A DNA stretch of 64,000 nucleotides from Schmidtea nova (lineage: Eukaryota), in assembly GCA_044892505.1 (NCBI GenBank), contig CM097883.1, positions 448,570,001 to 448,634,000 of the forward strand. The letters are read 5' to 3'. Shown here piece by piece: positions 1 through 64,000 of the stretch. The translations under genes and the position numbers were made by a program. The notes below the pieces were generated by a model. It ran no database searches, was not told where the DNA came from, and saw only the letters and a list, made by a program, of their open reading frames with translations. The stretch's first letter is position 1; every line of letters starts with the position of its first letter.

Positions 1-423
1 GTCGGTCGAGATAGGGTTGAAACGATAGAAAAAATGCATCTCAAAAGAGAGTCCACAATTTAAGTGCATGTCGGATTTACATACGAATGACTGCACTAGA
101 ATTGAATGTGGAAGATCATTGCTTGTGTAAAAATAATGAAAAGTATGATCAAAGAATAAATTTGATATAAGAATAACGAAAATAATTTATTAAAAATTAT
201 AGAAAAAATCTCCATTGAAATATCCGAAAAATAACAGAGATAGGAATAAAAATGGAATTAAATTAAACTTGATTGTTTTAATCAATCATTTAATGTACAC
301 AAAATAATGGACACACACATCATTTAACGGGATTAAAAACAAAGATTTTAGAAATTAATATAAATTGAATTATAAAATTAAATTTACAAAATATAAATAA
401 ATAATCATTTATTAAAACTAATA
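1..423 (+). repeat. Diverged repeat, inverted copy of 6181-6602
   Basis: The reverse complement of 6181-6602 aligns over the whole length, with shared blocks such as AGAATTGAATGTGGAAGATCATTGCTTGT, GAAAATAATTTATTAAAAATTATAGAAAAAATC and AAAAATAACAGAGATAGGAATAAAAA. Roughly 80% identity by eye. Confidence 0.85.
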
Positions 424-439
424 AATTAAGTTTAAATTT

Positions 440-700
440 GTTGTGGTGTATGGATGGGTTACATTAAAACATTCTAGGGACGCCTCTATCCATACCCATA
501 CATAAAATGCATACGTTACACACAAGCACCCTCGACTATTTCCCTGGATAATCGAGTTGGAAATGTGCAAGGTTTTTGAACAATGATGGGCAGATGAGCT
601 CTATTTCTAAAACTACTCCCCATTTATGTTCGGGGGTTCATCGTTGCCGATAGAAGGACTTACGCTTTCATTTCACTTTACTTCATTTGGAACCATTATT
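440..700 (+). mobile_element. Structured terminal motif of an unclassified element family, copy A
   Basis: Hairpin GTATGGAT(448-455)/ATCCATAC(488-495). Hairpin CTCGACTAT(531-539)/ATAATCGAG(548-556) with loop TTCCCTGG. Then TTGGAAATGT, CAGATGAGC, GGGGTTC and GATAGAAGG (649-657). Homologous to 5400-5740, 39500-39640, 48850-49070, 31230-31420 and 2784-2914. Confidence 0.65.
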
Positions 701-972
701 TTTCATTTTAACCCTACGGCCCCTTACAATATCAACTGGTAAAATATATCGTTACCTATATATTTTATTTTAAACTCCTAATGTTAATCATATGCAATTT
801 TTATTAATTATTTTATATCATGATATGGAAATAAATTATACTTTATAACTCAGTTTGCATTAAATAATTATTCTACTTTATTTTACAAAAAGAAAATTAA
901 TACGACAAAAAAAATTAAAAATATATTTTTACAAAATAATTAAAAAGAATTAGTTAAATTATATTCGACAAT

Positions 973-1464
973 TCACTCAAAAAATTTTAGAAAGTCATCA
1001 TCCAGCGCTATGAAATCCGTCGACGGATCTATTTCGGGTATCCCAGACATACCCTTAACTTGATTAATTAGTTGTTGCGAGTACTGTTTCTTCAATCGCC
1101 TTTGTCGGGAACCCATCTTGTTTTTCTTCTTCTTTTTATTTTCTATCGCCGACGAGATTTTTACGATCGGTTCTGATGTTGCCATGACCTCAGGGATTTG
1201 AGATAACCTTTCGGTATCATTTTCGATGGAACATCCTGATTTTTTCTCAGGCGACCAGTGTTCGTAGGTGACTGGTCGGATTAGACCTTTTAACTCTGTT
1301 TTGATGAATGATGTCGTAACCGAACGTAAGCATTTTCTTAGCTCTATTTTTGTCGCCTCCAGTTCAATGCGATATTTTTCGCCTGCTCTTTGGGCTCGTT
1401 GATTTTTCGTAATTTGTTCCTTCATTTGTTCTGGGCTAAACCAGCTTTTGCGGAGACGAGACAT
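973..1464 (-). CDS. Orphan 163-aa coiled-coil/basic protein carried by the unclassified element family
   Basis: Intact ORF. Aligns with the disrupted ORF at 38931-39352 (RKSWFSPEQMK vs RRTWFSPTEMK; ELEATKIELRKCLRSV vs ELSGVKLELN*CL*SV; IRPVTYEHWSP vs IRSSTFERWIP; KKNKMGSRQRR vs KRNRLGAKRRR). AATAAA follows the stop. Confidence 0.7.
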   Translation of the reverse strand: MSRLRKSWFSPEQMKEQITKNQRAQRAGEKYRIELEATKIELRKCLRSVTTSFIKTELKGLIRPVTYEHWSPEKKSGCSIENDTERLSQIPEVMATSEPIVKISSAIENKKKKKNKMGSRQRRLKKQYSQQLINQVKGMSGIPEIDPSTDFIALDDDFLKFFE

Positions 1465-2200
1465 TGTAGATTTTCTCTTTTGTTAGTCCAATTTCTTTCT
1501 CTAGACTGCGAATGATTCGCCAAGTCTTTTCCAATTCGGTTTGTGGGTTTTTTTGATTTGATGACATGGTTCTGAAATCTATTGTTATTATTCCTGGTTT
1601 ACTTTAAAGTTCGCATTTAATTATTGGTGAATGAATGTCTTTAGGAATCTTTATAAATTACTTTTATTTGATAATATATTTTATAACATTGACAGATCCC
1701 ATGCCATTGTTGGGATGATGATTTCCTTCTAGTTTTATCTAGCTATTATATTGAATTTTGGAGATGAAGAAGATGAATAGACATACAATAATTTTTAAAC
1801 ACTGTCGCTATGTACAGCAATCAGATTAATTCATTAAGTTTATTTATACCTGTGCTATCTGCAGCATTCAGGATGATTTAAGTTCAAAAGAAATGATTCG
1901 TGGATATTTGACTCGATCTTCAAAACCGGTCGCAATTTCGTTTTTAAATCAACAATTTTCGATTTTTGAAAAACTTTATTAGAATTATTTTAGAATGAAT
2001 TGAAAGACCTTGATTGATTTGTTTAACTGTTTCAATGTTTTAATGATTAATTGGCGGGTTTTGCTTTTAAATAAATGCTGAGTGTGAATTATAAGTTAAT
2101 TTAAAAAAGCAATTTTGAGATTGGGTTTTTGTCACAGTTATTGTTCGGTTTTATCTGTGCATTTGGGATGAAAATTATTTTGTAATTGATGAATTAAAAA

Positions 2201-2776
2201 ATGTCATTGGGCTCGAGTGTTTTTGATCGTTATGACTATTGTTCACCCGAAGGCAGATTATTTCAGGTCGAATATGCGATTGCGTTAGATGGATTACTTT
2301 CTGTTGGTATTCGAGGTAATGATTGTGACGTAGTTGCTACACAAAGAAAAGTCCCAGATAAAATGATTGAAGAGTTCAGCTACAAGATTATTTAATATAA
2401 CTGAAAGTACCGGTTGCGTTAGGACAGGTATCATTCCTGATTGCAGATCATAACTATGCCGTGCACAAATGAAAGCTACACGATTTAAATGCAAAAATGG
2501 ATACGATGCATTGCCGATATAAATCAATTGTACACTCAATCAGCTGAAATGAGGCCATTAGGCTGTTAAATGATCACATTATCATATGATAAGGAGATGA
2601 ATAAGCCACTGTTATTCAAAATCGATCCAAGTGGATTTGTAGCTGGTCATCGAGCTGTTGCGGTCGGTGGAAAGCAGTTGGAAGATAAAAGCTATTTGGA
2701 AAAGAAGCTTCGTAAAAATACAGAATTTTCAATTGATGAGGAAATCAATCGCTGCTGGACGCGGCGAACCAAGTAA
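2201..2776 (+). pseudogene. PSMA6: Proteasome subunit alpha type-6 processed pseudogene, 3'-truncated
   Basis: [37 protein letters not shown] and KIDPSGF..G.RA.AVG.KQ motifs. No introns. Frameshifts near 2390 and 2515, in-frame stops near 2452 and 2567, and internal deletions. Confidence 0.9.
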
Positions 2777-2783
2777 ATAAGAA

Positions 2784-2914
2784 CATTTTTTGAATGGATA
2801 TATTATGTTTTTGAGGATGAATAAAGGTAGATTGTTAATAGCAGGGGGTAAGAGATAGTTAAGAGGTAATCATGCGGTAGGACCGAAAAATAAGCAGAGG
2901 CGTAAGTCCTTCTA
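2784..2914 (-). mobile_element. Truncated copy F of the unclassified element terminus
   Basis: The reverse complement TAGAAGGACTTACGCCTCTGCTT...GCATGATTAC...ATCTACCTTTATTCATCCTCAAAAA aligns with 5622-5740 (TAGAAGGACTTACGCATCTACTT...GCATAATTAC...ATCTACCTTAATTCCTCCAAAAA). Confidence 0.7.
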
Positions 2915-2918
2915 ATAA

Positions 2919-4713
2919 TTACAATAGGATGTCCACAGTACATTTTATATAGATTTCATTCTTACGCATCAGATTTGGATTGTCCTCTAATTCTAATAGG
3001 CTTAAAAATTGTCGAAAGCCCTTTACACTATTTCTATTTGTCGGTCGAATAAGTGATTCAGTATTTGGATTATTTGCACATTTCACAATCTTACTGACAT
3101 GCGCCAGCCCAGTGCGCTGATTGATCAATGCAAATGTGACGGAATGCCTGAATGGCCATTCCAATATTCCATCCCACGGGCCCTTCATCAAACAAAATCC
3201 AATAGATAAATGCGTGCCCTCGTCATCACCACATCCATTAGGATGCATACCTAAACACATTTTATAACCATTTCTATGTGTGAAAAATGATTCGCTATAA
3301 ATAATTGTGTTGATCCATATTTCTGCATCTGCCATTTTATCACTGAATTTGTTGAGCTTCCAAATAAATTCTCCATAATTCAGTTGATTTTGATTGGCTG
3401 CCATTTCCAATAATTTGTTGTCAACATTTTGCATTGATTTATCGATTTTATTTGACATTTCCGTCTGATCAATTATATGTTTGTTTTTTATCTGATCGAT
3501 TTTTATAATTAATTCTTTCTGAAATTTTTATTTTATTTATTTATTAATCAGAAATTTATTTTACTTCTTTATTTTCTCTCAGATGATTCGCATTGTAAAA
3601 TTTGTTTTCTGTTTGCTGACAATTGGTAGTGCATTGGGCAATTTGCTGCTGGAAATTGTTCTCACGTGCTTGAATGGCCCGCTGAAATGTTGCCGCATCA
3701 AATAATCAATTATTTCATCAAAATTTCACCTGGTTGTCTTCGACATTCAATTTCAATCTATCCAATTCATCGCCCACATTTCTATTCACATTCCTCAATG
3801 CCGGCATGTCCTCGTTCAATAATGCGATTTCTCGAGCGTGATCGTCACATTTCCTCTGCAAATCTCCAATTTCAATCTTGATAATAATCACAATTGATCA
3901 ATAATTATGAATATTGCAATTTATTAACAAACTCGATTCCTTTGCTCATCTGAAATCAATTTATCCATATTTTCTCTTATCGCAACATTTTCAACATTCA
4001 AACAAATTATATCCGCATCCAACTGGCCAATTTTTACGGTTTTCTCATCAGATTGGCACTGCAATTCAGCAATTTCTTCCTGAACTCTCATTATTTATCC
4101 ACATCAAATCAAATATTGCATTTACTCGTCTTCTCTCTCCATCCAATTTCAATTCATTGATCTCAGTTTGCAATAAATTATTATTGGCTTTCATAATGCC
4201 CATCTCATTATTGAAATTGCCAATGAAGTCCATCAATAGTATTGTGTGCGTCAATATTTCAGATTGCAAATGATCCGCAACTTTATCCTGAGATATATTG
4301 CATGCGTTACATCCGATATTCGTATACGGACATGCAACTGATCGGTATTTGCACATCCGTGAATGATATTCTATTTTTCTGATTTCATCAACAAATACAC
4401 AATTCTTATTCAGGCATTTCACTTTTAATTTTAATATTTTGATATTAATTGCGTGATCCACTGCAATATTTTCATCCATATTCAGCATTTCCAGTTGACA
4501 TTCATCTGTGTTACCAGGACAAATTCTATTCTCACCGTCCAGAAAGCCTGAAATGCAAGTGAAACAAAACCTGCAACTGCATGGAGCACAGCGAGCATTG
4601 ATCAATAATTTTTTACACAGCAAACATAACATGTCGTGATCGATTTCTGTTACAAATTCATAATTAATATTTCTCATAATTTGCCAATCATTTTCTAATT
4701 TTAAACCAGCCAT
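2919..4713 (-). pseudogene. TRAF-family gene (RING, TRAF zinc finger, coiled coil, MATH), disrupted in the coiled-coil region
   Basis: ORF 4066-4713 has a RING (CLLC..CAPCSCRFCFTC..CP) and TRAF zinc fingers. ORF 2919-3458 is a MATH domain (FIWK, SESFFTHRNGYKMCL, HLSIGFCLMKGPWDGILEWPF). The 3565-4065 linker has several frameshifts and stops. One 46-nt GT-AG intron candidate at 3519-3564. Confidence 0.8.
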
Positions 4714-4871
4714 TTATCATAAATGTTTAATGTTTAAAAATAATTAAATGTTTTGATCCGTATTTTACCAACAAAACATGAATTTTATGTTATTGAGGTT
4801 CAGATTGATTAAATCAGATAATATAAACAAAGCCCAAACAAACATAATTGATAAAATTCATCTAAATTAAA

Positions 4872-5395
4872 CCCTTAACGCTATTTTTTTCACAAAACCG
4901 GCAAAAAAACATTTTTATTTATTGCAGAAAATTAAAGTTTAATTTAATATTTTAATTATTAATATTTTAATTTTAAGGATAAAAAATGCAAACTTTAATT
5001 AAAAAAAAATTATTTTTGTAATTTTCATGTTAACAGGAAAATAATATGATTGTATACTATGTACATTTTAAGTATTAAAAATCTATTTGTGTGTGATATA
5101 TCATAAAACATAGAGCTGCACATAGAACAACGTTCCATGGTTTACAATAATATTGTGACTCCCTCCTTATTTTCTTTTCCTTATTGTCACAGGTTTTACA
5201 GCAAACCGCACATAATCTAGTAGCATTATGTTTTTTTCTTTTGTGGGTATATATTCTGGGAAATGCCTCTAAATAAATCTTAACGAACTTGGTGTTTTTA
5301 GACGACCTTTTTTGGAAACTTGTGAGCCAGAATGATACTTTGTTATCATTAGAGATCTTCAGAAATTTATGTAACACAGCGTTTGAACTTAAATC
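4872..5395 (-). mobile_element. piggyBac transposon 3' remnant (C-terminal Cys-rich domain and terminus)
   Basis: ORF 5075-5377 ends TRLCAVCC..RRESQYYC..W.V.LC...CF.IYHT..DF, typical of the PGBD Cys-rich domain. TTAA(A)CCCTTAAC end at 4867-4879. Confidence 0.8.
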
Positions 5396-5399
5396 TATT

Positions 5400-5740
5400 A
5401 TTGGGTGGTAAGGGTGTCGTTATAAAAATTGTTAATGAATTCTAGAGATGAGGAAAACCCATACCACAACATAAATATCAATCTACCTCACTCGTGTGCC
5501 CATAGTTATTCCCTAAGTAACTATGTTGGTATTGTAAACGGTGGCGAGAATCTAATGAGCAGGTGAGCTCCGTTACCGAAACTACTCCCTATATTCTCTC
5601 TTTCGGGTCCTTTTCTGACGATAGAAGGACTTACGCATCTACTTGCTTTACAGTCCAATCGCATAATTACATTTAATTCTCTACTATCCTATGCTATCAC
5701 CTATCTACCTTAATTCCTCCAAAAATAATTCACCAAAATG
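5400..5740 (+). mobile_element. Structured terminal motif of the unclassified element family, copy B
   Basis: Hairpin GTGGTAAGGGT(5405-5415)/ACCCATACCAC(5457-5467). Perfect stem CATAGTTA(5501-5508)/TAACTATG(5518-5525) with loop TTCCCTAAG. Then TTGGTATTGT, CAGGTGAGC, GGGTCC and GATAGAAGG (5620-5628). Confidence 0.7.
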
Positions 5741-6180
5741 ATGAATGAATATGTATAATCACCTTTCTTTTATCCGAATTTGGCTCAAAGTCACCGATTC
5801 AGCGTAATCTCGAAAGAGTCACGTACGAAAGGCTTTTCACCAGGGGGTCAGCAACCACTGAGGAGTACATTATGTATTTTACCCCGGATATTATGAGGGT
5901 TTATTCATAAATAAATGTAAATAAACGTAACAAAATAAAATATTTATTACCCCAATTCACAATAATACACATTACAAATGAAAATATTTTTACCATCACA
6001 TAAAAAGAAACAAAAACATACTAACGCACTCAACAGACTGGCGAAATACAAAATTGTACTCACTGCAAATTAATGCAAAGTAAGTTTAGATTGTGATTTT
6101 TCAGCGTCTATTTATACTAAATCTACTAACGCTCACATATGTTGATATTTAAATAATGATATTTAACAATTTAAACATAC

Positions 6181-6602
6181 TTATTAGTTTTAATAAGTGA
6201 GTATTTATTTATTTTTTGTAAATTTAATTTTATAATTCGATTTATTTATTTTCTAAAATATTTGTTTTTAATTCCGTTAATTGATGTATATATCCATTGT
6301 TTTCGTACACTAATTGATTAATTAAAACAATCAAATTTAATTCTATTATATTTTTTATTCCTATCTCTGTTATTTTTACGATATTTGAATGGGGATTTTT
6401 TCTATAATTTTTAATAAATTATTTTCTTTATCCTAATACAAATTTTATTCTTTAATCATGCTTTTCGTATTCACTATACAAGCAATGATCTTCCACATTC
6501 AATTCTTGTACGCTCCTTCGTATGTTAATCCGACCTGCACTCAAATTGTGTGCTCTCATTTTAGATACCTCTTTTCTATTGTTTCACCCTATTTAAATCG
6601 AC
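6181..6602 (-). repeat. Diverged repeat, inverted copy of 1-423
   Basis: See 1-423. Confidence 0.85.
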
Positions 6603-8519
6603 TTATGTAATGCGGTTCGTATGACTACTATTTGTACTTTAATGCTCTAAAATCTTTAATATCATTTTACCGAGTAATGCTTTATCGTGCGTTTTTAAAC
6701 TTGTTCTCTTTTGTATATATTTGTTAGAAGATGGGCGTAGAATAAGGGTTTTAAAATTAAAATATTATACAGTAGAAAATGGAAGGTACAGGATAAATAT
6801 ACATGTGGATCAGATGGCAATGACAATTCAATAATCAATGGAAAATATCAACTTCAACGACATTATGATTTTAGTGATTTTTTATGATGATATTTTACTG
6901 TTGATCTCATTTGACTTTTGTTTTATGATGATGAAAATTATGTGATTAAGCTGTGACTATCTGGCAATTTTTATTTTTATGGGATAATTTTATTTTGTTT
7001 CTGTTAATAAAATATTGTTGACAATTAATTTTTGTAATGACAATTTATCAGCATGACAATTTATAATTTGACAAAATATCATTTGTGATATTGCGAACAT
7101 TTATTGACATTCTTATGGTGATGGACAAGATTTTATAATTTTGAAAAAATATTTTGTGTTGAAATATTTTATGTAAATTAATTTTTTAACTATTTGGAAA
7201 ATGGATTATATTTTCATTTATATTTTAATATTTTAATTCAATAAATAATAATGATAATAAAATAAATAAATAATACAGATTGTTTAAATAAATTAAAAAT
7301 AAATAAATTACTGTTTGTTTAAATAAATTATATTTATGACCTACATGGTCAGAAAAATGAAATAATATCTCAAGGTTAAAAAAATAATTTTGAAAACAAT
7401 TCTGTTTTGAAAACAACTCTATTTTCAAAAACAATTTCAATCAACTCAAGAGGCAAAATAACAATCATTATTGACAGATTAAGTGCCTTAAAATTCAGTA
7501 TATAAACTGACCGATTTTTCAGTTAAATCACCCATAAAATCTTTGCGTAAGAAGAATTTCATAGTTGTTATCGACTATTGAAATAATAATTTCGAGCATA
7601 CAAGATATCGAGCTCAGAAGGCATTCACGCATACACACGCATACATATATATATATATATATTTACACATTATAGGAACAACATTGTGAATCTATAATAT
7701 TTTTAGGTAATTTGTATTTGTTGTATTTGAATAAATTCTTTGAACCAGTGTTATCTTATTTATTTATATAAGATACCAAGTTGAGATTCTAGGAACCTCA
7801 ACATATTTAATTTTTGATAAATTTAAACAAAATTTATTTTTCGATTTCCCCAGCTCAACACTATGTTTGCAAAAAAAATGTGATAAAATGCCCTTAAAAA
7901 TCTTTTGAGTATCACCGAAGATAAAAGTACAAAAATCATAAATTACTAATGAACAACCAAATATAAGTCATTATAATATATTTTATACTTTTATTTCTCT
8001 TTCCTTAGTTAAAACGGACGTGATCAAAAGAGTTATATTGAGAATATTGTTGTGGCATTTTATATTATTATATTTTATTATGTTTAAGAATTGTTTCTAA
8101 AGAAATTTGTAGAGCCCAGCCGAGCCACCTGTAACAAAGTGTCGGGACAGCTGGGGTGCGTGTTGTGTTCTTTGGGTATGTGCTTGTATATGTGCTTACA
8201 ATAACAAATAATAAATAAACCAACTTTTATTTATTCAGAGAAAATAAAATTAACAACTACTCACAGTGAATGAATAAAGGTTTTTCGTAATATTCTTATT
8301 TCCTGTTTTGATTTTTTCTTATTCTTGTAATTTGTTTTCTTCTTAAATTTTTTTTAAAATTCAAATTTTTTCATTATTTTATTTTTTTTATTTGATTGTC
8401 AATTCCTATGATTATTACTTAACTATAGGAATTAATTATTTTTTTAAATCCAAATTTCGTATAGTGATTCGTAATAAAATCTGAATAACAATAAAAATTA
8501 TTTTTATTATCGTTTTTTA

Positions 8520-8653
8520 TGTTAGGACTAACTCTATAAAAAATCAACACGGGGAGCACAAGCAAACACAATTATCGCAATCAGCAATAAAGTCAAAAGA
8601 ATTCGCAGTGAGCGCATATTATAAGAAGAACTGTACTTGGGGTGTCACTAACA
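8520..8653. mobile_element. Possible short solo LTR
   Basis: TGTTAG...CTAACA inverted termini, internal AATAAA and higher GC than the flanks. No TSD found. Confidence 0.35.
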
Positions 8654-8736
8654 AATAAAACTATCTCAATCAATCATAAAGTAAAATGAGTTAAATCAAG
8701 TACACTATAAGTTATGCTAAATATTGTAAAGCCCCC

Positions 8737-8809
8737 AATATTACGGGTTTGCATAAATCTTCCATTAATGCATACCCGTAATATTTCGGGTTTGCGCATA
8801 AGGGGTTAA
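8737..8809. mobile_element. piggyBac-type element end with subterminal inverted repeats
   Basis: AATATTACGGGTTTGCAT(8737-8754) is inverted with ATGCATACCCGTAATATT(8768-8785), 17/18 match. A third unit lies at 8780-8799, and the segment ends in GGGG|TTAA (8802-8809). Confidence 0.6.
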
Positions 8810-9721
8810 TAGTCATTGCAAGTGGTGAGGTTGGATAGTTGTCAGATCAGAGGTAATTTCCAAATTCTAAAATTTGGATTATAACCCGAAAAACGTTTGA
8901 GACTAAACATGCGAGAAAAGGTGTAGTTTGAAGCGAAATGAATTTTATATGTCATTGGTATCCTTAGGAACAATGTAATAGAAAGTAAAACTTTTACATG
9001 ATGATAGTCGATTTTATTTTGTAATTCGCTACATTCATTAAAAAAATAATTAGACAGTTTTATCACTGACAAACCAAAATATCAAAATGATTGAAAGTAC
9101 AAATTTATCAAAACTACATTCGTGCGTTTGTAAATCTTTACAATCCAGATTCGGATGTTTCTAGGGACGAGCTTCCTGGATTTTCTTTATCATTTGTTTT
9201 CCCTTATTTATGGCTATCGTGCCTCATTTACATCTCATTTCTCAAGGCAAGTTCAATATGTTGCAATATTTGTTCTGATTTCGTTTGCGCTGTCGGCATT
9301 TTCTCTTGTATTTGACTCTTTCCTCAGTGGCGGGAACTTATTTGCCCATATCTTCACTTCCATCGAGGTTGACTTTTTAACTGTATGTTCTCTGGTGGAT
9401 CGTTTTATTGCTGTCCATATGTCGAAAAGAACGAGGCTCTTCAGGCCCCCTTTTTGATGATGACGATGCAGTATGGTTGGACCGTCAAAAAATGGTTGTG
9501 TAGACAGGAAACTAGTCACTACTGTTATATGATATTGGCTGTACGATGGTTATAGATATTAAACACAAAGAGATTGAGTTTCTTCTTTAAGGAAGATTAC
9601 AAAGCCACCTCGAAATGAAAAGATGAATTTAGCTGTATGCAGCTTGCTTTCTCAAAGGATTTCTAATCTCTGGCCCTTAAATAATTTTGAAGTTGAAGTT
9701 TTAATTTTGAAAGGATAAAAG

Positions 9722-9722
<1 letters not shown>

Positions 9723-9772
<50 letters not shown>
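9723..9772. repeat. (TA)n microsatellite
   Basis: About 25 perfect TA units. Confidence 0.98.
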
Positions 9773-9776
<4 letters not shown>

Positions 9777-10568
9777 TATAATAAAGAAATTGTCGGAACA
9801 TCAGATTGAATAAGAAATTTATAATTGATTAATGAAATTAAATGAAAATCTTTGGAATAACAATAATTTGAAATAAAGTTTGATACATTTTCAATTAATT
9901 TTCATATTAATTTTTGTATGACTATAGTTAAAAACAATTGTTTATCAGGTACATGATATTTCGGCACAGCTTTAATCATGTGTGTATTTCTACACTTGGT
10001 AAAGGTTGCGCTGAAATAAATAATTATAATTGTGTGCGAATCCAGACACGCACTGCAAAATTATGAGTTTTCGAACAACGTAATATGAGCAACACACCAG
10101 CTTTGTTGTGTATCTAAAATTTATTATTGGTTTTATTCATTAATATAAATTAATGTAATTACAGTTTGCATTCATTTTTTACCATGTACTGATTTTGTGT
10201 TTTATTATTTTTCTACCCTATTTGTCTACGACATAACAATTTTATCCATTACCTAGTTTATTATCATTAATCTACCTATTTTAGAAAGAGTTTTGGGCGA
10301 TGGTAGTATTTCGAAGCAGTAGCTCTTTAGCGAGGATTTATGAATTGTATTTTGGTCATCCTTGTAATTGGTAATGAATGTGCTGTTAATCGTTGTCGCC
10401 TTAAGTTAATAACTAAATCTTTTGGGGCAATATTATAAAGTATTTCATCCACTCTAGTAAACATATCAGCTAATAATGAATTTTGGTTATAAACAGCGCA
10501 AATTATAATCTGCTTAATTTCGTTCATTGGGGTTTGAACAGCTGTCTTTTTTATCAAACCCTTTCAAT

Positions 10569-13241
10569 CACTGATGTATTGGTAAAGTAAGAAGTGACGG
10601 TTCGCATGGTGAGTGTAAAAAAATAGTCCGCAACTTTCCACAAGCAGCTTCTTGAAAGTTTTTCGGATGTCATCTTATTTTAAGCAAACTATTGTTTTCC
10701 TTGTAAGTTTTTTATAATTTTTTATTCTTACTATGTAAAATATTAACAAACACAAAAATAAGAAATTCGAAAAAAGATAAAAATAAGAATTTTAAAGATA
10801 TTATTATTATTATGCAGTTAACTTATAGTGTACTACAAAAACTCCTAAATAGGATCACACAAAATTTCAACATTTGCTCCTGCTCTTTTAGTTTGCTGGT
10901 CAGTAGCGGATCGATGAGAACACAACCAGGTTTTTACGTATAAAATTTCAAAGGTGGTCCATGAAGTTTTTTATACAATAAATTTGCAACATGGTCAATT
11001 AAAATGCGTGATCTTCTTTCTGTTATAATTAAATTCATGCTGCTAAAACCACGCTCGCATTGTGAAGAACTGCAAGCTATAATTTTAGAATATTTTTTAA
11101 CGTTTCCAAATCGTCTGAAATGTTACAATCACCACAAGCCAAATAAATTTTCCCCCAAAATTTTCCCAAAAGATAAATTAAAGCGTTGGCACAGAGATTC
11201 TACTTCTTTTTCACCAAATTCCATATTAATTTCAGATGGCCATTCGGTTGGTTCAAGAATTCGCAATTCTTCAACAATGTCGGAAATGTCGGAAGTCAAA
11301 ATGCCATCTGAACCTGAACAATTTGCAGATGTAGTATTTAGCCTATTCCTCATACTATTAATAATACTAATTAAGAATTGATTTCTGTGAATCAAATTTG
11401 TCATTTTATTATCCGTCAATGAAATTGAAGATAATTGCATTATTTCACAAGCAGAAACTGCTTCCAACGACTTTTTTTCTTTCTGAGGATTTTTTAAATA
11501 TTCTAAATAAGTGATTGTGTGGCGAATCAATTTATCTGCATATACTATTGAATTTTCTCATTTTTGCAATGCTTCTGATAGAATAGATAGCTCGAAAAGA
11601 ACATCATACATTAAGGCCAAATTTTGAATAAATTGTTTTGATGATATTCTTTTATATAATCCATTGAACCGTTTAGTGTGGTTGTTGTCTTCACTCACAT
11701 TTTCGAAATCATGACATAAAGATAACCAATTCTGCCGAACTGCTGATACAATCCTAAAGGAGCTGGCCAGCCATCTGACGTTAAATATACGTCAAATACG
11801 TTTAATTTTTACACCGAGAGCATTTGCATATGTTTCAATTCCTCTTTGATTTTTCGGAGAAAGACTATATAAGGAGTAAAACTTGTCCATAATTATTTAA
11901 AAATGATTAACCCCATTAACCTCAGAAATAGAATCTCTTACCGACAATTCGAACCTATGGTTTAGACAATGTCATGTAATTAGATTCGGATATTTCTGTG
12001 TTAGTCTTGTTCCTACTCCAGATTTTCTTCCTAACATAACACTGCCCCATCGCTTGTAAATGAAATTAAATGGTGTTTTAAATAATTATGATCAAAACCA
12101 ATTAAATCAAGAAACAAGAAATGAAAATCTTTCATTTTATCGGTTTCGCATTTTAAATAAATAATAAGACCAGGCATTTTACTTAAAGTGGTAGATTCAT
12201 CTATGATAATAGATAAGTTTCCTTGAACTTTTACTATTTGCTGACAAATTTCGGATTTCATTTGAATTCGTATATGATCAATTAATTCTGTAACACTGAA
12301 TCTAGATCGTAATCCGTGAGCTATAGTAAATCCATTCATTTCTTGAAGTTTTAATAAATCAAATATGGGCGATCATGTTTAGCAATATAATAAGCAGTTC
12401 TAAAAACCTTACTGATGCTACAAATTTCAGAATCTTTCAACTTATCTACAATAATTTAAAACTTTTACTTGTCTGCTTCTTTTAACATTCTCTCAGCTGT
12501 TGTATGTGAAAATCTTTTACAATTTCTTTTCGCAAAGAAGTTAGTTGTACGGCTTTATCGTTTCCATAAGCTGATACCTGAGTGTCTCTCCATTCTTTTG
12601 AGATGCTTACTCCCTGAGTCTTTAAAGGTCCTAAATTTTGAATAGCCGAACAGCTTAGACATCCTTATTTTTCGGAATCTCATTTTAGCCAAGCATAATG
12701 TTTTTTCTTTTCGAACCACATATCTGCAGTGCAAATACTCGACCATTTTATTAATGGGGACTCTGCTTCTTTTTGAACATTTTTCTGTTGATGTTGATGG
12801 AATATTCATTGGTTTTTCCTTAGTTTCCAGCACTTGCACATTTTCTTCTTGTTGTGTTTTAAGTTGTTTTTCCAAAGAAACTGTCCAAAGAGGGCTGCTT
12901 ACGTTTTTCGCTCATTTTCAATTTTTAATATGAAAAATTAATTTGCATTGTAGATTTTTCGAAATATTTCTGCAATAATTAAAATTAATATGCATTATTT
13001 TTATCCATTAAAAAATATTTAAACTACCTTCAGTTGATTTGATTTAAAAGGGAAAAATGAACATGACACAAAAAGCAAGATAAATTCTCTATTAATTAAC
13101 ATATATTTTGAAATGTTTTTGCAAATTCGCTTATTTAAAATATAATTTTCATTTGAAATTTAAAAAATGACTACTAAAAAAAGTACCGAAACGCGTTTCG
13201 TTTCTGGGAAAAGGTGCCACCCCCCTCCCAATACATCACTG
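10569..13241 (-). mobile_element. Full-length defective hAT transposon (KIAA1586/ZNF862-like transposase)
   Basis: 14-bp TIRs CACTGATGTATTGG(10569-10582)/CCAATACATCACTG(13228-13241) with 1 mismatch. The 8-bp TSD is CTTTCAAT/AGTTCAAT (6/8). Minus-strand transposase fragments: IIIDESTTLSK, LISFTSDGA, HCLNHRFEL, NVRWLASS, LEPTEWP..FGEKEV..LCQRFNL. Many stops and frameshifts. Confidence 0.92.
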
Positions 13242-14758
13242 AGTTCAATGGAACTTGGTGATAAGCTTTGACAAGGTTAATAGTTGAAAATGTTTTTACT
13301 TTACTTAAAAATTGAACTTTTAAATAATTCTAAATTTGTGTATATAAGTATAATTCCCAAAACCTGCCGTGGCCTTAAGTTGTGTAAGCTCGAGATCAGC
13401 GGCGTAATATACGGTAAATGGACTAAGCAACCGCGGGAGCCCCTTGCTTGTAAGGGGCCCTAAAAAGGCCGATTGTGTTAAATTATTAAGTTAAACATTG
13501 TTTTATAACACTTGTATTCAATTTTATGTTTATTTTTTTCTACCAGCACCAGAAACCAAAAAATATCGACTCCCCACCAAAGGTAAAAGGTTTTGAGGGC
13601 TCCGTTATTTTTATCGCTTAGTGCCTCTATTTGACTTGTCCACCACTGCTTGAGATAGTATATTATATTAGAATCTTTAATCAAACACTGGGCAAATATT
13701 TTTTTCAGAAAAAAAAAATTTTGAAAAATTAACTTTAGGTAGAAAACGAGTTTATTATTACATGAATAACAAGAATAGGGAAAACGTTTTTATGAATGAC
13801 TTCCTTTCATAAAACTGACATGAGGAAAATTTAAAGTTGTCGTTATCAATATTAGTAAAAATTTTATATTTTGTAAAATGATTCATGTTTGATACATTAC
13901 GAACGTTAAGATAAATTTAATATAGAAATAAATCGTATTAAATAAAAGATAAAATCGTGGATAAAACCAATATTAAATAGCTTAAAAGTTATCATCACTA
14001 ACCCCCCCCCCTTATCCCTCCTCCACACTGCTATCACTGTCCAGACAAACTTAAAAACAATTAAAATATACTCAAATGTCAATGTGAAATACCGAATAAA
14101 ATAGACGTGACAGACCACCACATGAAATTTGATATCTCACTTGGCCTGCACTTGATACAATGAAAGCGTCACAAGTTTAGATCAAACTCCCTTGATTTCT
14201 GAAAATTTCCGCTGTTTATAAAATAGAATTAATTTTATTGTTTTAATAAAATACATTACAAAAATAAAATATTTTTATTGAAAACTTATCGGCGCGTAAC
14301 AACTCCACTGTGACCATAGGTAAATTATTAATATTTTAGTTGACAATTATTATGTGTTGACTTCAGCGAAATGAACTTTGAAATTTTGTATCATTTCATC
14401 GAACTGGCTTTCACTAGTCGAATGATTGATCGCTCTATCACGTTTTGAGCATTTACTATTTAGACTTTTCTAATAATAGTCGAAGGTGTGTTTTTAAGCG
14501 TATTTTTTAAAATCATCTGGTCAATGCGTGATAAATAGAATGATTGAAACGATTTGATTGGCTGATTATTATTGGATATTGAAATAGCCTTGATAATGCA
14601 TGTTATTTGAAATGAAGAGTCTAGAGTACAATGTGAAATTATTTATATAGTCGTAATAGCAAAAATTTTAATTTTGTTTGTTATCAATTTTTATGGTATG
14701 CAGGTTAGAAAAGATTGATAATGAAATTTTATTATTGTTTTTTTCGTATTATTAAAAG

Positions 14759-16886
14759 GACCAATTTGAATTGGCAAATATTTTGGTGTCAATGATGAAT
14801 TACGAATACGCAGATCAGTTTCGGTCGTTGAAGTTAAAACTCAATAGAACTCGTGTTGGAAAATCAACTTGTAAAAATTATGTAGCCGAAAAGAATCCGA
14901 ATTTAACTTCAGTAAGTCGGTTCATTTAAATTTAATGGTTATTAAATTCAATTAATTAATGAAATGTAATTGTTCCAATTTAATAATAGTAAAATGCTAG
15001 CAAGAAAATCAAAAAAAATGCTTACATAATTAAATTTATTGAAAACTGTTATTATAATTGCGTATATGACTTTTAGCATTAATGAAAAAAAAAATAATTA
15101 TATATTTATATAATTATAAATTTTTAATTTTATCGAAAATAAATCAAAATTTTATATATATATATTTTGTTAAGTTCAAAGGCAATTTAATTATAAATTT
15201 TTAGTGTTTCATCAGCTAACCTAATGAGGTAATTAAATTTTGCGGGTTTTCGATAAACGTTAAAACAATTGCTTATTTAATGTAGAGTTTTAAATGCTAA
15301 TATGCTTATTAATTTTATGAATTAATAATCGTTCCAGTAATTTATTTTGGATAATGTTTCACTTTTAAAAATCTTTTATTTTTGATATTCATGAAATACA
15401 TTGAAAAACTTGACAATTTATATAAAATTTTATTCAACACAATTTTTCGGCAGGATTTGTTGATTTATTGGCCATCTTGTTTTTGGCATAATTCTTTCCT
15501 CGGAAAAATTGATAATAATTAGGTGACATTGGGGCTATATAGTTTATCCTTTTCACATTTAAGTATTTAAAAATAAATATTAAATTTCACTTAAAATGTT
15601 TTTAATTTTTTTCTGATAAATTGTCAGTTGTAATCAAATTTTTATAAATAGTTATCAGTTTTCATTACCTGCTCTATAAATAAACTTATTTTAATTCAAT
15701 TACATATAATTTACCAGCTGTTCGAAATGTTAATATTTTTTATTTTTAAGGATATTCTTTGAAAAAAATGCTCACAATATTCGGTACGACAATTATTTTT
15801 TACTTTTAATTTTAAATTCTTTGTTAAGAACTTTTTTAATTACTTTTTTAATTAAGCCTAAAAATAATAATAATTTTTCGACAGAAAAAAAACTATTTTA
15901 CGCAACCGAAAAAATGTTAAGAAAGTTATAAAATTATTTTCAAGACAAATGGGGCCCAAGGAGACCAACAGTACAATTGTTTTTATTTTTTAAAATATAT
16001 TCTATTTAAATAATATTAACTTGGAGTTTAAAATTTTTTTCGCTTGTTCTTAGTCAAATCCCAACAATTATTTGGTTGCCGGAAAAAAAGCCAACGGAAA
16101 AAAGCCACAGAAATAAAAGTCACAAATGTTAGGGTTTAGGGTTAGGGGTATTCACTCATGTAAATCTGCTCACTTTTTTGGATAAAAGCAATAATTTTCA
16201 AGACATTTTATCATTCATTCATAATTTTTAATATTTTAAATAATAGAATAAAATAAATAAATATATTAATATAAAATTCTGGCATTATATTAAGCATAAT
16301 GGAATATAAAATTATTGAAAGTCAGAAAGGAAATAAGAAGTTATGTTTAGATGGTTATATGTATGTAACAAAGCATAACGGAAAGCAGTAGATTTTTATT
16401 TGAAATATCATTTAACATTTTTATATACTTTTTTATGGTTTTTTTATGGTTTTGCTTGACTTAAATTTTCATTAAATGAATTTATAATTGTCACATTATC
16501 TAAACTGTTTCTGGCTTTTTTCACCAAGTATCCCAAAAATTCCATTAAACATCTTTTTATCATAGAAAGTGTTTAAATGAAATTCATTAATTTCGAAATA
16601 TACTTACTTTTTGTTGATAATTAATAGTAAATTTAACACTTAAGAAATCAATTTGTGTTCTGAAATAGGTAAAATGAAATCCCATTTTAAAATTTATTTT
16701 AATATTTTAAAACTATGTTGAAGAGGAAAATAACAGTTATTTACAAATCGATTTATATTGGTCTTTGTTTCCAAGTCGACCAATATTCGCAGATGACAGA
16801 CGTGCCGAGGAAATTATTGCTGCTTGCAAATTAGTAGAACGTCATAAATCGGACAAATTCGTTGAGTGGTTAAAAATTACCTTTTG
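14759..16886 (+). CDS. Candidate exons of an unidentified multi-exon gene (possibly pseudogenised)
   Basis: AG|14759-14911|GTAAGT is open (DQFELANILVSMMNYEYADQFRSLKLKLNRTRVGKSTCKNYVAEKNPNLTS). AG|16776-16886|GT is open (RPIFADDRRAEEIIAACKLVERHKSDKFVEWLKITF) and is phase-compatible with a small exon ending near 15783. No full model could be built. Confidence 0.35.
16074..16533 (+). mobile_element. Non-autonomous Mutator-like (FLYWCH) element
   Basis: Subterminal GAAAAAAGCCA units at the left end and TGGCTTTTTTC at the right end. Putative 9-bp TSD CAATTATTT/CAAAAATTC (6/9). Mini-ORF 16299-16391 MEYKIIESQKGNKKLCLDGYMY resembles the start of a FLYWCH finger. Internal degenerate TTAGGG x3 at about 16127-16148. 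Confidence 0.55.
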
Positions 16887-19430
16887 GTTTTAATTAATTA
16901 TTTTTTTATTTTCATACATTTATTTAAATTACTTCGATTGTTGAAATAAGCGTTAAAATATTCCTATTTGTAACTCTCTATTTTCAAGGTTATTCTTTAT
17001 CTCAATCTTTCTTTTTATAATACTTTTTTATAACAATTTACATGTGATACCGATCAATGTAGATTGGGATTTTTTAAAATGAACATTTAAAGATTAATTT
17101 GTCATAATTTTTTTATTGCAAAGTTTTTTCAATGAAATTGAAACTTTTGAATAGTTTAGAAATGACAATGATAATGACGTCTGTCATAACTGTGAACTGA
17201 TTGCTTTGATTTTGTTTTGAAAACTCTTTTCTGCCTGCTTAATTAATTTTATTTGATGACATGCATTGGTGACATTTAAAGTTTACACAAAAAATATCTT
17301 TTAAAAAGAACTCTGCATAAACAGTACACAGGTTACAAATAAATTCATTAAAAAAATAAGTAATTTTTCAAATTTCCGCAAAATTAGTGTTGACACGTGT
17401 TACTCATAATTATATTTTGTTGAAAATTATTTAACCATTTTTTTATAAAGATATCTTTTAAGGTTTTTATTTTCATCTCATAATGATATGAGATCACTAT
17501 AAAAGCTTTGAAAAATTATCTTTGTTCTACACTTTTATTTTTATTTAAATTTAAAATACTTTCTAGGAAATTATGATTTTTTAGCATGCTTTTGGGAATT
17601 ATTTACATTAAAAGTAAGTTAAAAAATCATTTTTAACTAAGATTTTTTATAAGAATTATTATTAACCAAAAAAATTCTATTTATATCTGAAATATTTTTT
17701 TTGGATATTCCAAAAAATCATCTAAAACAGAAGTAGTTTTCTTCATTTTGCATGGCATTGATCATTCTGATTTGTTCGTTTTAAAATTTATCATTTTTGA
17801 GTTTTATTTTCTATTTCAAGCATTGTTAAATTTTATTTTGTCCTACATTATCTGGAACTTCTAAAATATCTAAATTGCTGTGTAAATATATTTAAATGTC
17901 TTTAAATTGAAAATATTTTGACGGTATTATTTCTTTGGCTTCTGAAAACGGAAAAACTTTACAAAAAAAATTTCGAAAATATATTAAAATGCATTAAAAT
18001 AAAGCTTAGGACGTTATTTGTCCCCAACTTCTCTGTGAAATATTTTAAATTTTTACCAACAAACCCCAATTTCAAAATAAGTAAATTTATTATAGATCTC
18101 TTAATCATGTAAAACATATTGATCTTTATAGTTTGCTGCTTGAGTGTAAAATTTAATTTTTTCTTCCACTTTGTTTACCACATATTAAATCATTTAAACT
18201 ATGTAAAGTAAAAATTTAACACCACCACAAGTTTTCATTTGATATTGGTAATTTTTAACTTGTATTATAGAATCTCTTAATGTATGAAAACAGGTGTACA
18301 ATTGATATTTCCCATAATTGGCATCGGTTAACCTAATAAGCATATTTGAAGCTGTGAAATATAAGAAACATATTATTGAATTGAAGCTATGACAAATCGT
18401 TTCCAATTTTCAATCATTTTAGGAATTTGATAACATAAGAATTTCAGAAATTTTCTTTTTTTATACAATAGATCAAGTTTTAGAAAAAGTACATGAATTT
18501 TCAGCACTATATTTTTTCGTAAATATTTAGAAAATATAACCCTAGCGATGAAGACCAGAACAAAAAATAATTAATTTAATTTCTCATTATAAGTAACAAT
18601 ATACTTATCCAATGTATTAACAATATAGTTTTTTGTATATATTATATCCATTAACAAAGCTTATTTCTAAAATTTATTTATTTAATCTCTTAACACTGAA
18701 CACTAGAAATTCGCAACGTACCTTTTCTAGAATTATATGCGTGGCAGAAAAAAATATTTTTCGAGCCATGATCGAGTTCAGTATATTAAGTACATTCCTA
18801 TCTTAAGATATAAAAATAATAATATAAAAAAAATATTTTATTAATTAATTAAAAATTAAAATTAATTAATTCAGAGGATATTATTACAGCAAACCTGTCC
18901 AATGAATTTCTTCATATAATCATTTATTAAATTGTTAATTAATTTAATTAATCTTATATAATAAAAGAATTTTGAATGAATTTCTTTCATGAACCTTTGT
19001 TTCTGTACTTTACTTTATTACCTTAGCATCTTCTGTAATAAGTTTTAAAATCTGAACACCAATTTCAATACAATTTACTCTTTTTTAAACGTAATCAAAA
19101 TCCCAATTCTCCTAAATGCTACTTTCACAAGCAATCTTACATAATTAATTTTCTTTTAATTTAATTAACTTTTTTTAAACTTTTATTTGATATAATTTTA
19201 AAAATCTTTTATTTATTACTGATTTTAAAACAACTATTATTGGAAATTTGATTTAAAAACAAAACTGAACCTGTTTTTTCAAAGTTCAAAGTACATAATA
19301 CAATATTCAAAATCCAAATTGTGACCAGACTGTCAACTTAATTGCAATGAATCAGACCAAAATATACGATTTTAGAGGGGTATGACTTCCTTATCTTGTG
19401 AATTAGCATGTTGGCTGTTACCATATTCAG

Positions 19431-20740
19431 CAGTGATTTCTAAACTTTATGATACTACGCCCTCCCCCTTTAGAAAACTAATAATAATAATTAAAATAAT
19501 ACCGAAATAAATTTATTAATACAAAATATGAAAAAAAAACATAATTGGCATAATAGTAATAAAGAGTAGGGAAAAGTGTGGGCGGGGAAAAAATTGTCAT
19601 TGATGACATCCTAAAAAATTTTAAATGGCGGCGTGCAAAAAATTTATCCCCAAGGGGTCGCTTGATTCTGATTGGTTATGACTCATCGATTATGCAATTT
19701 CATTTGTTTCCTTTCTACACTTCTCCCTACTATAAGGGTTTTTTCTAAAGGTATATAAATATTTAAATTTATTTGTTTTTAATGCGAAAGATGTTCTTGT
19801 TTATTACTACAAAATTTATCAAATCTGGGGGGAGTCATTGAGGGGAGAGCTACACTCAGCTTTGTTTCTACTGCTTAAGCAGGCTCGATATTTAAATTTC
19901 ATTGTAGCTAAATAAATAAGATGTTACGAATGGAAGCAATGCTTGCATTGTTTTCACTTTTCAATTTTCACTTCGACTTTCTCTTGTATTCATTTGTCCA
20001 AAAATAATAGGAATAAATTTATATTCTTAAAAATTATTAACTATTATTATCAGTGAGTCGTTTATTTTATATTTAAATCTAAATTTTATTCAGTGGTTCC
20101 CAGACTTATTTGGCCTACCACCTCCTTTTCAGAAAAACATATTACTCAGCGCCCCCTGAAAATCTACATTCTTTAAGTGAACAAACAGAAAGATATGTGT
20201 CTATATTTCTACAAATGACCTAAAGTATAGTAAAGAAAGATGTTGTAAATAAGACACCTTGGAGCTTGAAATTATAAAATTATTTATTAAAATCACAGAA
20301 AATTAATGCGCGAACATCAACACTTGCTTCTTAAGACCTACCAGTGGGCTAGATCGGTAATAATTTGCATTTTGTGCGTTTATTGGGAAAATAATGTTAC
20401 ACAACGGTTACACAACAGATGAAATATGTACGACTGGGTTTTTCTAAATCTTCTTCATTTCTCTTTCTTCTTTGTGTTTTCACCACCTCCTCCGCCAAAT
20501 GCGCCGAGCTACTATCGCCTACTTTTGGAATCACTGATCTAAATGATAATAAATAATTATTTTTAATAAAATAAATGAATAAGATTCTACAAAAATAATA
20601 TTAAAATATATTTGGTTAAGAAGGAATTAAAATTAGAATCATGTTACATTAAAATTACATTTCTGTTAAACTTTAACCGACTCCCTTTGCACTAATCGAC
20701 GCCTTCCAAGGAAGGTTGCTTCCCAGTTTGGAAATCGCTG
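19431..20740. mobile_element. Non-autonomous hAT element containing a second hAT-type end
   Basis: TIRs CAGTGATTTCTAAACT(19431-19446)/AGTTTGGAAATCGCTG(20725-20740), 14/16. TSD ATATTCAG/ATGTTCAA (6/8, both transitions). An extra CAGTGGTTCCCAGACT end lies at 20091. Confidence 0.7.
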
Positions 20741-20937
20741 ATGTTCAAGAGTCACTGGCCTATTTCGTGATCATCTCACCTAACTTTGTCGAGTAAAAAG
20801 AAGTAGACCTAATAAAAAAAGTTTTATTAAAATAGCCTCCATGTATTTTTATTCGATGAAACATGTCGTGCAACTCTTGTATCGTTGACAGAGTTAGATG
20901 AAATGAGAACAAAATAGTCAAGAAGACCTTATAAATG

Positions 20938-20938
<1 letters not shown>

Positions 20939-20995
<57 letters not shown>

Positions 20996-21240
20996 GTATA
21001 TATATATATAAATATTAATATCACTAATTGCCATATTGGTAAGACTTTAAATCAAAATTTCTTTAAATAAGTACACAATATTTCGACACAGCCTTTATCA
21101 AGTAATACACACTTGATAAAGTCTGTGCCGAAATATTGTGTACTTGTTTAAAGAAATTTTGATCTCTAGTCTTACCATTATGAAAATTATTGGTATTAAT
21201 ATTAAAAAAAGATCAAAGGTGACACAAAAAGATAATTATG

Positions 21241-21296
<56 letters not shown>
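20939..21296. mobile_element. (TA)n-flanked foldback element
   Basis: Arms of about 93 bp (21011-21103 and 21111-about 21205) with loop AATACAC. The right arm extends to ...AAAGATAATTATGATA before (TA)n. (TA)n arrays at 20939-21010 and 21244-21296. Confidence 0.85.
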
Positions 21297-21298
<2 letters not shown>

Positions 21299-22404
21299 GC
21301 CATAGTCCATATGGTGCTTAACGTGTTAATTGAAATGTTCATCAAAACCTTAATAATTCCTATGCCATCTCCAAGCAGCCCTTGTTATCCCTCGTCCAAT
21401 CATCCATAAAAAAGCTCTAATGTCATAATCATAGAACCAATTAAAATAAAAACCACAAAAATCAAACCGTTAAAAACTTTTAAAATATTTCAAGGTAAAT
21501 TTTGAACAATGATTTTAGGATCTAAAAACTGCAACTCTATATAAAGAACTCCTTAATAAATGCTAAAGAGTCATTTATGAGACATTGGTGGTGGAATCTC
21601 AATTCAAGTACTGGTAAAATTCTGTTTTATCCCCCATCCCGTTTTCCGTCGACAAAATTGGGTAAACATTTGCCCCTCCATTGATATGTGTAAGGCTATC
21701 CACCATTCACCATTCATTATGCCCATGACAGATATCACTATCATCAACATTTTATCGCCGGAAATCTATATATGTGACTCAAAACACAATGCTGTCTCTT
21801 TCTGTTCTTTGTCTAAAGGATGTTCTAAAAAATTTGTTATTACATATAAAAAGAGCATGATAATGTTCAACCCAATTGTCGTTTCCTTCCATAAAAATTG
21901 CATTCACCAATGGCGGCGGAAATCTTATTCCTAACTGTCTATATAAATAAATTAACAAAATATCAAATTTTGAAAAGAAATATATTGAAATTTTTTTTTT
22001 TAATATCAAAAAATATTTTAATTTTATAATAATTCTTACTTTCTTATAATTTGAACGATATGCAAAATAACTTTTAAAATTACATTAATCTTCATTTAGT
22101 TTTCGACTATAGATCAATGTTTTATCCATCACAAATTTTCGTCATCGCCTTTTCAGTGTGTTATTAAAATTGGATTTGAATCATCAGCATTTATTTATTA
22201 ACATTTAGTTTAAAATTTTTTTTCACATAATCACAACAATAATAATAAGTTTTGGTAATTCAAATTATTAATATTACTGATATTTCCAAATACTATAACC
22301 AAAAAAAAATTTTAAAAAGACGTACTATAGATGCTTTAAAAAATACAAAAAATAATAAGTTATTTTTTATAAAACATCTTTAACAAATTTGTTAAAATTA
22401 TAAT

Positions 22405-23070
22405 TGTTGGGTTATTAATGAGTAGTCAGTGGTATCTGACTCCTGTGTTCTCTTTTATCATGACAATAAATTAGACCCAACACAATAATTTTTATTTCTC
22501 CAATTCAATCACAAAAATATCAATCGCAGAAAGTTATAAATGCTCTGCACTCTGCGTTATGGTAGAAGAGCCAATGAGATATCTCCCTTTCTGGTAGCAG
22601 GAAATTGATAGATCGATACTTTATAACTTCCAATTACCGTTCCAGCTTCATTTTCCACTTTCAGATTTCTCGCTCAACTCTTTTGAATTTTTCTTCGACC
22701 AATTGACGAGTACCGCAATGTATTATTTGTCTTTTATAGTGATTTTTCGATTGGTCCTGTCGCGCCTTAATGGATCTGTCAATTAATCAATTAAATTGGA
22801 AGTTGCCGCTAAATGGGTTTGCGGCTTCTTTCCCGGGGCACCCTTCAATTAGTCCATTTATTTTAATTAATATATTTATCGACGCCCCGGGTTTCCTATT
22901 AGCTCAGGTTTTCTAAATTTATTATTTTAATTAATTTGTATTTTCTTAATATTTCATTCTGGGGCCCCTTTTTAATTTTATATACCCATATTTGAATTCG
23001 TCTCATCCTTCGGCCTAGTCCCATACTACTAAATCTTTATTTTTAAATTTTATACATTTTTAATTAATGT
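22405..23070 (-). mobile_element. LTR-like repeat family, copy 1
   Basis: Read on the minus strand: GGAAACCCG unit, CCAAT, ACTATAAAAGA (TATA), AGAAATAAAAATT (polyA), GGAGTCAGATA, ending AATAACCCAACA. Homologous to 23750-24410 and 31628-32245. Confidence 0.65.
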
Positions 23071-23749
23071 TTGCACTTTAATTATTTTTTCAATTTTCGT
23101 ATTTTTATTGATTTGTGCATAGATTTGTACATTTTAAATTTATTTTCTGTTTATTTCAGCAACCCCAACATAATAACCATAGTAAAATCAATGCATGTAG
23201 CGAAATCTTCAGCTAAATCAAACACATCAGCAGGTTGTTCTGGATCATCAACCAATTCCTGTATATATTTTGACAACTATTATTTTCTTTTTTTAGTCAT
23301 ACTATTTGAAAATATCCGTTAAAATCTAAACATGAAAAAGTGATAACAATAATTGTTAAAAAGAGACAAATACAAAAAATTATTCTCAAGACAAATATCC
23401 AACATGCACTTATTAGGCTCTTCATTGTAATACATTGCATCAATTCTCATTAGTGATACAGAATACTTACAAACATACGTTCATACCAATAATCAAACAC
23501 AACAATTAACCATCATAAATAACCTCTAATCTTGAAACTATGATTTTGACAAATTATAATGTAACAGGTTAATTTAATTAATTGTCCAATATCTACTTAT
23601 TTCTTACAGTAATTAAATATTTTTTGTGTAATCATCTTTCAGAGTGGATATTTTTAGCGGGCCTTGTAAAAGATTATGCAATTTCAAACGTAAAGAGTAA
23701 ATCATTTCTCTCTTTTTATTTATAGGAATACTTATATATTTATTATATA

Positions 23750-24410
23750 TAAAGGGTTTATTTTTAGTCTGTATAAATTTCTGAGTCTTTGTGCTCCTTT
23801 TATAAAATCAATTCAACTCATCCAACACAATAACTTTTATTTGAGTTCAATACAAAATACAATTATCAATAACATTTTTAATGAAATTTGCACTCTTCTG
23901 GCGTTAGGATTAGGTCTTCAGCGGTATACCTCCTTTCTGATACGCGATAATTGATTTGATATATGTGATACTATCTGTCTGATATTTCTCTCCTCTAACT
24001 TTTTGGATCACTCAAAAAAATTGTTTTCGACCAACTGGCAACTTTTTTTTGAGTTTATATAGGGACTCATGTTACTCGAGTTGATTAAGTGCTAATTGAA
24101 TTTTGTTGACGACAATTCCGAATCTTTGGTGTTTTCCTAAATAATTATTAAATTACTTTGTTTATCCATCTGATTTTTCTTATCGCTCGGGTTTCCTGAT
24201 AAATAATTTTTTAATAAATTAGTTTTTTTAATATTTCTTTCTGTGGACCCTCCTTTGATTTTATATTTGAATTTGTTTCATCATTTGGCATTTTCCTATA
24301 CAAGTTTCCCCGTCAAACCTTTATTTGTAATTTTTGTACTTAATTTATTACTTTTTAAATTTTAATGTATTTGTTGTGCTTTTTATTTTATTTTGTGCCT
24401 TTTTAGGCAA
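23750..24410 (-). mobile_element. LTR-like repeat family, copy 2
   Basis: Shares AAATAAAAGTTATTGTGTTGG, TTGGTCGAA, GGAAACCCGAG and the distal AT-rich block with 22405-23070. Confidence 0.55.
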
Positions 24411-24428
24411 ACTGCAACATATTTGTGA

Positions 24429-24953
24429 GTGTGTGTTTCCTACTCCACATGGTTGACAAATTTTTATTTCCAGTTGTTACAGGCAATCGACTTCACTCAT
24501 TCTAAACTTCCTATCTCAAACAACTTCGAGCAGTTTCAATCTCCGCCAGTCATTACGTCACTGAACAAATCATTCTCAGACAATTCTACAAGTGTCATAG
24601 ACAACAGCTCTCCAGCAAATGTCCGGCAAAAAGCATTCAAATGCAATTATAAAAGTTGTTTGAAAGCTTACTACAAGAGTTCACATCTCAAAGCCCACAT
24701 CAGAGTTCATACCGGTGACAAACCTTACATTTGCAATTGGGAGAACTGCCAACGAAGATTTACAAGATCCGATGAATTGTCTCGACACAAACGAACTCAC
24801 ACGGGGGAAAAAATGTTCTCATGCTCAATATGTCAAAGAAAATTCAATCGAAGCGATCATTTGTCTAAACATATAAAGACCCACAAGAATCAGTCCAAAT
24901 TCAACTGTGTTATCCTTCCTAATCAAGTTATAGTTTTATCCTCAGTTTCCTGA
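24429..24953 (+). CDS. Kruppel-like factor (KLF10/11-like) triple C2H2 zinc-finger terminal exon
   Basis: [71 protein letters not shown]. Probable acceptor TTTCCAG at 24472 or CAG at 24482. The upstream exon was not identified. Confidence 0.9.
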
Positions 24954-25415
24954 ATATGTGTGTATCTTTGTAAATATAACAGTTACTCCTCTTTTATGGT
25001 ATATAAATGATAAGGAGGATATGCTTTTGTTTAAGGTCATAGAACAAAAATCATTTTTTTCACGTCAAATAAAAGAGAAATATATTGAACTGGAATCTGG
25101 AAAGCTGACCAGGAACGGAATTAGAGTCAAGTAAAAATGTGAAAAGCTCAGATTGATGAATAAAGGCTTGAAAAAAAGCACAAAAATGAAAAATCGATAA
25201 TTAATTAATAATCAGATTTAAACTTTGAAAAATATGTCAGAGAAAGAATTGGTGATTGGAAGCGTAAATTGTTTCCTCAGAAAATTTACCGGAAGCCAGA
25301 AAAGATAATAATACATTAATTAAAGAAAAATAAAGTTTCGTACGAGGAAATCAAACAAGTGAGAAATTGGAAAATCATTTTGATGGGGCACAGGGAAGCA
25401 ACACATTGTTTAGGG

Positions 25416-25668
25416 CAGCGGTCGGGGAACTTTTATAACCATTACCCCAAAATATTTTTGCGTAAGTCGATATTATCCCGTTGCCCCCATTCTGAAAAGA
25501 AAACAATCAATGTAAATTTTAAATAAACATTATTTATTAAATTAATTTACATTTACATATTTATAAAAAAAGTTACATGAAATAGCAATTTAAATATTAG
25601 AAAAATTTCCCTATTACCCAAAAAATTTTCATTTTTACCCCATTTGGGATAATTTTCCCCGACCACTG
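25416..25668. mobile_element. hAT MITE (253 bp)
   Basis: TIRs CAGCGGTCGGGGAA/TTCCCCGACCACTG (13/14). Perfect 8-bp TSD GTTTAGGG at 25408-25415 and 25669-25676. Confidence 0.95.
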
Positions 25669-26412
25669 GTTTAGGGAGTATAAAAAATAGAAGAAAATGT
25701 TAAAATGGAAATCGAATTGAAAATCCTAAAATAATGAATAGAAAACAATTTAATTTTTTTAGAAACAGATGAATTTTGTACGGATTAATACTTGACCCTA
25801 GCACAAAAATTGAAAAGTATGTATTACTAAAAGTAGTAACAAATAATCATAATTATAATAGCCCAATGGTATTTGTCTGTTTGTGCGTAACGTCATAAAA
25901 TTAAAAAAGCAAAAATTTCATAAATTCTCAAAACTCATTCAAATTTCTAATAAATATGTGCTAGAAAATTAGAGTAATCAACAGTTCTTGTAATATCCAA
26001 ATATAAATAGCAGTAATAAGAAAAATAAGAAACAAACTTAAAAAAGCAAAAAAAAAGAAATTTTTGATAAAATTTTTAAAGGATGTTTATATCAATAAAA
26101 AAATAATTAAAAAAAAATATTTTTATATTAGCTCAGAATCACGTATCTGAATTTAGCAGTATTTTATATATTTTAAAATTAAATTATGTAATTACCGTCG
26201 AATGTCTGTCAATAAAAGAATTCGAAAAGATCAAAGGTGAGAAAGAAAAAATATTTTAATGAAAAAATTCATAAACAAAAATTTAACTCAAAATAGTAAC
26301 ATTAATATTTTCTGGGAAAATGGTATGAGCAGGTAGCGAATGAAAAATTATAGATAAATCGATTGGGTGAGAATGCCAACAAACAACGCCATTCAAAAAT
26401 ATAAACCAATCA

Positions 26413-27900
26413 CAGTGAAACCTCGACTTACGAGCATTACTCGTTCCATAAATCTGCTCGCCTCTCAAAACACTCGCATATGGAATTACATTTCCCAATA
26501 GTAAATAAAGGAAAGTCAATTAGCTCGTTCCATTATCCAAAAATATTTATATCAAAATTATTAATACAAAATATACGTACATTTTTAATTATTTAAATTT
26601 ATAATAAAAAACGTCATCGACTTTAATAATTATCCATATTGGAATCACTGATATTCATCACTGATGGCTCAACAAAATCCTTCTTTTTGAGGAACTTTAA
26701 GCAGTAACCTGTCTATTGGCACTTGCTTTTGACTCTGTGAGGATTATATGAAAATGTGACCTCGCATTGTCGTAAAAAATATTAATCGTTCTCACTGCTA
26801 CAGTCTTTCTAGGGTAGTGCTTTTCTACGAAATGTTGCACTTTTTCCAAAATTTTTTAGATTTCTTTAATTTCATTTGAAAGTGACGGATTTCTTAGCTA
26901 CTTTCTGCTCATCCTCAGACAAGATCTCTTTTTTGTAGCCTTGTGATGTTGCTCATGATCCAAAAAAGGACAACTTCTGGCTGATTTTTTTCACCAGCTT
27001 TTTAATATCATCCTCATTTACCTTCAACCCTATGTTCTTTCATAAGGACACAATTCCATTGATAATTGGCGGCTCCTATTTATGAGCTAACAGATCTACG
27101 CAATTAGGCCACAGCTTTCTCCAAGCAGAATCAAAATTTCCTCTTAGCTGCCTCATTCCATGCTTTATCAGTGACCTCGAGGCAGCTCACGAAAACATTA
27201 TTTTAAAAATTAAAATTTGTTTTTCGGTCACTTTGAAGCACAGCTAAAAAATAGATTTTATGTAAAGTTTTTGAAAGTTCGAAGTGACCTTCTGGTCTAT
27301 GGGCTGGAGTAATGTAGTGGTGTTGGGTGGAAGAAATTTGATGTCAATGAACTTTAATTCCTTCAATACGTGGTCCTCAAGATTTGGAAGATGAGTAGGA
27401 ACATTATCCATAACAAACAAGACTTTAAGCGGCAAATCCTTTGCCAAGTGGTATTTAACTAAAGATCTTGTTTATCCACTCAACTAACGAAATACGAGTG
27501 ACCCAAGCCTTGCTGTTAGTATTCCAAATAACATTTAACTAACTACTGCACTTTGAATTTTTCGAAGACTCGAGGAGTTTTGAATGATACACGAGCAAGG
27601 GATTAACTTTCAAATCACAGCTTGCATTAGCACGCATCAAAAGAGTGAGAGGATCTTACATGGGATTATGTCATATTATTGTTTTCTATTCTGCTGTAAT
27701 ATTAGTTCCTTTTAGCCTCTTCTTCCAAAATAGTGAACTCTGCTTTGATATTATTGTGACTCTTTGCTGAATCTAGCTTCTTTATTTCACTTTTCTTCAT
27801 TAATATCGCACAAATCGTCGACGTAAACTTTCTATAAAATCTTGCGATTTCAGTAAGTCACAGACCTTGTTTGTGAAAACAAAATTTATTGCTTTAATGA
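26413..27900 (-). mobile_element. Defective Tigger/pogo (TIGD1-like) transposon
   Basis: DNVPTH, FLPPNTTTLLQPIDQ, NASCDLKVNPLLVYHS, NSKAWVT and HTH-psq-like fragments with stops. Tigger-type end CAGTGAAACCTCGACTTACGAG at 26413. Confidence 0.88.
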
Positions 27901-28089
27901 ATAAAAAACATAGGAAGTTAGGTCAGAATTCTGATTCCTACCGAAATCGTTAAAACCCAAAACTTTAAATTAAGAGGTGACAATACAAATTTTCAGATAT
28001 TTTTGTTGAGAATACCTTAATAATAAAATTAAATAATATCATAAATAAATAAAATGATTAAGAAGAAATTGACAGAGTAAACGATATGA

Positions 28090-29001
28090 TGTTCTGGAAT
28101 TCGAAGAAGAAGAAAGAAGAGCAAAAAATTAAGAAATGAGAATATAATAGCAAAATTAAAGAAATTCAACAATAAAGTAAAAGAAAGTTATTGTTAATTA
28201 ACAAGTGAAAAAGTTAAAAAAAGAATTCCAAAATTGAAAGCAAAGAAAAGGCATCCTATCAGTGATAACAAAAGAGCAGAAAAAATCGAAATAACAAAAT
28301 GGAAGGAGTGGCATATCTCGACAGCTGTCAGAGATAAAACAGGAGCTATAAAGAAAGTATAGAGTATGCCGGAGGCAAACAAATTGGAAAAAAAATAATC
28401 TAAAGTACCAGAGAATGACAAACTATAAAAGAAAGAAACAACATAAGTTGAATTATAATTTAGATTAGAGAAAATAAAAATTAGAAAAGAAGAATTTAGA
28501 TTGGAAAAATTAAAGAGAATGAAAACTTAGATTGGAAAAATTAAATTGTGGTAGAGGAAACTGATAAAGAAATTTATTGAGTCAAATAGAGTTGTATTTT
28601 TGGAAAATGTGGGATCAAATGAAAATTTGAGAAGATTAAACTAAACGTAACAAAACAAGAACTAATCGAGTTAGAAAGAAGTTGAAGCCTATTGAGTACA
28701 TTACCGCGTCAAAGTAAGAGAACAATCAGATCGAATAACCAATTACTGAATCCAAGTCAGTAGTCAGTGTTTAGGTATTATACTCTAGTGCTATTCTTCA
28801 CAAACTGTTGTAATAAGCCCTGTATAGTAACCTGTTGTGATATTAAATTGTCATGTCATTGTAAGCTGTGTAGCCATTTGTGATAATCAATAAAGTTTTA
28901 CATTGTCTGAAATTGTTATTTCGTTGATCAAATAAAGTACTCTTGGAGTCAGAAAGTTAATAGGTTAATTTATATTTCAACAACAACCCAATAACCCAAC
29001 A
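28090..29001 (+). mobile_element. Solo-LTR-like repeat, inverted copy at 57339-58023
   Basis: TGTT...CCAACA termini. AGAGAATGACAAACTATAAAAGAAAGAAAC, AAATTAAATTGTGGTAGAG and ATCAATAAAG.TTTACATTGTCTGAAA are shared with the reverse complement of 57339-58023. No TSD found. Confidence 0.7.
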
Positions 29002-29029
29002 TTTTCAAAGGCTATTGTTCAAATCTTTT

Positions 29030-29200
29030 TAAAGTACACGAGTTTTAGACACAGCTTTTTTCAAGTGTGTATTTACTGTGCAGAAAATTGGTTTACTTTA
29101 AAATAACTTTGATCTAGTTTTTAAAAAAAAATTAAAATTTCTGAAATAGAAACGAAAAGGTCAAAGGTGAAAATAAGAAATATTAATGACAAAATAGGAG
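29030..29200 (+). repeat. Diverged arm of the foldback family
   Basis: GACACAGCTT..., TTTGATCTAGT, AAAAGGTCAAAGGTGA. A same-orientation copy lies at 30775-30895. Confidence 0.6.
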
Positions 29201-29378
29201 TAGAAATTCCAAAAGCCTTATTTAGGATCAAACCTGGAATTTGTGTGTTATACTAGCTTATTAAATCTTTACGAAGAATCTCTATTCGTAAGGATAATCT
29301 GGAAAAGCTATAATACTAAAATTCGAAAAATAAATAAAATACAATATTTAAGGATATTTCATAGATTCAACCAAAATC

Positions 29379-30479
29379 TTATTTCAGTTTTTTCATCGAA
29401 GACCCTAAATATCTTGACTTGTGGTCTGCGAAAAGAATCTTGAAACTACCTTCTAAGTCAATTTCTTCATCATTTGATTTTGCGTTAAACACAATTGAAC
29501 GACTCAGACAAAAAACAGCTCCGGCGTTATCGAATTCGCCACAATAATTCGGAGCGGAAAATATCGTTATAAAAGACCGATTGGCGAAAAATTCATAACC
29601 ATCTTCCACGACCTGGTGAGCTCTTATTATGAGATCTAAGCCAAACTTTTTCAAGAATTTATCAACAACAGTCGGATTGAAAACATAGGATATCCCTCTT
29701 TCATTGGGAGCGAATCCGTCTTGAGAGAAAAATTCATTGTGAAGCTCAGAACTGAACAAGCCATTTGGAAGATCTAATGGATCAGACCACAAAAGATCAC
29801 AAACTAATCCCTCTTCTGGAATGTCCGTTGGACGAACAATTGAGCGGATTTTATGCTTCAAAGTCTCTAAATTAACGACTTCCGATTTCAGCATTTCCGG
29901 CGACAGACCTCCATGACAACAGAAAATTTGGTTTTCTAAAATTGCTGCAATCGGCAGACAATTAAAAACGTCTAGAAATGATTTCCAAAGCTTTATACTG
30001 AATCGTCTTTTGCATTCATCATAAAATCCGTACACTCTACTCACGGCTTGACTCTCGTGATTTCCTCGAAGAAGATAAAACGAATTCGGATACTTGATCT
30101 TGTAGGCTAGTAGAATTGTAATTGTCTCAATTCCTTGGCGTCCTCGATCGACATAGTCTCCCAGGAACAGATACCGAGTATTACTTGGATCACCGCATAG
30201 CTGTAAAAGATGTATTAGGTCGGGAAATTGCCCGTGGATGTCGCCACAGATTTTCATTGGTCCTTCAGCTTCAATTAGCATCGGTTGGTTTTGAATAACG
30301 ACTTTCGACTGCTGTATGATGGACTGGACATCGGTTTCTTTTAAGGATACATTTAGAATTTTATTCTTTCCGGCATTTGTTAACATTTCAATGCATTCAT
30401 CCAGATCCAATAGGGGGCTGTCTGGTATTTGCTTACGGAGTGAAGGTGACGACTGTTTGGTTTCAGTTTTAACTGACAT
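29379..30479 (-). CDS. Divergent intronless PP1-family Ser/Thr phosphatase catalytic subunit (366 aa)
   Basis: Intact [38 protein letters not shown] and [13 protein letters not shown] motifs. Three loop insertions relative to canonical PP1. Confidence 0.93.
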
Positions 30480-30774
30480 TGGTAACTTTTAATTTCTTAT
30501 CGGTTTCATTGGAAAGTCAAGATTATCTTTTATTATTATCTTTTACAAATCAAATCAAAATAAAAATAAAAATCATGAAGATCGATTATTATTATTGGTT
30601 ATAATTATTAATTATAATTACTAATAATAATTACTAATAATAATTAATATTAATAATAATAATTACTAATCCTACTGGCACATCCCTTACTTACAAAGCT
30701 GCGAAGCACATTCACACAAAAAAATTCAAAGACAAATATTTTCTTCAAAGACTAGTTGAAAATTTTTTTAGAAG

Positions 30775-30895
30775 GGTACACTAATTTTCGACACAGCGTT
30801 TTTCAAAATTAGATCTAGTCTTTTTAAAAAAATGAAAATTTTTGAATTAGAAACGAAAAGACTAAAGGTGAAAAAGAGAGATAATAATGAAAAAC
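30775..30895 (+). repeat. Diverged arm of the foldback family
   Basis: TTTCGACACAGC, AGATCTAGTC, GAAAAGACTAAAGGTGAAAAAG. Confidence 0.6.
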
Positions 30896-31229
30896 AAATA
30901 TATCAACCCGACAAGAAATAGAAAAGAACTATTATCAACTCAAACCCATTTGAGAGCATGGCGCCAGAATTAGACGATGGTCAAGGTTCATTTCATTTAC
31001 TGTGTATAGATGTCACCATTTGTCTGAGTGTCGAGGTCATAGAAAAAAGTAATTTTGTTTAAGTTGAATGAAATGGGAACAATTTAATAAATTAAAACCT
31101 GAAAAGCTTACTAGAAACGGAATTAGAGTTAAGGAAACGTGTTGATATCGATTAAAGTGGACGAGATGTTGAAAAAACAAAAGTCGATAAATAATTAGAA
31201 GGGGGTAGATTAGATGACGAGAAAAATAT

Positions 31230-31420
31230 TGGTGGGTTATTGGTAAACGTAACACTAACTCATGGGACTCGATTCTCAATAACTCTATGTGTAAACCTTG
31301 CAAAACCATATTGTTAACCGTCGAATAGTTATGTTGGTGCAGTAGCAAATGGGTGGACATCCGCAAAAGGTGAGCAATGTTTCCAGGGCTATAGTTGATC
31401 GAATTTCTCAGTTGGGTATA
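31230..31420 (+). mobile_element. Diverged partial copy E of the unclassified element terminus
   Basis: Hairpin GGGTTATTG(31234-31242)/CAATAACTC(31277-31285), GTTGGT at 31333, GGTGAGC at 31369 and GGGT near 31414. GATAGAAGG is absent. Confidence 0.4.
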
Positions 31421-31627
31421 TTAACCGTTTCCGTCCTGCTAATAACTCAAAATCATGTGTATTCATTGGAGTAGTGAATGATACTCTTTAAGTAATTCAT
31501 TTTTCATGTTAATCTTTTTTTAAAAGACGTTTTACCAGCTCGAGGATTTTTTAACTTATTTGCGTACTTATCACGAAAAGATTTATTGGGAGAAATTTCG
31601 CTACGCTTTCCTTCTATGTTAATGATT

Positions 31628-32245
31628 TGTTGTTTATTATTTTTGAGTCGGTTTATTATCTGACTCCTCGTGTTCCCATAATTGAGTAATCATCAAATTT
31701 CAAAACAATAAATTTTATTGAATTCCAACAATTTACAAATGATGAATAAATAAGTAAATACAATTTTTATTTCTTACACAAACACTCAGAACTCTCTCCT
31801 GTTCAAGCAATAGGGGTAGGTCTACCAAGAGTAGATTGCCCTTTATGATACGATTCACGCTTCTTGATTTGCTAATGTCTGGTTCCGCACAATCTTTGTC
31901 TTACTTACCAAATGTGATTTTAACCTGTTCCCGATAAATATTTTGCTTTGACCAAAAATGGCAATTTGCTGTTGTTTTATGTTTCTTTTATAGTATTTCT
32001 ATTACGACAGCAATATAATTAAATTTCCCGAAATGGAAAACTAATAATATCATTTTTTTTCTATGAATTCTAATTTAATTTTTGCAGATTCGAAATAATT
32101 ATTACTCCTCCTAATTTAATTTACCTCAGTTTCCGATTCTGGAAATCTAATTTTATATCGTGTTTTCCTCTGGCTCGGGTTTCCTATTAGCCCGGGTTTT
32201 CCATGTACTCGGGTTTCCCATTGACTCGGGTTTCCCATTGTTAGG
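31628..32245 (-). mobile_element. LTR-like repeat family, copy 3 (candidate 3' LTR of the adjacent gypsy element)
   Basis: Minus strand: 4x17-nt repeat, ACTATAAAAGA, AGAAATAAAAATT, GGAGTCAGATA, ending AATAAACAACA. Confidence 0.6.
32174..32241. repeat. 4 x 17-nt tandem repeat CYCGGGTTTYCYATKRN
   Basis: Units at 32174, 32191, 32208 and 32225. Confidence 0.9.
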
Positions 32246-32346
32246 TTTTAATAAAATTAGTAAAAAAACAAAAATAGAAAGCATAAAAATCAATAAAAAT
32301 TTAAAATTTAAAAGTAATAATTAAATCATGAAAACTAATTAAAAAT

Positions 32347-35300
32347 TTAGAAAATTGTACGGAATTGTCTCTCAATCTGTCCATTTGCTGAATGATGATA
32401 TGGACTTGAATAATTAATTTCAATATTGTGGAATTCTTCAAAATCTTTCATTAGCTTAGATTCAAATGATTTGCCTCTGTCACAGTTTATTATCCTTGGT
32501 GCACCAAACTTCATTATCCACTCTTCTTTCAGTAATCTTACCACTGTTTTTTCATCTTGCGATTTTACCGCATGTAAAGAAATAAACTTTCTATGATGAT
32601 CTATAATCCCAAGAATATATCTTTCTCCTCTCATTGCAAGTTGTAATGGACCACAAAAATCTACATAGATTGTTTCAAATAATTTCGAATCACTTTTGCA
32701 AATTATTTCTTCTTTTGTTTTAGTTGTATCAACCTTTCTTTTCTGACAGTTTTCACAGGCTTGTACAACATTACGAATAGATTGCTCCAAATCTTTCAAA
32801 TGAAAATTGTTTGATACGTACATTTTTACTTTTTTAGCACCCGCGTGACAGAGCTTTTTATGATATTCTATGATGAATTTTGACTTGTTTTCCTCTGGAA
32901 TCCAAATTTTATTATTATTGGTCATAATCACTCCGTTGACATATTTAAAAAATGTTTTATCTGGCATCATACTAATATTTTCTTTTATATTTTCAATTTC
33001 TCTTGAGTTCTTTTGCCATTTATTTTCAATATTTTCAGTCATCAGTGTCAACAATCTTGTTTTTAATTTACTCATTTTAGGATTTTCATGAATCATTTGA
33101 CATTGAACACATGTTTCACATTCTTTTCTAGATAGAGCGTCGGCATTATTGTGGTTATCACCTTTTCTGTATTGAATCTCCATGTCCAGACCACTAAGAT
33201 GGTTAATCCAAGTTTGAAATTGTGGAGTAATAGCTTTCTTTGTCTTCATCATAAAAGTAATGGCTTTGTGATCCGTTCTCAAAATAAACTTTTTACCATA
33301 TATATTGTGCTTTAAATGACCAGTAAAATAAAATATAGATAGTAATTCCTTTCTTGTTATACAATAGCCTAATTCGTGTTCATTCATAGCTCGGGATCCA
33401 TATGCGATTACTCTTTCTTTATTTTCATCTTTTTGAGATAGAACAGCACCGATGCGGTCAAAACTTGCATCTGTATCCAAAATGAATGGTTTAGAAAAAT
33501 CTGGAAACTTCAAAACAGGTGTAGACGTAAATTTCAGTTTAAAATTTTGAAATGAAGTTTCACACTCATCAGTCCACATAAGCTTCTTTTGTTTACTTCC
33601 ACATAACGCTTCTAATACTTTGGAATCTTTGGTGTAATTTTCTATAAATCTGCGATAGTAATTTGCCAGGCCTAAAATTCCTCTCAAGCTTTTTACGCAT
33701 TTAGGTCTTTCAAAATTTTTAATAGTTTCAATCTTGCTTTCATCCGTACGTATTCCATTTTCACTAATGATAATGCCCAAAAATTTTACTTCTTTCCTTT
33801 TGAATTGACATTTTGCTGGACTTATTTTAAGATTTGCTAATTTAATCTTTTGAAAAACCTTTTCAATGGTGCTATAATGTTCATTCAATGTCTTTGAAAA
33901 TATAAGGATATCATCCAGATATACAATTGTTCCATTCCAATTTAATTCTCCAAGAACCAAATTCATAAGTCTTTGAAATGTTGCTGGTGCGGCGGCTATT
34001 CCAAATGGCATTCTGTTAAAGTAATATTGCTTGCTTTTTGTCGAGAATGCTGTTTTTAATTTTGAAGCCTTGTCGAGTTCTACTTGATAATAAGCATTCC
34101 CTAAATCAATTGTCGAGAAAAATTTTGCTCCGTCAAGAATATCTAATAATTCATCTGTATTTGAAATGGGAAAAATCGGTCTTTCTATTACATTATTTAA
34201 AGCACGATAATCCAAACATATTCTTATATCACTGCTGTTTTTCTTTTAACACATACTAATGGAGAATTCCAGGGAGATGTACATTCTGATATAATGCCAT
34301 ATTTCAACATTTCTTGAATATTTTCTTCAATTTTCTCTATTAAATGAATCGGTTGTCGCCTTGGGTTTATTACAATCGGGCTACCTTTAATAAGTATTTC
34401 ATGCTTTAATAGTTCGGTTTTCCCAACATCCCATTTATGTTTCATAAAAATGCCGTCAAATGTGGAAATTAGATTATTTATTATCTTATCTTCACTCATG
34501 TGTTTATTAAATGAATTTTCCATAATTGCATTTATTTCGTCTTCACATTTATTAATTTGTAATTGCATTCCAAATCTTTCGAGAAAATCTATGCCTCCTA
34601 TTAACTTTGGGTTTATATCTTTGGCTACAACGAATTCTACTTTTTTAATTTCAGACATTTTATCAATTTTTACATTTAATAAAGTTTTACCGCAAATTTC
34701 AATCGGGCTTTCATTCGCACATCTTAATTTTAAATTACTTGTAGTCATACTCAAGTTTCCAAGTTTTTTAAAAATATTATAATCAATCACACTTATTTTA
34801 GCTCCAGTATCTAATAGACATACTAATTTTACATTATTAATCATCACGGTAACACTGGGCCTTCCTTGCATTTTATCGTATACTATTATATCATTCCGTT
34901 TATCACGATTAAAAACATTTATTTCATTAGAAGTTAGAGTGGGGTCTTTAAAAAGTTCATCCATACAAAATTTATCAATGTATATATTAGTATAATTTCT
35001 ATAATCAAAAACACAAGCACAACAGTTATCATTCAAACTATCACAATCATTCAAAGTCATACAATCCTTACTCACATCATTAATTACCTTTAATTTATTG
35101 CTCCGATCACCTCCTTGTGTGGTGGAGCATTCCCGTTTGGGTACTCAAAACCAGCCTCTGGATCCTCATCACCGAATGCGGCCACTGATTTATGGAATTT
35201 TCGTCGTCTGTCTGGAAATAACTCATGGCACTGATGTTTGAAATGTCCTGATCTTTTACAATGGGCACATTGAATATTGGGGCATTCAGATCTTTTATGG

Positions 35301-36153
35301 CCTTCTTCGTGGCACGCCCAACATCGTAAAATTTGATTTGTTCGGGCATGATCTCGTGAATGAAATTCCCTGGTATTAAAAGGCTTACTTCTATTCACAG
35401 GTTTCCATCCATTTGAAATAGTATATCGATGTTCTCTTGTAAAATCACCTTTAAATCTTGGATTAGGTTGAGGTTCTCTTGAATATTCATTTTTGAAACT
35501 GGGATTAGCTTCTCGTTCTCTAATTGATTTGTTTTCATAGCCATATCTTGGTAAACTCTTCTTAACAGCATCAGCATATCGTTGGGTTTTATTCATTGGA
35601 GCTACATCAGCATGAAATACATTAATTTCTTTTGAAACTTGATCGTGTTTCTTTAATCTTTCTTTCATTTCATCAAATGATTTTAAATCTTGGATTTTCA
35701 GATCTTTTTTAACTTCTTTATCTTCAAGTGAATTGAATAGTAAAAATTTCTTTAGTTCTTCTTCATCAAGTTTATGCTTCAAAATATTTTTTGCAAGTTT
35801 CTCAATTTTGAGCAGAATTCTTCGGCTGCATCATTTCCTTGACGATAGTTTAGTGCTTCGTTGAGATCATCGATAAGACTTTTGTTCTTAGCAAAAGCGT
35901 TTCTTAATCTTTTTGTATAATTCAGAGTTTCATTTGTCAACTTATATTTCTTCGTTGCATTGATTGATAGAAAAGCTTTGACGAATTTGCTTCTGTACTC
36001 ATCGACAGTATTTGTCATCTCGAAGAATCGTTCCGTTTCTAAGATGAAATCTTCCACGTCTGAATCCATGTCATATGTTTCTGGTGGTTTGATAAAATTT
36101 GCAATCGTGGTCGCCATATTAGCCACAGCACTACGGGTATTAATTGAATCCAT
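32347..36153 (-). mobile_element. Ty3/gypsy LTR retrotransposon (gag with 2 CCHC knuckles; PR-RT-RNaseH-integrase), integrase truncated
   Basis: CWACHEEGHKRSEC and CAHCKRSGHFKHQC; LLDTGAKISVI; YLDDILIFS; ILDTDAS; H..LCH..C.NC zinc finger; YVDFCGP, DRG, GQIER. Single-A deletions near 35800 and 34245. The integrase stops right after GQIERQFRTI. The 5' LTR was not found and may lie in or beyond the N-gap. Confidence 0.95.
35099..35141 (-). promoter_or_regulatory. Programmed -1 ribosomal frameshift signal between gag and pol
   Basis: In-frame C CCA AAC (35135-35141), 5-nt spacer, then stem TGCTCC...GGAGCA (35099-35129). The -1 (pol) frame opens immediately: TGA GTA CCC AAA CGG. Confidence 0.8.
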
Positions 36154-36516
36154 AAGACAAATTATAATATAACGTTTATTAATTTTAAATCCAATATTAT
36201 TAAAACAAATGATAACGTTAATTTGTTTGAGGAGTTTCTAAAAATATAATTAATGTATAAGTAAGGATTTCAACATACAATCAAACATGCACAGCATCAT
36301 ACCATTATATTTTAATACAAATTNNNNNNNNNNNNNNNNNNNNNNNNNNNNNNNNNNNNNNNNNNNNNNNNNNNNNNNNNNNNNNNNNNNNNNNNNNNNN
36401 NNNNNNNNNNNNNNNNNNNNNNNNNNNNNNNNNNNNNNNNNNNNNNNNNNNNNNNNNNNNNNNNNNNNNNNNNNNNNNNNNNNNNNNNNNNNNNNNNNNN
36501 NNNNNNNNNNNNNNNN

Positions 36517-38247
36517 TTTGATCTTTTTTTATTATTATTATCAATAATTCTCATAATGACTATAGATCAAATTTTTTTTATAAACAATAACACAATATTT
36601 CGGCACAGCCTTTATCATACATGCTGTGCCGAAATATTGTGTTATTGTTTATAAAAAAAATTTGATCTATAGTCANNNNNNNNNNNNNNNNNNNNNNNNN
36701 NNNNNNNNNNNNNNNNNNNNNNNNNNNNNNNNNNNNNNNNNNNNNNNNNNNNNNNNNNNNNNNNNNNNNNNNNNNNNNNNNNNNNNNNNNNNNNNNNNNN
36801 NNNNNNNNNNNNNNNNNNNNNNNNNNNNNNNNNNNNNNNNNNNNNNNNNNNNNNNNNNNNNNNNNNNNNNNNNNNNNNNNNNNNNNATCACAGTCGTCCA
36901 CCCCAACGACAGACATGCTTCATTAAAGGTAAAATAAAACCTCATTATAAAATAAAATCTTCTAAACTGATTGAATTCATCAATAAACCCTGAAAATAAC
37001 AATCTTCGAAATTTACCTAAATAAATCTATTTAAATATAATTATTATACTATATATCATAATTTATTAAAAATGGAAATAATGGAAACCGTAACATTAAA
37101 TTGAATTGATATAAAACATAACTTCTACAGTATCGTTAAAGCGATACTTTACATATTTTAAACATTAGTATGAAATAATTTATAATAAAATTATCACAAT
37201 TTTTCACAATATAAATTATTCACAAAAACTTTAATTAACAAAATAACTTATAATATTAAAATAAATGATAATAAAATTATTTTTTCCTCATGATCATTGA
37301 TATAATACATGAAGATTCTTAAATTTAAATATTTTGATAATCTTAATCATATCTATGACTGTTAATTCTAAAGTTAAATCTAAATTTAAAATTAATTAAT
37401 ACTTGCGTTTTTTGTATATTATCAGTTCTTGTATAGAACAATGTTCTTGTATAGAATAATTTTTCTATGTAAAACAAGGTTTTTTTGTAAAAATATTTTC
37501 AGATGTAGAAAATTAATGTTTTTCTAACGGAACCAGGTAAGTCAACGCAATGATTTAACATGTATAAATCTCATTTGTCTTGTGAAAGTTTAGCGGGTGG
37601 GGTAGTAAATACTATTTCTTGTATTTTATTTGTTAATGATTTTAAGACATATTTTAGTGAAAACACACATATTTAGTATATTTTATGATGATTTAAGTAA
37701 ATAATATGGTCATTGCTTATTTGAATACCTGTTAGCCAAAACTTACTTGTCACAGTAAATTAATGCGGTTTATATGAATAAGGAATTACTGACACATATA
37801 AATTATAGTAAAATCTTTAGTTTACAATTTCTTTGTTGCCTATACACATGATTTACAATCAAGTTGCAATAGAATTGCAATCAAGTTGCAATAGATTCTA
37901 CAACTTGCCAGATCCTACAAGAAGGATTCAAAAATTCATTACAAAGATTAGCTTCCGAGACTTTTTTCATAAAAAAATACAAACCGTTCATCAACATTCA
38001 ATTCGCACAAAAAAATTAAAATAAAATTTTTTTCATCCAATAAAATCATTATAAAATATAAAATAAATAATTAGGGTTACTATTTAGGATTAAGTTAATA
38101 TAACGATTGAAATACACACTTGATAAAGGCTGCGCCGAAATATTGTGTTATTGTTTATATAAAAATTTTTTTTATCTATAGTCATCATTATGAGAATTAT
38201 TGATAATAATAATAAAAAAAGGTCAAAGGTTAAAAAAGATAATTATG

Positions 38248-38306
<59 letters not shown>
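36517..38306. mobile_element. Long-TIR foldback element (same family as 21011-21243), interrupted by N-gap, ending in (TA)n
   Basis: 36517-36617 is a near-perfect inverted copy of about 38120-38225. Perfect hairpin of about 52 bp at 36558-36609/36623-36675 between the gaps. (TA)n at 38250-38306. Confidence 0.75.
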
Positions 38307-38309
<3 letters not shown>

Positions 38310-38554
38310 CCGCGTTTTCTAGGTATGTTCTAGTCATTCGTGAACGACTAAACAACTTTTAGGATTTTTATTCTATTTCTAGAAGTTTTATTTTTGTACA
38401 CACAAAAGTTTTATTCATTAATTATTAAAAAATGTATTCTGTATTGTAATAAAACTATAATATATAAAGAAATTTAACTATCACTCGAAACCACTGTATT
38501 TTTACTTTGTTAACATTGCAATCTACTATGTACCAAGTATTTTCGGAAACAAGT

Positions 38555-38730
38555 AACCTTGCAGACCTAAATTTGTCAATCCCATCAACTACAGTGCCGG
38601 TTAAACGAAGTATTTATCATTGAAACGAATTAAAAGTAATTCTCGTTGTACAATGTCACAAGAACGTTTTCATGGGTTAGCCTTGATGTCTATTGAAAAA
38701 GGACTACTATTTGATTTTAATGAATTATGT
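38555..38730 (+). mobile_element. hAT transposase C-terminal dimerisation-domain remnant
   Basis: LSIPSTTVPVKRS/LKRIKSNSRCTMSQERFHGLALMSIEK, with a frameshift. Confidence 0.8.
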
Positions 38731-38930
38731 TATTTCAAATTTTGTGAAAAAATCCAGAAGAGTGGACTTCATCTTTAAAGAAGGATGGTAAACTTTGGAG
38801 TAATTAACTTAGAGGCGTTCAGTCTTAATCTTTCGGATGGTAGCTTCGTGCCAATGACCTTTCGATCAAGCACATTTACCAGTGATCCGAATTTGCGGTT
38901 CCTCTCGTACTGAGCGGAATTACCATTGTA

Positions 38931-39352
38931 ATGACTACTTATATAGTAGAGGTAGACGAGTAACGGCGGACGTGGTTCAGTCCTACCGAAATGAAGGATG
39001 TATTGAAGGGTAAGGACAGAATGCAACGGTCTCTCGATGAGCATGCCAAGGAACTATCAGGGGTCAAGTTAGAGCTGAACTGATGCTTGTAATCCGTAGC
39101 AAACTACTTTATCGAGAGAACCAGATCCGCTCAAGTACTTTTGAGCGCTGGATCCCACGAACGAGTCTAGACATGAACACGCAGACTACGGAGACTCTAC
39201 CTACCAGGGGAAGTATGAACGCCGACGTAGGTATTACATCCGATCCTCAATCAGTGCCTATAAAGCCGAAAAAGAGGAATCGATTGGGCGCGAAAAGACG
39301 CCGTGAGCTTAGAGCATTTGCAAAACGCATGGGGATTGAATTCAACCTTTAA
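38931..39352 (+). pseudogene. Disrupted homolog of the 973-1464 orphan ORF
   Basis: WFSP at 38973-38984, in-frame stops at 38961, 39080 and 39089, and a frameshift near 39110 into the frame ending at 39352. See the alignment under 973-1464. Confidence 0.75.
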
Positions 39353-39499
39353 AGCGGCTTAACAGAAAAACAACTGATCAATGTTATTAATACTGATGTG
39401 TTTTTAAGCTAAATAAACGTATTGTATTGTAGTTACGTTAATTTTTATTTTTTATGCATGAATGAACCTTGGAAATATGAATGAAGGATGATTGATAAA

Positions 39500-39640
39500 T
39501 AAAACGGACCTTATGAAACCCACAAAGGACCTTCTATCAGTCGTGGTGAACCCGTAGCATTAATAGGGGGAAATAACCGCCTATGTTGCTCACCTGCCCT
39601 ATTTATCTACACTGCTAAGCACATTACCAACAATCCGAAC
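39500..39640 (-). mobile_element. Structured terminal motif of the unclassified element family, copy C
   Basis: Reverse complement reads GTTGGTAATG(39622-39631), GGTGAGC(39588-39594), stem AGCA..ATAGG/CCTAT..TGCT, GGGTTC and GATAGAAGG(39530-39538). Confidence 0.7.
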
Positions 39641-39709
39641 ACCCAGCAAAATCCCATGTTTAACATCGACAAACAAAACCAACACTCATATAAAATCAGT
39701 GATATTTCA

Positions 39710-40224
39710 ATGTGAATTATCATTTGACCAAAAAGAAAAAGAAGAGAGAAATGTGAAACAGTGTCGAGGAAACCAATTCAAACTTTAAACCAGTAAAAAT
39801 AATAATCTCCCTTTCGGTTACCTACCTTCTTGTGTTATATATTTTAGAAAGGTGCAGATCAAATCTGAAAGTGTTATTGACCAGATAATTGTTGTTTTGA
39901 AAATCAATAAATCTTCTGTGTTGGGTATTGGATTTATTCAATTTGCACAAAGAGCACGAAGAGTCAGAGTTAATTCTGACAAAAGTTATGATAACCCAAC
40001 AAAAATTAAAATTCTTTCTCCTTTTAACAATAGGTTTCTCTCTCTTTAACTTAAATGTGTATCGTTTGTTATATGATTTTAGTGTAATTGATATATTTAA
40101 AAGTTTATTTTTGTTCAGGAAGAACCAACATCCGATACAGTCCGAGCCGTTAGCGAAACTCGACAAAAAATTTGAATCAACCTGGTTTTGTCTAAAAGCA
40201 ATGCAAAAGAATATCAAGAAATAA
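39710..40224 (+). CDS. Candidate 3' exons of an unidentified spliced gene
   Basis: Phase-consistent chain ...QTLN(ca|GT..AG|a)KVQIKSESVIDQIIVVLKINKSSVLGIGFIQFAQ...PFNN(ag|GT..AG|g)KNQHPIQSEPLAKLDKKFESTWFCLKAMQKNIKK*. No start found. Confidence 0.35.
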
Positions 40225-40651
40225 AGCGAAATTTTAACTTCAAAAGTAAACTGTGAAATTTATCAGAATTGAACAAATACGATTTATTTTTAGATCGATA
40301 AAGTATAAATTCAGAATCCAGGAATTGATTGTATTTTATATATTTAAATATATATATAATCAATAAATTTTTATTAAAAATTAAAGTTAGCAATCAATGA
40401 ATGATAATTTTCAAATTTTCAGATTTAAAAAATGACTTGAAAACACGTCGTTTTAATGATTTATCATATTAAACTATTTAATAAAAATGAAAATTTATTC
40501 AAATAAATAAAATAACAATATTTTGTAAATATATTTTTGCAATATATTTCGACAGGTCAGCTGTCATCTTTGGGCAATAAACACATTAAAATTTATCTCA
40601 AGATTTGTTTAAATTGTCGACAGAGTTTTTCAATTTAAATTTTCAAACACG

Positions 40652-43600
40652 ATGGTAAATTTTTTTTTCGGTTTTCATTTATTAATTAATAATATATTAT
40701 TTATTTTTAGAGTCGATTTTATCATGCATTAAGCAGTGATTCTGATTCCAGTGATTCTGAGGAGGAAGTTGTAGTGGAAAGGCCAATTGCTTTGTAAGTG
40801 AAATTTTTTTGAGTCATTTTTAATGTTTTCAATTCGTTTTCAATATAGTGACGATTCAAGTGAAAGCGAAGATGAGAGACGAATCGTTAAATCTGCAAGA
40901 GAAAAAAAGTTATTATTTTTATATTTCATTGAATAAAATTCAAAATCAAATGCCAATTGATAGATATGAAGACTTGCAAGGAATTGTTAAAAACTTGAAA
41001 AATCACAAAAATATTCAAGATATCACTAAAGTTTTGGAGGATTTTGAAGAATTGACGAAAAGCTACGAGAAAGCTCACAAAACAATGGAAACAGATGGAG
41101 TTTTGAAGTTCTACATTCGAGTAATTGCTGAATTGGAAGATTTTACAAACAGTTCTTGGGCAAACAAAAAAAATCTCAGTAAAAACAATTCGAAAAGTCT
41201 AGCGGCCCTACGACAGAAAATCAAAAAATACAACAAAGATTTCGAAATGCAAATTGCTGATTTTCGTGAAAACAGTGATTTGTATCCATTGGAATTGGTG
41301 CCGGAAATTATTGAAGGTTCGTATAAAGCAATTATCCGGGGATTGAGTGGGGATAATTTCTGGGTTATTGTGATTGTTTAGATAGGAAAAAATTCACTTT
41401 TTAATTCTGTTTTTAAAATTTTTCTTCAAATAATAATAAAATCAAACACAATAAATTTAATATCAAAATGATCACATTATTCCATTGGCCAAATAAAAGA
41501 ATGTTCATAGCCGACGTTTCACCTGAGGTTCACAAATACACTCAGAAAATTTTCTGAATTTTACAACTCCGACAGAGGGAATGCTTCTTAAAGTATAATA
41601 TAACTTTCTATTATTAACTAAAAGAACACATGAACTGAATAGAAGACTCTCACAAAATTGATTAGTATCTGATCTGGCACAATAGTGAAACAAGAATATT
41701 CCTTTCGCTTACTATTTAATTTTTAATAAAATCCCTACATTAAATGTCTGCAAATAAGTAGATAAATAATTTAATTTCCTAAAATTAGATTTAATTTTTG
41801 AGGATTGACAAAGCAGCCTGTTAAGTTTGGGAAATTTATTTCCACAATGACATGATTGAAATTATTAATTAGTTAATTTATAAATTTTAATAAATGGTGA
41901 TCCATATCGATTGAAAATTATTACATTCGTCCTTATCTTTTCATTTGCCACCTATACATACTTTTTTTTAAAAATATTGATTTATCATTTGTCAGTTTTT
42001 TATTACAATAATTTGTGCTAGCCCAGCATAATGCTATATATTTCAGAAGAGAAAGCTATCGAAAAAAAACTGGAAGACCCGAAAAAAGTTTCCATTATGA
42101 AAGATAAATCCGATTCCGAAGATGAAATGTGGGATCAGGACAGTTATAGCGAGTCGTCTTCGTCGGAAGATGAAGAAGAAATTGAATTGTACAAAAATGA
42201 TCCAGCAGCTAGATTTTTAAAGTCGCACACGAGTAAACAAAAGGATAAAAAGAAGAAAGAAAAGCGTGGAAAAGATCAAAAAGAGTACAGGATAAAAGAT
42301 AGAGATGATGAAAACGGCTGGACAACTGTTGATATGTACGGAAGACCAGAGGTAAAACTATTTGCCGATGATGAAGAAATAACGAGAGAATCTATTCTCA
42401 ATAAAATGAGATCTGAACTCGAAGGTAGAACGAGCAAAAAGGATCAGAGAAAATCTCAAGTTGATATTTTACAGCAATTAATCGATCTTGTCGTCAATAG
42501 GGGATTTGGAATAGGATTGCAGGTGAAAATTATGGTTTCACTCGTTTCTCTATTGTTGCAATACAAATGCAGCGCTTCAAATCCTTGCATGAGCCTTGAC
42601 AATTGGAAAAGGTAGGTATATATTTTTATTAATGTGATTTTGCACTGCAAAGTAATGTTTTTTGTTATTTCTACTTTGTGGTATTTTAGCTTATCAAATT
42701 TATGTAGTAATCAATAAGGTTTGGTTTTATATATATTTAAATAAATCAATGCAAATTATATAAAAATAATGTGAACCAATAATTATCATATTTTTTTGGT
42801 AACCATTGATTTTTTCAATTTCAAATATTCAATTTTTATCGTGTAAATTATTGGATTTTGCACATGGGGGATGGGGTATCTGCAAATCCGAGGTTATGTC
42901 AACATCTATTAACTAAAAATATGGTTGTTCGAATGACTTCAAGCAATAAATGAATCTACTGCAAAATAATACTTATGTAATAAAACACTTTATTTTCAAA
43001 AAAAATAGTTAAAAGTGCCGTAATAAAACTGATAACTCTTATTTAGTAATAACGTTTTAAATATAAATAAAAATTTTACTTTATCAGATATTGCTCAAAA
43101 GTAGCTTTTATAAATTATATTTTCTAAATTCAATTGATTGGGATTGGAAATAAGAAGCTCTTTCGTACGTACGCATAAAATAAATGGTCGAAAAATCTGC
43201 TATATGCAACAGGGAGGTATGAAATTAAGACCGTACACGCAATATATGGACAGCCTTTTGATCTAATTCATGTACCAATAAAATGCAATTAAGCTTATAA
43301 ATGTGGCAACTTATCATAGTAAAAAATCTTCAACCACTCATCAGTTAAAAATTCCACAATCTCGTGAATGGATTTTGGAAATTTTCAAGTGTATATAAAG
43401 AAATTTAACTTGTCCCTGGTTGTAAATTATAACCAAATCAGTATAAACAGCACGAAACCATTCTTTCGTCGTGTATAGATTGTTTTTTCATTTACAAATG
43501 TTTGATAGGCTGTACTGAAAACGTATAATTATTTGTAACAAAACGTGAATAGAATCGATTTATCAATAAATGACAATTTGATCATTATATAAATTGATTG

Positions 43601-45049
43601 TAGAATTCTCGAGATCACATTCGACATTGTGGAGATATTGAACAAGAATACCAACGACATTTCCATGAGAATTAGTGATATTGATGAAAATGAGAAACTT
43701 GATGTAATTTCATTTAATCATTGAATTGCGAATTCACTAATTGATTTCAGGTACCACCTTATACTGTCGGTGGATGCATTATCGGATTCCTCGAACATTT
43801 AGAGGATGAGTACACAAAAATTCTAACGTGTCATGATTTCTCATCAGACAAAGAGGTTGAATATCGTGAAAAGTTGCGATTTGAAACTAAAATTATGTCG
43901 CTGTGTAATTTAGTTAGTGAATATTTGAATAAAAAGAATTACGGCGATGACGAGAAATGTCGAGTGTACATGCGACAATTAGAGCACATTTATTATAGAT
44001 TCGATACCACTGTTGGAATTAAGGAGGAAATACCAAGTTATAAAGAAATGAGAAAATTGTCAGGATTTATAACTTCTCGAGATGAAACGGATCGATTGAG
44101 AACTAGAGCGATTTTGTGCCATATTTACTATCTGGCACTTCACGATTATTGGTTTGAGGCCAGAGATATGATGGCCATGTCGGGGCTGACAAATCATATT
44201 GATCGTGCTGATGCATCAACTCAGATATTGTTTAATCGGGTTACTGTGCAATTGGGATTGTGTGCATTCCGACGCGGATGCATCAAAGAAGCTCACCAAG
44301 CTCTAGCTGAATTACAAGGATCAGGAAGAGTTAAAGAAATTCTAGCCCAAGGAACTCGATTAAATCGAAATGAGGCTACCCCAGAAGAATTATATCGTGA
44401 AAAAATGTTTCTGCAGCCGTATCACAAGCACATAAATGTCGATGTAATTGAATGTGCATATCTAGTATCAGCAATGCTAACCGACGTCAATCATTGTCAC
44501 ATGCAACAAGCTGATGGCCGTCGTGTCATGATCAGCAGAAATTTCCATTACGTATTGAAAAATAGCGACAGAAACACTCTTAACGGTCGACCAGATAATT
44601 TAAAAGAACATGTTGTAGCTGCTTCGAAAGCTCTTTTTAACGGTGACTGGAAAACTGCAGCTAATCATATATTTGACGATAAAATGAAAAAGTCAGTTTG
44701 GGCACTTTTTAGAAATTTCGAAGAGTTGAAAATAATAATTATCGAGAAAATAAAGCTGGAGTCAATGAAAGCTTTCTTATTAAGCAAGGCCAATGTATTC
44801 AATTCATTGAGCTTGAAATACTTGGTTGATATATATGAATTAAGTCAGCATTCAGTTCATCAGTTAATAAGTAAAATGATTCTTGATGGAAAATTAAAAG
44901 CTTCCCTCGATGAACCATCGAATTGTTTAATAATGCATAGAACCAGAACTTCTGGCCTTCAAATTGCGGCGCTGAAACTCGCGGACAAAATTTCTCAACT
45001 GGCCGAATTAAATGAAAAATTGCAAGATGCTTCTAAACCGAAATACTAA
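40652..45049 (+). CDS. EIF3C: Eukaryotic translation initiation factor 3 subunit C (about 820 aa, 7 exons)
   Basis: Exons 40652-40654, 40711-40793, 40849-40908, 40964-41316, 42047-42611, 43604-43703, 43751-45049 (2463 nt, all GT-AG, phases consistent). MSRF..SDSD N-terminus, LRTRAILCHIYYLALHDYWFEARD, QILFNRVTVQLGLCAFR and a PCI domain. Confidence 0.95.
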
Positions 45050-45392
45050 TCATTTCTTCGAACAGTTAAAGTTGATGTTCTTTAATAAAATTTGGTTTCT
45101 GACTAGTGACGTCTTATTATTTTTAATTGTTATAAGATTTTTAAATTGTTAATAAATTATATTTAAAAATTGTTGATTATCTAAAAATTATCCAATCAGG
45201 GTTTAGATGAATAAAAATATCACTATTCAAGTAGGAATATAAATTAATTTAATAACTCATCACGTTAGGGATAAAATAGTATAGCAGAATATCGGAAGCC
45301 AATTCAGGATCAGAAAATCAATATTATATAATTTTGAAATTAAACATTTAACCAATTTAAAATTTACCAATAAGAATTATTCTTTCTGATCA

Positions 45393-45487
45393 TTTTTACA
45401 TTAATACATCAACTAAAATCGATTTAATTGTATTAATAATTTAATTAATACAATTTAATCGCTTTAGTTGATATATTAATGTAAAAA
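45393..45487. repeat. Long AT-rich palindrome (arms of about 44 bp, 6-nt loop)
   Basis: 45393-45437 vs the reverse complement of 45444-45487, about 4 differences. Confidence 0.9.
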
Positions 45488-46719
45488 ATCAATAAAATCA
45501 TCATTGAAGTTAGCAGCTCAAAATTTTTCAAGAAATCTTTAAGAAAAAAAATTGAATTACAGAAAATCGATTCCCGATAAACAAAAAATCAATATTACAT
45601 AATATGAAAATATAAACATATAAAATTGACCAATAAGAAGAAAGCAAACAAAAAATAATAGATCTATTTATATTATTACGTTAAGTTGTCAAAAAATTAG
45701 GAAAGATGAATCCAAAAACTTGCCCAGGTGGAAGAACTGATCGTGAGCAGCGAAATTATCATATATTGGATTCTATTTCAACAGTATCAATTAATTTAAC
45801 TAAAAAGAAATTTAATTTTTGCTTTTATGCTATAAATCTAAACACACACACAAAATCATAATAAAATGAACCAATTAGAGACGAGAAAATAATCGATATA
45901 TTCTGTGTCGTATTATGATTTTGTGGGCCAATTGCAAAATTGAGAAAATTTTTGCGGTAGCTCTTCTATTTTGAGAAAACGCTGTCATCACTCAGGTTAA
46001 CTCGGCCTAAGAGGGTCTTGAATTGTCTAGCGCAATAACTTATATCGCAAGTTTCTTTGGAAAAAATACTATTTCACCAAAAAAAATTCTTTATCAAAGA
46101 ATTGAGGTACAAATATATTTATTATAAATAAATTGTCATGCAGAATTGAGATTTTATAGGTAAATTTCATTACGAAGAATTTTTAAAAAAGGAGCGCAAA
46201 TTTGTTACCCACACATTAGTGGATCTTGCGTAATCGTAAATATGATACTGAGTGCAGTTTAAAACACACATCCAAAATTATGTAAAATTGATCAATAAAA
46301 AAGTAGAAAAAATAGAAATAATCAAATTATCTTTACAATTATATATAAAAACAGAAGATGTCAAGAAAATACGAAAGATTAATCCAAAATCTCTTCCGAA
46401 TTGAAGAACTTATCATAAGCAGCAGAACAAATGAATAGTAATGATATCATTTTACTTCAAAATCATTAATTAAAACCCTACAATGCGCAATTTTTTTTAA
46501 TAAAAGAAAAATTTATTTAAAAGAAAAACGAAAAAAAATAATTTGTAATAAAATCCTTCCAAAATATTAAGTTTGACAAAAGAACCAATTAAACTATATT
46601 GACAAGAAATTTAAAACCATTGTAAAATCATTCATAGTTTATGCTATATATGATACGTAATATAGATCATCTTTATAAATCGGAATTCTTTTTGGAACGG
46701 AGCACATGTAATATTAGTA

Positions 46720-46962
46720 TGCCTTTACATTAGATAGTATTAATCTTCATTTATTAGTGTTTTTTGATAATTTATTTATAAATATTTTTTAAATGAATTT
46801 TGATGCAAAACAAAAGTATAAGTGACCAAATGACGAAGTATAAAGTATATACATTTACTTTTTATTAAAATTCATCTAAAAATTAATTATCATAATTACC
46901 AAAGAACACCAATAAATTAAATATTAAAATATCCAATGCAAAAATCATACTATCAAACCCTA
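46720..46962. mobile_element. Degenerate copy of the 61222-61515 MITE
   Basis: Shares TTCATTTATTAGTGTTTTTTG, GTGACCAAA.GACGAA, ATTAAAATTCATCT and the right TIR ATGCAAA..TCATACTATCAAA, followed by (TA)n. Confidence 0.8.
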
Positions 46963-47380
46963 TATATATATATATATATGTCCCGTGGTCGCCAGCTTCA
47001 ATATACATGTAATTTGACACTTGCGAATGGTACTTTGTGTAGAGCTTAGACATCCACTCGAGGCAGAGAAAAAATTCATTATTTCCGCATAAATAAAAAT
47101 ACCTATTCGGCTCTTAAAGTTACGAAAGAAACGGAGGCTCTCAAGAAAATGAGGAGTAGCAAAACAAAACAATTTATTTTTATTTTAAATCATATTTCAA
47201 AATCTTCAATTAATTAATTAAAAAAGAATTCAATTTGTACCTCAAACATTCAACACACACGCAAACGAACAAATATCAAACTGACCAATCAGAAATAAGA
47301 CAAGAAAATAATTGATTTATTCATATTATTACATTTATAGAGTACAAAATATCAACTAGAAAATCGATTTATTAGCCATA

Positions 47381-48151
47381 TCAACCAGCGCGACACTCGG
47401 GACAAAACCATTCACCATTCGGTACATCGATCACATTGACACATTTGTTGTGAAACCATTCAATTTTACAGCTGCTGTTATCGCATGCGATCATTTTACC
47501 GAATGCGCCTTTCTTGCAGTAACAATAACAGTTATTATTATTATTATTGTTCCGTTTCCCAGTGTTACTCTCATTGCTATTGCTGTGATCAATGAAACCC
47601 CGCTGAGGCTGTCGGTGATGATTTGCTGTAGCGGTGCAATGGAGTAATTTATTATGGTTATATTTGCATTTCGATTGAGTTATTATTCGCAGACTTCGGC
47701 GGCTTTTATCACGCTTTGTTAGCTGTTTTTTGTGATGGTTTGTTGGAGAATTTATCACTTTTTCTTGTGACTTTTCAACTACAATTAATTGTTCATTTGA
47801 TGAGCTAATGTTGCTTTCAATTGATTCTTCTTTGCTTCTTGTTTCAGTTGATTGATTCCCGATGTCTAATATCTTTTTATTGTTGCTGTTGCTGTGGAGA
47901 TATTCAGACATTCTATCACAGTTGATAGTTTTTCTATCAAGCATTTGGTGGATTTCCAATAGGATGTTTTCATATCGATAAATAGTTTCATCTGAATCAA
48001 ATATTATAATGTTTTCTAGTTCGTTGAGGAGTTGATTTATTTTATAATCTAGTTTTGAGTGTGATAATAGCAGGGAAAGCAATAAATCTTTGAAATCTTT
48101 TTCCAAATTGCAGTTTAATGAGATTGTTTTGGGATTTGCAAAATTAGACAT
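47381..48151 (-). CDS. ING-family PHD-finger protein (256 aa)
   Basis: C-terminal CYCKKGAFGKMIACDNSSCKIEWFHNKCV..PNGEWFCPEC and a helical N-terminus. A 56-nt GT-AG intron (48152-48207) abuts the ATG. Confidence 0.9.
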   Translation of the reverse strand: MSNFANPKTISLNCNLEKDFKDLLLSLLLSHSKLDYKINQLLNELENIIIFDSDETIYRYENILLEIHQMLDRKTINCDRMSEYLHSNSNNKKILDIGNQSTETRSKEESIESNISSSNEQLIVVEKSQEKVINSPTNHHKKQLTKRDKSRRSLRIITQSKCKYNHNKLLHCTATANHHRQPQRGFIDHSNSNESNTGKRNNNNNNNCYCYCKKGAFGKMIACDNSSCKIEWFHNKCVNVIDVPNGEWFCPECRAG

Positions 48152-48849
48152 CTAGAAAAAAATTATTTTTAAGTTAATTAGTTGAAGTAAGTGAAAAAAA
48201 GATTTACTTGTGATGGTTTTAGTTGAAGAAAATTGACGTAAAATTGGGTTAAATTAAAGCAAAGAGAAGCATAAGAAAAGAATTAGAATTTTGATCATTT
48301 TTGAAAAGATTTTCTGTTTTTATAATATATAAACAAATGTAACGTAATATTAATTTAATCCAGTATTTGTAATTAAAACTTTTAAAAAAAAGAAATATTA
48401 AATTTTAATAAGGTCTTTTATTTTGTTCATCTTTAATATTTTCTTTTCAATTTAAAAGAAATTTTTAACTTTTATTTATTTTAAGACTAGATAGAATTTT
48501 TTTTATCGGTACATGAATTTTGATCGATATCCTGCGTTACTACTGTGCAAATTAAGGTCTTAGGGTTCCTGTCGCTATATTAAGTTGCTACTGTTGCGTA
48601 AGGTGTTGATACCCGCAAAAAGCGATAGTTTGTTGGTTCCAGAACTATAATTGATCTGGCATCAAGTGGGTACAAGGGCTTCGTTAGAAAATCTGTGTCC
48701 GTTGAATTTCAAATTCTTGCCTTTTGTTTTTGAAATACATATTGAAATATATATATATTGTTTTTTGAAATATATATTGGGTTTACATATAATTTTATTA
48801 CTGGCATATTCATTTCTTTGACTTCTATTTGAATATTAATACCATATTG

Positions 48850-49070
48850 ATGGTGGGTTGTTGACCGTCAATATGACCTTGACGTTGCTATGGCTCATAT
48901 CAACCACTCAACATACAAAACATTAGATTGACCATCTTGTTGCCCGTCACAATGTAACGTGGTAATGCAACAAATAGGTGGGTATTCGCAATCAGTGAGC
49001 GCCGAAAAATTCGAGACTGTGATTGAACGAATATATCCTGGGTCCAACGGCTACCGATAGAAGGTTTAAT
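48850..49070 (+). mobile_element. Structured terminal motif of the unclassified element family, copy D
   Basis: GTGGGTTG(48853)/CAACCAC(48901) hairpin, GTTGC/GTAAC stem, TGGTAATG(48960), GTGAGC(48995), GGGTCC(49040), GATAGAAGG(49056-49064). The minus strand near 49420-49500 reads ELEN*IKVRKCL, similar to ELEATKIELRKCL. Confidence 0.65.
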
Positions 49071-52000
49071 GCCCGTTTTTGTCCCTTTTAAGATTTCAAT
49101 CTACATTTCAAAATAAGTAATCTACATCAATATAAATTTATTATTACATAAAAAAACCATTTTCCAACATCAAAACATCAACAATTCACGCAAGGATCCA
49201 TTTAAATTACACATAACCTAATAATAAACAGAATAAAATCAATAAAATCATTCGTTCAAAAAGTACTAAAGTCCTTCGGGTTTTTCAAGGCGCTTTTCTT
49301 ACTCTACTGTCACCAAATCCTTGACTTTTCCAATCAAAATATAAAGCGTAATCAAATCAATTATTTCAATCAATCGCTATACAATATATTATCCAAAGAT
49401 GCAAACATTTTCGCACCTTTATTTAATTCTCAAGCTCATTCTCAAACATATTATCACAACTTAATTCAGGATCAAATATTCCTTCAAAATTACCCATGAT
49501 TGGGGTATACGATTTCTGTTATTTTGGCCTAAAACTGCGATTATTTTCGTAGGTCTTCAAACTTTTGTGTTGTTAATATTTAAAATTTAAGTAATCTTTA
49601 TTTATATCCTAACCCTATTGTCTATCTTGCTTATTTAAAAATCTTTATCATTTTATTAAAATTTAATATTTTAACTTTCAAAAATTTGCCGAGGCCCTAG
49701 CAACAGGTAACGATACAATTTCTTTTCCCAAATTTCAATTAAATACACTATAAATTTATTTGAATTTTTATGCCTTTCATTTAAATTTCTGAATTTTAGA
49801 TCAAATTTTAGATTAGGGAAATCAAATCTCAAGGGTTCCGGTGTCACTCTTATCGTTAAAAAAGCTGGCAAAAGAAAACTATATGGACGACTTTCAAAAA
49901 ATTCTAGTATCCTATTGGCTCAATTTTATTATAGTAAGTATTATAATATAAAGAAATTTATTGATTTTGTTTTATTTTTAGCAACAGAGGTTTCCGTTTC
50001 AAACTGAAAATAGAGGTAAAATTTCATTTTCCTTTTGTAAATTTAAATTACATGATTATTCCTTATAGCCTCAAGAATTATCGGAGAAATCTATGGAACT
50101 GGCCTCTCAAGTCAGATGTTCAACAGAATAGAAATCATCAATATTGTCAATCAGTTCACAAAATCCAATCTCTCTCAGCATTTTTTATTGCGTTTCCATC
50201 TCAAAAAAGAACAAATGGCTGCAGTAAATTCTGACAAATCCTTTATGCCAACGACAATTGAAAGAATGTCGTTATCATCAGAAAAACCAAATCTATCCTT
50301 CCGTGCAAGACTCTTATATGGATTTTGAAATATATGGCCTAAACTATGGATATTAATCTTATTGTATTTTGTTTTTGGAAATTTTATACAAAAAATATTT
50401 TTCCATATGAATTTTTCTTACTTAAATGATAATAGGGATTTTTGTAAAAATATTTGAACGAAGACCAAACACAGCAGTTTTGTCGTCCGTTTCCCTCATG
50501 TAATGATAAACCCCATCGAAATCCTACTTTCCATGTTCAGCATAGTTGGGATAGACGCTATAAATTACAGGTTTTCTTTGTGACGATTATTCTTACACTT
50601 TTGCAAATTATCCAGAGAATAGTTATTAGTCGATATAAATAAATCAAAATCGACAATCAGTACATTTCGGAATTAAGAGTATTTACGAAAGGAACTTTTC
50701 ATGGACAGTGTTCACCATAAGGTTAGTTATGAGTATGAGATGTTAACAAATGGGTTTTACTGGAGTTTTTTAAGCAGTAATAATTCTTTCTATAGGCTGG
50801 TTAGGCTGATGTTTAGAATGTTATTGGTAAATGATTGGCTTGCTTGGGTTTTTAATTAAATAATTTTTTTGAATACATTTCCTAGATGCACCGTGCTGCA
50901 TGGATGATGTGAGTAAATGGAGGGATGGAGTATGAAGATTGTGTTGTTAAGTGAGACAAACGAAGTTATGTGAAATTATTGTGGAATGAATTTGTTGTGT
51001 ATGGCGTTTTCTATGGATTTTGATTGTTGGATGAGCTGATTCTGCATGTATTTATGGGTGTATTATGCTGTTGGTGAGTGTAGTAATGAGTGAGATGGAG
51101 TGATTGCAAGTTTGTGTGTATGTATACCGTTATAGATTTGTTATGGAGTTTCTATTGTTGGGATTTTATGTGATTGTATGTTGGATGTAATATGATTGGG
51201 TGAGTGTGTGTGTGAATTCTCTGGATGTATGATGCCGATGGATGCTATTGAATGAAATGATGTAGTATGTGTGTTGGTAAATGAATAGATTGTCTGGTGT
51301 AGTGTTAAGTATTTATAGTGCTAATGAATTATATGGATGCAATAAATTGTAAAGAGGGTTTTATTGATAGTTTTGCGTTTTTATGTGTGGAATTTATGAA
51401 AAGGGGGGTTGTATATAAAATAATTTTCCTAATTTTCGGAAATAATAAATTAAATTTTATCATTTACCAAATTTTATAAGTAACTAAATTTGGAATTTTA
51501 TGAAGTTATATATTTATAAATTGATTTTTACGTTTTTTTTTAAATATTAATTTGACTTAATATTTATAAATTTTCCTAAAATAATTAAATTCAGAATTTT
51601 ATGAATTCATACAATTATAAAATTTTTCGATTTATTATTTTCCTAGGTAAATTAGGGACATTTAAATTTTTATATAATTCACAAATTAATTAAAAATGCA
51701 TATATAATAATTAATATACATTATAAATTAAATTTTTCTAAATAAATTTTAAAAACATTAAATAAAAAAAAATATACACAATTATACAAAATTTATATTA
51801 AAATTACTGATTTGTAATTTCTTCACAGGGATTCGAATTTACTTGATTGAACTTTTTACGAGGTTTATAAAATCATAGAAGTATCAGATTTAGGATTTTC
51901 CTTCAATTATCATTCAAAATCAACTCTTTGAATCATAGTGTTTTCGATAACAGATGTGGTGAATTTTAGTTTCGTTCAAACGTGATTTTTTCGAGAAAGG

Positions 52001-52949
52001 TGTGCGCGAATTTTTAGAGACACTTTACCCGAAAACTTCAGATACCGAAATTAAGGTTCAACTTGAGTAGATTATTATAAATAATTTTCGAATTCAATGA
52101 GGCTCAATTTAAATAAATCAATAATTATATACATTCTATCATGATCTAACTAATTCTATCGATCGTTGAGCATTTAATTTAACGTTTTTCATAGCTTCGA
52201 TTTTCATATGGCTTGTAAGTCTGATGAGATGAAAAAGGTGTTTATGAGAGTGAAGGCGAATAACGATATGGATAATTTTGTACTGATAAATTTTATTGCA
52301 GTAAAGACATTGATGGATGAATTAACGTTGGTTTTTGTTGAAGTATCAGATATTCCAATCGAAATGTCAATTAAAATATCTATTGCAGGGTAACAAAGGC
52401 ATGATTTTGCTAGCCTGCACAATAGAAAAAATTCGAGATCCTCACATGCGTGTTTTGAAATTTTCGCAATACCTCCGGATTCTGCAAGTCGGAAACTGAT
52501 TGATTGTTTCAGGAAATTTTCGAGGGGTTCGCCTTTATCGGTTTTACCCAGTTTGTTTTCCCAGTCACTTTCGCAGAAATTTCTCAAAATTTTCGAGCAA
52601 TTTATTTTGCAAATTCTGATTCTCTCCATTTTGATGGCGGTATAATTTCCTTCGTGTTATTTCCATTGATGTATTAAAACAAATTGTTCTGGAAGGAATT
52701 TTAGATTCCTTTCAAAATTAATTTTAACAATTTTATGCAAAACTAAAACAATAGTTTTGCACAAAATTTTAATTAAACTTTAAATAATTTATTTTTAATC
52801 CAAAATTTTATTTTTAAATTAAAGTTTATTCCAATTTAGTTTAATTTTGTTATATTTTGACCAAAATTATTTTTCTTTAATAATTTTGCGAATTTTTAAG
52901 ACAAAATCGAAATTTTCCCTCAGAAAATATGTTAAATTTCCACAACTGA

Positions 52950-55700
52950 GGTTTTATGTCATGTATGCGTTCTCCACGTGCATATTCAATGTATTTTTGT
53001 CCATTCTAGTTTTTAGACGTGCTTCTTTTAACCCCTTTGGTTTTACTTGATGTTTTGGCTCAAGGAATTTTAAATTAGAACCTTGCGCGCTCTCTACTTG
53101 CTGTGTTATTGCTTCAATTAAACAATTGGTGGTTTTTTCCCAACATTGATAAGTATACATTGAATATATTTTGCTATTTACAATTTATCCACTGTTTCTT
53201 TTTACACTTCTTTTACGGTTTCCACATTGTTTGCGGTTTCTATGTATTCTGATGTCGACTCTTGATACTTCCAATCTTCCTTTTCTTCCAATCGAATTAT
53301 TTCTTGTAGTGCTAATATTAGTTGAGTTTGAAATCCGGTTATTATTTCTCTTTGTATAATGATTTCTTGTTGATCACTGAAGGTTAACCTCCTCATATCG
53401 GTTAATTGTATCTCTTTACTTTTATTTTTCTTCCTCAATTTTCCGTGTTCTCTTGAGATTGTTTACTTGTTCTTCCAGCTGGTTAATTGTTTCAATTACC
53501 CCTTCGTTCACATTCTTCAACTGGTTTTGGTTTTCTTGACTTGAGTATTCCTTATTGTTTCACTTTATTGTTCCTGAACTCTCGTTTTCGTACATTGGAA
53601 CGCTAAATGTCCTCCTTTTCCGCATTGGTAAAACAATTGTATATACTGACGAGTCTCCTTGATTTATTCTCTCTTTGAACAGTTTTGAAGAATTCTATTT
53701 TCGTAAAAACTTTCTGCTCTTTGGTTATTATTAGCTTTATATTTGTATCGTTTTGCTTTTTTGATTGTCTTTGGTTTTATTTCGTTAGCAATTTTGTCTT
53801 GCTGAATTTGGTTTTCCTGCTGTTTCTTAAGATCCCAACAATTTCTAGCTCTGTACCCTTTTTCCACACAGTTGTAACGTCTTTGAATTTCACAAACCTT
53901 CTTTCCATGTCATTTTGTTCCACACTTGGTGCATATTTTATTTTTGACACAACTACTTTCTAAATATCCATGTATTTGGCAACATTTACACATTTTGTCC
54001 ATTTTGTATGCATATTCTTTTTTTCGTTTCTTGTTGATCTTTCTTTTCTTTCTTTTCATTTTGGTTTCCTTGTTCTGCGTTTTTGTTTTGTTCTTTTATC
54101 TTCTCCACTTATATCGTATTTTTTATTGTCTGCTTGCTGTCGTTATTTTCTGTGACAAGTTGATTTATCGTTATATTCTCAATGTCTTCGATTATTTGGC
54201 TTTCAATTATTGTTTTCTGTTTTGTTCCGTTTGGTTGCTCGTTTATATATTTCTTAGAATATTGATCATTTGTTTATTCTTTTCTTGTTGTTCCCATAAT
54301 TCTTTTATCTTTTGAGCACTATTACTTCCATTCACCATTTTCAACATATCTGCTTATAGTAATTCTTCCTTTATCTTTCTCCAATGTTCCTCATTAGCAC
54401 AAGTCTGAAATCCTCCTAATTTGCTCAATCTGAGTTCTTCTTCGCGGGCTTCCTTGATTGTTGGCTTTTTTTTCGGATTAAGAACTTGTCACCATGTTGA
54501 TTCTTCATGTATTTCTTGCTAGCTTCTTTACATTCTCTTTTGATTCCGCTGTTTCATCCTTTTTACTAGTGACTGTTAACAGTTCGAGTTCTTCATCAAA
54601 TTGTTCTTTTGGTTCCTGGAATAATCCTTGTAATATATGAGCTTCATCACCTTTTAGTTTGCTACTGCGTTCTTCTCCTATTCTCGCTTCTTCTAATTAC
54701 AGCTCTAGTCATTCTCGACGTTGTTTTTCACGCGGTCTTTCTTCTGTTGATTTGTTTCGACGGATGTAAGTTTGTTGATTTTTGGTTGCTGTTTGCTTTT
54801 ATTTAGTTGCCACATCACTTTTGTTATGGCAGCCAATGCTTATTGTATTTCATCTGCCCGACCTGAAATTGTTCTATTCTTGGGTTTTCGGTGTTTCCTG
54901 GCCGTAACTTTCTATGTGTCCATCTTGACCACATATGTAGTATTTCTTCGGAAACCTACATGCATTTACAATATGCCCTTTACCGTCACAGTTCCAACAT
55001 TCGCGTTGTCTGTAACAATTGTTTCGATCGTGTAATACATTTTTTAAAGAAAATATGTGGTAATTTGCTTAAATACTGATTTAATTATCCAAAATTTGTA
55101 GATCTATGCTCTTTTCTACGACCCTTCTTTGCGATGCCAATAACAATAAGGCTTAAGAACATGAAAAATGCTAAATTTCGATGAATGCTTTTATTTTTCA
55201 TTGTATTGTAATGGTCATTCGCGGAGTATAGTTTATCGAAAGATTTCGGACGAAATAGGATGAAAGAATGATGTTATTTTTTGTCAGATCAATTTTTCAT
55301 TGTGTATGTCGATTTTCTCTACTCGTTGATCTGACTTGTTATTATAGCCAGCTCATGCTTGGCTGAATTTCAGGTATTTCACATTGTTTTATATAATTTT
55401 ATCGATTTATTTTAGATATTTCGGATCTTTGGAATCATGTCTTTTATATGCGGTTTAAATAAATTTATTGTGATATAGTAACGCACTGTTAACGCACGCA
55501 GTTCTATTGATTTGTTGAATACTCAAGATATGATTGTTCAACTATTACTTTTCATCGCTTTCAATGATTTTTCCGTATTCAATTTTTTGTGGTCTTTTAT
55601 ACGAATCTCTTTATTGACATTATGCACTTTGCGATATTTCGTCTTTTGTAACAGATTATGTATAAACTTGTGCAATAATTATTGATGGAGGAACTAATAT
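52950..55700 (-). mobile_element. Decayed retroelement gag/ORF1-like region with CCHC knuckles
   Basis: CWNCDGKGHIVNAC (54958-54999) plus a degenerate YICGQDGHIESY, followed by a long A-rich K/E/Q/N low-complexity frame with many stops. No RT recognised. Confidence 0.5.
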
Positions 55701-56236
55701 TCAAATATATGTTTTCGTATTATTTTATCTAGCACTATTTAATTAGGTTAATTTTTTATTTATTGCCTATAAATTATAAACAATATTGTTACTATTGCTT
55801 TATAATCTGCTATATAGAATTGTATTTTAATTTCTGTTATTTTACTAGAGTCTGCTGAAGGAGGATTTGAAAGAAACAATAATAAAAACAGCAGTAATAA
55901 TATACAGTGCAAATAAAACTTAATTACACAAAAAATTGGTATCACAAAACTTTTTCGAATTAGAAAATATTTTAATGTTTTAAAATTAATAATTAAGTCA
56001 TAATTGCGAAAAGTCCTACGGGCCTCCTAAGTTTGTAGGTTAACTTAAACAAAACACGATTAAATAACGGTTCAAATATTGCAATATTAAATAATGGCAA
56101 TAATTTCCAATGATTGGTCGAATTGCTCATCGAACTGTGTGTGTTGCATGATGACGAAATACAAACCGAGGCAGGAGATGACGATTTCCTACTATAAATG
56201 GATTATTGAAAAATGTTAAATATTACAATATTGAGA

Positions 56237-57231
56237 ATGAAAAATTTAGAAAAGAAGTTACTAATATGTTTATTCTTCGTTGGATTGCAAAATGTCCATT
56301 CAATGTTCATAACAAAAGGTAGTTTTGGATTTTTCTATATTTCTATTTAATTATTCTATAAGGTCCAACTGCAACTGCTGATTATAGAGATGAAAATGTC
56401 AAAGAATATTTTTTGAATAATACAGCAGAAAATGAATTCATTCAACCGGCAAGTATTCAACTACCGGTGGAAATTAATGAACTTGATGGAGGTCCAACTG
56501 CAACTGCTGATTATAGAGATAAAAATGTCAAAGAATATTTTTTGAATAATACAGCAGAAAATGAATTCATTCAACCGGCAAGTATTCAACTATCGGTGGA
56601 AATTAATGAACTTGAGAATATTAACAAATATTCAATCAGGGTTGCGTCGACTCCTGAACAATATGTCATTGGTCAGAGATTTGAAATGAGCTGTCGGGTT
56701 ACTCCGCAATTGAAAAATTCTAAATATTCGTGGTATAAGAACGATCATCTTATCAGTAATAATGACAATCTAACGTTCAATGAAATGACCAAGGAAGACT
56801 TGGGTACCTACAAATGTTTTGTCGAAGGCGTTACTGAAACAGGCTCGTTGATGGAATTGGAAGCCTTTACCGATGTAATAACATCGGAAATAAGATATAT
56901 GAGATACGGTATTATAAAATAAGTTGGTATATAACTTATATTAAATTATTTTCTTGTAGGAAACTCCAAAGGAACCTCCATAGACTATATAATTGAAATT
57001 CATCACGATGACGCCATCATTGGGATGCCATTTTCAATGCAATGTGAAGTTTCACCAAAATTCAAGTCAGCTACCTACTCTTGGTATAAAAATGGAAAAT
57101 ATTTAAGCAATCAACAAATATTTTCATTAAATGTTTTGAAGCCTCAAAATATGGGCGCTTACAGTTGTCTTGTTAGAGGAAGTTCAGAAAATGGTTTAAC
57201 TGATGAAGTTGAAGGCTTTATTTTGGTGTGA
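56237..57231 (+). CDS. Secreted protein with two Ig-like domains and a duplicated 43-aa N-terminal segment (299 aa, 3 exons)
   Basis: Exons 56237-56318, 56363-56908, 56960-57231 (900 nt, phase-1 GT-AG introns). Signal-like MKNLEKKLLICLFFVGLQNVHS. Ig motifs C..V..YSWYKN..DLGTYKC and C.V..YSWYKNG..NMGAYSC. No TM segment. Confidence 0.88.
56362..56615 (+). repeat. 129-nt in-frame tandem duplication
   Basis: Units start at 56362 and 56491; only two substitutions seen. Confidence 0.95.
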
Positions 57232-57338
57232 CAATTGTAAAATATTTTTATAATAAATAAAATTTTCATTAGAATTATTATTAGTTATTAATTTTTTAAT
57301 TTAAATTTGGAGCCATTTTAATAAAGCCAGGCTAATAG

Positions 57339-58023
57339 TGTTGGATTATTGGGCTGTTGGTGAAATATAAGTTTACTAATTTATTCTCCAAGCATGATTT
57401 ATTTGACCGACAAAATAACAATTTTCAGACAATGTAAACCTTTATTGATCATCACTTGGATTCAACAAGTGCAAAATTTATCTGATTTTCTCTTGTTTTC
57501 ACTTGGTAATTTACTTGAATGGGCTTCGACTCAATTAATTCTTGTTTTGCTACGTTTAATCTAATCTTCTCAAATTTTCCATTGATTCTATGTTTTCTAT
57601 TAATACAATTCTGTTTTGTTTCTTTATCAAGTTTCTCTACCACAATTTAATTTCTTCAATCTTTATAAGTTTTCCTACTCTAATTTTTAATTTCTCCAAT
57701 CTAAATTCTAATTGATCTCCTATGGTTTCTTTCTTTTATAGTTTGTCATTCTCTAGTGCATAAGATTATTCTTGCCTCTGCATGATATTCCATTCCCCCC
57801 TTCAATAAGATTTATGAATATTTGTCTTTATGTTTCTCGATTATTTACAAATTTGTTATCCGAGACAAGCTGTCGAGATTTGAACATTTTTCTTGTTTTT
57901 TTACAATTTTAAAATTTCTTTTATCTTTTTTGCACTTGTTAATTAGCAATGACCTTCTTTAACTTTATTGTTTGACTCCATTTTAGTATTAACTTTTCAT
58001 TTCTTACCCCTTATTTCAGAACA
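57339..58023 (-). mobile_element. Solo-LTR-like repeat, inverted copy of 28090-29001
   Basis: See 28090-29001. Confidence 0.7.
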
Positions 58024-59049
58024 TCGCATTAAACCTCACATAATATAAAATAAATAAAAGTGGTGAATGGATCCAATGATATTTCAATTAGTAAGTTCCC
58101 AACTATTTTATTTCAAGTCGATAAAAAATCAGCTCAAATTTCAGCTCAATCTTACAAAACCAGAAACACGTACACATTCTCACAGATACATACATACAGC
58201 GGTGTGCTATAGACCGCTCGGTCAGAATCGCACGAGCTGGTTGTTAAATTACCACATTACCAAGCAATAATTCCAAAATTAACCAAATTAAGAAATAGAC
58301 TGCATTTTGAATTTTTTACACATTTAATTTTATTATTACTAATTTTGTAATATTTTGTGCTCAATAAATATGTTTATTGTTAATATTGTTCTTATTTTGA
58401 TATTTATTCGAAAGATTCGTCAAGAGGAGAACAACACAGTTTCAAACTTATATAACATATTTTAGATATAATTACGTTATCTCATTAATCCGAAGTTAAT
58501 GAATAGATAAGAATTAAAATTGATTTGACATATCAATATTTTTTAAATTAACCCATTTTCCATGATCGAATCGATCTGAAATTTTCAGAGCATGCAGCGT
58601 TCTTGACAAAGAATCTACTTGCCAAATTTCAGCAAAATCCTATCACGGAAGGTAGGTTAATTTGGCCCCACAAAATTGACATAATCCTCTAATTTTGTCT
58701 GCTTAAAGTATTCGAATATTAAAAAAACTTATAATAACATCTGAGGATCTCCTTAACTAGTATTGCATACAAGTCTATCATAGACCTGTTCTATATTAAA
58801 TAATCGGATGTGCAAAATAGTAGTCATGCACGTATAATAGCAACAAACTCAAGACATTCATTATCACAGATTTGTTTACTTGTAAACAAATTCAATCATC
58901 CACAAAAAAAATATAAATGAACTCTCTAAAAGTATTTTTATTTCAACTCTTAAAAAAATTACATGTAAGGCAAAAAACCGAATCCCATTGAAATGTGGCG
59001 ATATAGAATGTGAATATATAAATAAAAAAATCCTGCCTCTTAAATTGCA

Positions 59050-63663
<4,614 letters not shown>

Positions 63664-64000
63664 ATTGTGAAATGGGAATTTTCTTTTTCGTTTGAAATTC
63701 CATTTCGTTTTCAGGTGTATTTATACGAATCCCGTCGATTGCTTTGCATTGATACATTTGATGCACACTCACATAAATGATCCGATCATCGATCGGTAGA
63801 CATGTTTGGTGCCTATTTTCAACATGCAATACATACTTTAGATGTACTTTTTGATTGATGTGTGTTGATAAAATTCACGGTAAATATTAATATTCCCTAT
63901 GTGCATAATTATTACAACAACAAAAATCTCGATTTTGTAGTAATAATTTCTACAGTTCTATTTTCAGTTTAGTTTTATAAATCAAAACATTTAAATCTAA

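What the first reader, a model, noticed from the sequence alone, without database searches (positions are those of the whole stretch)
440..1900. Unclassified element family: orphan ORF plus a structured terminus, with no RT or transposase
Six diverged loci (440-700 +, 2784-2914 -, 5400-5740 +, 31230-31420 +, 39500-39640 -, 48850-49070 +) share ordered blocks GTTGGTA.TG / GGTGAGC / GGGTYC / GATAGAAGG; two of these copies are partial. In at least two loci an orphan ORF points toward the block and stops 150-320 nt from it, with AATAAA in between. A TATAAATA box lies on the ORF strand at 1841-1848. No transposase, RT or recombinase is associated. I cannot assign this to LTR, DIRS, Penelope, Helitron or viral families. 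It looks like a self-contained 1-2.5 kb mobile or virus-derived cassette (inference).
Basis: partly seen in the sequence, partly recalled or inferred. Interest (0 to 1): 0.82.

Follow-up and report, generated by a model that had tools for sequence, protein, structure and literature searches.

The report
Old structured repeat family, unclassified
The six loci are real copies of one old, decayed interspersed repeat of about 320 bases with conserved hairpins, in what looks like a flatworm genome; two copies sit beside a small orphan gene, nothing links the family to a virus, and it is an ordinary unclassified repeat.

Summary
Six loci, plus a seventh weak fragment, share ordered blocks at nearly constant spacing, far above chance. 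They form two subfamilies of a discrete module of about 300-330 nt with sharp ends.

The module carries hairpins kept by compensatory changes. One end has an A-rich run. One copy lacks the opposite end.

A 163-aa ORF (973-1464, minus strand) has a broken homolog at 38964-39367. In both loci it lies in the same order and orientation relative to the module. Codon-position identity of 0.57/0.65/0.35 shows past protein-level selection. The ORF has no relative in any library searched.

The TATA box and AATAAA signals occur at background frequency. No RT or transposase is linked to the family, and two scans of viral contigs gave nothing above chance.

My best reading is a dead, non-autonomous, RNA-mediated (SINE-like) module, with the ORF link secondary (confidence 0.4). 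The main rival is a longer ORF-plus-module element (0.25). Solo LTR and a locally duplicated non-coding RNA gene are weaker rivals. A viral origin is unsupported.

One 64-kb window cannot settle the class. Interest is low to moderate.

The parts
438..762 (+). Module copy c440 (subfamily A, full length). It holds hairpin H1 at 437-505, hairpin H2 at 531-538/549-556, block GTTGGAAATG, helix H3 at 594-601/634-641 and GATAGAAGG at 649-657.
   Evidence: HMM hits. Folding gives H1 a z-score of -2.3.
973..1464 (-). Orphan ORF of 163 aa, intact. The predicted model has a long N-terminal helix, a low-confidence middle and basic C-terminal helices. It points toward c440.
   Evidence: ORF list. Homolog in the window. 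Codon-position identity 0.57/0.65/0.35. No relatives found. AF2 gives pLDDT 71 and pTM 0.27.
1436..1567 (-). ORF of 43 aa that overlaps the start of the 163-aa ORF in another reading frame. It may be a former N-terminal part of that ORF.
2808..2915 (-). Partial module copy c2784. Only the part from (T)AGAAGG to the A-rich end is present. It begins 3 nt after the stop codon of the TRAF gene on the same strand.
   Evidence: 77% identity to c5400 over 107 nt. HMM E=1.7e-9. Sequence read.
5398..5740 (+). Module copy c5400 (subfamily A, full length). Its flanks on both sides are unrelated to those of the other copies.
   Evidence: H1 z-score -2.8.
31227..31512 (+). Module copy c31230 (subfamily B). 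An internal deletion has removed GGGTYC and GATAGAAGG.
   Evidence: Homology to c48850, E=1.4e-6. Also.
38964..39367 (+). Broken homolog of the 163-aa ORF, with at least two in-frame stops and at least one frameshift. It points toward c39500.
   Evidence: tblastn and tblastx collinear segments, summed E about 8e-12.
39441..39745 (-). Module copy c39500 (diverged member of subfamily A).
   Evidence: HMM E=2.9e-5 from a model built without this copy. Covariance model hit with H3 paired.
48567..48694 (+). Weak, degenerate partial copy of subfamily B, about 150 nt upstream of c48850 in the same orientation.
   Evidence: nhmmer E=0.01-0.03 against c31230 and E=0.63 against the five-copy HMM.
48848..49159 (+). 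Module copy c48850 (subfamily B, full length).
38792..38929 (-). Neighbour, not shown to be part of the family. It is a fragment of large-subunit rRNA (Rfam model positions 3013-3155) lying 35 nt from the start of the broken ORF copy. It is on the module-sense strand.
   Evidence: Rfam RF02543, 93.5 bits, E=1.5e-22.

Best explanation
The blocks belong to a discrete module of about 300-330 nt. It is an old, now dead, non-autonomous interspersed repeat.

I think it most likely spread as RNA. The strand that was copied would read GTTGGTA .. GGTGAGC .. GGGTYC .. GATAGAAGG. That RNA would have a structured 5' body (hairpins H1, H2 and H3) and an A-rich 3' end. Spread would depend on the reverse transcriptase of some other element, as it does for a SINE. 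This last step is inferred.

On this reading the 163-aa ORF is not part of the mobile unit. It would be a lineage-specific gene that has a module copy in its 3' flank. Locus 2 would be a decayed copy of 'module plus flank', made by segmental duplication or by read-through of the module's weak end.

Shown here: the family itself, its sharp ends, the hairpins kept by compensatory changes, and the homology and past coding constraint of the ORF. Inferred: the RNA intermediate, which strand is functional, and the passenger status of the ORF.
For: - Sharp boundaries. Similarity between c5400 and c2784, and between c48850 and c31230, stops at the same two ends, and the flanks are unrelated.
- A-rich end. 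An A-rich run sits at the same aligned end in c39500, c48850, c2784 and c5400.
- Truncation. The one truncated copy, c2784, lacks the opposite end (5' in this sense). LINE-mediated copies are typically truncated that way.
- H2. Four of its 7 pairs changed on both sides between c440 and c5400, and 100% of cells are paired. With the partner strand slid by 1-3 columns, 30-43% of all 15 pairs (H2 and H3 together) are paired.
- H3. It pairs the two conserved blocks GTGAGC and GGGTYC. One position runs G-C, G.U, A-U across the copies.
- H1. One A-U to G-C exchange is visible between c31230 and c48850 (read by hand from the sequences).
- Strand. G.U pairs favour this strand: 15 against 4 in H1, and 32 against 20 over all helices. 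H1 also folds about 5 kcal/mol better on this strand in c440 and c5400.
- Spacing. Block spacing stays constant although the sequence between the blocks has diverged.
- Age. Copies are 37-59% identical, so the family is old.
- State of the ORFs. The ORF copy at locus 2 is broken while the one at locus 1 is intact. The end region of c39500 does not fold better than shuffled sequence, z=+0.35, as expected for a neutrally decaying passenger copy.
Against: - No SINE head. ARAGORN finds no tRNA and Rfam finds no tRNA, 5S, 7SL or snRNA similarity. No A box or B box is evident.
- No target-site duplications can be recognised in the sequences read.
- No partner LINE is present in the window.
- ORF and module are collinear in two loci whose modules differ greatly. 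That is explained more simply if the ORF travels with the module.
- The closest relatives lie close together: c440, c2784 and c5400 within 5.3 kb, and 48567 beside c48850. This fits local duplication as well as it fits transposition.
- The strand evidence is weak. The overall G.U against A.C count is 32 to 20, and H3 windows fold slightly better on the other strand.
- The covariance model with H2 and H3 did not detect the distant copies better than the sequence profile did.
Confidence: 0.4

Rival explanations
1. A longer non-autonomous retroelement of about 1-1.5 kb. It would consist of the small ORF, a spacer, and the module acting as a structured 3' untranslated end, with hairpin H1 as the 3'-terminal stem-loop recognised by a partner reverse transcriptase. 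This would resemble stringent-type LINE tails, or the ORF1-only 'half-L1' elements. The short copies would be tail-only derivatives. This is the reading closest to the first reader's.
For: - ORF, spacer and module are collinear in the same order and orientation in two loci whose modules have diverged strongly.
- Both the ORF and the module show signs of selection, while the spacer cannot be aligned.
- Every full copy keeps the H1 end, which is the 3' end in the ORF sense.
- At locus 2 a purine-rich, A-rich run follows that end.
- ORF and module share a G+C content of about 40%, against 29% for the window.
Against: - The short copies end at one and the same point in both subfamilies, not at graded 5' truncation points.
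- The copy c2784 lacks the supposed 3' end.
- In the ORF sense the shared boundary is a T run, not a feature expected there.
- G.U pairs lean toward the opposite strand.
- The ORF has no coiled-coil plus RRM or CCHC signature, and no relative anywhere.
- Only two ORF copies exist in the window and one is broken.
Confidence: 0.25
2. Solo LTRs. The module would be the complete short LTR (about 320 bp, TG...CA) of an LTR retrotransposon. Loci 1 and 2 would keep a last internal ORF plus the 3' LTR. The copy c31230 might be the 3' LTR of the Gypsy-type element at 32347-36153(-).
For: - The unit is discrete, with sharp ends and TG...CA-like termini in all full copies.
- Most copies are solitary, as solo LTRs are.
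- The copy c31230 lies 830 nt beyond the stop codon of the Gypsy pol gene, in the matching orientation.
Against: - No pair of modules in direct orientation flanks an internal region. The pair c440/c5400 is about 59-74% identical, depending on the alignment, and encloses host genes.
- No second module copy is visible on the gag side of the Gypsy element. Two N runs lie there and were left unfilled, so this point is not conclusive.
- No polypurine tract or primer-binding site lies next to any copy, and no target duplications are seen (read by hand).
- The A/T run at one boundary is shared by the copies, which unrelated flanks of solo LTRs would not show.
- The region between pol and c31230 has no similarity to the ORF or to the flank of c48850.
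Confidence: 0.1
3. Not mobile. The module would be a small family of structured non-coding RNA genes, possibly spliced, read on the block strand and multiplied by local duplication. In two places it lies tail to tail with the ORF gene. In four of five copies the best-conserved blocks look like splice junctions (..AG|GTGAGC and ..GATAG|AAGG, about 60-66 nt apart).
For: - Spacing is constant and hairpins are conserved.
- The closest relatives are physical neighbours.
- GT...AG lies at the block edges in c5400, c39500, c48850 and c31230.
- G.U pairs lean toward this strand.
Against: - Seven copies in 64 kb, on both strands and in unrelated contexts: the 3' UTR of the TRAF gene, beside a transposase-like remnant, and beside a Gypsy element.
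- One copy is truncated, one has an internal deletion and one is degenerate. That is the profile of decaying repeats, not of maintained genes.
- In c440 the donor-like site reads AT.
- No Rfam family matches.
- The splice-site resemblance is a lead recalled from memory. No tool tested it.
Confidence: 0.12
4. An endogenous viral element, that is, a virus-derived cassette.
For: Only the negative fact that the ORF is an orphan and that no transposition enzyme is linked to the family.
Against: - No viral protein family matches the ORF (PHROGs, Pfam, PDB sequences).
- No relative exists among 1.84 billion representative proteins.
- The gapped motif is absent from 2.9 million viral contigs.
- The 17 hits of the 17-mer are of the order I estimate by hand from the size of the collection.
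- The copies behave as a multi-copy interspersed repeat.
Confidence: 0.02

Closest known systems
SINEs, in particular families that keep a conserved central domain across diverged subfamilies (CORE-, V-, Deu- and Meta-type SINEs; named from my own knowledge)
   Same: Length of about 300 nt, discrete ends, an A-rich end and a copy truncated at the opposite end. No coding capacity in most copies. Short blocks conserved between otherwise diverged subfamilies. High density, at 7 copies in 64 kb.
   Different: No tRNA, 5S or 7SL-derived head or Pol III boxes were detected. No target duplications are visible. No partner LINE is known. Two copies are linked to an ORF.
Stringent-type LINE 3' tails and ORF1-only derivatives such as HAL1 (named from my own knowledge)
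   Same: A small helical, basic ORF is followed by a conserved structured non-coding end with a terminal stem-loop. There is no RT of its own.
   Different: The short copies share one fixed inner boundary rather than graded truncation. The ORF shows no ORF1-like domains. The strand evidence leans the other way.
Solo LTRs and TRIM-like short LTR elements
   Same: A discrete unit of about 320 bp with TG...CA ends, mostly solitary.
   Different: No paired copies, no primer-binding site or polypurine tract, and no target duplications were found. One end has a shared A/T run.
Penelope-like elements and hammerhead-bearing retrozymes or Sm-alpha-type flatworm SINEs
   Same: The host appears to be a flatworm. 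There is a partial tandem arrangement at 48567/48848. A structured non-coding module is present, and an intron-like GT..AG stretch lies inside the repeat.
   Different: No hammerhead or other known ribozyme model matches, even at E up to 10 on two copies. No RT or GIY-YIG ORF is present.

Membership tests
SINE | Head derived from a tRNA, 5S, 7SL or snRNA gene, with an internal Pol III promoter | tested here: not met
   ARAGORN finds 0 genes. Rfam gathering and E-value scans find no such match in or near any copy.
SINE | Short (under 600 nt), non-coding, discrete unit with an A-rich or simple-repeat 3' end | tested here: met
   The module is 300-330 nt with sharp ends. An A-rich run lies at the same end in four copies (sequences).
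SINE | Target-site duplications, and a 3' tail shared with a partner LINE | tested here: inconclusive
   No duplications are recognisable in copies this diverged, and no LINE is present in the window. A whole genome is needed.
LTR retrotransposon (LTR or U5) | Two copies in direct orientation flanking gag/pol, with a primer-binding site and a polypurine tract | tested here: not met
   No such pair exists. The gag side of the Gypsy element shows no module copy in the readable sequence, though two N runs were left unfilled. No PBS or PPT lies next to any copy.
LTR retrotransposon (LTR or U5) | The module is the end of a longer LTR shared between copies | tested here: not met
   Flanks of c31230 and c48850, and of c5400 and c2784, are unrelated beyond the module.
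Non-LTR retrotransposon (LINE) or HAL1-like element | RT/EN ORF or ORF1-type protein; copies share the 3' end and are truncated from the 5' end to varying degrees | tested here: not met
   No RT is linked to the family. The ORF has no Pfam match. The short copies share one inner boundary. The copy c2784 lacks the presumed 3' end.
Penelope-like element or retrozyme | Hammerhead ribozyme in the repeat; RT plus GIY-YIG ORF in autonomous copies | tested here: not met
   No hammerhead or other ribozyme family matches at E up to 1 over the window, or at E up to 10 on loci 5380-5760 and 38600-39800.
DNA transposon or MITE | Terminal inverted repeats and a transposase | tested here: not met
   The c440 end has no inverted partner. 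Inverted identity between the two ends within a copy is only 6-9 nt. The only transposase-like trace is a weak zinc-finger remnant at 5075-5377(-) (zf-Tnp_2, E=0.13) that abuts c5400 and is not part of it.
Endogenous viral element | Significant similarity of a gene or the sequence to a virus | tested here: not met

The most novel reading that the evidence does not exclude
The ORF and the structured module form one small retroelement-like unit of a kind not yet described. It would encode a helical, basic orphan protein and carry its own conserved RNA end. It would have no polymerase or integrase, and would persist by borrowing another element's enzymes. The module alone would be its miniature derivative.
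Probability: 0.1. Interest if true: 0.55.

Novelty: new member of a known kind. Interest (0 to 1): 0.3.

Why it matters
Flatworm genomes, especially planarian ones, are largely made of repeats that have no class. A family with conserved hairpins, constant block spacing and a possible protein partner is a tractable example for annotating that unclassified fraction. It could also help to find which reverse transcriptase serves which passenger.

For the scan itself the main value is negative. The finding is a real repeat family, but there is no evidence for a virus or for a new class of element. Two of the arguments behind the original interpretation, the TATA box and AATAAA, are background noise in 70% A+T DNA.

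Tried and rejected
- **Known RNA families.** Rfam gathering and E-value scans of the whole window and of two loci, plus ARAGORN, found nothing in the module. The window-wide hits are microRNA-like matches to unrelated palindromic repeats.
- **Consensus structure.** RNAalifold on MAFFT alignments of all five copies predicts no structure, because the alignments shift the stems.
- **Covariance model.** A model built from c440 and c5400 with H2 and H3 gave c39500 17.5 bits and c48850 7.1 bits. That is no better than the sequence profile.
- **Protein coding across the blocks.** The ORF-sense frame reads AHL(P/L)...(T)(F/I/L)PT in several copies, but the 12 residues between are not conserved and subfamily B shifts the frame. 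I rejected this reading (sequences).
- **Metagenome scan with the gapped motif.** It returned at least 120 contigs. A large group are GC-rich soil metatranscriptome contigs of about 2.35 kb that share nothing with the module beyond the searched motif. I treated them as chance matches.
- **Viral contigs.** The 17-mer gave 17 hits, of the order I estimate by hand from the size of the collection. The gapped motif gave none.
- **ORF relatives.** Nothing was found by the word-index search, the exhaustive HMMER search, Pfam, PHROGs, NCBIfam, PDB sequences, or comparison with the window's own Gypsy gag.
- **Structure prediction.** The model has pTM 0.27, so I did not run a fold search because it would be meaningless.
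- **Exact-protein look-ups.** Neither the ORF nor the PP1 gene is on record. Contigs of the two nearest PP1 relatives gave no species name.
- **Literature search.** A search for planarian SINEs produced no sequence-level lead.
- **Terminal inverted repeat search.** Negative.
Full report
**Setting.** The window has 29% G+C and is eukaryotic. It holds:
- a TRAF gene (RING, zf-TRAF, MATH) at 2919-4713(-);
- a decayed intronless proteasome alpha copy at 2201-2776(+);
- a PP1-type phosphatase at 29379-30479(-);
- a Gypsy-type gag/pol at 32347-36153(-);
- an eIF3c gene at 40848-45049(+);
- an ING-like PHD gene at 47381-48151(-).

The best named relatives of the PP1 paralog are flatworm proteins at 60-65% identity. 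Two unnamed transcript-derived proteins reach 81-83%. The source is therefore probably a free-living flatworm. This is an inference. Two runs of N (36324-36516 and 36676-36886) were left as they are.

**The observation.** GATAGAAGG occurs four times against 0.27 expected. The ordered gapped motif occurs twice against none in shuffles.

Pairwise and profile searches tie the loci together:
- c440 and c5400 are homologous over about 270 nt (E about 1e-13).
- c2784 matches the last 107 nt of c5400 at 77% identity.
- c39500 is found by a profile built without it (E=2.9e-5).
- c31230 and c48850 are homologous to each other (E=1.4e-6).
- c48850 is reached from subfamily A at E=0.012.
- A seventh degenerate fragment lies at 48567-48694.

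The blocks keep nearly constant spacing in all copies (35-36, 40-45 and 15-16 nt), although the sequence between them has diverged. Pairwise identity over the core is 37-59%. The family is real and old. Two subfamilies, A and B, are present.

**Anatomy of the module.** I use 'block sense' for the strand that reads GTTGGTA .. GATAGAAGG, and 'ORF sense' for the strand on which the 163-aa ORF is read. On that ORF strand the module lies in reverse complement.

In block sense the unit starts with T(G)TGGTG-like bases and ends about 300-330 nt later at an A-rich run. Beyond both points the flanks of even the closest pairs are unrelated. It is therefore a discrete unit, not the tip of something longer, in at least four copies. 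The copy c2784 lacks the first two thirds. The copy c31230 has an internal deletion.

Three helices recur.
- **H1** is a hairpin of about 60 nt at the very start. Its z-score is -2.3 in c440 and -2.8 in c5400. Between c31230 and c48850 one pair is exchanged from A-U to G-C; I read this by hand from the sequences.
- **H2** lies just before GTTGG. Independent folds of c440 and c5400 agree on 7 pairs. Four of those pairs changed on both sides, with 100% pairing. Counted over all 15 pairs of H2 and H3, 93% of cells are paired, against 30-43% when the partner strand is slid by 1-3 columns. With only two sequences the shuffle control cannot go below about 0.06.
- **H3** pairs the conserved blocks GTGAGC and GGGTYC with each other. 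One position reads G-C in c39500, G.U in c5400 and A-U in c440.

The 'structured terminus' is therefore real. A consensus fold of all five copies could not be obtained from MAFFT alignments. A covariance model carrying H2 and H3 did not improve detection of the distant copies. The structure evidence is thus good within subfamilies and thin between them.

G.U pairs outnumber A.C mismatches on the block-sense strand: 15 to 4 in H1 and 32 to 20 overall. H1 folds about 5 kcal/mol better on that strand in c440 and c5400. This leans toward block sense as the functional strand, but H3 windows lean slightly the other way.

**The ORF.** ORF 973-1464(-) encodes 163 aa and has a homolog at 38964-39367(+). 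The N-terminal part, the C-terminal basic part and the module follow one another in the same order in both loci. In both loci the ORF points at the module, and the module lies in reverse complement to the ORF.

The locus-2 copy is broken by at least two in-frame stops and at least one frameshift. Identity by codon position in the best segment is 0.57/0.65/0.35, the signature of past selection on the protein.

At locus 1 a 43-aa ORF overlaps the start of the 163-aa ORF in another frame.

The protein has no match in Pfam, PHROGs, NCBIfam, PDB sequences, the word-indexed 5.8-billion-protein set or the exhaustive 1.84-billion-representative search. It also does not resemble the Gypsy gag in the window. 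The AlphaFold model is a long N-terminal helix, a low-confidence middle and basic C-terminal helices, with pTM 0.27. That is too weak for a fold search.

The spacer between ORF and module cannot be aligned between the two loci. The TATAAATA at 1841-1848 is one of 33 in the window. AATAAA occurs 3.2 times per kb per strand. Neither counts as evidence.

**What it most likely is.** Four features fit a short retroposed RNA read in block sense: the discrete unit, the A-rich run at one end, the copy truncated from the other end, and the lean of G.U pairs. In other words, it works like a SINE.

It fails the membership test for SINEs on the defining head. There is no tRNA, 5S, 7SL or snRNA similarity. 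Target duplications and a partner LINE cannot be assessed in one window.

On this reading the ORF is a neighbour. Locus 2 is a decayed duplicate of 'module plus flank'. Its broken ORF fits that, and so does its end region, which folds no better than shuffles (z=+0.35).

**The main rival.** The ORF may belong to the element, with ORF, spacer and a structured 3' end served by a foreign reverse transcriptase. That explains the collinearity in two strongly diverged loci and the shared G+C content of 40%. It does not explain the fixed inner boundary of the short copies, the truncation of c2784 or the strand lean.

**Weaker rivals.**
- *A short complete LTR.* The termini read TG...CA, most copies are solitary, and c31230 lies 830 nt beyond the Gypsy pol stop. 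However, there is no paired copy, no PBS or PPT and no shared longer LTR.
- *A locally duplicated, possibly spliced non-coding RNA gene.* This is suggested by GT..AG at the block edges about 60-66 nt apart, and by the fact that the closest relatives are neighbours. The truncated, deleted and degenerate copies in unrelated contexts speak against it.
- *A viral origin.* It has no support.

**Limits.** No eukaryotic genome, Dfam or Repbase was available, so class assignment rests on seven copies. The rRNA fragment next to locus 2 is unexplained. It lies on the block-sense strand, downstream of the module and the antisense ORF. It could be an unrelated insertion or a chimeric copy.

**Verdict.** This is an ordinary but unclassified old repeat family with a well-conserved structured module. 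Interest is 0.3.

Noticed in passing
window 1-438 and 6168-6589: An inverted repeat of about 440 nt (85-88% identical) brackets 439-6167. That stretch holds c440, the ORF, the proteasome pseudogene, the TRAF gene and c5400. The left arm may run off the window. Related AT-rich pieces occur at 46740-46916 and 61219-61518.
   Followed up: partly
window 38792-38929 (-): An isolated fragment of large-subunit rRNA covering the sarcin-ricin loop region (Rfam LSU_rRNA_eukarya positions 3013-3155, 93.5 bits). It lies 35 nt from the broken ORF copy. The whole-window scan missed it, and only the scan of the short stretch found it.
   Followed up: partly
window 2201-2776 (+): An intronless, decayed proteasome alpha-subunit copy with several stops and frameshifts, probably a processed pseudogene. 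It ends where the partial module c2784 begins, and it faces the 3' end of the TRAF gene.
   Followed up: partly
window 5075-5377 (-): A 100-aa ORF with a Cys-rich C-terminus that weakly resembles the zinc finger of piggyBac-type transposases (Pfam zf-Tnp_2, E=0.13). It is cut off about 20 nt from the start of c5400.
   Followed up: partly
window 21011-21203, 36557-36675, 38111-38163, 9932-9979, 30759-30806: A family of near-perfect palindromes (MITE-like foldbacks) next to (TA)n tracts. They score as microRNA precursors in the Rfam E-value scan (mir-31 and MIR9555, below gathering score). These are almost certainly repeats, not microRNA genes.
   Followed up: no
window 32347-36153 (-): A Gypsy-type element with protease, RT, RNase H and integrase in long ORFs. 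The gag-side flank is interrupted by a palindromic repeat and two N runs. A tandem repeat of about 17 nt lies at about 32160-32240, just beyond the pol stop.
   Followed up: partly
loci L018-L097 (for example L032:1100-1260): Many soil metatranscriptomes hold nearly identical GC-rich contigs of about 2.35 kb with no long ORF and no Rfam family. They happened to match the gapped motif. They are unrelated to the window, and I did not identify them.
   Followed up: partly
window 56361-56615: A tandem duplication of 126 nt (98% identical) inside an exon encoding an immunoglobulin domain (ORF 56413-56922).
   Followed up: no

Follow-up and report, generated by a model that had tools for sequence, protein, structure and literature searches.

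A conserved gene within the long terminal repeats of Burro-like giant gypsy retroelements in the planarian Schmidtea nova

Giant gypsy-like elements named Burro or GYPSM1 have been described from Schmidtea and Dugesia, with a published total length of >30 kb (PMC6431247), and elements of the GAG-ENV-POL type occur in Platyhelminthes (PMC13524379). Genes placed inside a long terminal repeat (LTR) are known from complex retroviruses, in which MMTV sag, rem exon 2 and HIV-1 nef are positioned in U3, and retroviral R regions measure 15–250 nt (PMC12789967). Extra ORFs are also carried by plant LTR retrotransposons, including gene23 of Grande and those of Retand and RIRE2 (PMC7264820). The available passages on Burro/GYPSM1 describe no gene inside the LTR (PMC6431247), and those of PMC13524379 mention neither LTR-internal or accessory genes nor splicing. 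In the literature that we searched, no gypsy LTR-internal gene downstream of the promoter was found, and the figures or supplements of the original Burro paper may already mark LTR ORFs. That original description is reportedly the one by Grohme et al. in 2018. Here we analyzed a stretch of S. nova DNA of 64,000 nucleotides (the window), in which a reading frame lies within the LTR of Burro-like giant gypsy retroelements. The elements themselves are thus already known; a conserved LTR gene downstream of the promoter may be the new part, unless the original paper shows it.

The reading frame and its LTR remnant

A first-pass annotation of the window had reported a 163-aa ORF at 973–1464, and an ATG-to-stop frame of 163 codons is indeed present there on the minus strand. 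The same annotation regarded the frame as intact, which has to be corrected. Relatives run to ~196–203 aa from an upstream ATG, the full-length product being ~200 aa, and ~40 residues of the full protein precede the Met of the 163-aa ORF. The real ATG of the window copy is at 1567, with a frameshift near codon 33. As the frame from this ATG stops after 43 codons, the 163-aa ORF represents the later part of a gene broken by the frameshift. The N-terminal ~33 codons (1465–1567, minus strand), recognized by translation and by an HMM match covering profile positions 2–38, are out of frame with the rest. The downstream 163 codons (973–1464, minus strand), which open at an internal Met and are delimited by the ORF, tblastn and a structural model, encode the second coiled-coil helix, an IRP.T..W motif, a linker, a basic helix and an acidic tail. 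A splice acceptor of the TTTCAG type is predicted from the sequence and the family YAG pattern at 1572–1578 (minus strand), 4 nt 5' of the true ATG, and an AATAAA at 877–882 (minus strand), ~90 nt past the stop, is a candidate poly(A) signal. Within the predicted intron, a Pumilio-element-like TGTACATA is found at 1809–1816 (minus strand) in a predicted small hairpin.

The gene is held in a 5'-truncated remnant of a ~2.9-kb LTR at 439–1893 (minus strand), which was delimited by blastn against four whole solo LTRs (81–83% over ~1470 nt) and which the first-pass annotation had not recognized. Its 3' terminus (…CCACAACA) ends at 439, and the promoter-bearing 5' half is gone. The remnant is also 80.5% identical over 1336 nt to another LTR that adjoins Burro-like internal sequence, and this match links the subfamily of the window copy directly to the parent element; the 5' end of this matching LTR comes after TRAF and coiled-coil ORFs, and a ~17-kb nested insertion splits it. 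Changes private to the window copy comprise 7 replacements and 3 silent substitutions, a ratio of about 0.6 per site from small numbers. Having neither promoter nor frame, the window copy is likely a dead fragment of a live family.

A second, broken copy proposed near 38931–39352 was borne out by tblastn, which matched 38964–39367 (plus strand) with 41% identity over 51 aa and 26% over 90 aa in another frame (combined E 9e-12), the motifs listed for it being kept. The end of this copy has to be corrected, since the reading continues beyond an internal stop at ~39352 to ~39412. According to tblastn and family profiles, 38931–39412 (plus strand) is a decayed gene copy from a distant LTR subfamily, with in-frame stops and one frameshift. 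An AATAAA at 39412–39417 (plus strand) directly follows, and 39413–39684 (plus strand) is the 3' portion of a second LTR remnant with the terminus …ACCAACA, 65% identical over 401 nt to a comparison LTR that is linked to a primer site (L136). A weaker trace suggested at 49420–49500 gave no tblastn match and no family-profile match (best E 37), and a remnant of ORF-A, the second LTR gene discussed below, was looked for 5' of the second copy within the 64-kb stretch and found no support. The family is larger than a pair, with many genomic copies and a distant subfamily.

The 64-kb stretch is AT-rich animal DNA and contains TRAF, PP1 and eIF3c genes as well as gypsy fragments. A RING/TRAF gene at 2919–4713 (minus strand) adjoins the LTR remnant, and LTR remnants in a cluster at C1:395.5 Mb likewise have TRAF and RING ORFs beside them; given this flanking, element cargo may be the origin of some host TRAF copies. 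The LTR remnant and the TRAF gene lie between two inverted copies of a dispersed repeat of ~430 bp (11–438 and 6168–6592, 85% identical), which is also present at other loci, and an 80-nt piece of the LTR 3' region is located at 5555–5636, within the interval 5555–5725. An unrelated ordinary gypsy element lies in pieces at 32347–36153 (minus strand), with gag CCHC, protease-like, RT, RNase H and integrase frames. Intron-less genes for a PP1-type phosphatase (29379–30479, minus strand), eIF3c (40872–45049, plus strand) and a PHD-finger, ING-like protein (47381–48151, minus strand) are also found, together with what we take, by eye, to be a decayed, intron-less proteasome alpha-subunit copy at 2200–2780 (plus strand).

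The gene family and its parent elements

A search of the genome (1.25 Gb) with the window copy returned 9013 candidates, and the 150 that were scored are 61–85% identical and mostly lie in open frames of 200–214 aa; with a distant subfamily, 150 matches were scored among 9429 candidates. Stops are present in 14 of the 30 copies closest to the window ORF. All gene copies examined are in dispersed LTRs, and the homologue searches described below were blank; neither is as expected for an ordinary host gene family with a fixed locus, a hit to which the first-pass annotation had named as the opposing outcome. Closely spaced copies at C1:86.6, 332.5 and 395.5 Mb, considered as LTR pairs, are segmental duplications, and the pairing of copies at C1:78.5, 99.0, 31.66 and 297.1 Mb as LTRs of one element was unsupported.

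Comparison of twenty 10-kb gene-bearing loci revealed that their common part is only a ~3-kb unit, which starts with TGTTGG and ends with CAACA, or close variants of these. Both termini were located in 8 of the 20 copies, giving lengths of 2828–3087 bp, and these eight are flanked by target duplications that are perfect 4-bp repeats in six cases and match at 3 of 4 positions in two. In some copies a primer site, TGGGGGCTC… (158 pattern matches, some of them overlapping; control 0), presumably of the tRNA-Pro type, stands past the 3' terminus, or an internal junction common to the elements precedes the 5' terminus (391 pattern matches, control 0). With the primer site after the 3' terminus and the junction before the 5' terminus, the gene is in sense orientation. 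In a check for a polypurine tract, the junction upstream of the 3' LTR proved strongly conserved but not a plain purine run. A DNA transposon with a 4-bp duplication, such as Ginger or Sola, is ruled out by the primer site and the internal region. One 17-nt LTR 5' terminus has 321 exact matches in the genome, and the gene was found in 23 of 26 distinct primer-site-linked LTRs drawn from the first 30 loci listed.

Whole elements are, with their LTRs, about 25 and 29.5 kb long. In subfamily C, paired LTRs of 3327 bp are 99.7% identical and enclose a polyprotein whose frame is interrupted once by a stop codon in the copy that was read. It has two CCHC knuckles and a fusion glycoprotein domain (PF24664), together with protease, RT, RNase H and integrase (pol in this order) and ankyrin repeats. 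A RING ORF is positioned 3' of the primer site, and three ORFs, one of them encoding TRAF, stand 5' of the 3' LTR. In subfamily B, the paired LTRs show 100% identity over 2789 bp and are flanked by a GGTG duplication; the layout is as in C, except that the two elements read are without RT-RNase H-integrase. Pfam recognized the fusion glycoprotein (E 2.5e-71 and 2.1e-72), which lies between gag and protease and is in frame with them. Young elements at C1:47.17–47.20 Mb (L185–L187) and C1:4.62–4.64 Mb (L181–L184) have one long open polyprotein frame from protease to ankyrin and are without RT, RNase H and integrase; pairs of primer site and junction at spacings of 19.5–19.7 kb, at least five in number, suggest that this type is a successful helper-dependent subfamily. 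In addition, ORF translations revealed Polinton/Maverick-like elements nested in or beside several elements (L116–L120, L057–L060).

Selection, LTR signals and the predicted protein

From 114 profile hits, 78 distinct intact frames were compared by pairwise Nei-Gojobori counting estimates, and the resulting ratios are biased low because intact frames were chosen. The dN/dS was 0.11–0.18 in 599 pairs with dS of 0.1–1.2, 0.40 in 12 pairs at dS 0.05–0.1 and 0.21–0.35 above dS 1.2, and 1829 pairs were saturated. By region (513 pairs), it was 0.15 in the first helix, 0.07 in the WFSP-second helix segment, 0.09 around IRP..W, 0.10 in the basic region and 0.09 in the tail, and thus 0.07–0.15 outside the linker, where it reached 0.31. 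Changes private to single copies gave pN/pS of 0.14 (43 copies) and 0.10 (31 copies). The past purifying selection suggested in the first-pass annotation is therefore upheld, and the ratio near 1 that it named as the opposing outcome is far from the values of 0.11–0.18 found among copies. Between subfamilies B, C and D, protein identity is 28–32% for the LTR gene, 47–66% for TRAF and 73–82% for env/protease, and the LTR-gene protein diverges along with its LTR. Such fast divergence is not specific to the LTR gene, as another small accessory ORF is about equal (29–51%).

Promoter-like and splice-like motifs are conserved in the LTR. Among the 55 LTR starts that were oriented from 60 loci, a CCAAT motif, CTGATTGG, is positioned at ~315–375 in 49 and a TATA-like box ~27 nt past it in 49, and a donor-like AG|GTA follows at ~430–610 in 34. 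A YAG stands no more than 5 nt 5' of the ATG in 62 of the 63 copies that have a Met at the N-terminus (it is lacking in 15 of the 78) versus 429 of 3286 background ATGs (13%); it is kept across subfamilies despite differing surrounding DNA, and among 12 other accessory ORFs, 10 have the same motif ahead of a start Met. The gene lies ~1.2–2 kb 3' of the TATA-like box, AATAAA or variants come after its stop, and donor, acceptor and AATAAA are all within the same LTR. Being downstream of the predicted promoter, the gene would be placed in R or U5. Two-motif genome searches, with narrow patterns, returned no intron-less LTR copies, and a joint at the predicted intron was absent from four contig runs of one study, which are of unknown kind and unable to show expression.

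Subfamilies differ in what surrounds these signals. Of 31 copies from subfamilies A, B and E, 28 have the motif TGTAHATA shortly before the acceptor, versus 2 of 31 copies from subfamily C. Three tandem hairpin-like repeats, CTTCTTCCAC…GTGGAAGGAG, were observed at L188:1690–1900, within the intron predicted for the subfamily-B LTR, and subfamily A has one related copy; Rfam gave no match for these repeats, and its single match on four LTR loci was an AT-repeat. Subfamilies C and D contain upstream a second LTR gene, ORF-A, of 158–211 aa (for example L219:4639–5271, minus strand, and L224:2339–2812, plus strand; C and D versions 22% identical, E 5e-5). It has an Arg-rich N-terminus and a predicted alpha/beta domain (pTM 0.61), and searches returned no homologue and no Pfam, Atlas or fold match. 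The A, B and E LTRs read are without ORF-A, and no subfamily appears to have both ORF-A and the Pumilio-like hairpins.

For the LTR protein itself, AlphaFold2, run on an alignment of 48 natural copies (mean pLDDT 76, pTM 0.34), predicted helices at residues 5–45, 50–100 and 103–115, a disordered linker at 116–147, a basic helix at 155–172 and a tail helix at 188–195, and this model backs the coiled coil and basic patch proposed earlier. Hydrophobic residues occupy 9/12 and 8/14 of the heptad a/d positions, and oligomerization via the coiled coil is predicted, as read from the heptads alone. Patch and tail were scored in 33 of the 48 copies (10 missed the pattern and 5 had short tails): the patch has a net charge of +9 to +11 in all 33, and an acidic tail is present in 32. 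The tail ends in an LKFF/AKYF-type hydrophobic motif in A, B and E, which may resemble acidic activation motifs. The acidity of the tail is less marked in subfamily C (net −3 to +1), and an acidic tail is not evident in L132/L140.

The orphan status claimed for the protein stands. A set of 5.8 billion sequences gave no homologue when searched with one protein, with an alignment or for longer proteins (the last being weak evidence), nor did a profile search of 1.84 billion sequences, and the best Atlas score, 0.88, was under its lead level. PDB sequences matched only as designed coiled coils at E 0.05 or worse, and Pfam searches with 48 members at E up to 0.5 reported no Rev/Rex/Rem family and no host-like domain among the 25 of 48 matched families listed. 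Fold searches returned generic coiled coils only (best Z 6.2, rmsd 3.5, 70–101 residues aligned), with nothing in Foldseek at E 0.001; the delta antigen and Oblin-type folds that had been put forward for comparison were not among the fold, Pfam or PDB hits listed. The protein is also not similar to the internal ORFs of the element (best E 0.066).

Proposed function and comparison with known systems

The predicted anatomy, a long coiled coil followed by a basic helix and an acidic-hydrophobic tail, best fits a nuclear self-regulator such as Tas or Tat. We tentatively propose, giving it somewhat less than an even chance, that the ~200-aa gene under purifying selection encodes a self-activator of this kind, produced from the shortest spliced LTR transcript. 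Its transcription, splicing, binding and activity are what we infer from the features above. Transcription would start ~400 nt into the LTR, and a short leader exon, ending at the donor at ~450–530, would be spliced to the acceptor just before the ATG. As the mRNA would end at the AATAAA-type signal past the stop, a single LTR can hold the complete gene. The protein would oligomerize through its ~100-residue kinked coiled coil and enter the nucleus, where the basic helix (net charge about +10) may bind DNA or RNA of the element and the acidic-hydrophobic tail may recruit host machinery, activating the element's own transcription in the manner of foamy-virus Tas or lentiviral Tat. With the gene placed in the LTR, the regulator and its target sequence would stay linked while LTR subfamilies diverge.

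Alternatively, the protein may act like Rev, Rex or Rem, with an Arg-rich helix that binds structured RNA of the LTR intron and multimerizes, aiding export or stability of unspliced RNA. An element with at least five accessory ORFs, most of them with acceptor motifs, and with an unspliced polyprotein RNA needs splice or export control, and the RQRRWKKQ motif of the protein, in our view, resembles the arginine-rich motif of Rev. The TGTAHATA just upstream of the acceptor in 28/31 A/B/E copies is also consistent with RNA binding, but it is missing from 29 of 31 subfamily-C copies that retain the gene. The MMTV rem exon is likewise located in the LTR, according to the sections of PMC12789967 used here. 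Against this role, nuclear export-signal patterns in the tail are no more common than in shuffles (18/33 versus 22.0 expected, in a weak pattern test), and no Rev or Rex family is among the 25 of 48 matched Pfam families listed for the 48 members; we consider it rather unlikely.

A counter-defense protein, directed against host silencing by piRNA or chromatin or against another pathway in the way of the TRAF/RING/ankyrin cargo, would account for quick protein divergence between subfamilies combined with strong constraint inside them, and the available Burro passages place several host-modulating ORFs on the element (PMC6431247). However, no region has an excess of replacements (all dN/dS ≤0.31) and no host-like domain was recognized (among the 25 of 48 matched Pfam families listed), which makes this role distinctly unlikely.

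A structural protein packaged in particles, whether nucleocapsid-like, as the first-pass annotation proposed, or an RNA chaperone, is improbable. A long coiled coil with a basic patch is the general layout of delta antigen, and the parent element, with its fusion glycoprotein, may form particles. Yet Gag already brings two CCHC knuckles, which makes a nucleocapsid role for the LTR protein unlikely; the protein itself has no CCHC motif, the family profile does not match the element's Gag at E 10, and no capsid or nucleocapsid fold was matched. The conserved acidic tail and the separate, predicted-spliced LTR gene better suit a regulator. Finally, a repressor or interference factor limiting copy number or re-entry is highly improbable. 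Solo LTRs are numerous (321 exact matches to one 17-nt 5' terminus), many have an open frame, and they could supply such a factor to the benefit of the host. However, the window copy has a frameshift and, among its private changes, 7 replacements to 3 silent ones, and this as well as stops in 14/30 of the closest copies is as expected for decay after insertion.

A conserved spliced gene 3' of the promoter inside a gypsy LTR would be a new layout, and solo LTRs would then be protein-coding units rather than bare promoters. The gene is also a concrete, RNAi-testable candidate for the expression control of giant envelope-bearing elements that shape planarian genomes. A bolder form, which we hold to be doubtful though worth stating, is that these LTR genes are self-contained, with promoter, leader exon, intron, ORF and poly(A) site in an R of ~2 kb. 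Such an R would be roughly ten times the longest retroviral R. The protein would represent a new class of coiled-coil transactivator that serves whole as well as RT-less elements in trans, and each of the solo LTRs that recombination has left in their thousands would be a portable cassette for expressing it. It would also be the first Tas/Tat-like regulator in a gypsy element.

Compared with the available description of Burro/GYPSM1, the parent element is alike in its polyprotein, which has a CCHC Gag, a fusion glycoprotein in frame ahead of the protease, RT-RNase H-integrase and ankyrin repeats, and in its TRAF/MATH and RING cargo and thousands of copies (PMC6431247). It differs in that TRAF has an ORF of its own downstream of pol; Pfam reported no BIR, BCL2-like or Smc motifs in the elements read. 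A parent element of this kind, described from planarians, points to a likely planarian host. Similarly, the LTR gene is like MMTV sag/rem and HIV-1 nef in being an accessory gene in the LTR that is spliced (by prediction in our case), but the retroviral genes are placed in U3, upstream of the promoter, whereas the planarian gene would be in R or U5 (PMC12789967), and the proteins share no sequence similarity. Tas, Tat and Rev/Rex/Rem are small basic nuclear regulators made from spliced mRNA, according to the portions of PMC12789967 consulted, and the anatomy of the LTR protein would be analogous; it differs by its ~100-residue coiled coil and has no Pfam, PDB-sequence or fold match to them, which makes the likeness one of analogy only. 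The extra ORFs of plant elements, as far as the available text of PMC7264820 goes, are also conserved orphans with proposed accessory-like roles, the Grande gene23 product being nuclear, but they occupy the internal region, in many cases as antisense ORFs located between pol and the 3' LTR, whereas the planarian gene is in sense orientation and within the LTR itself.
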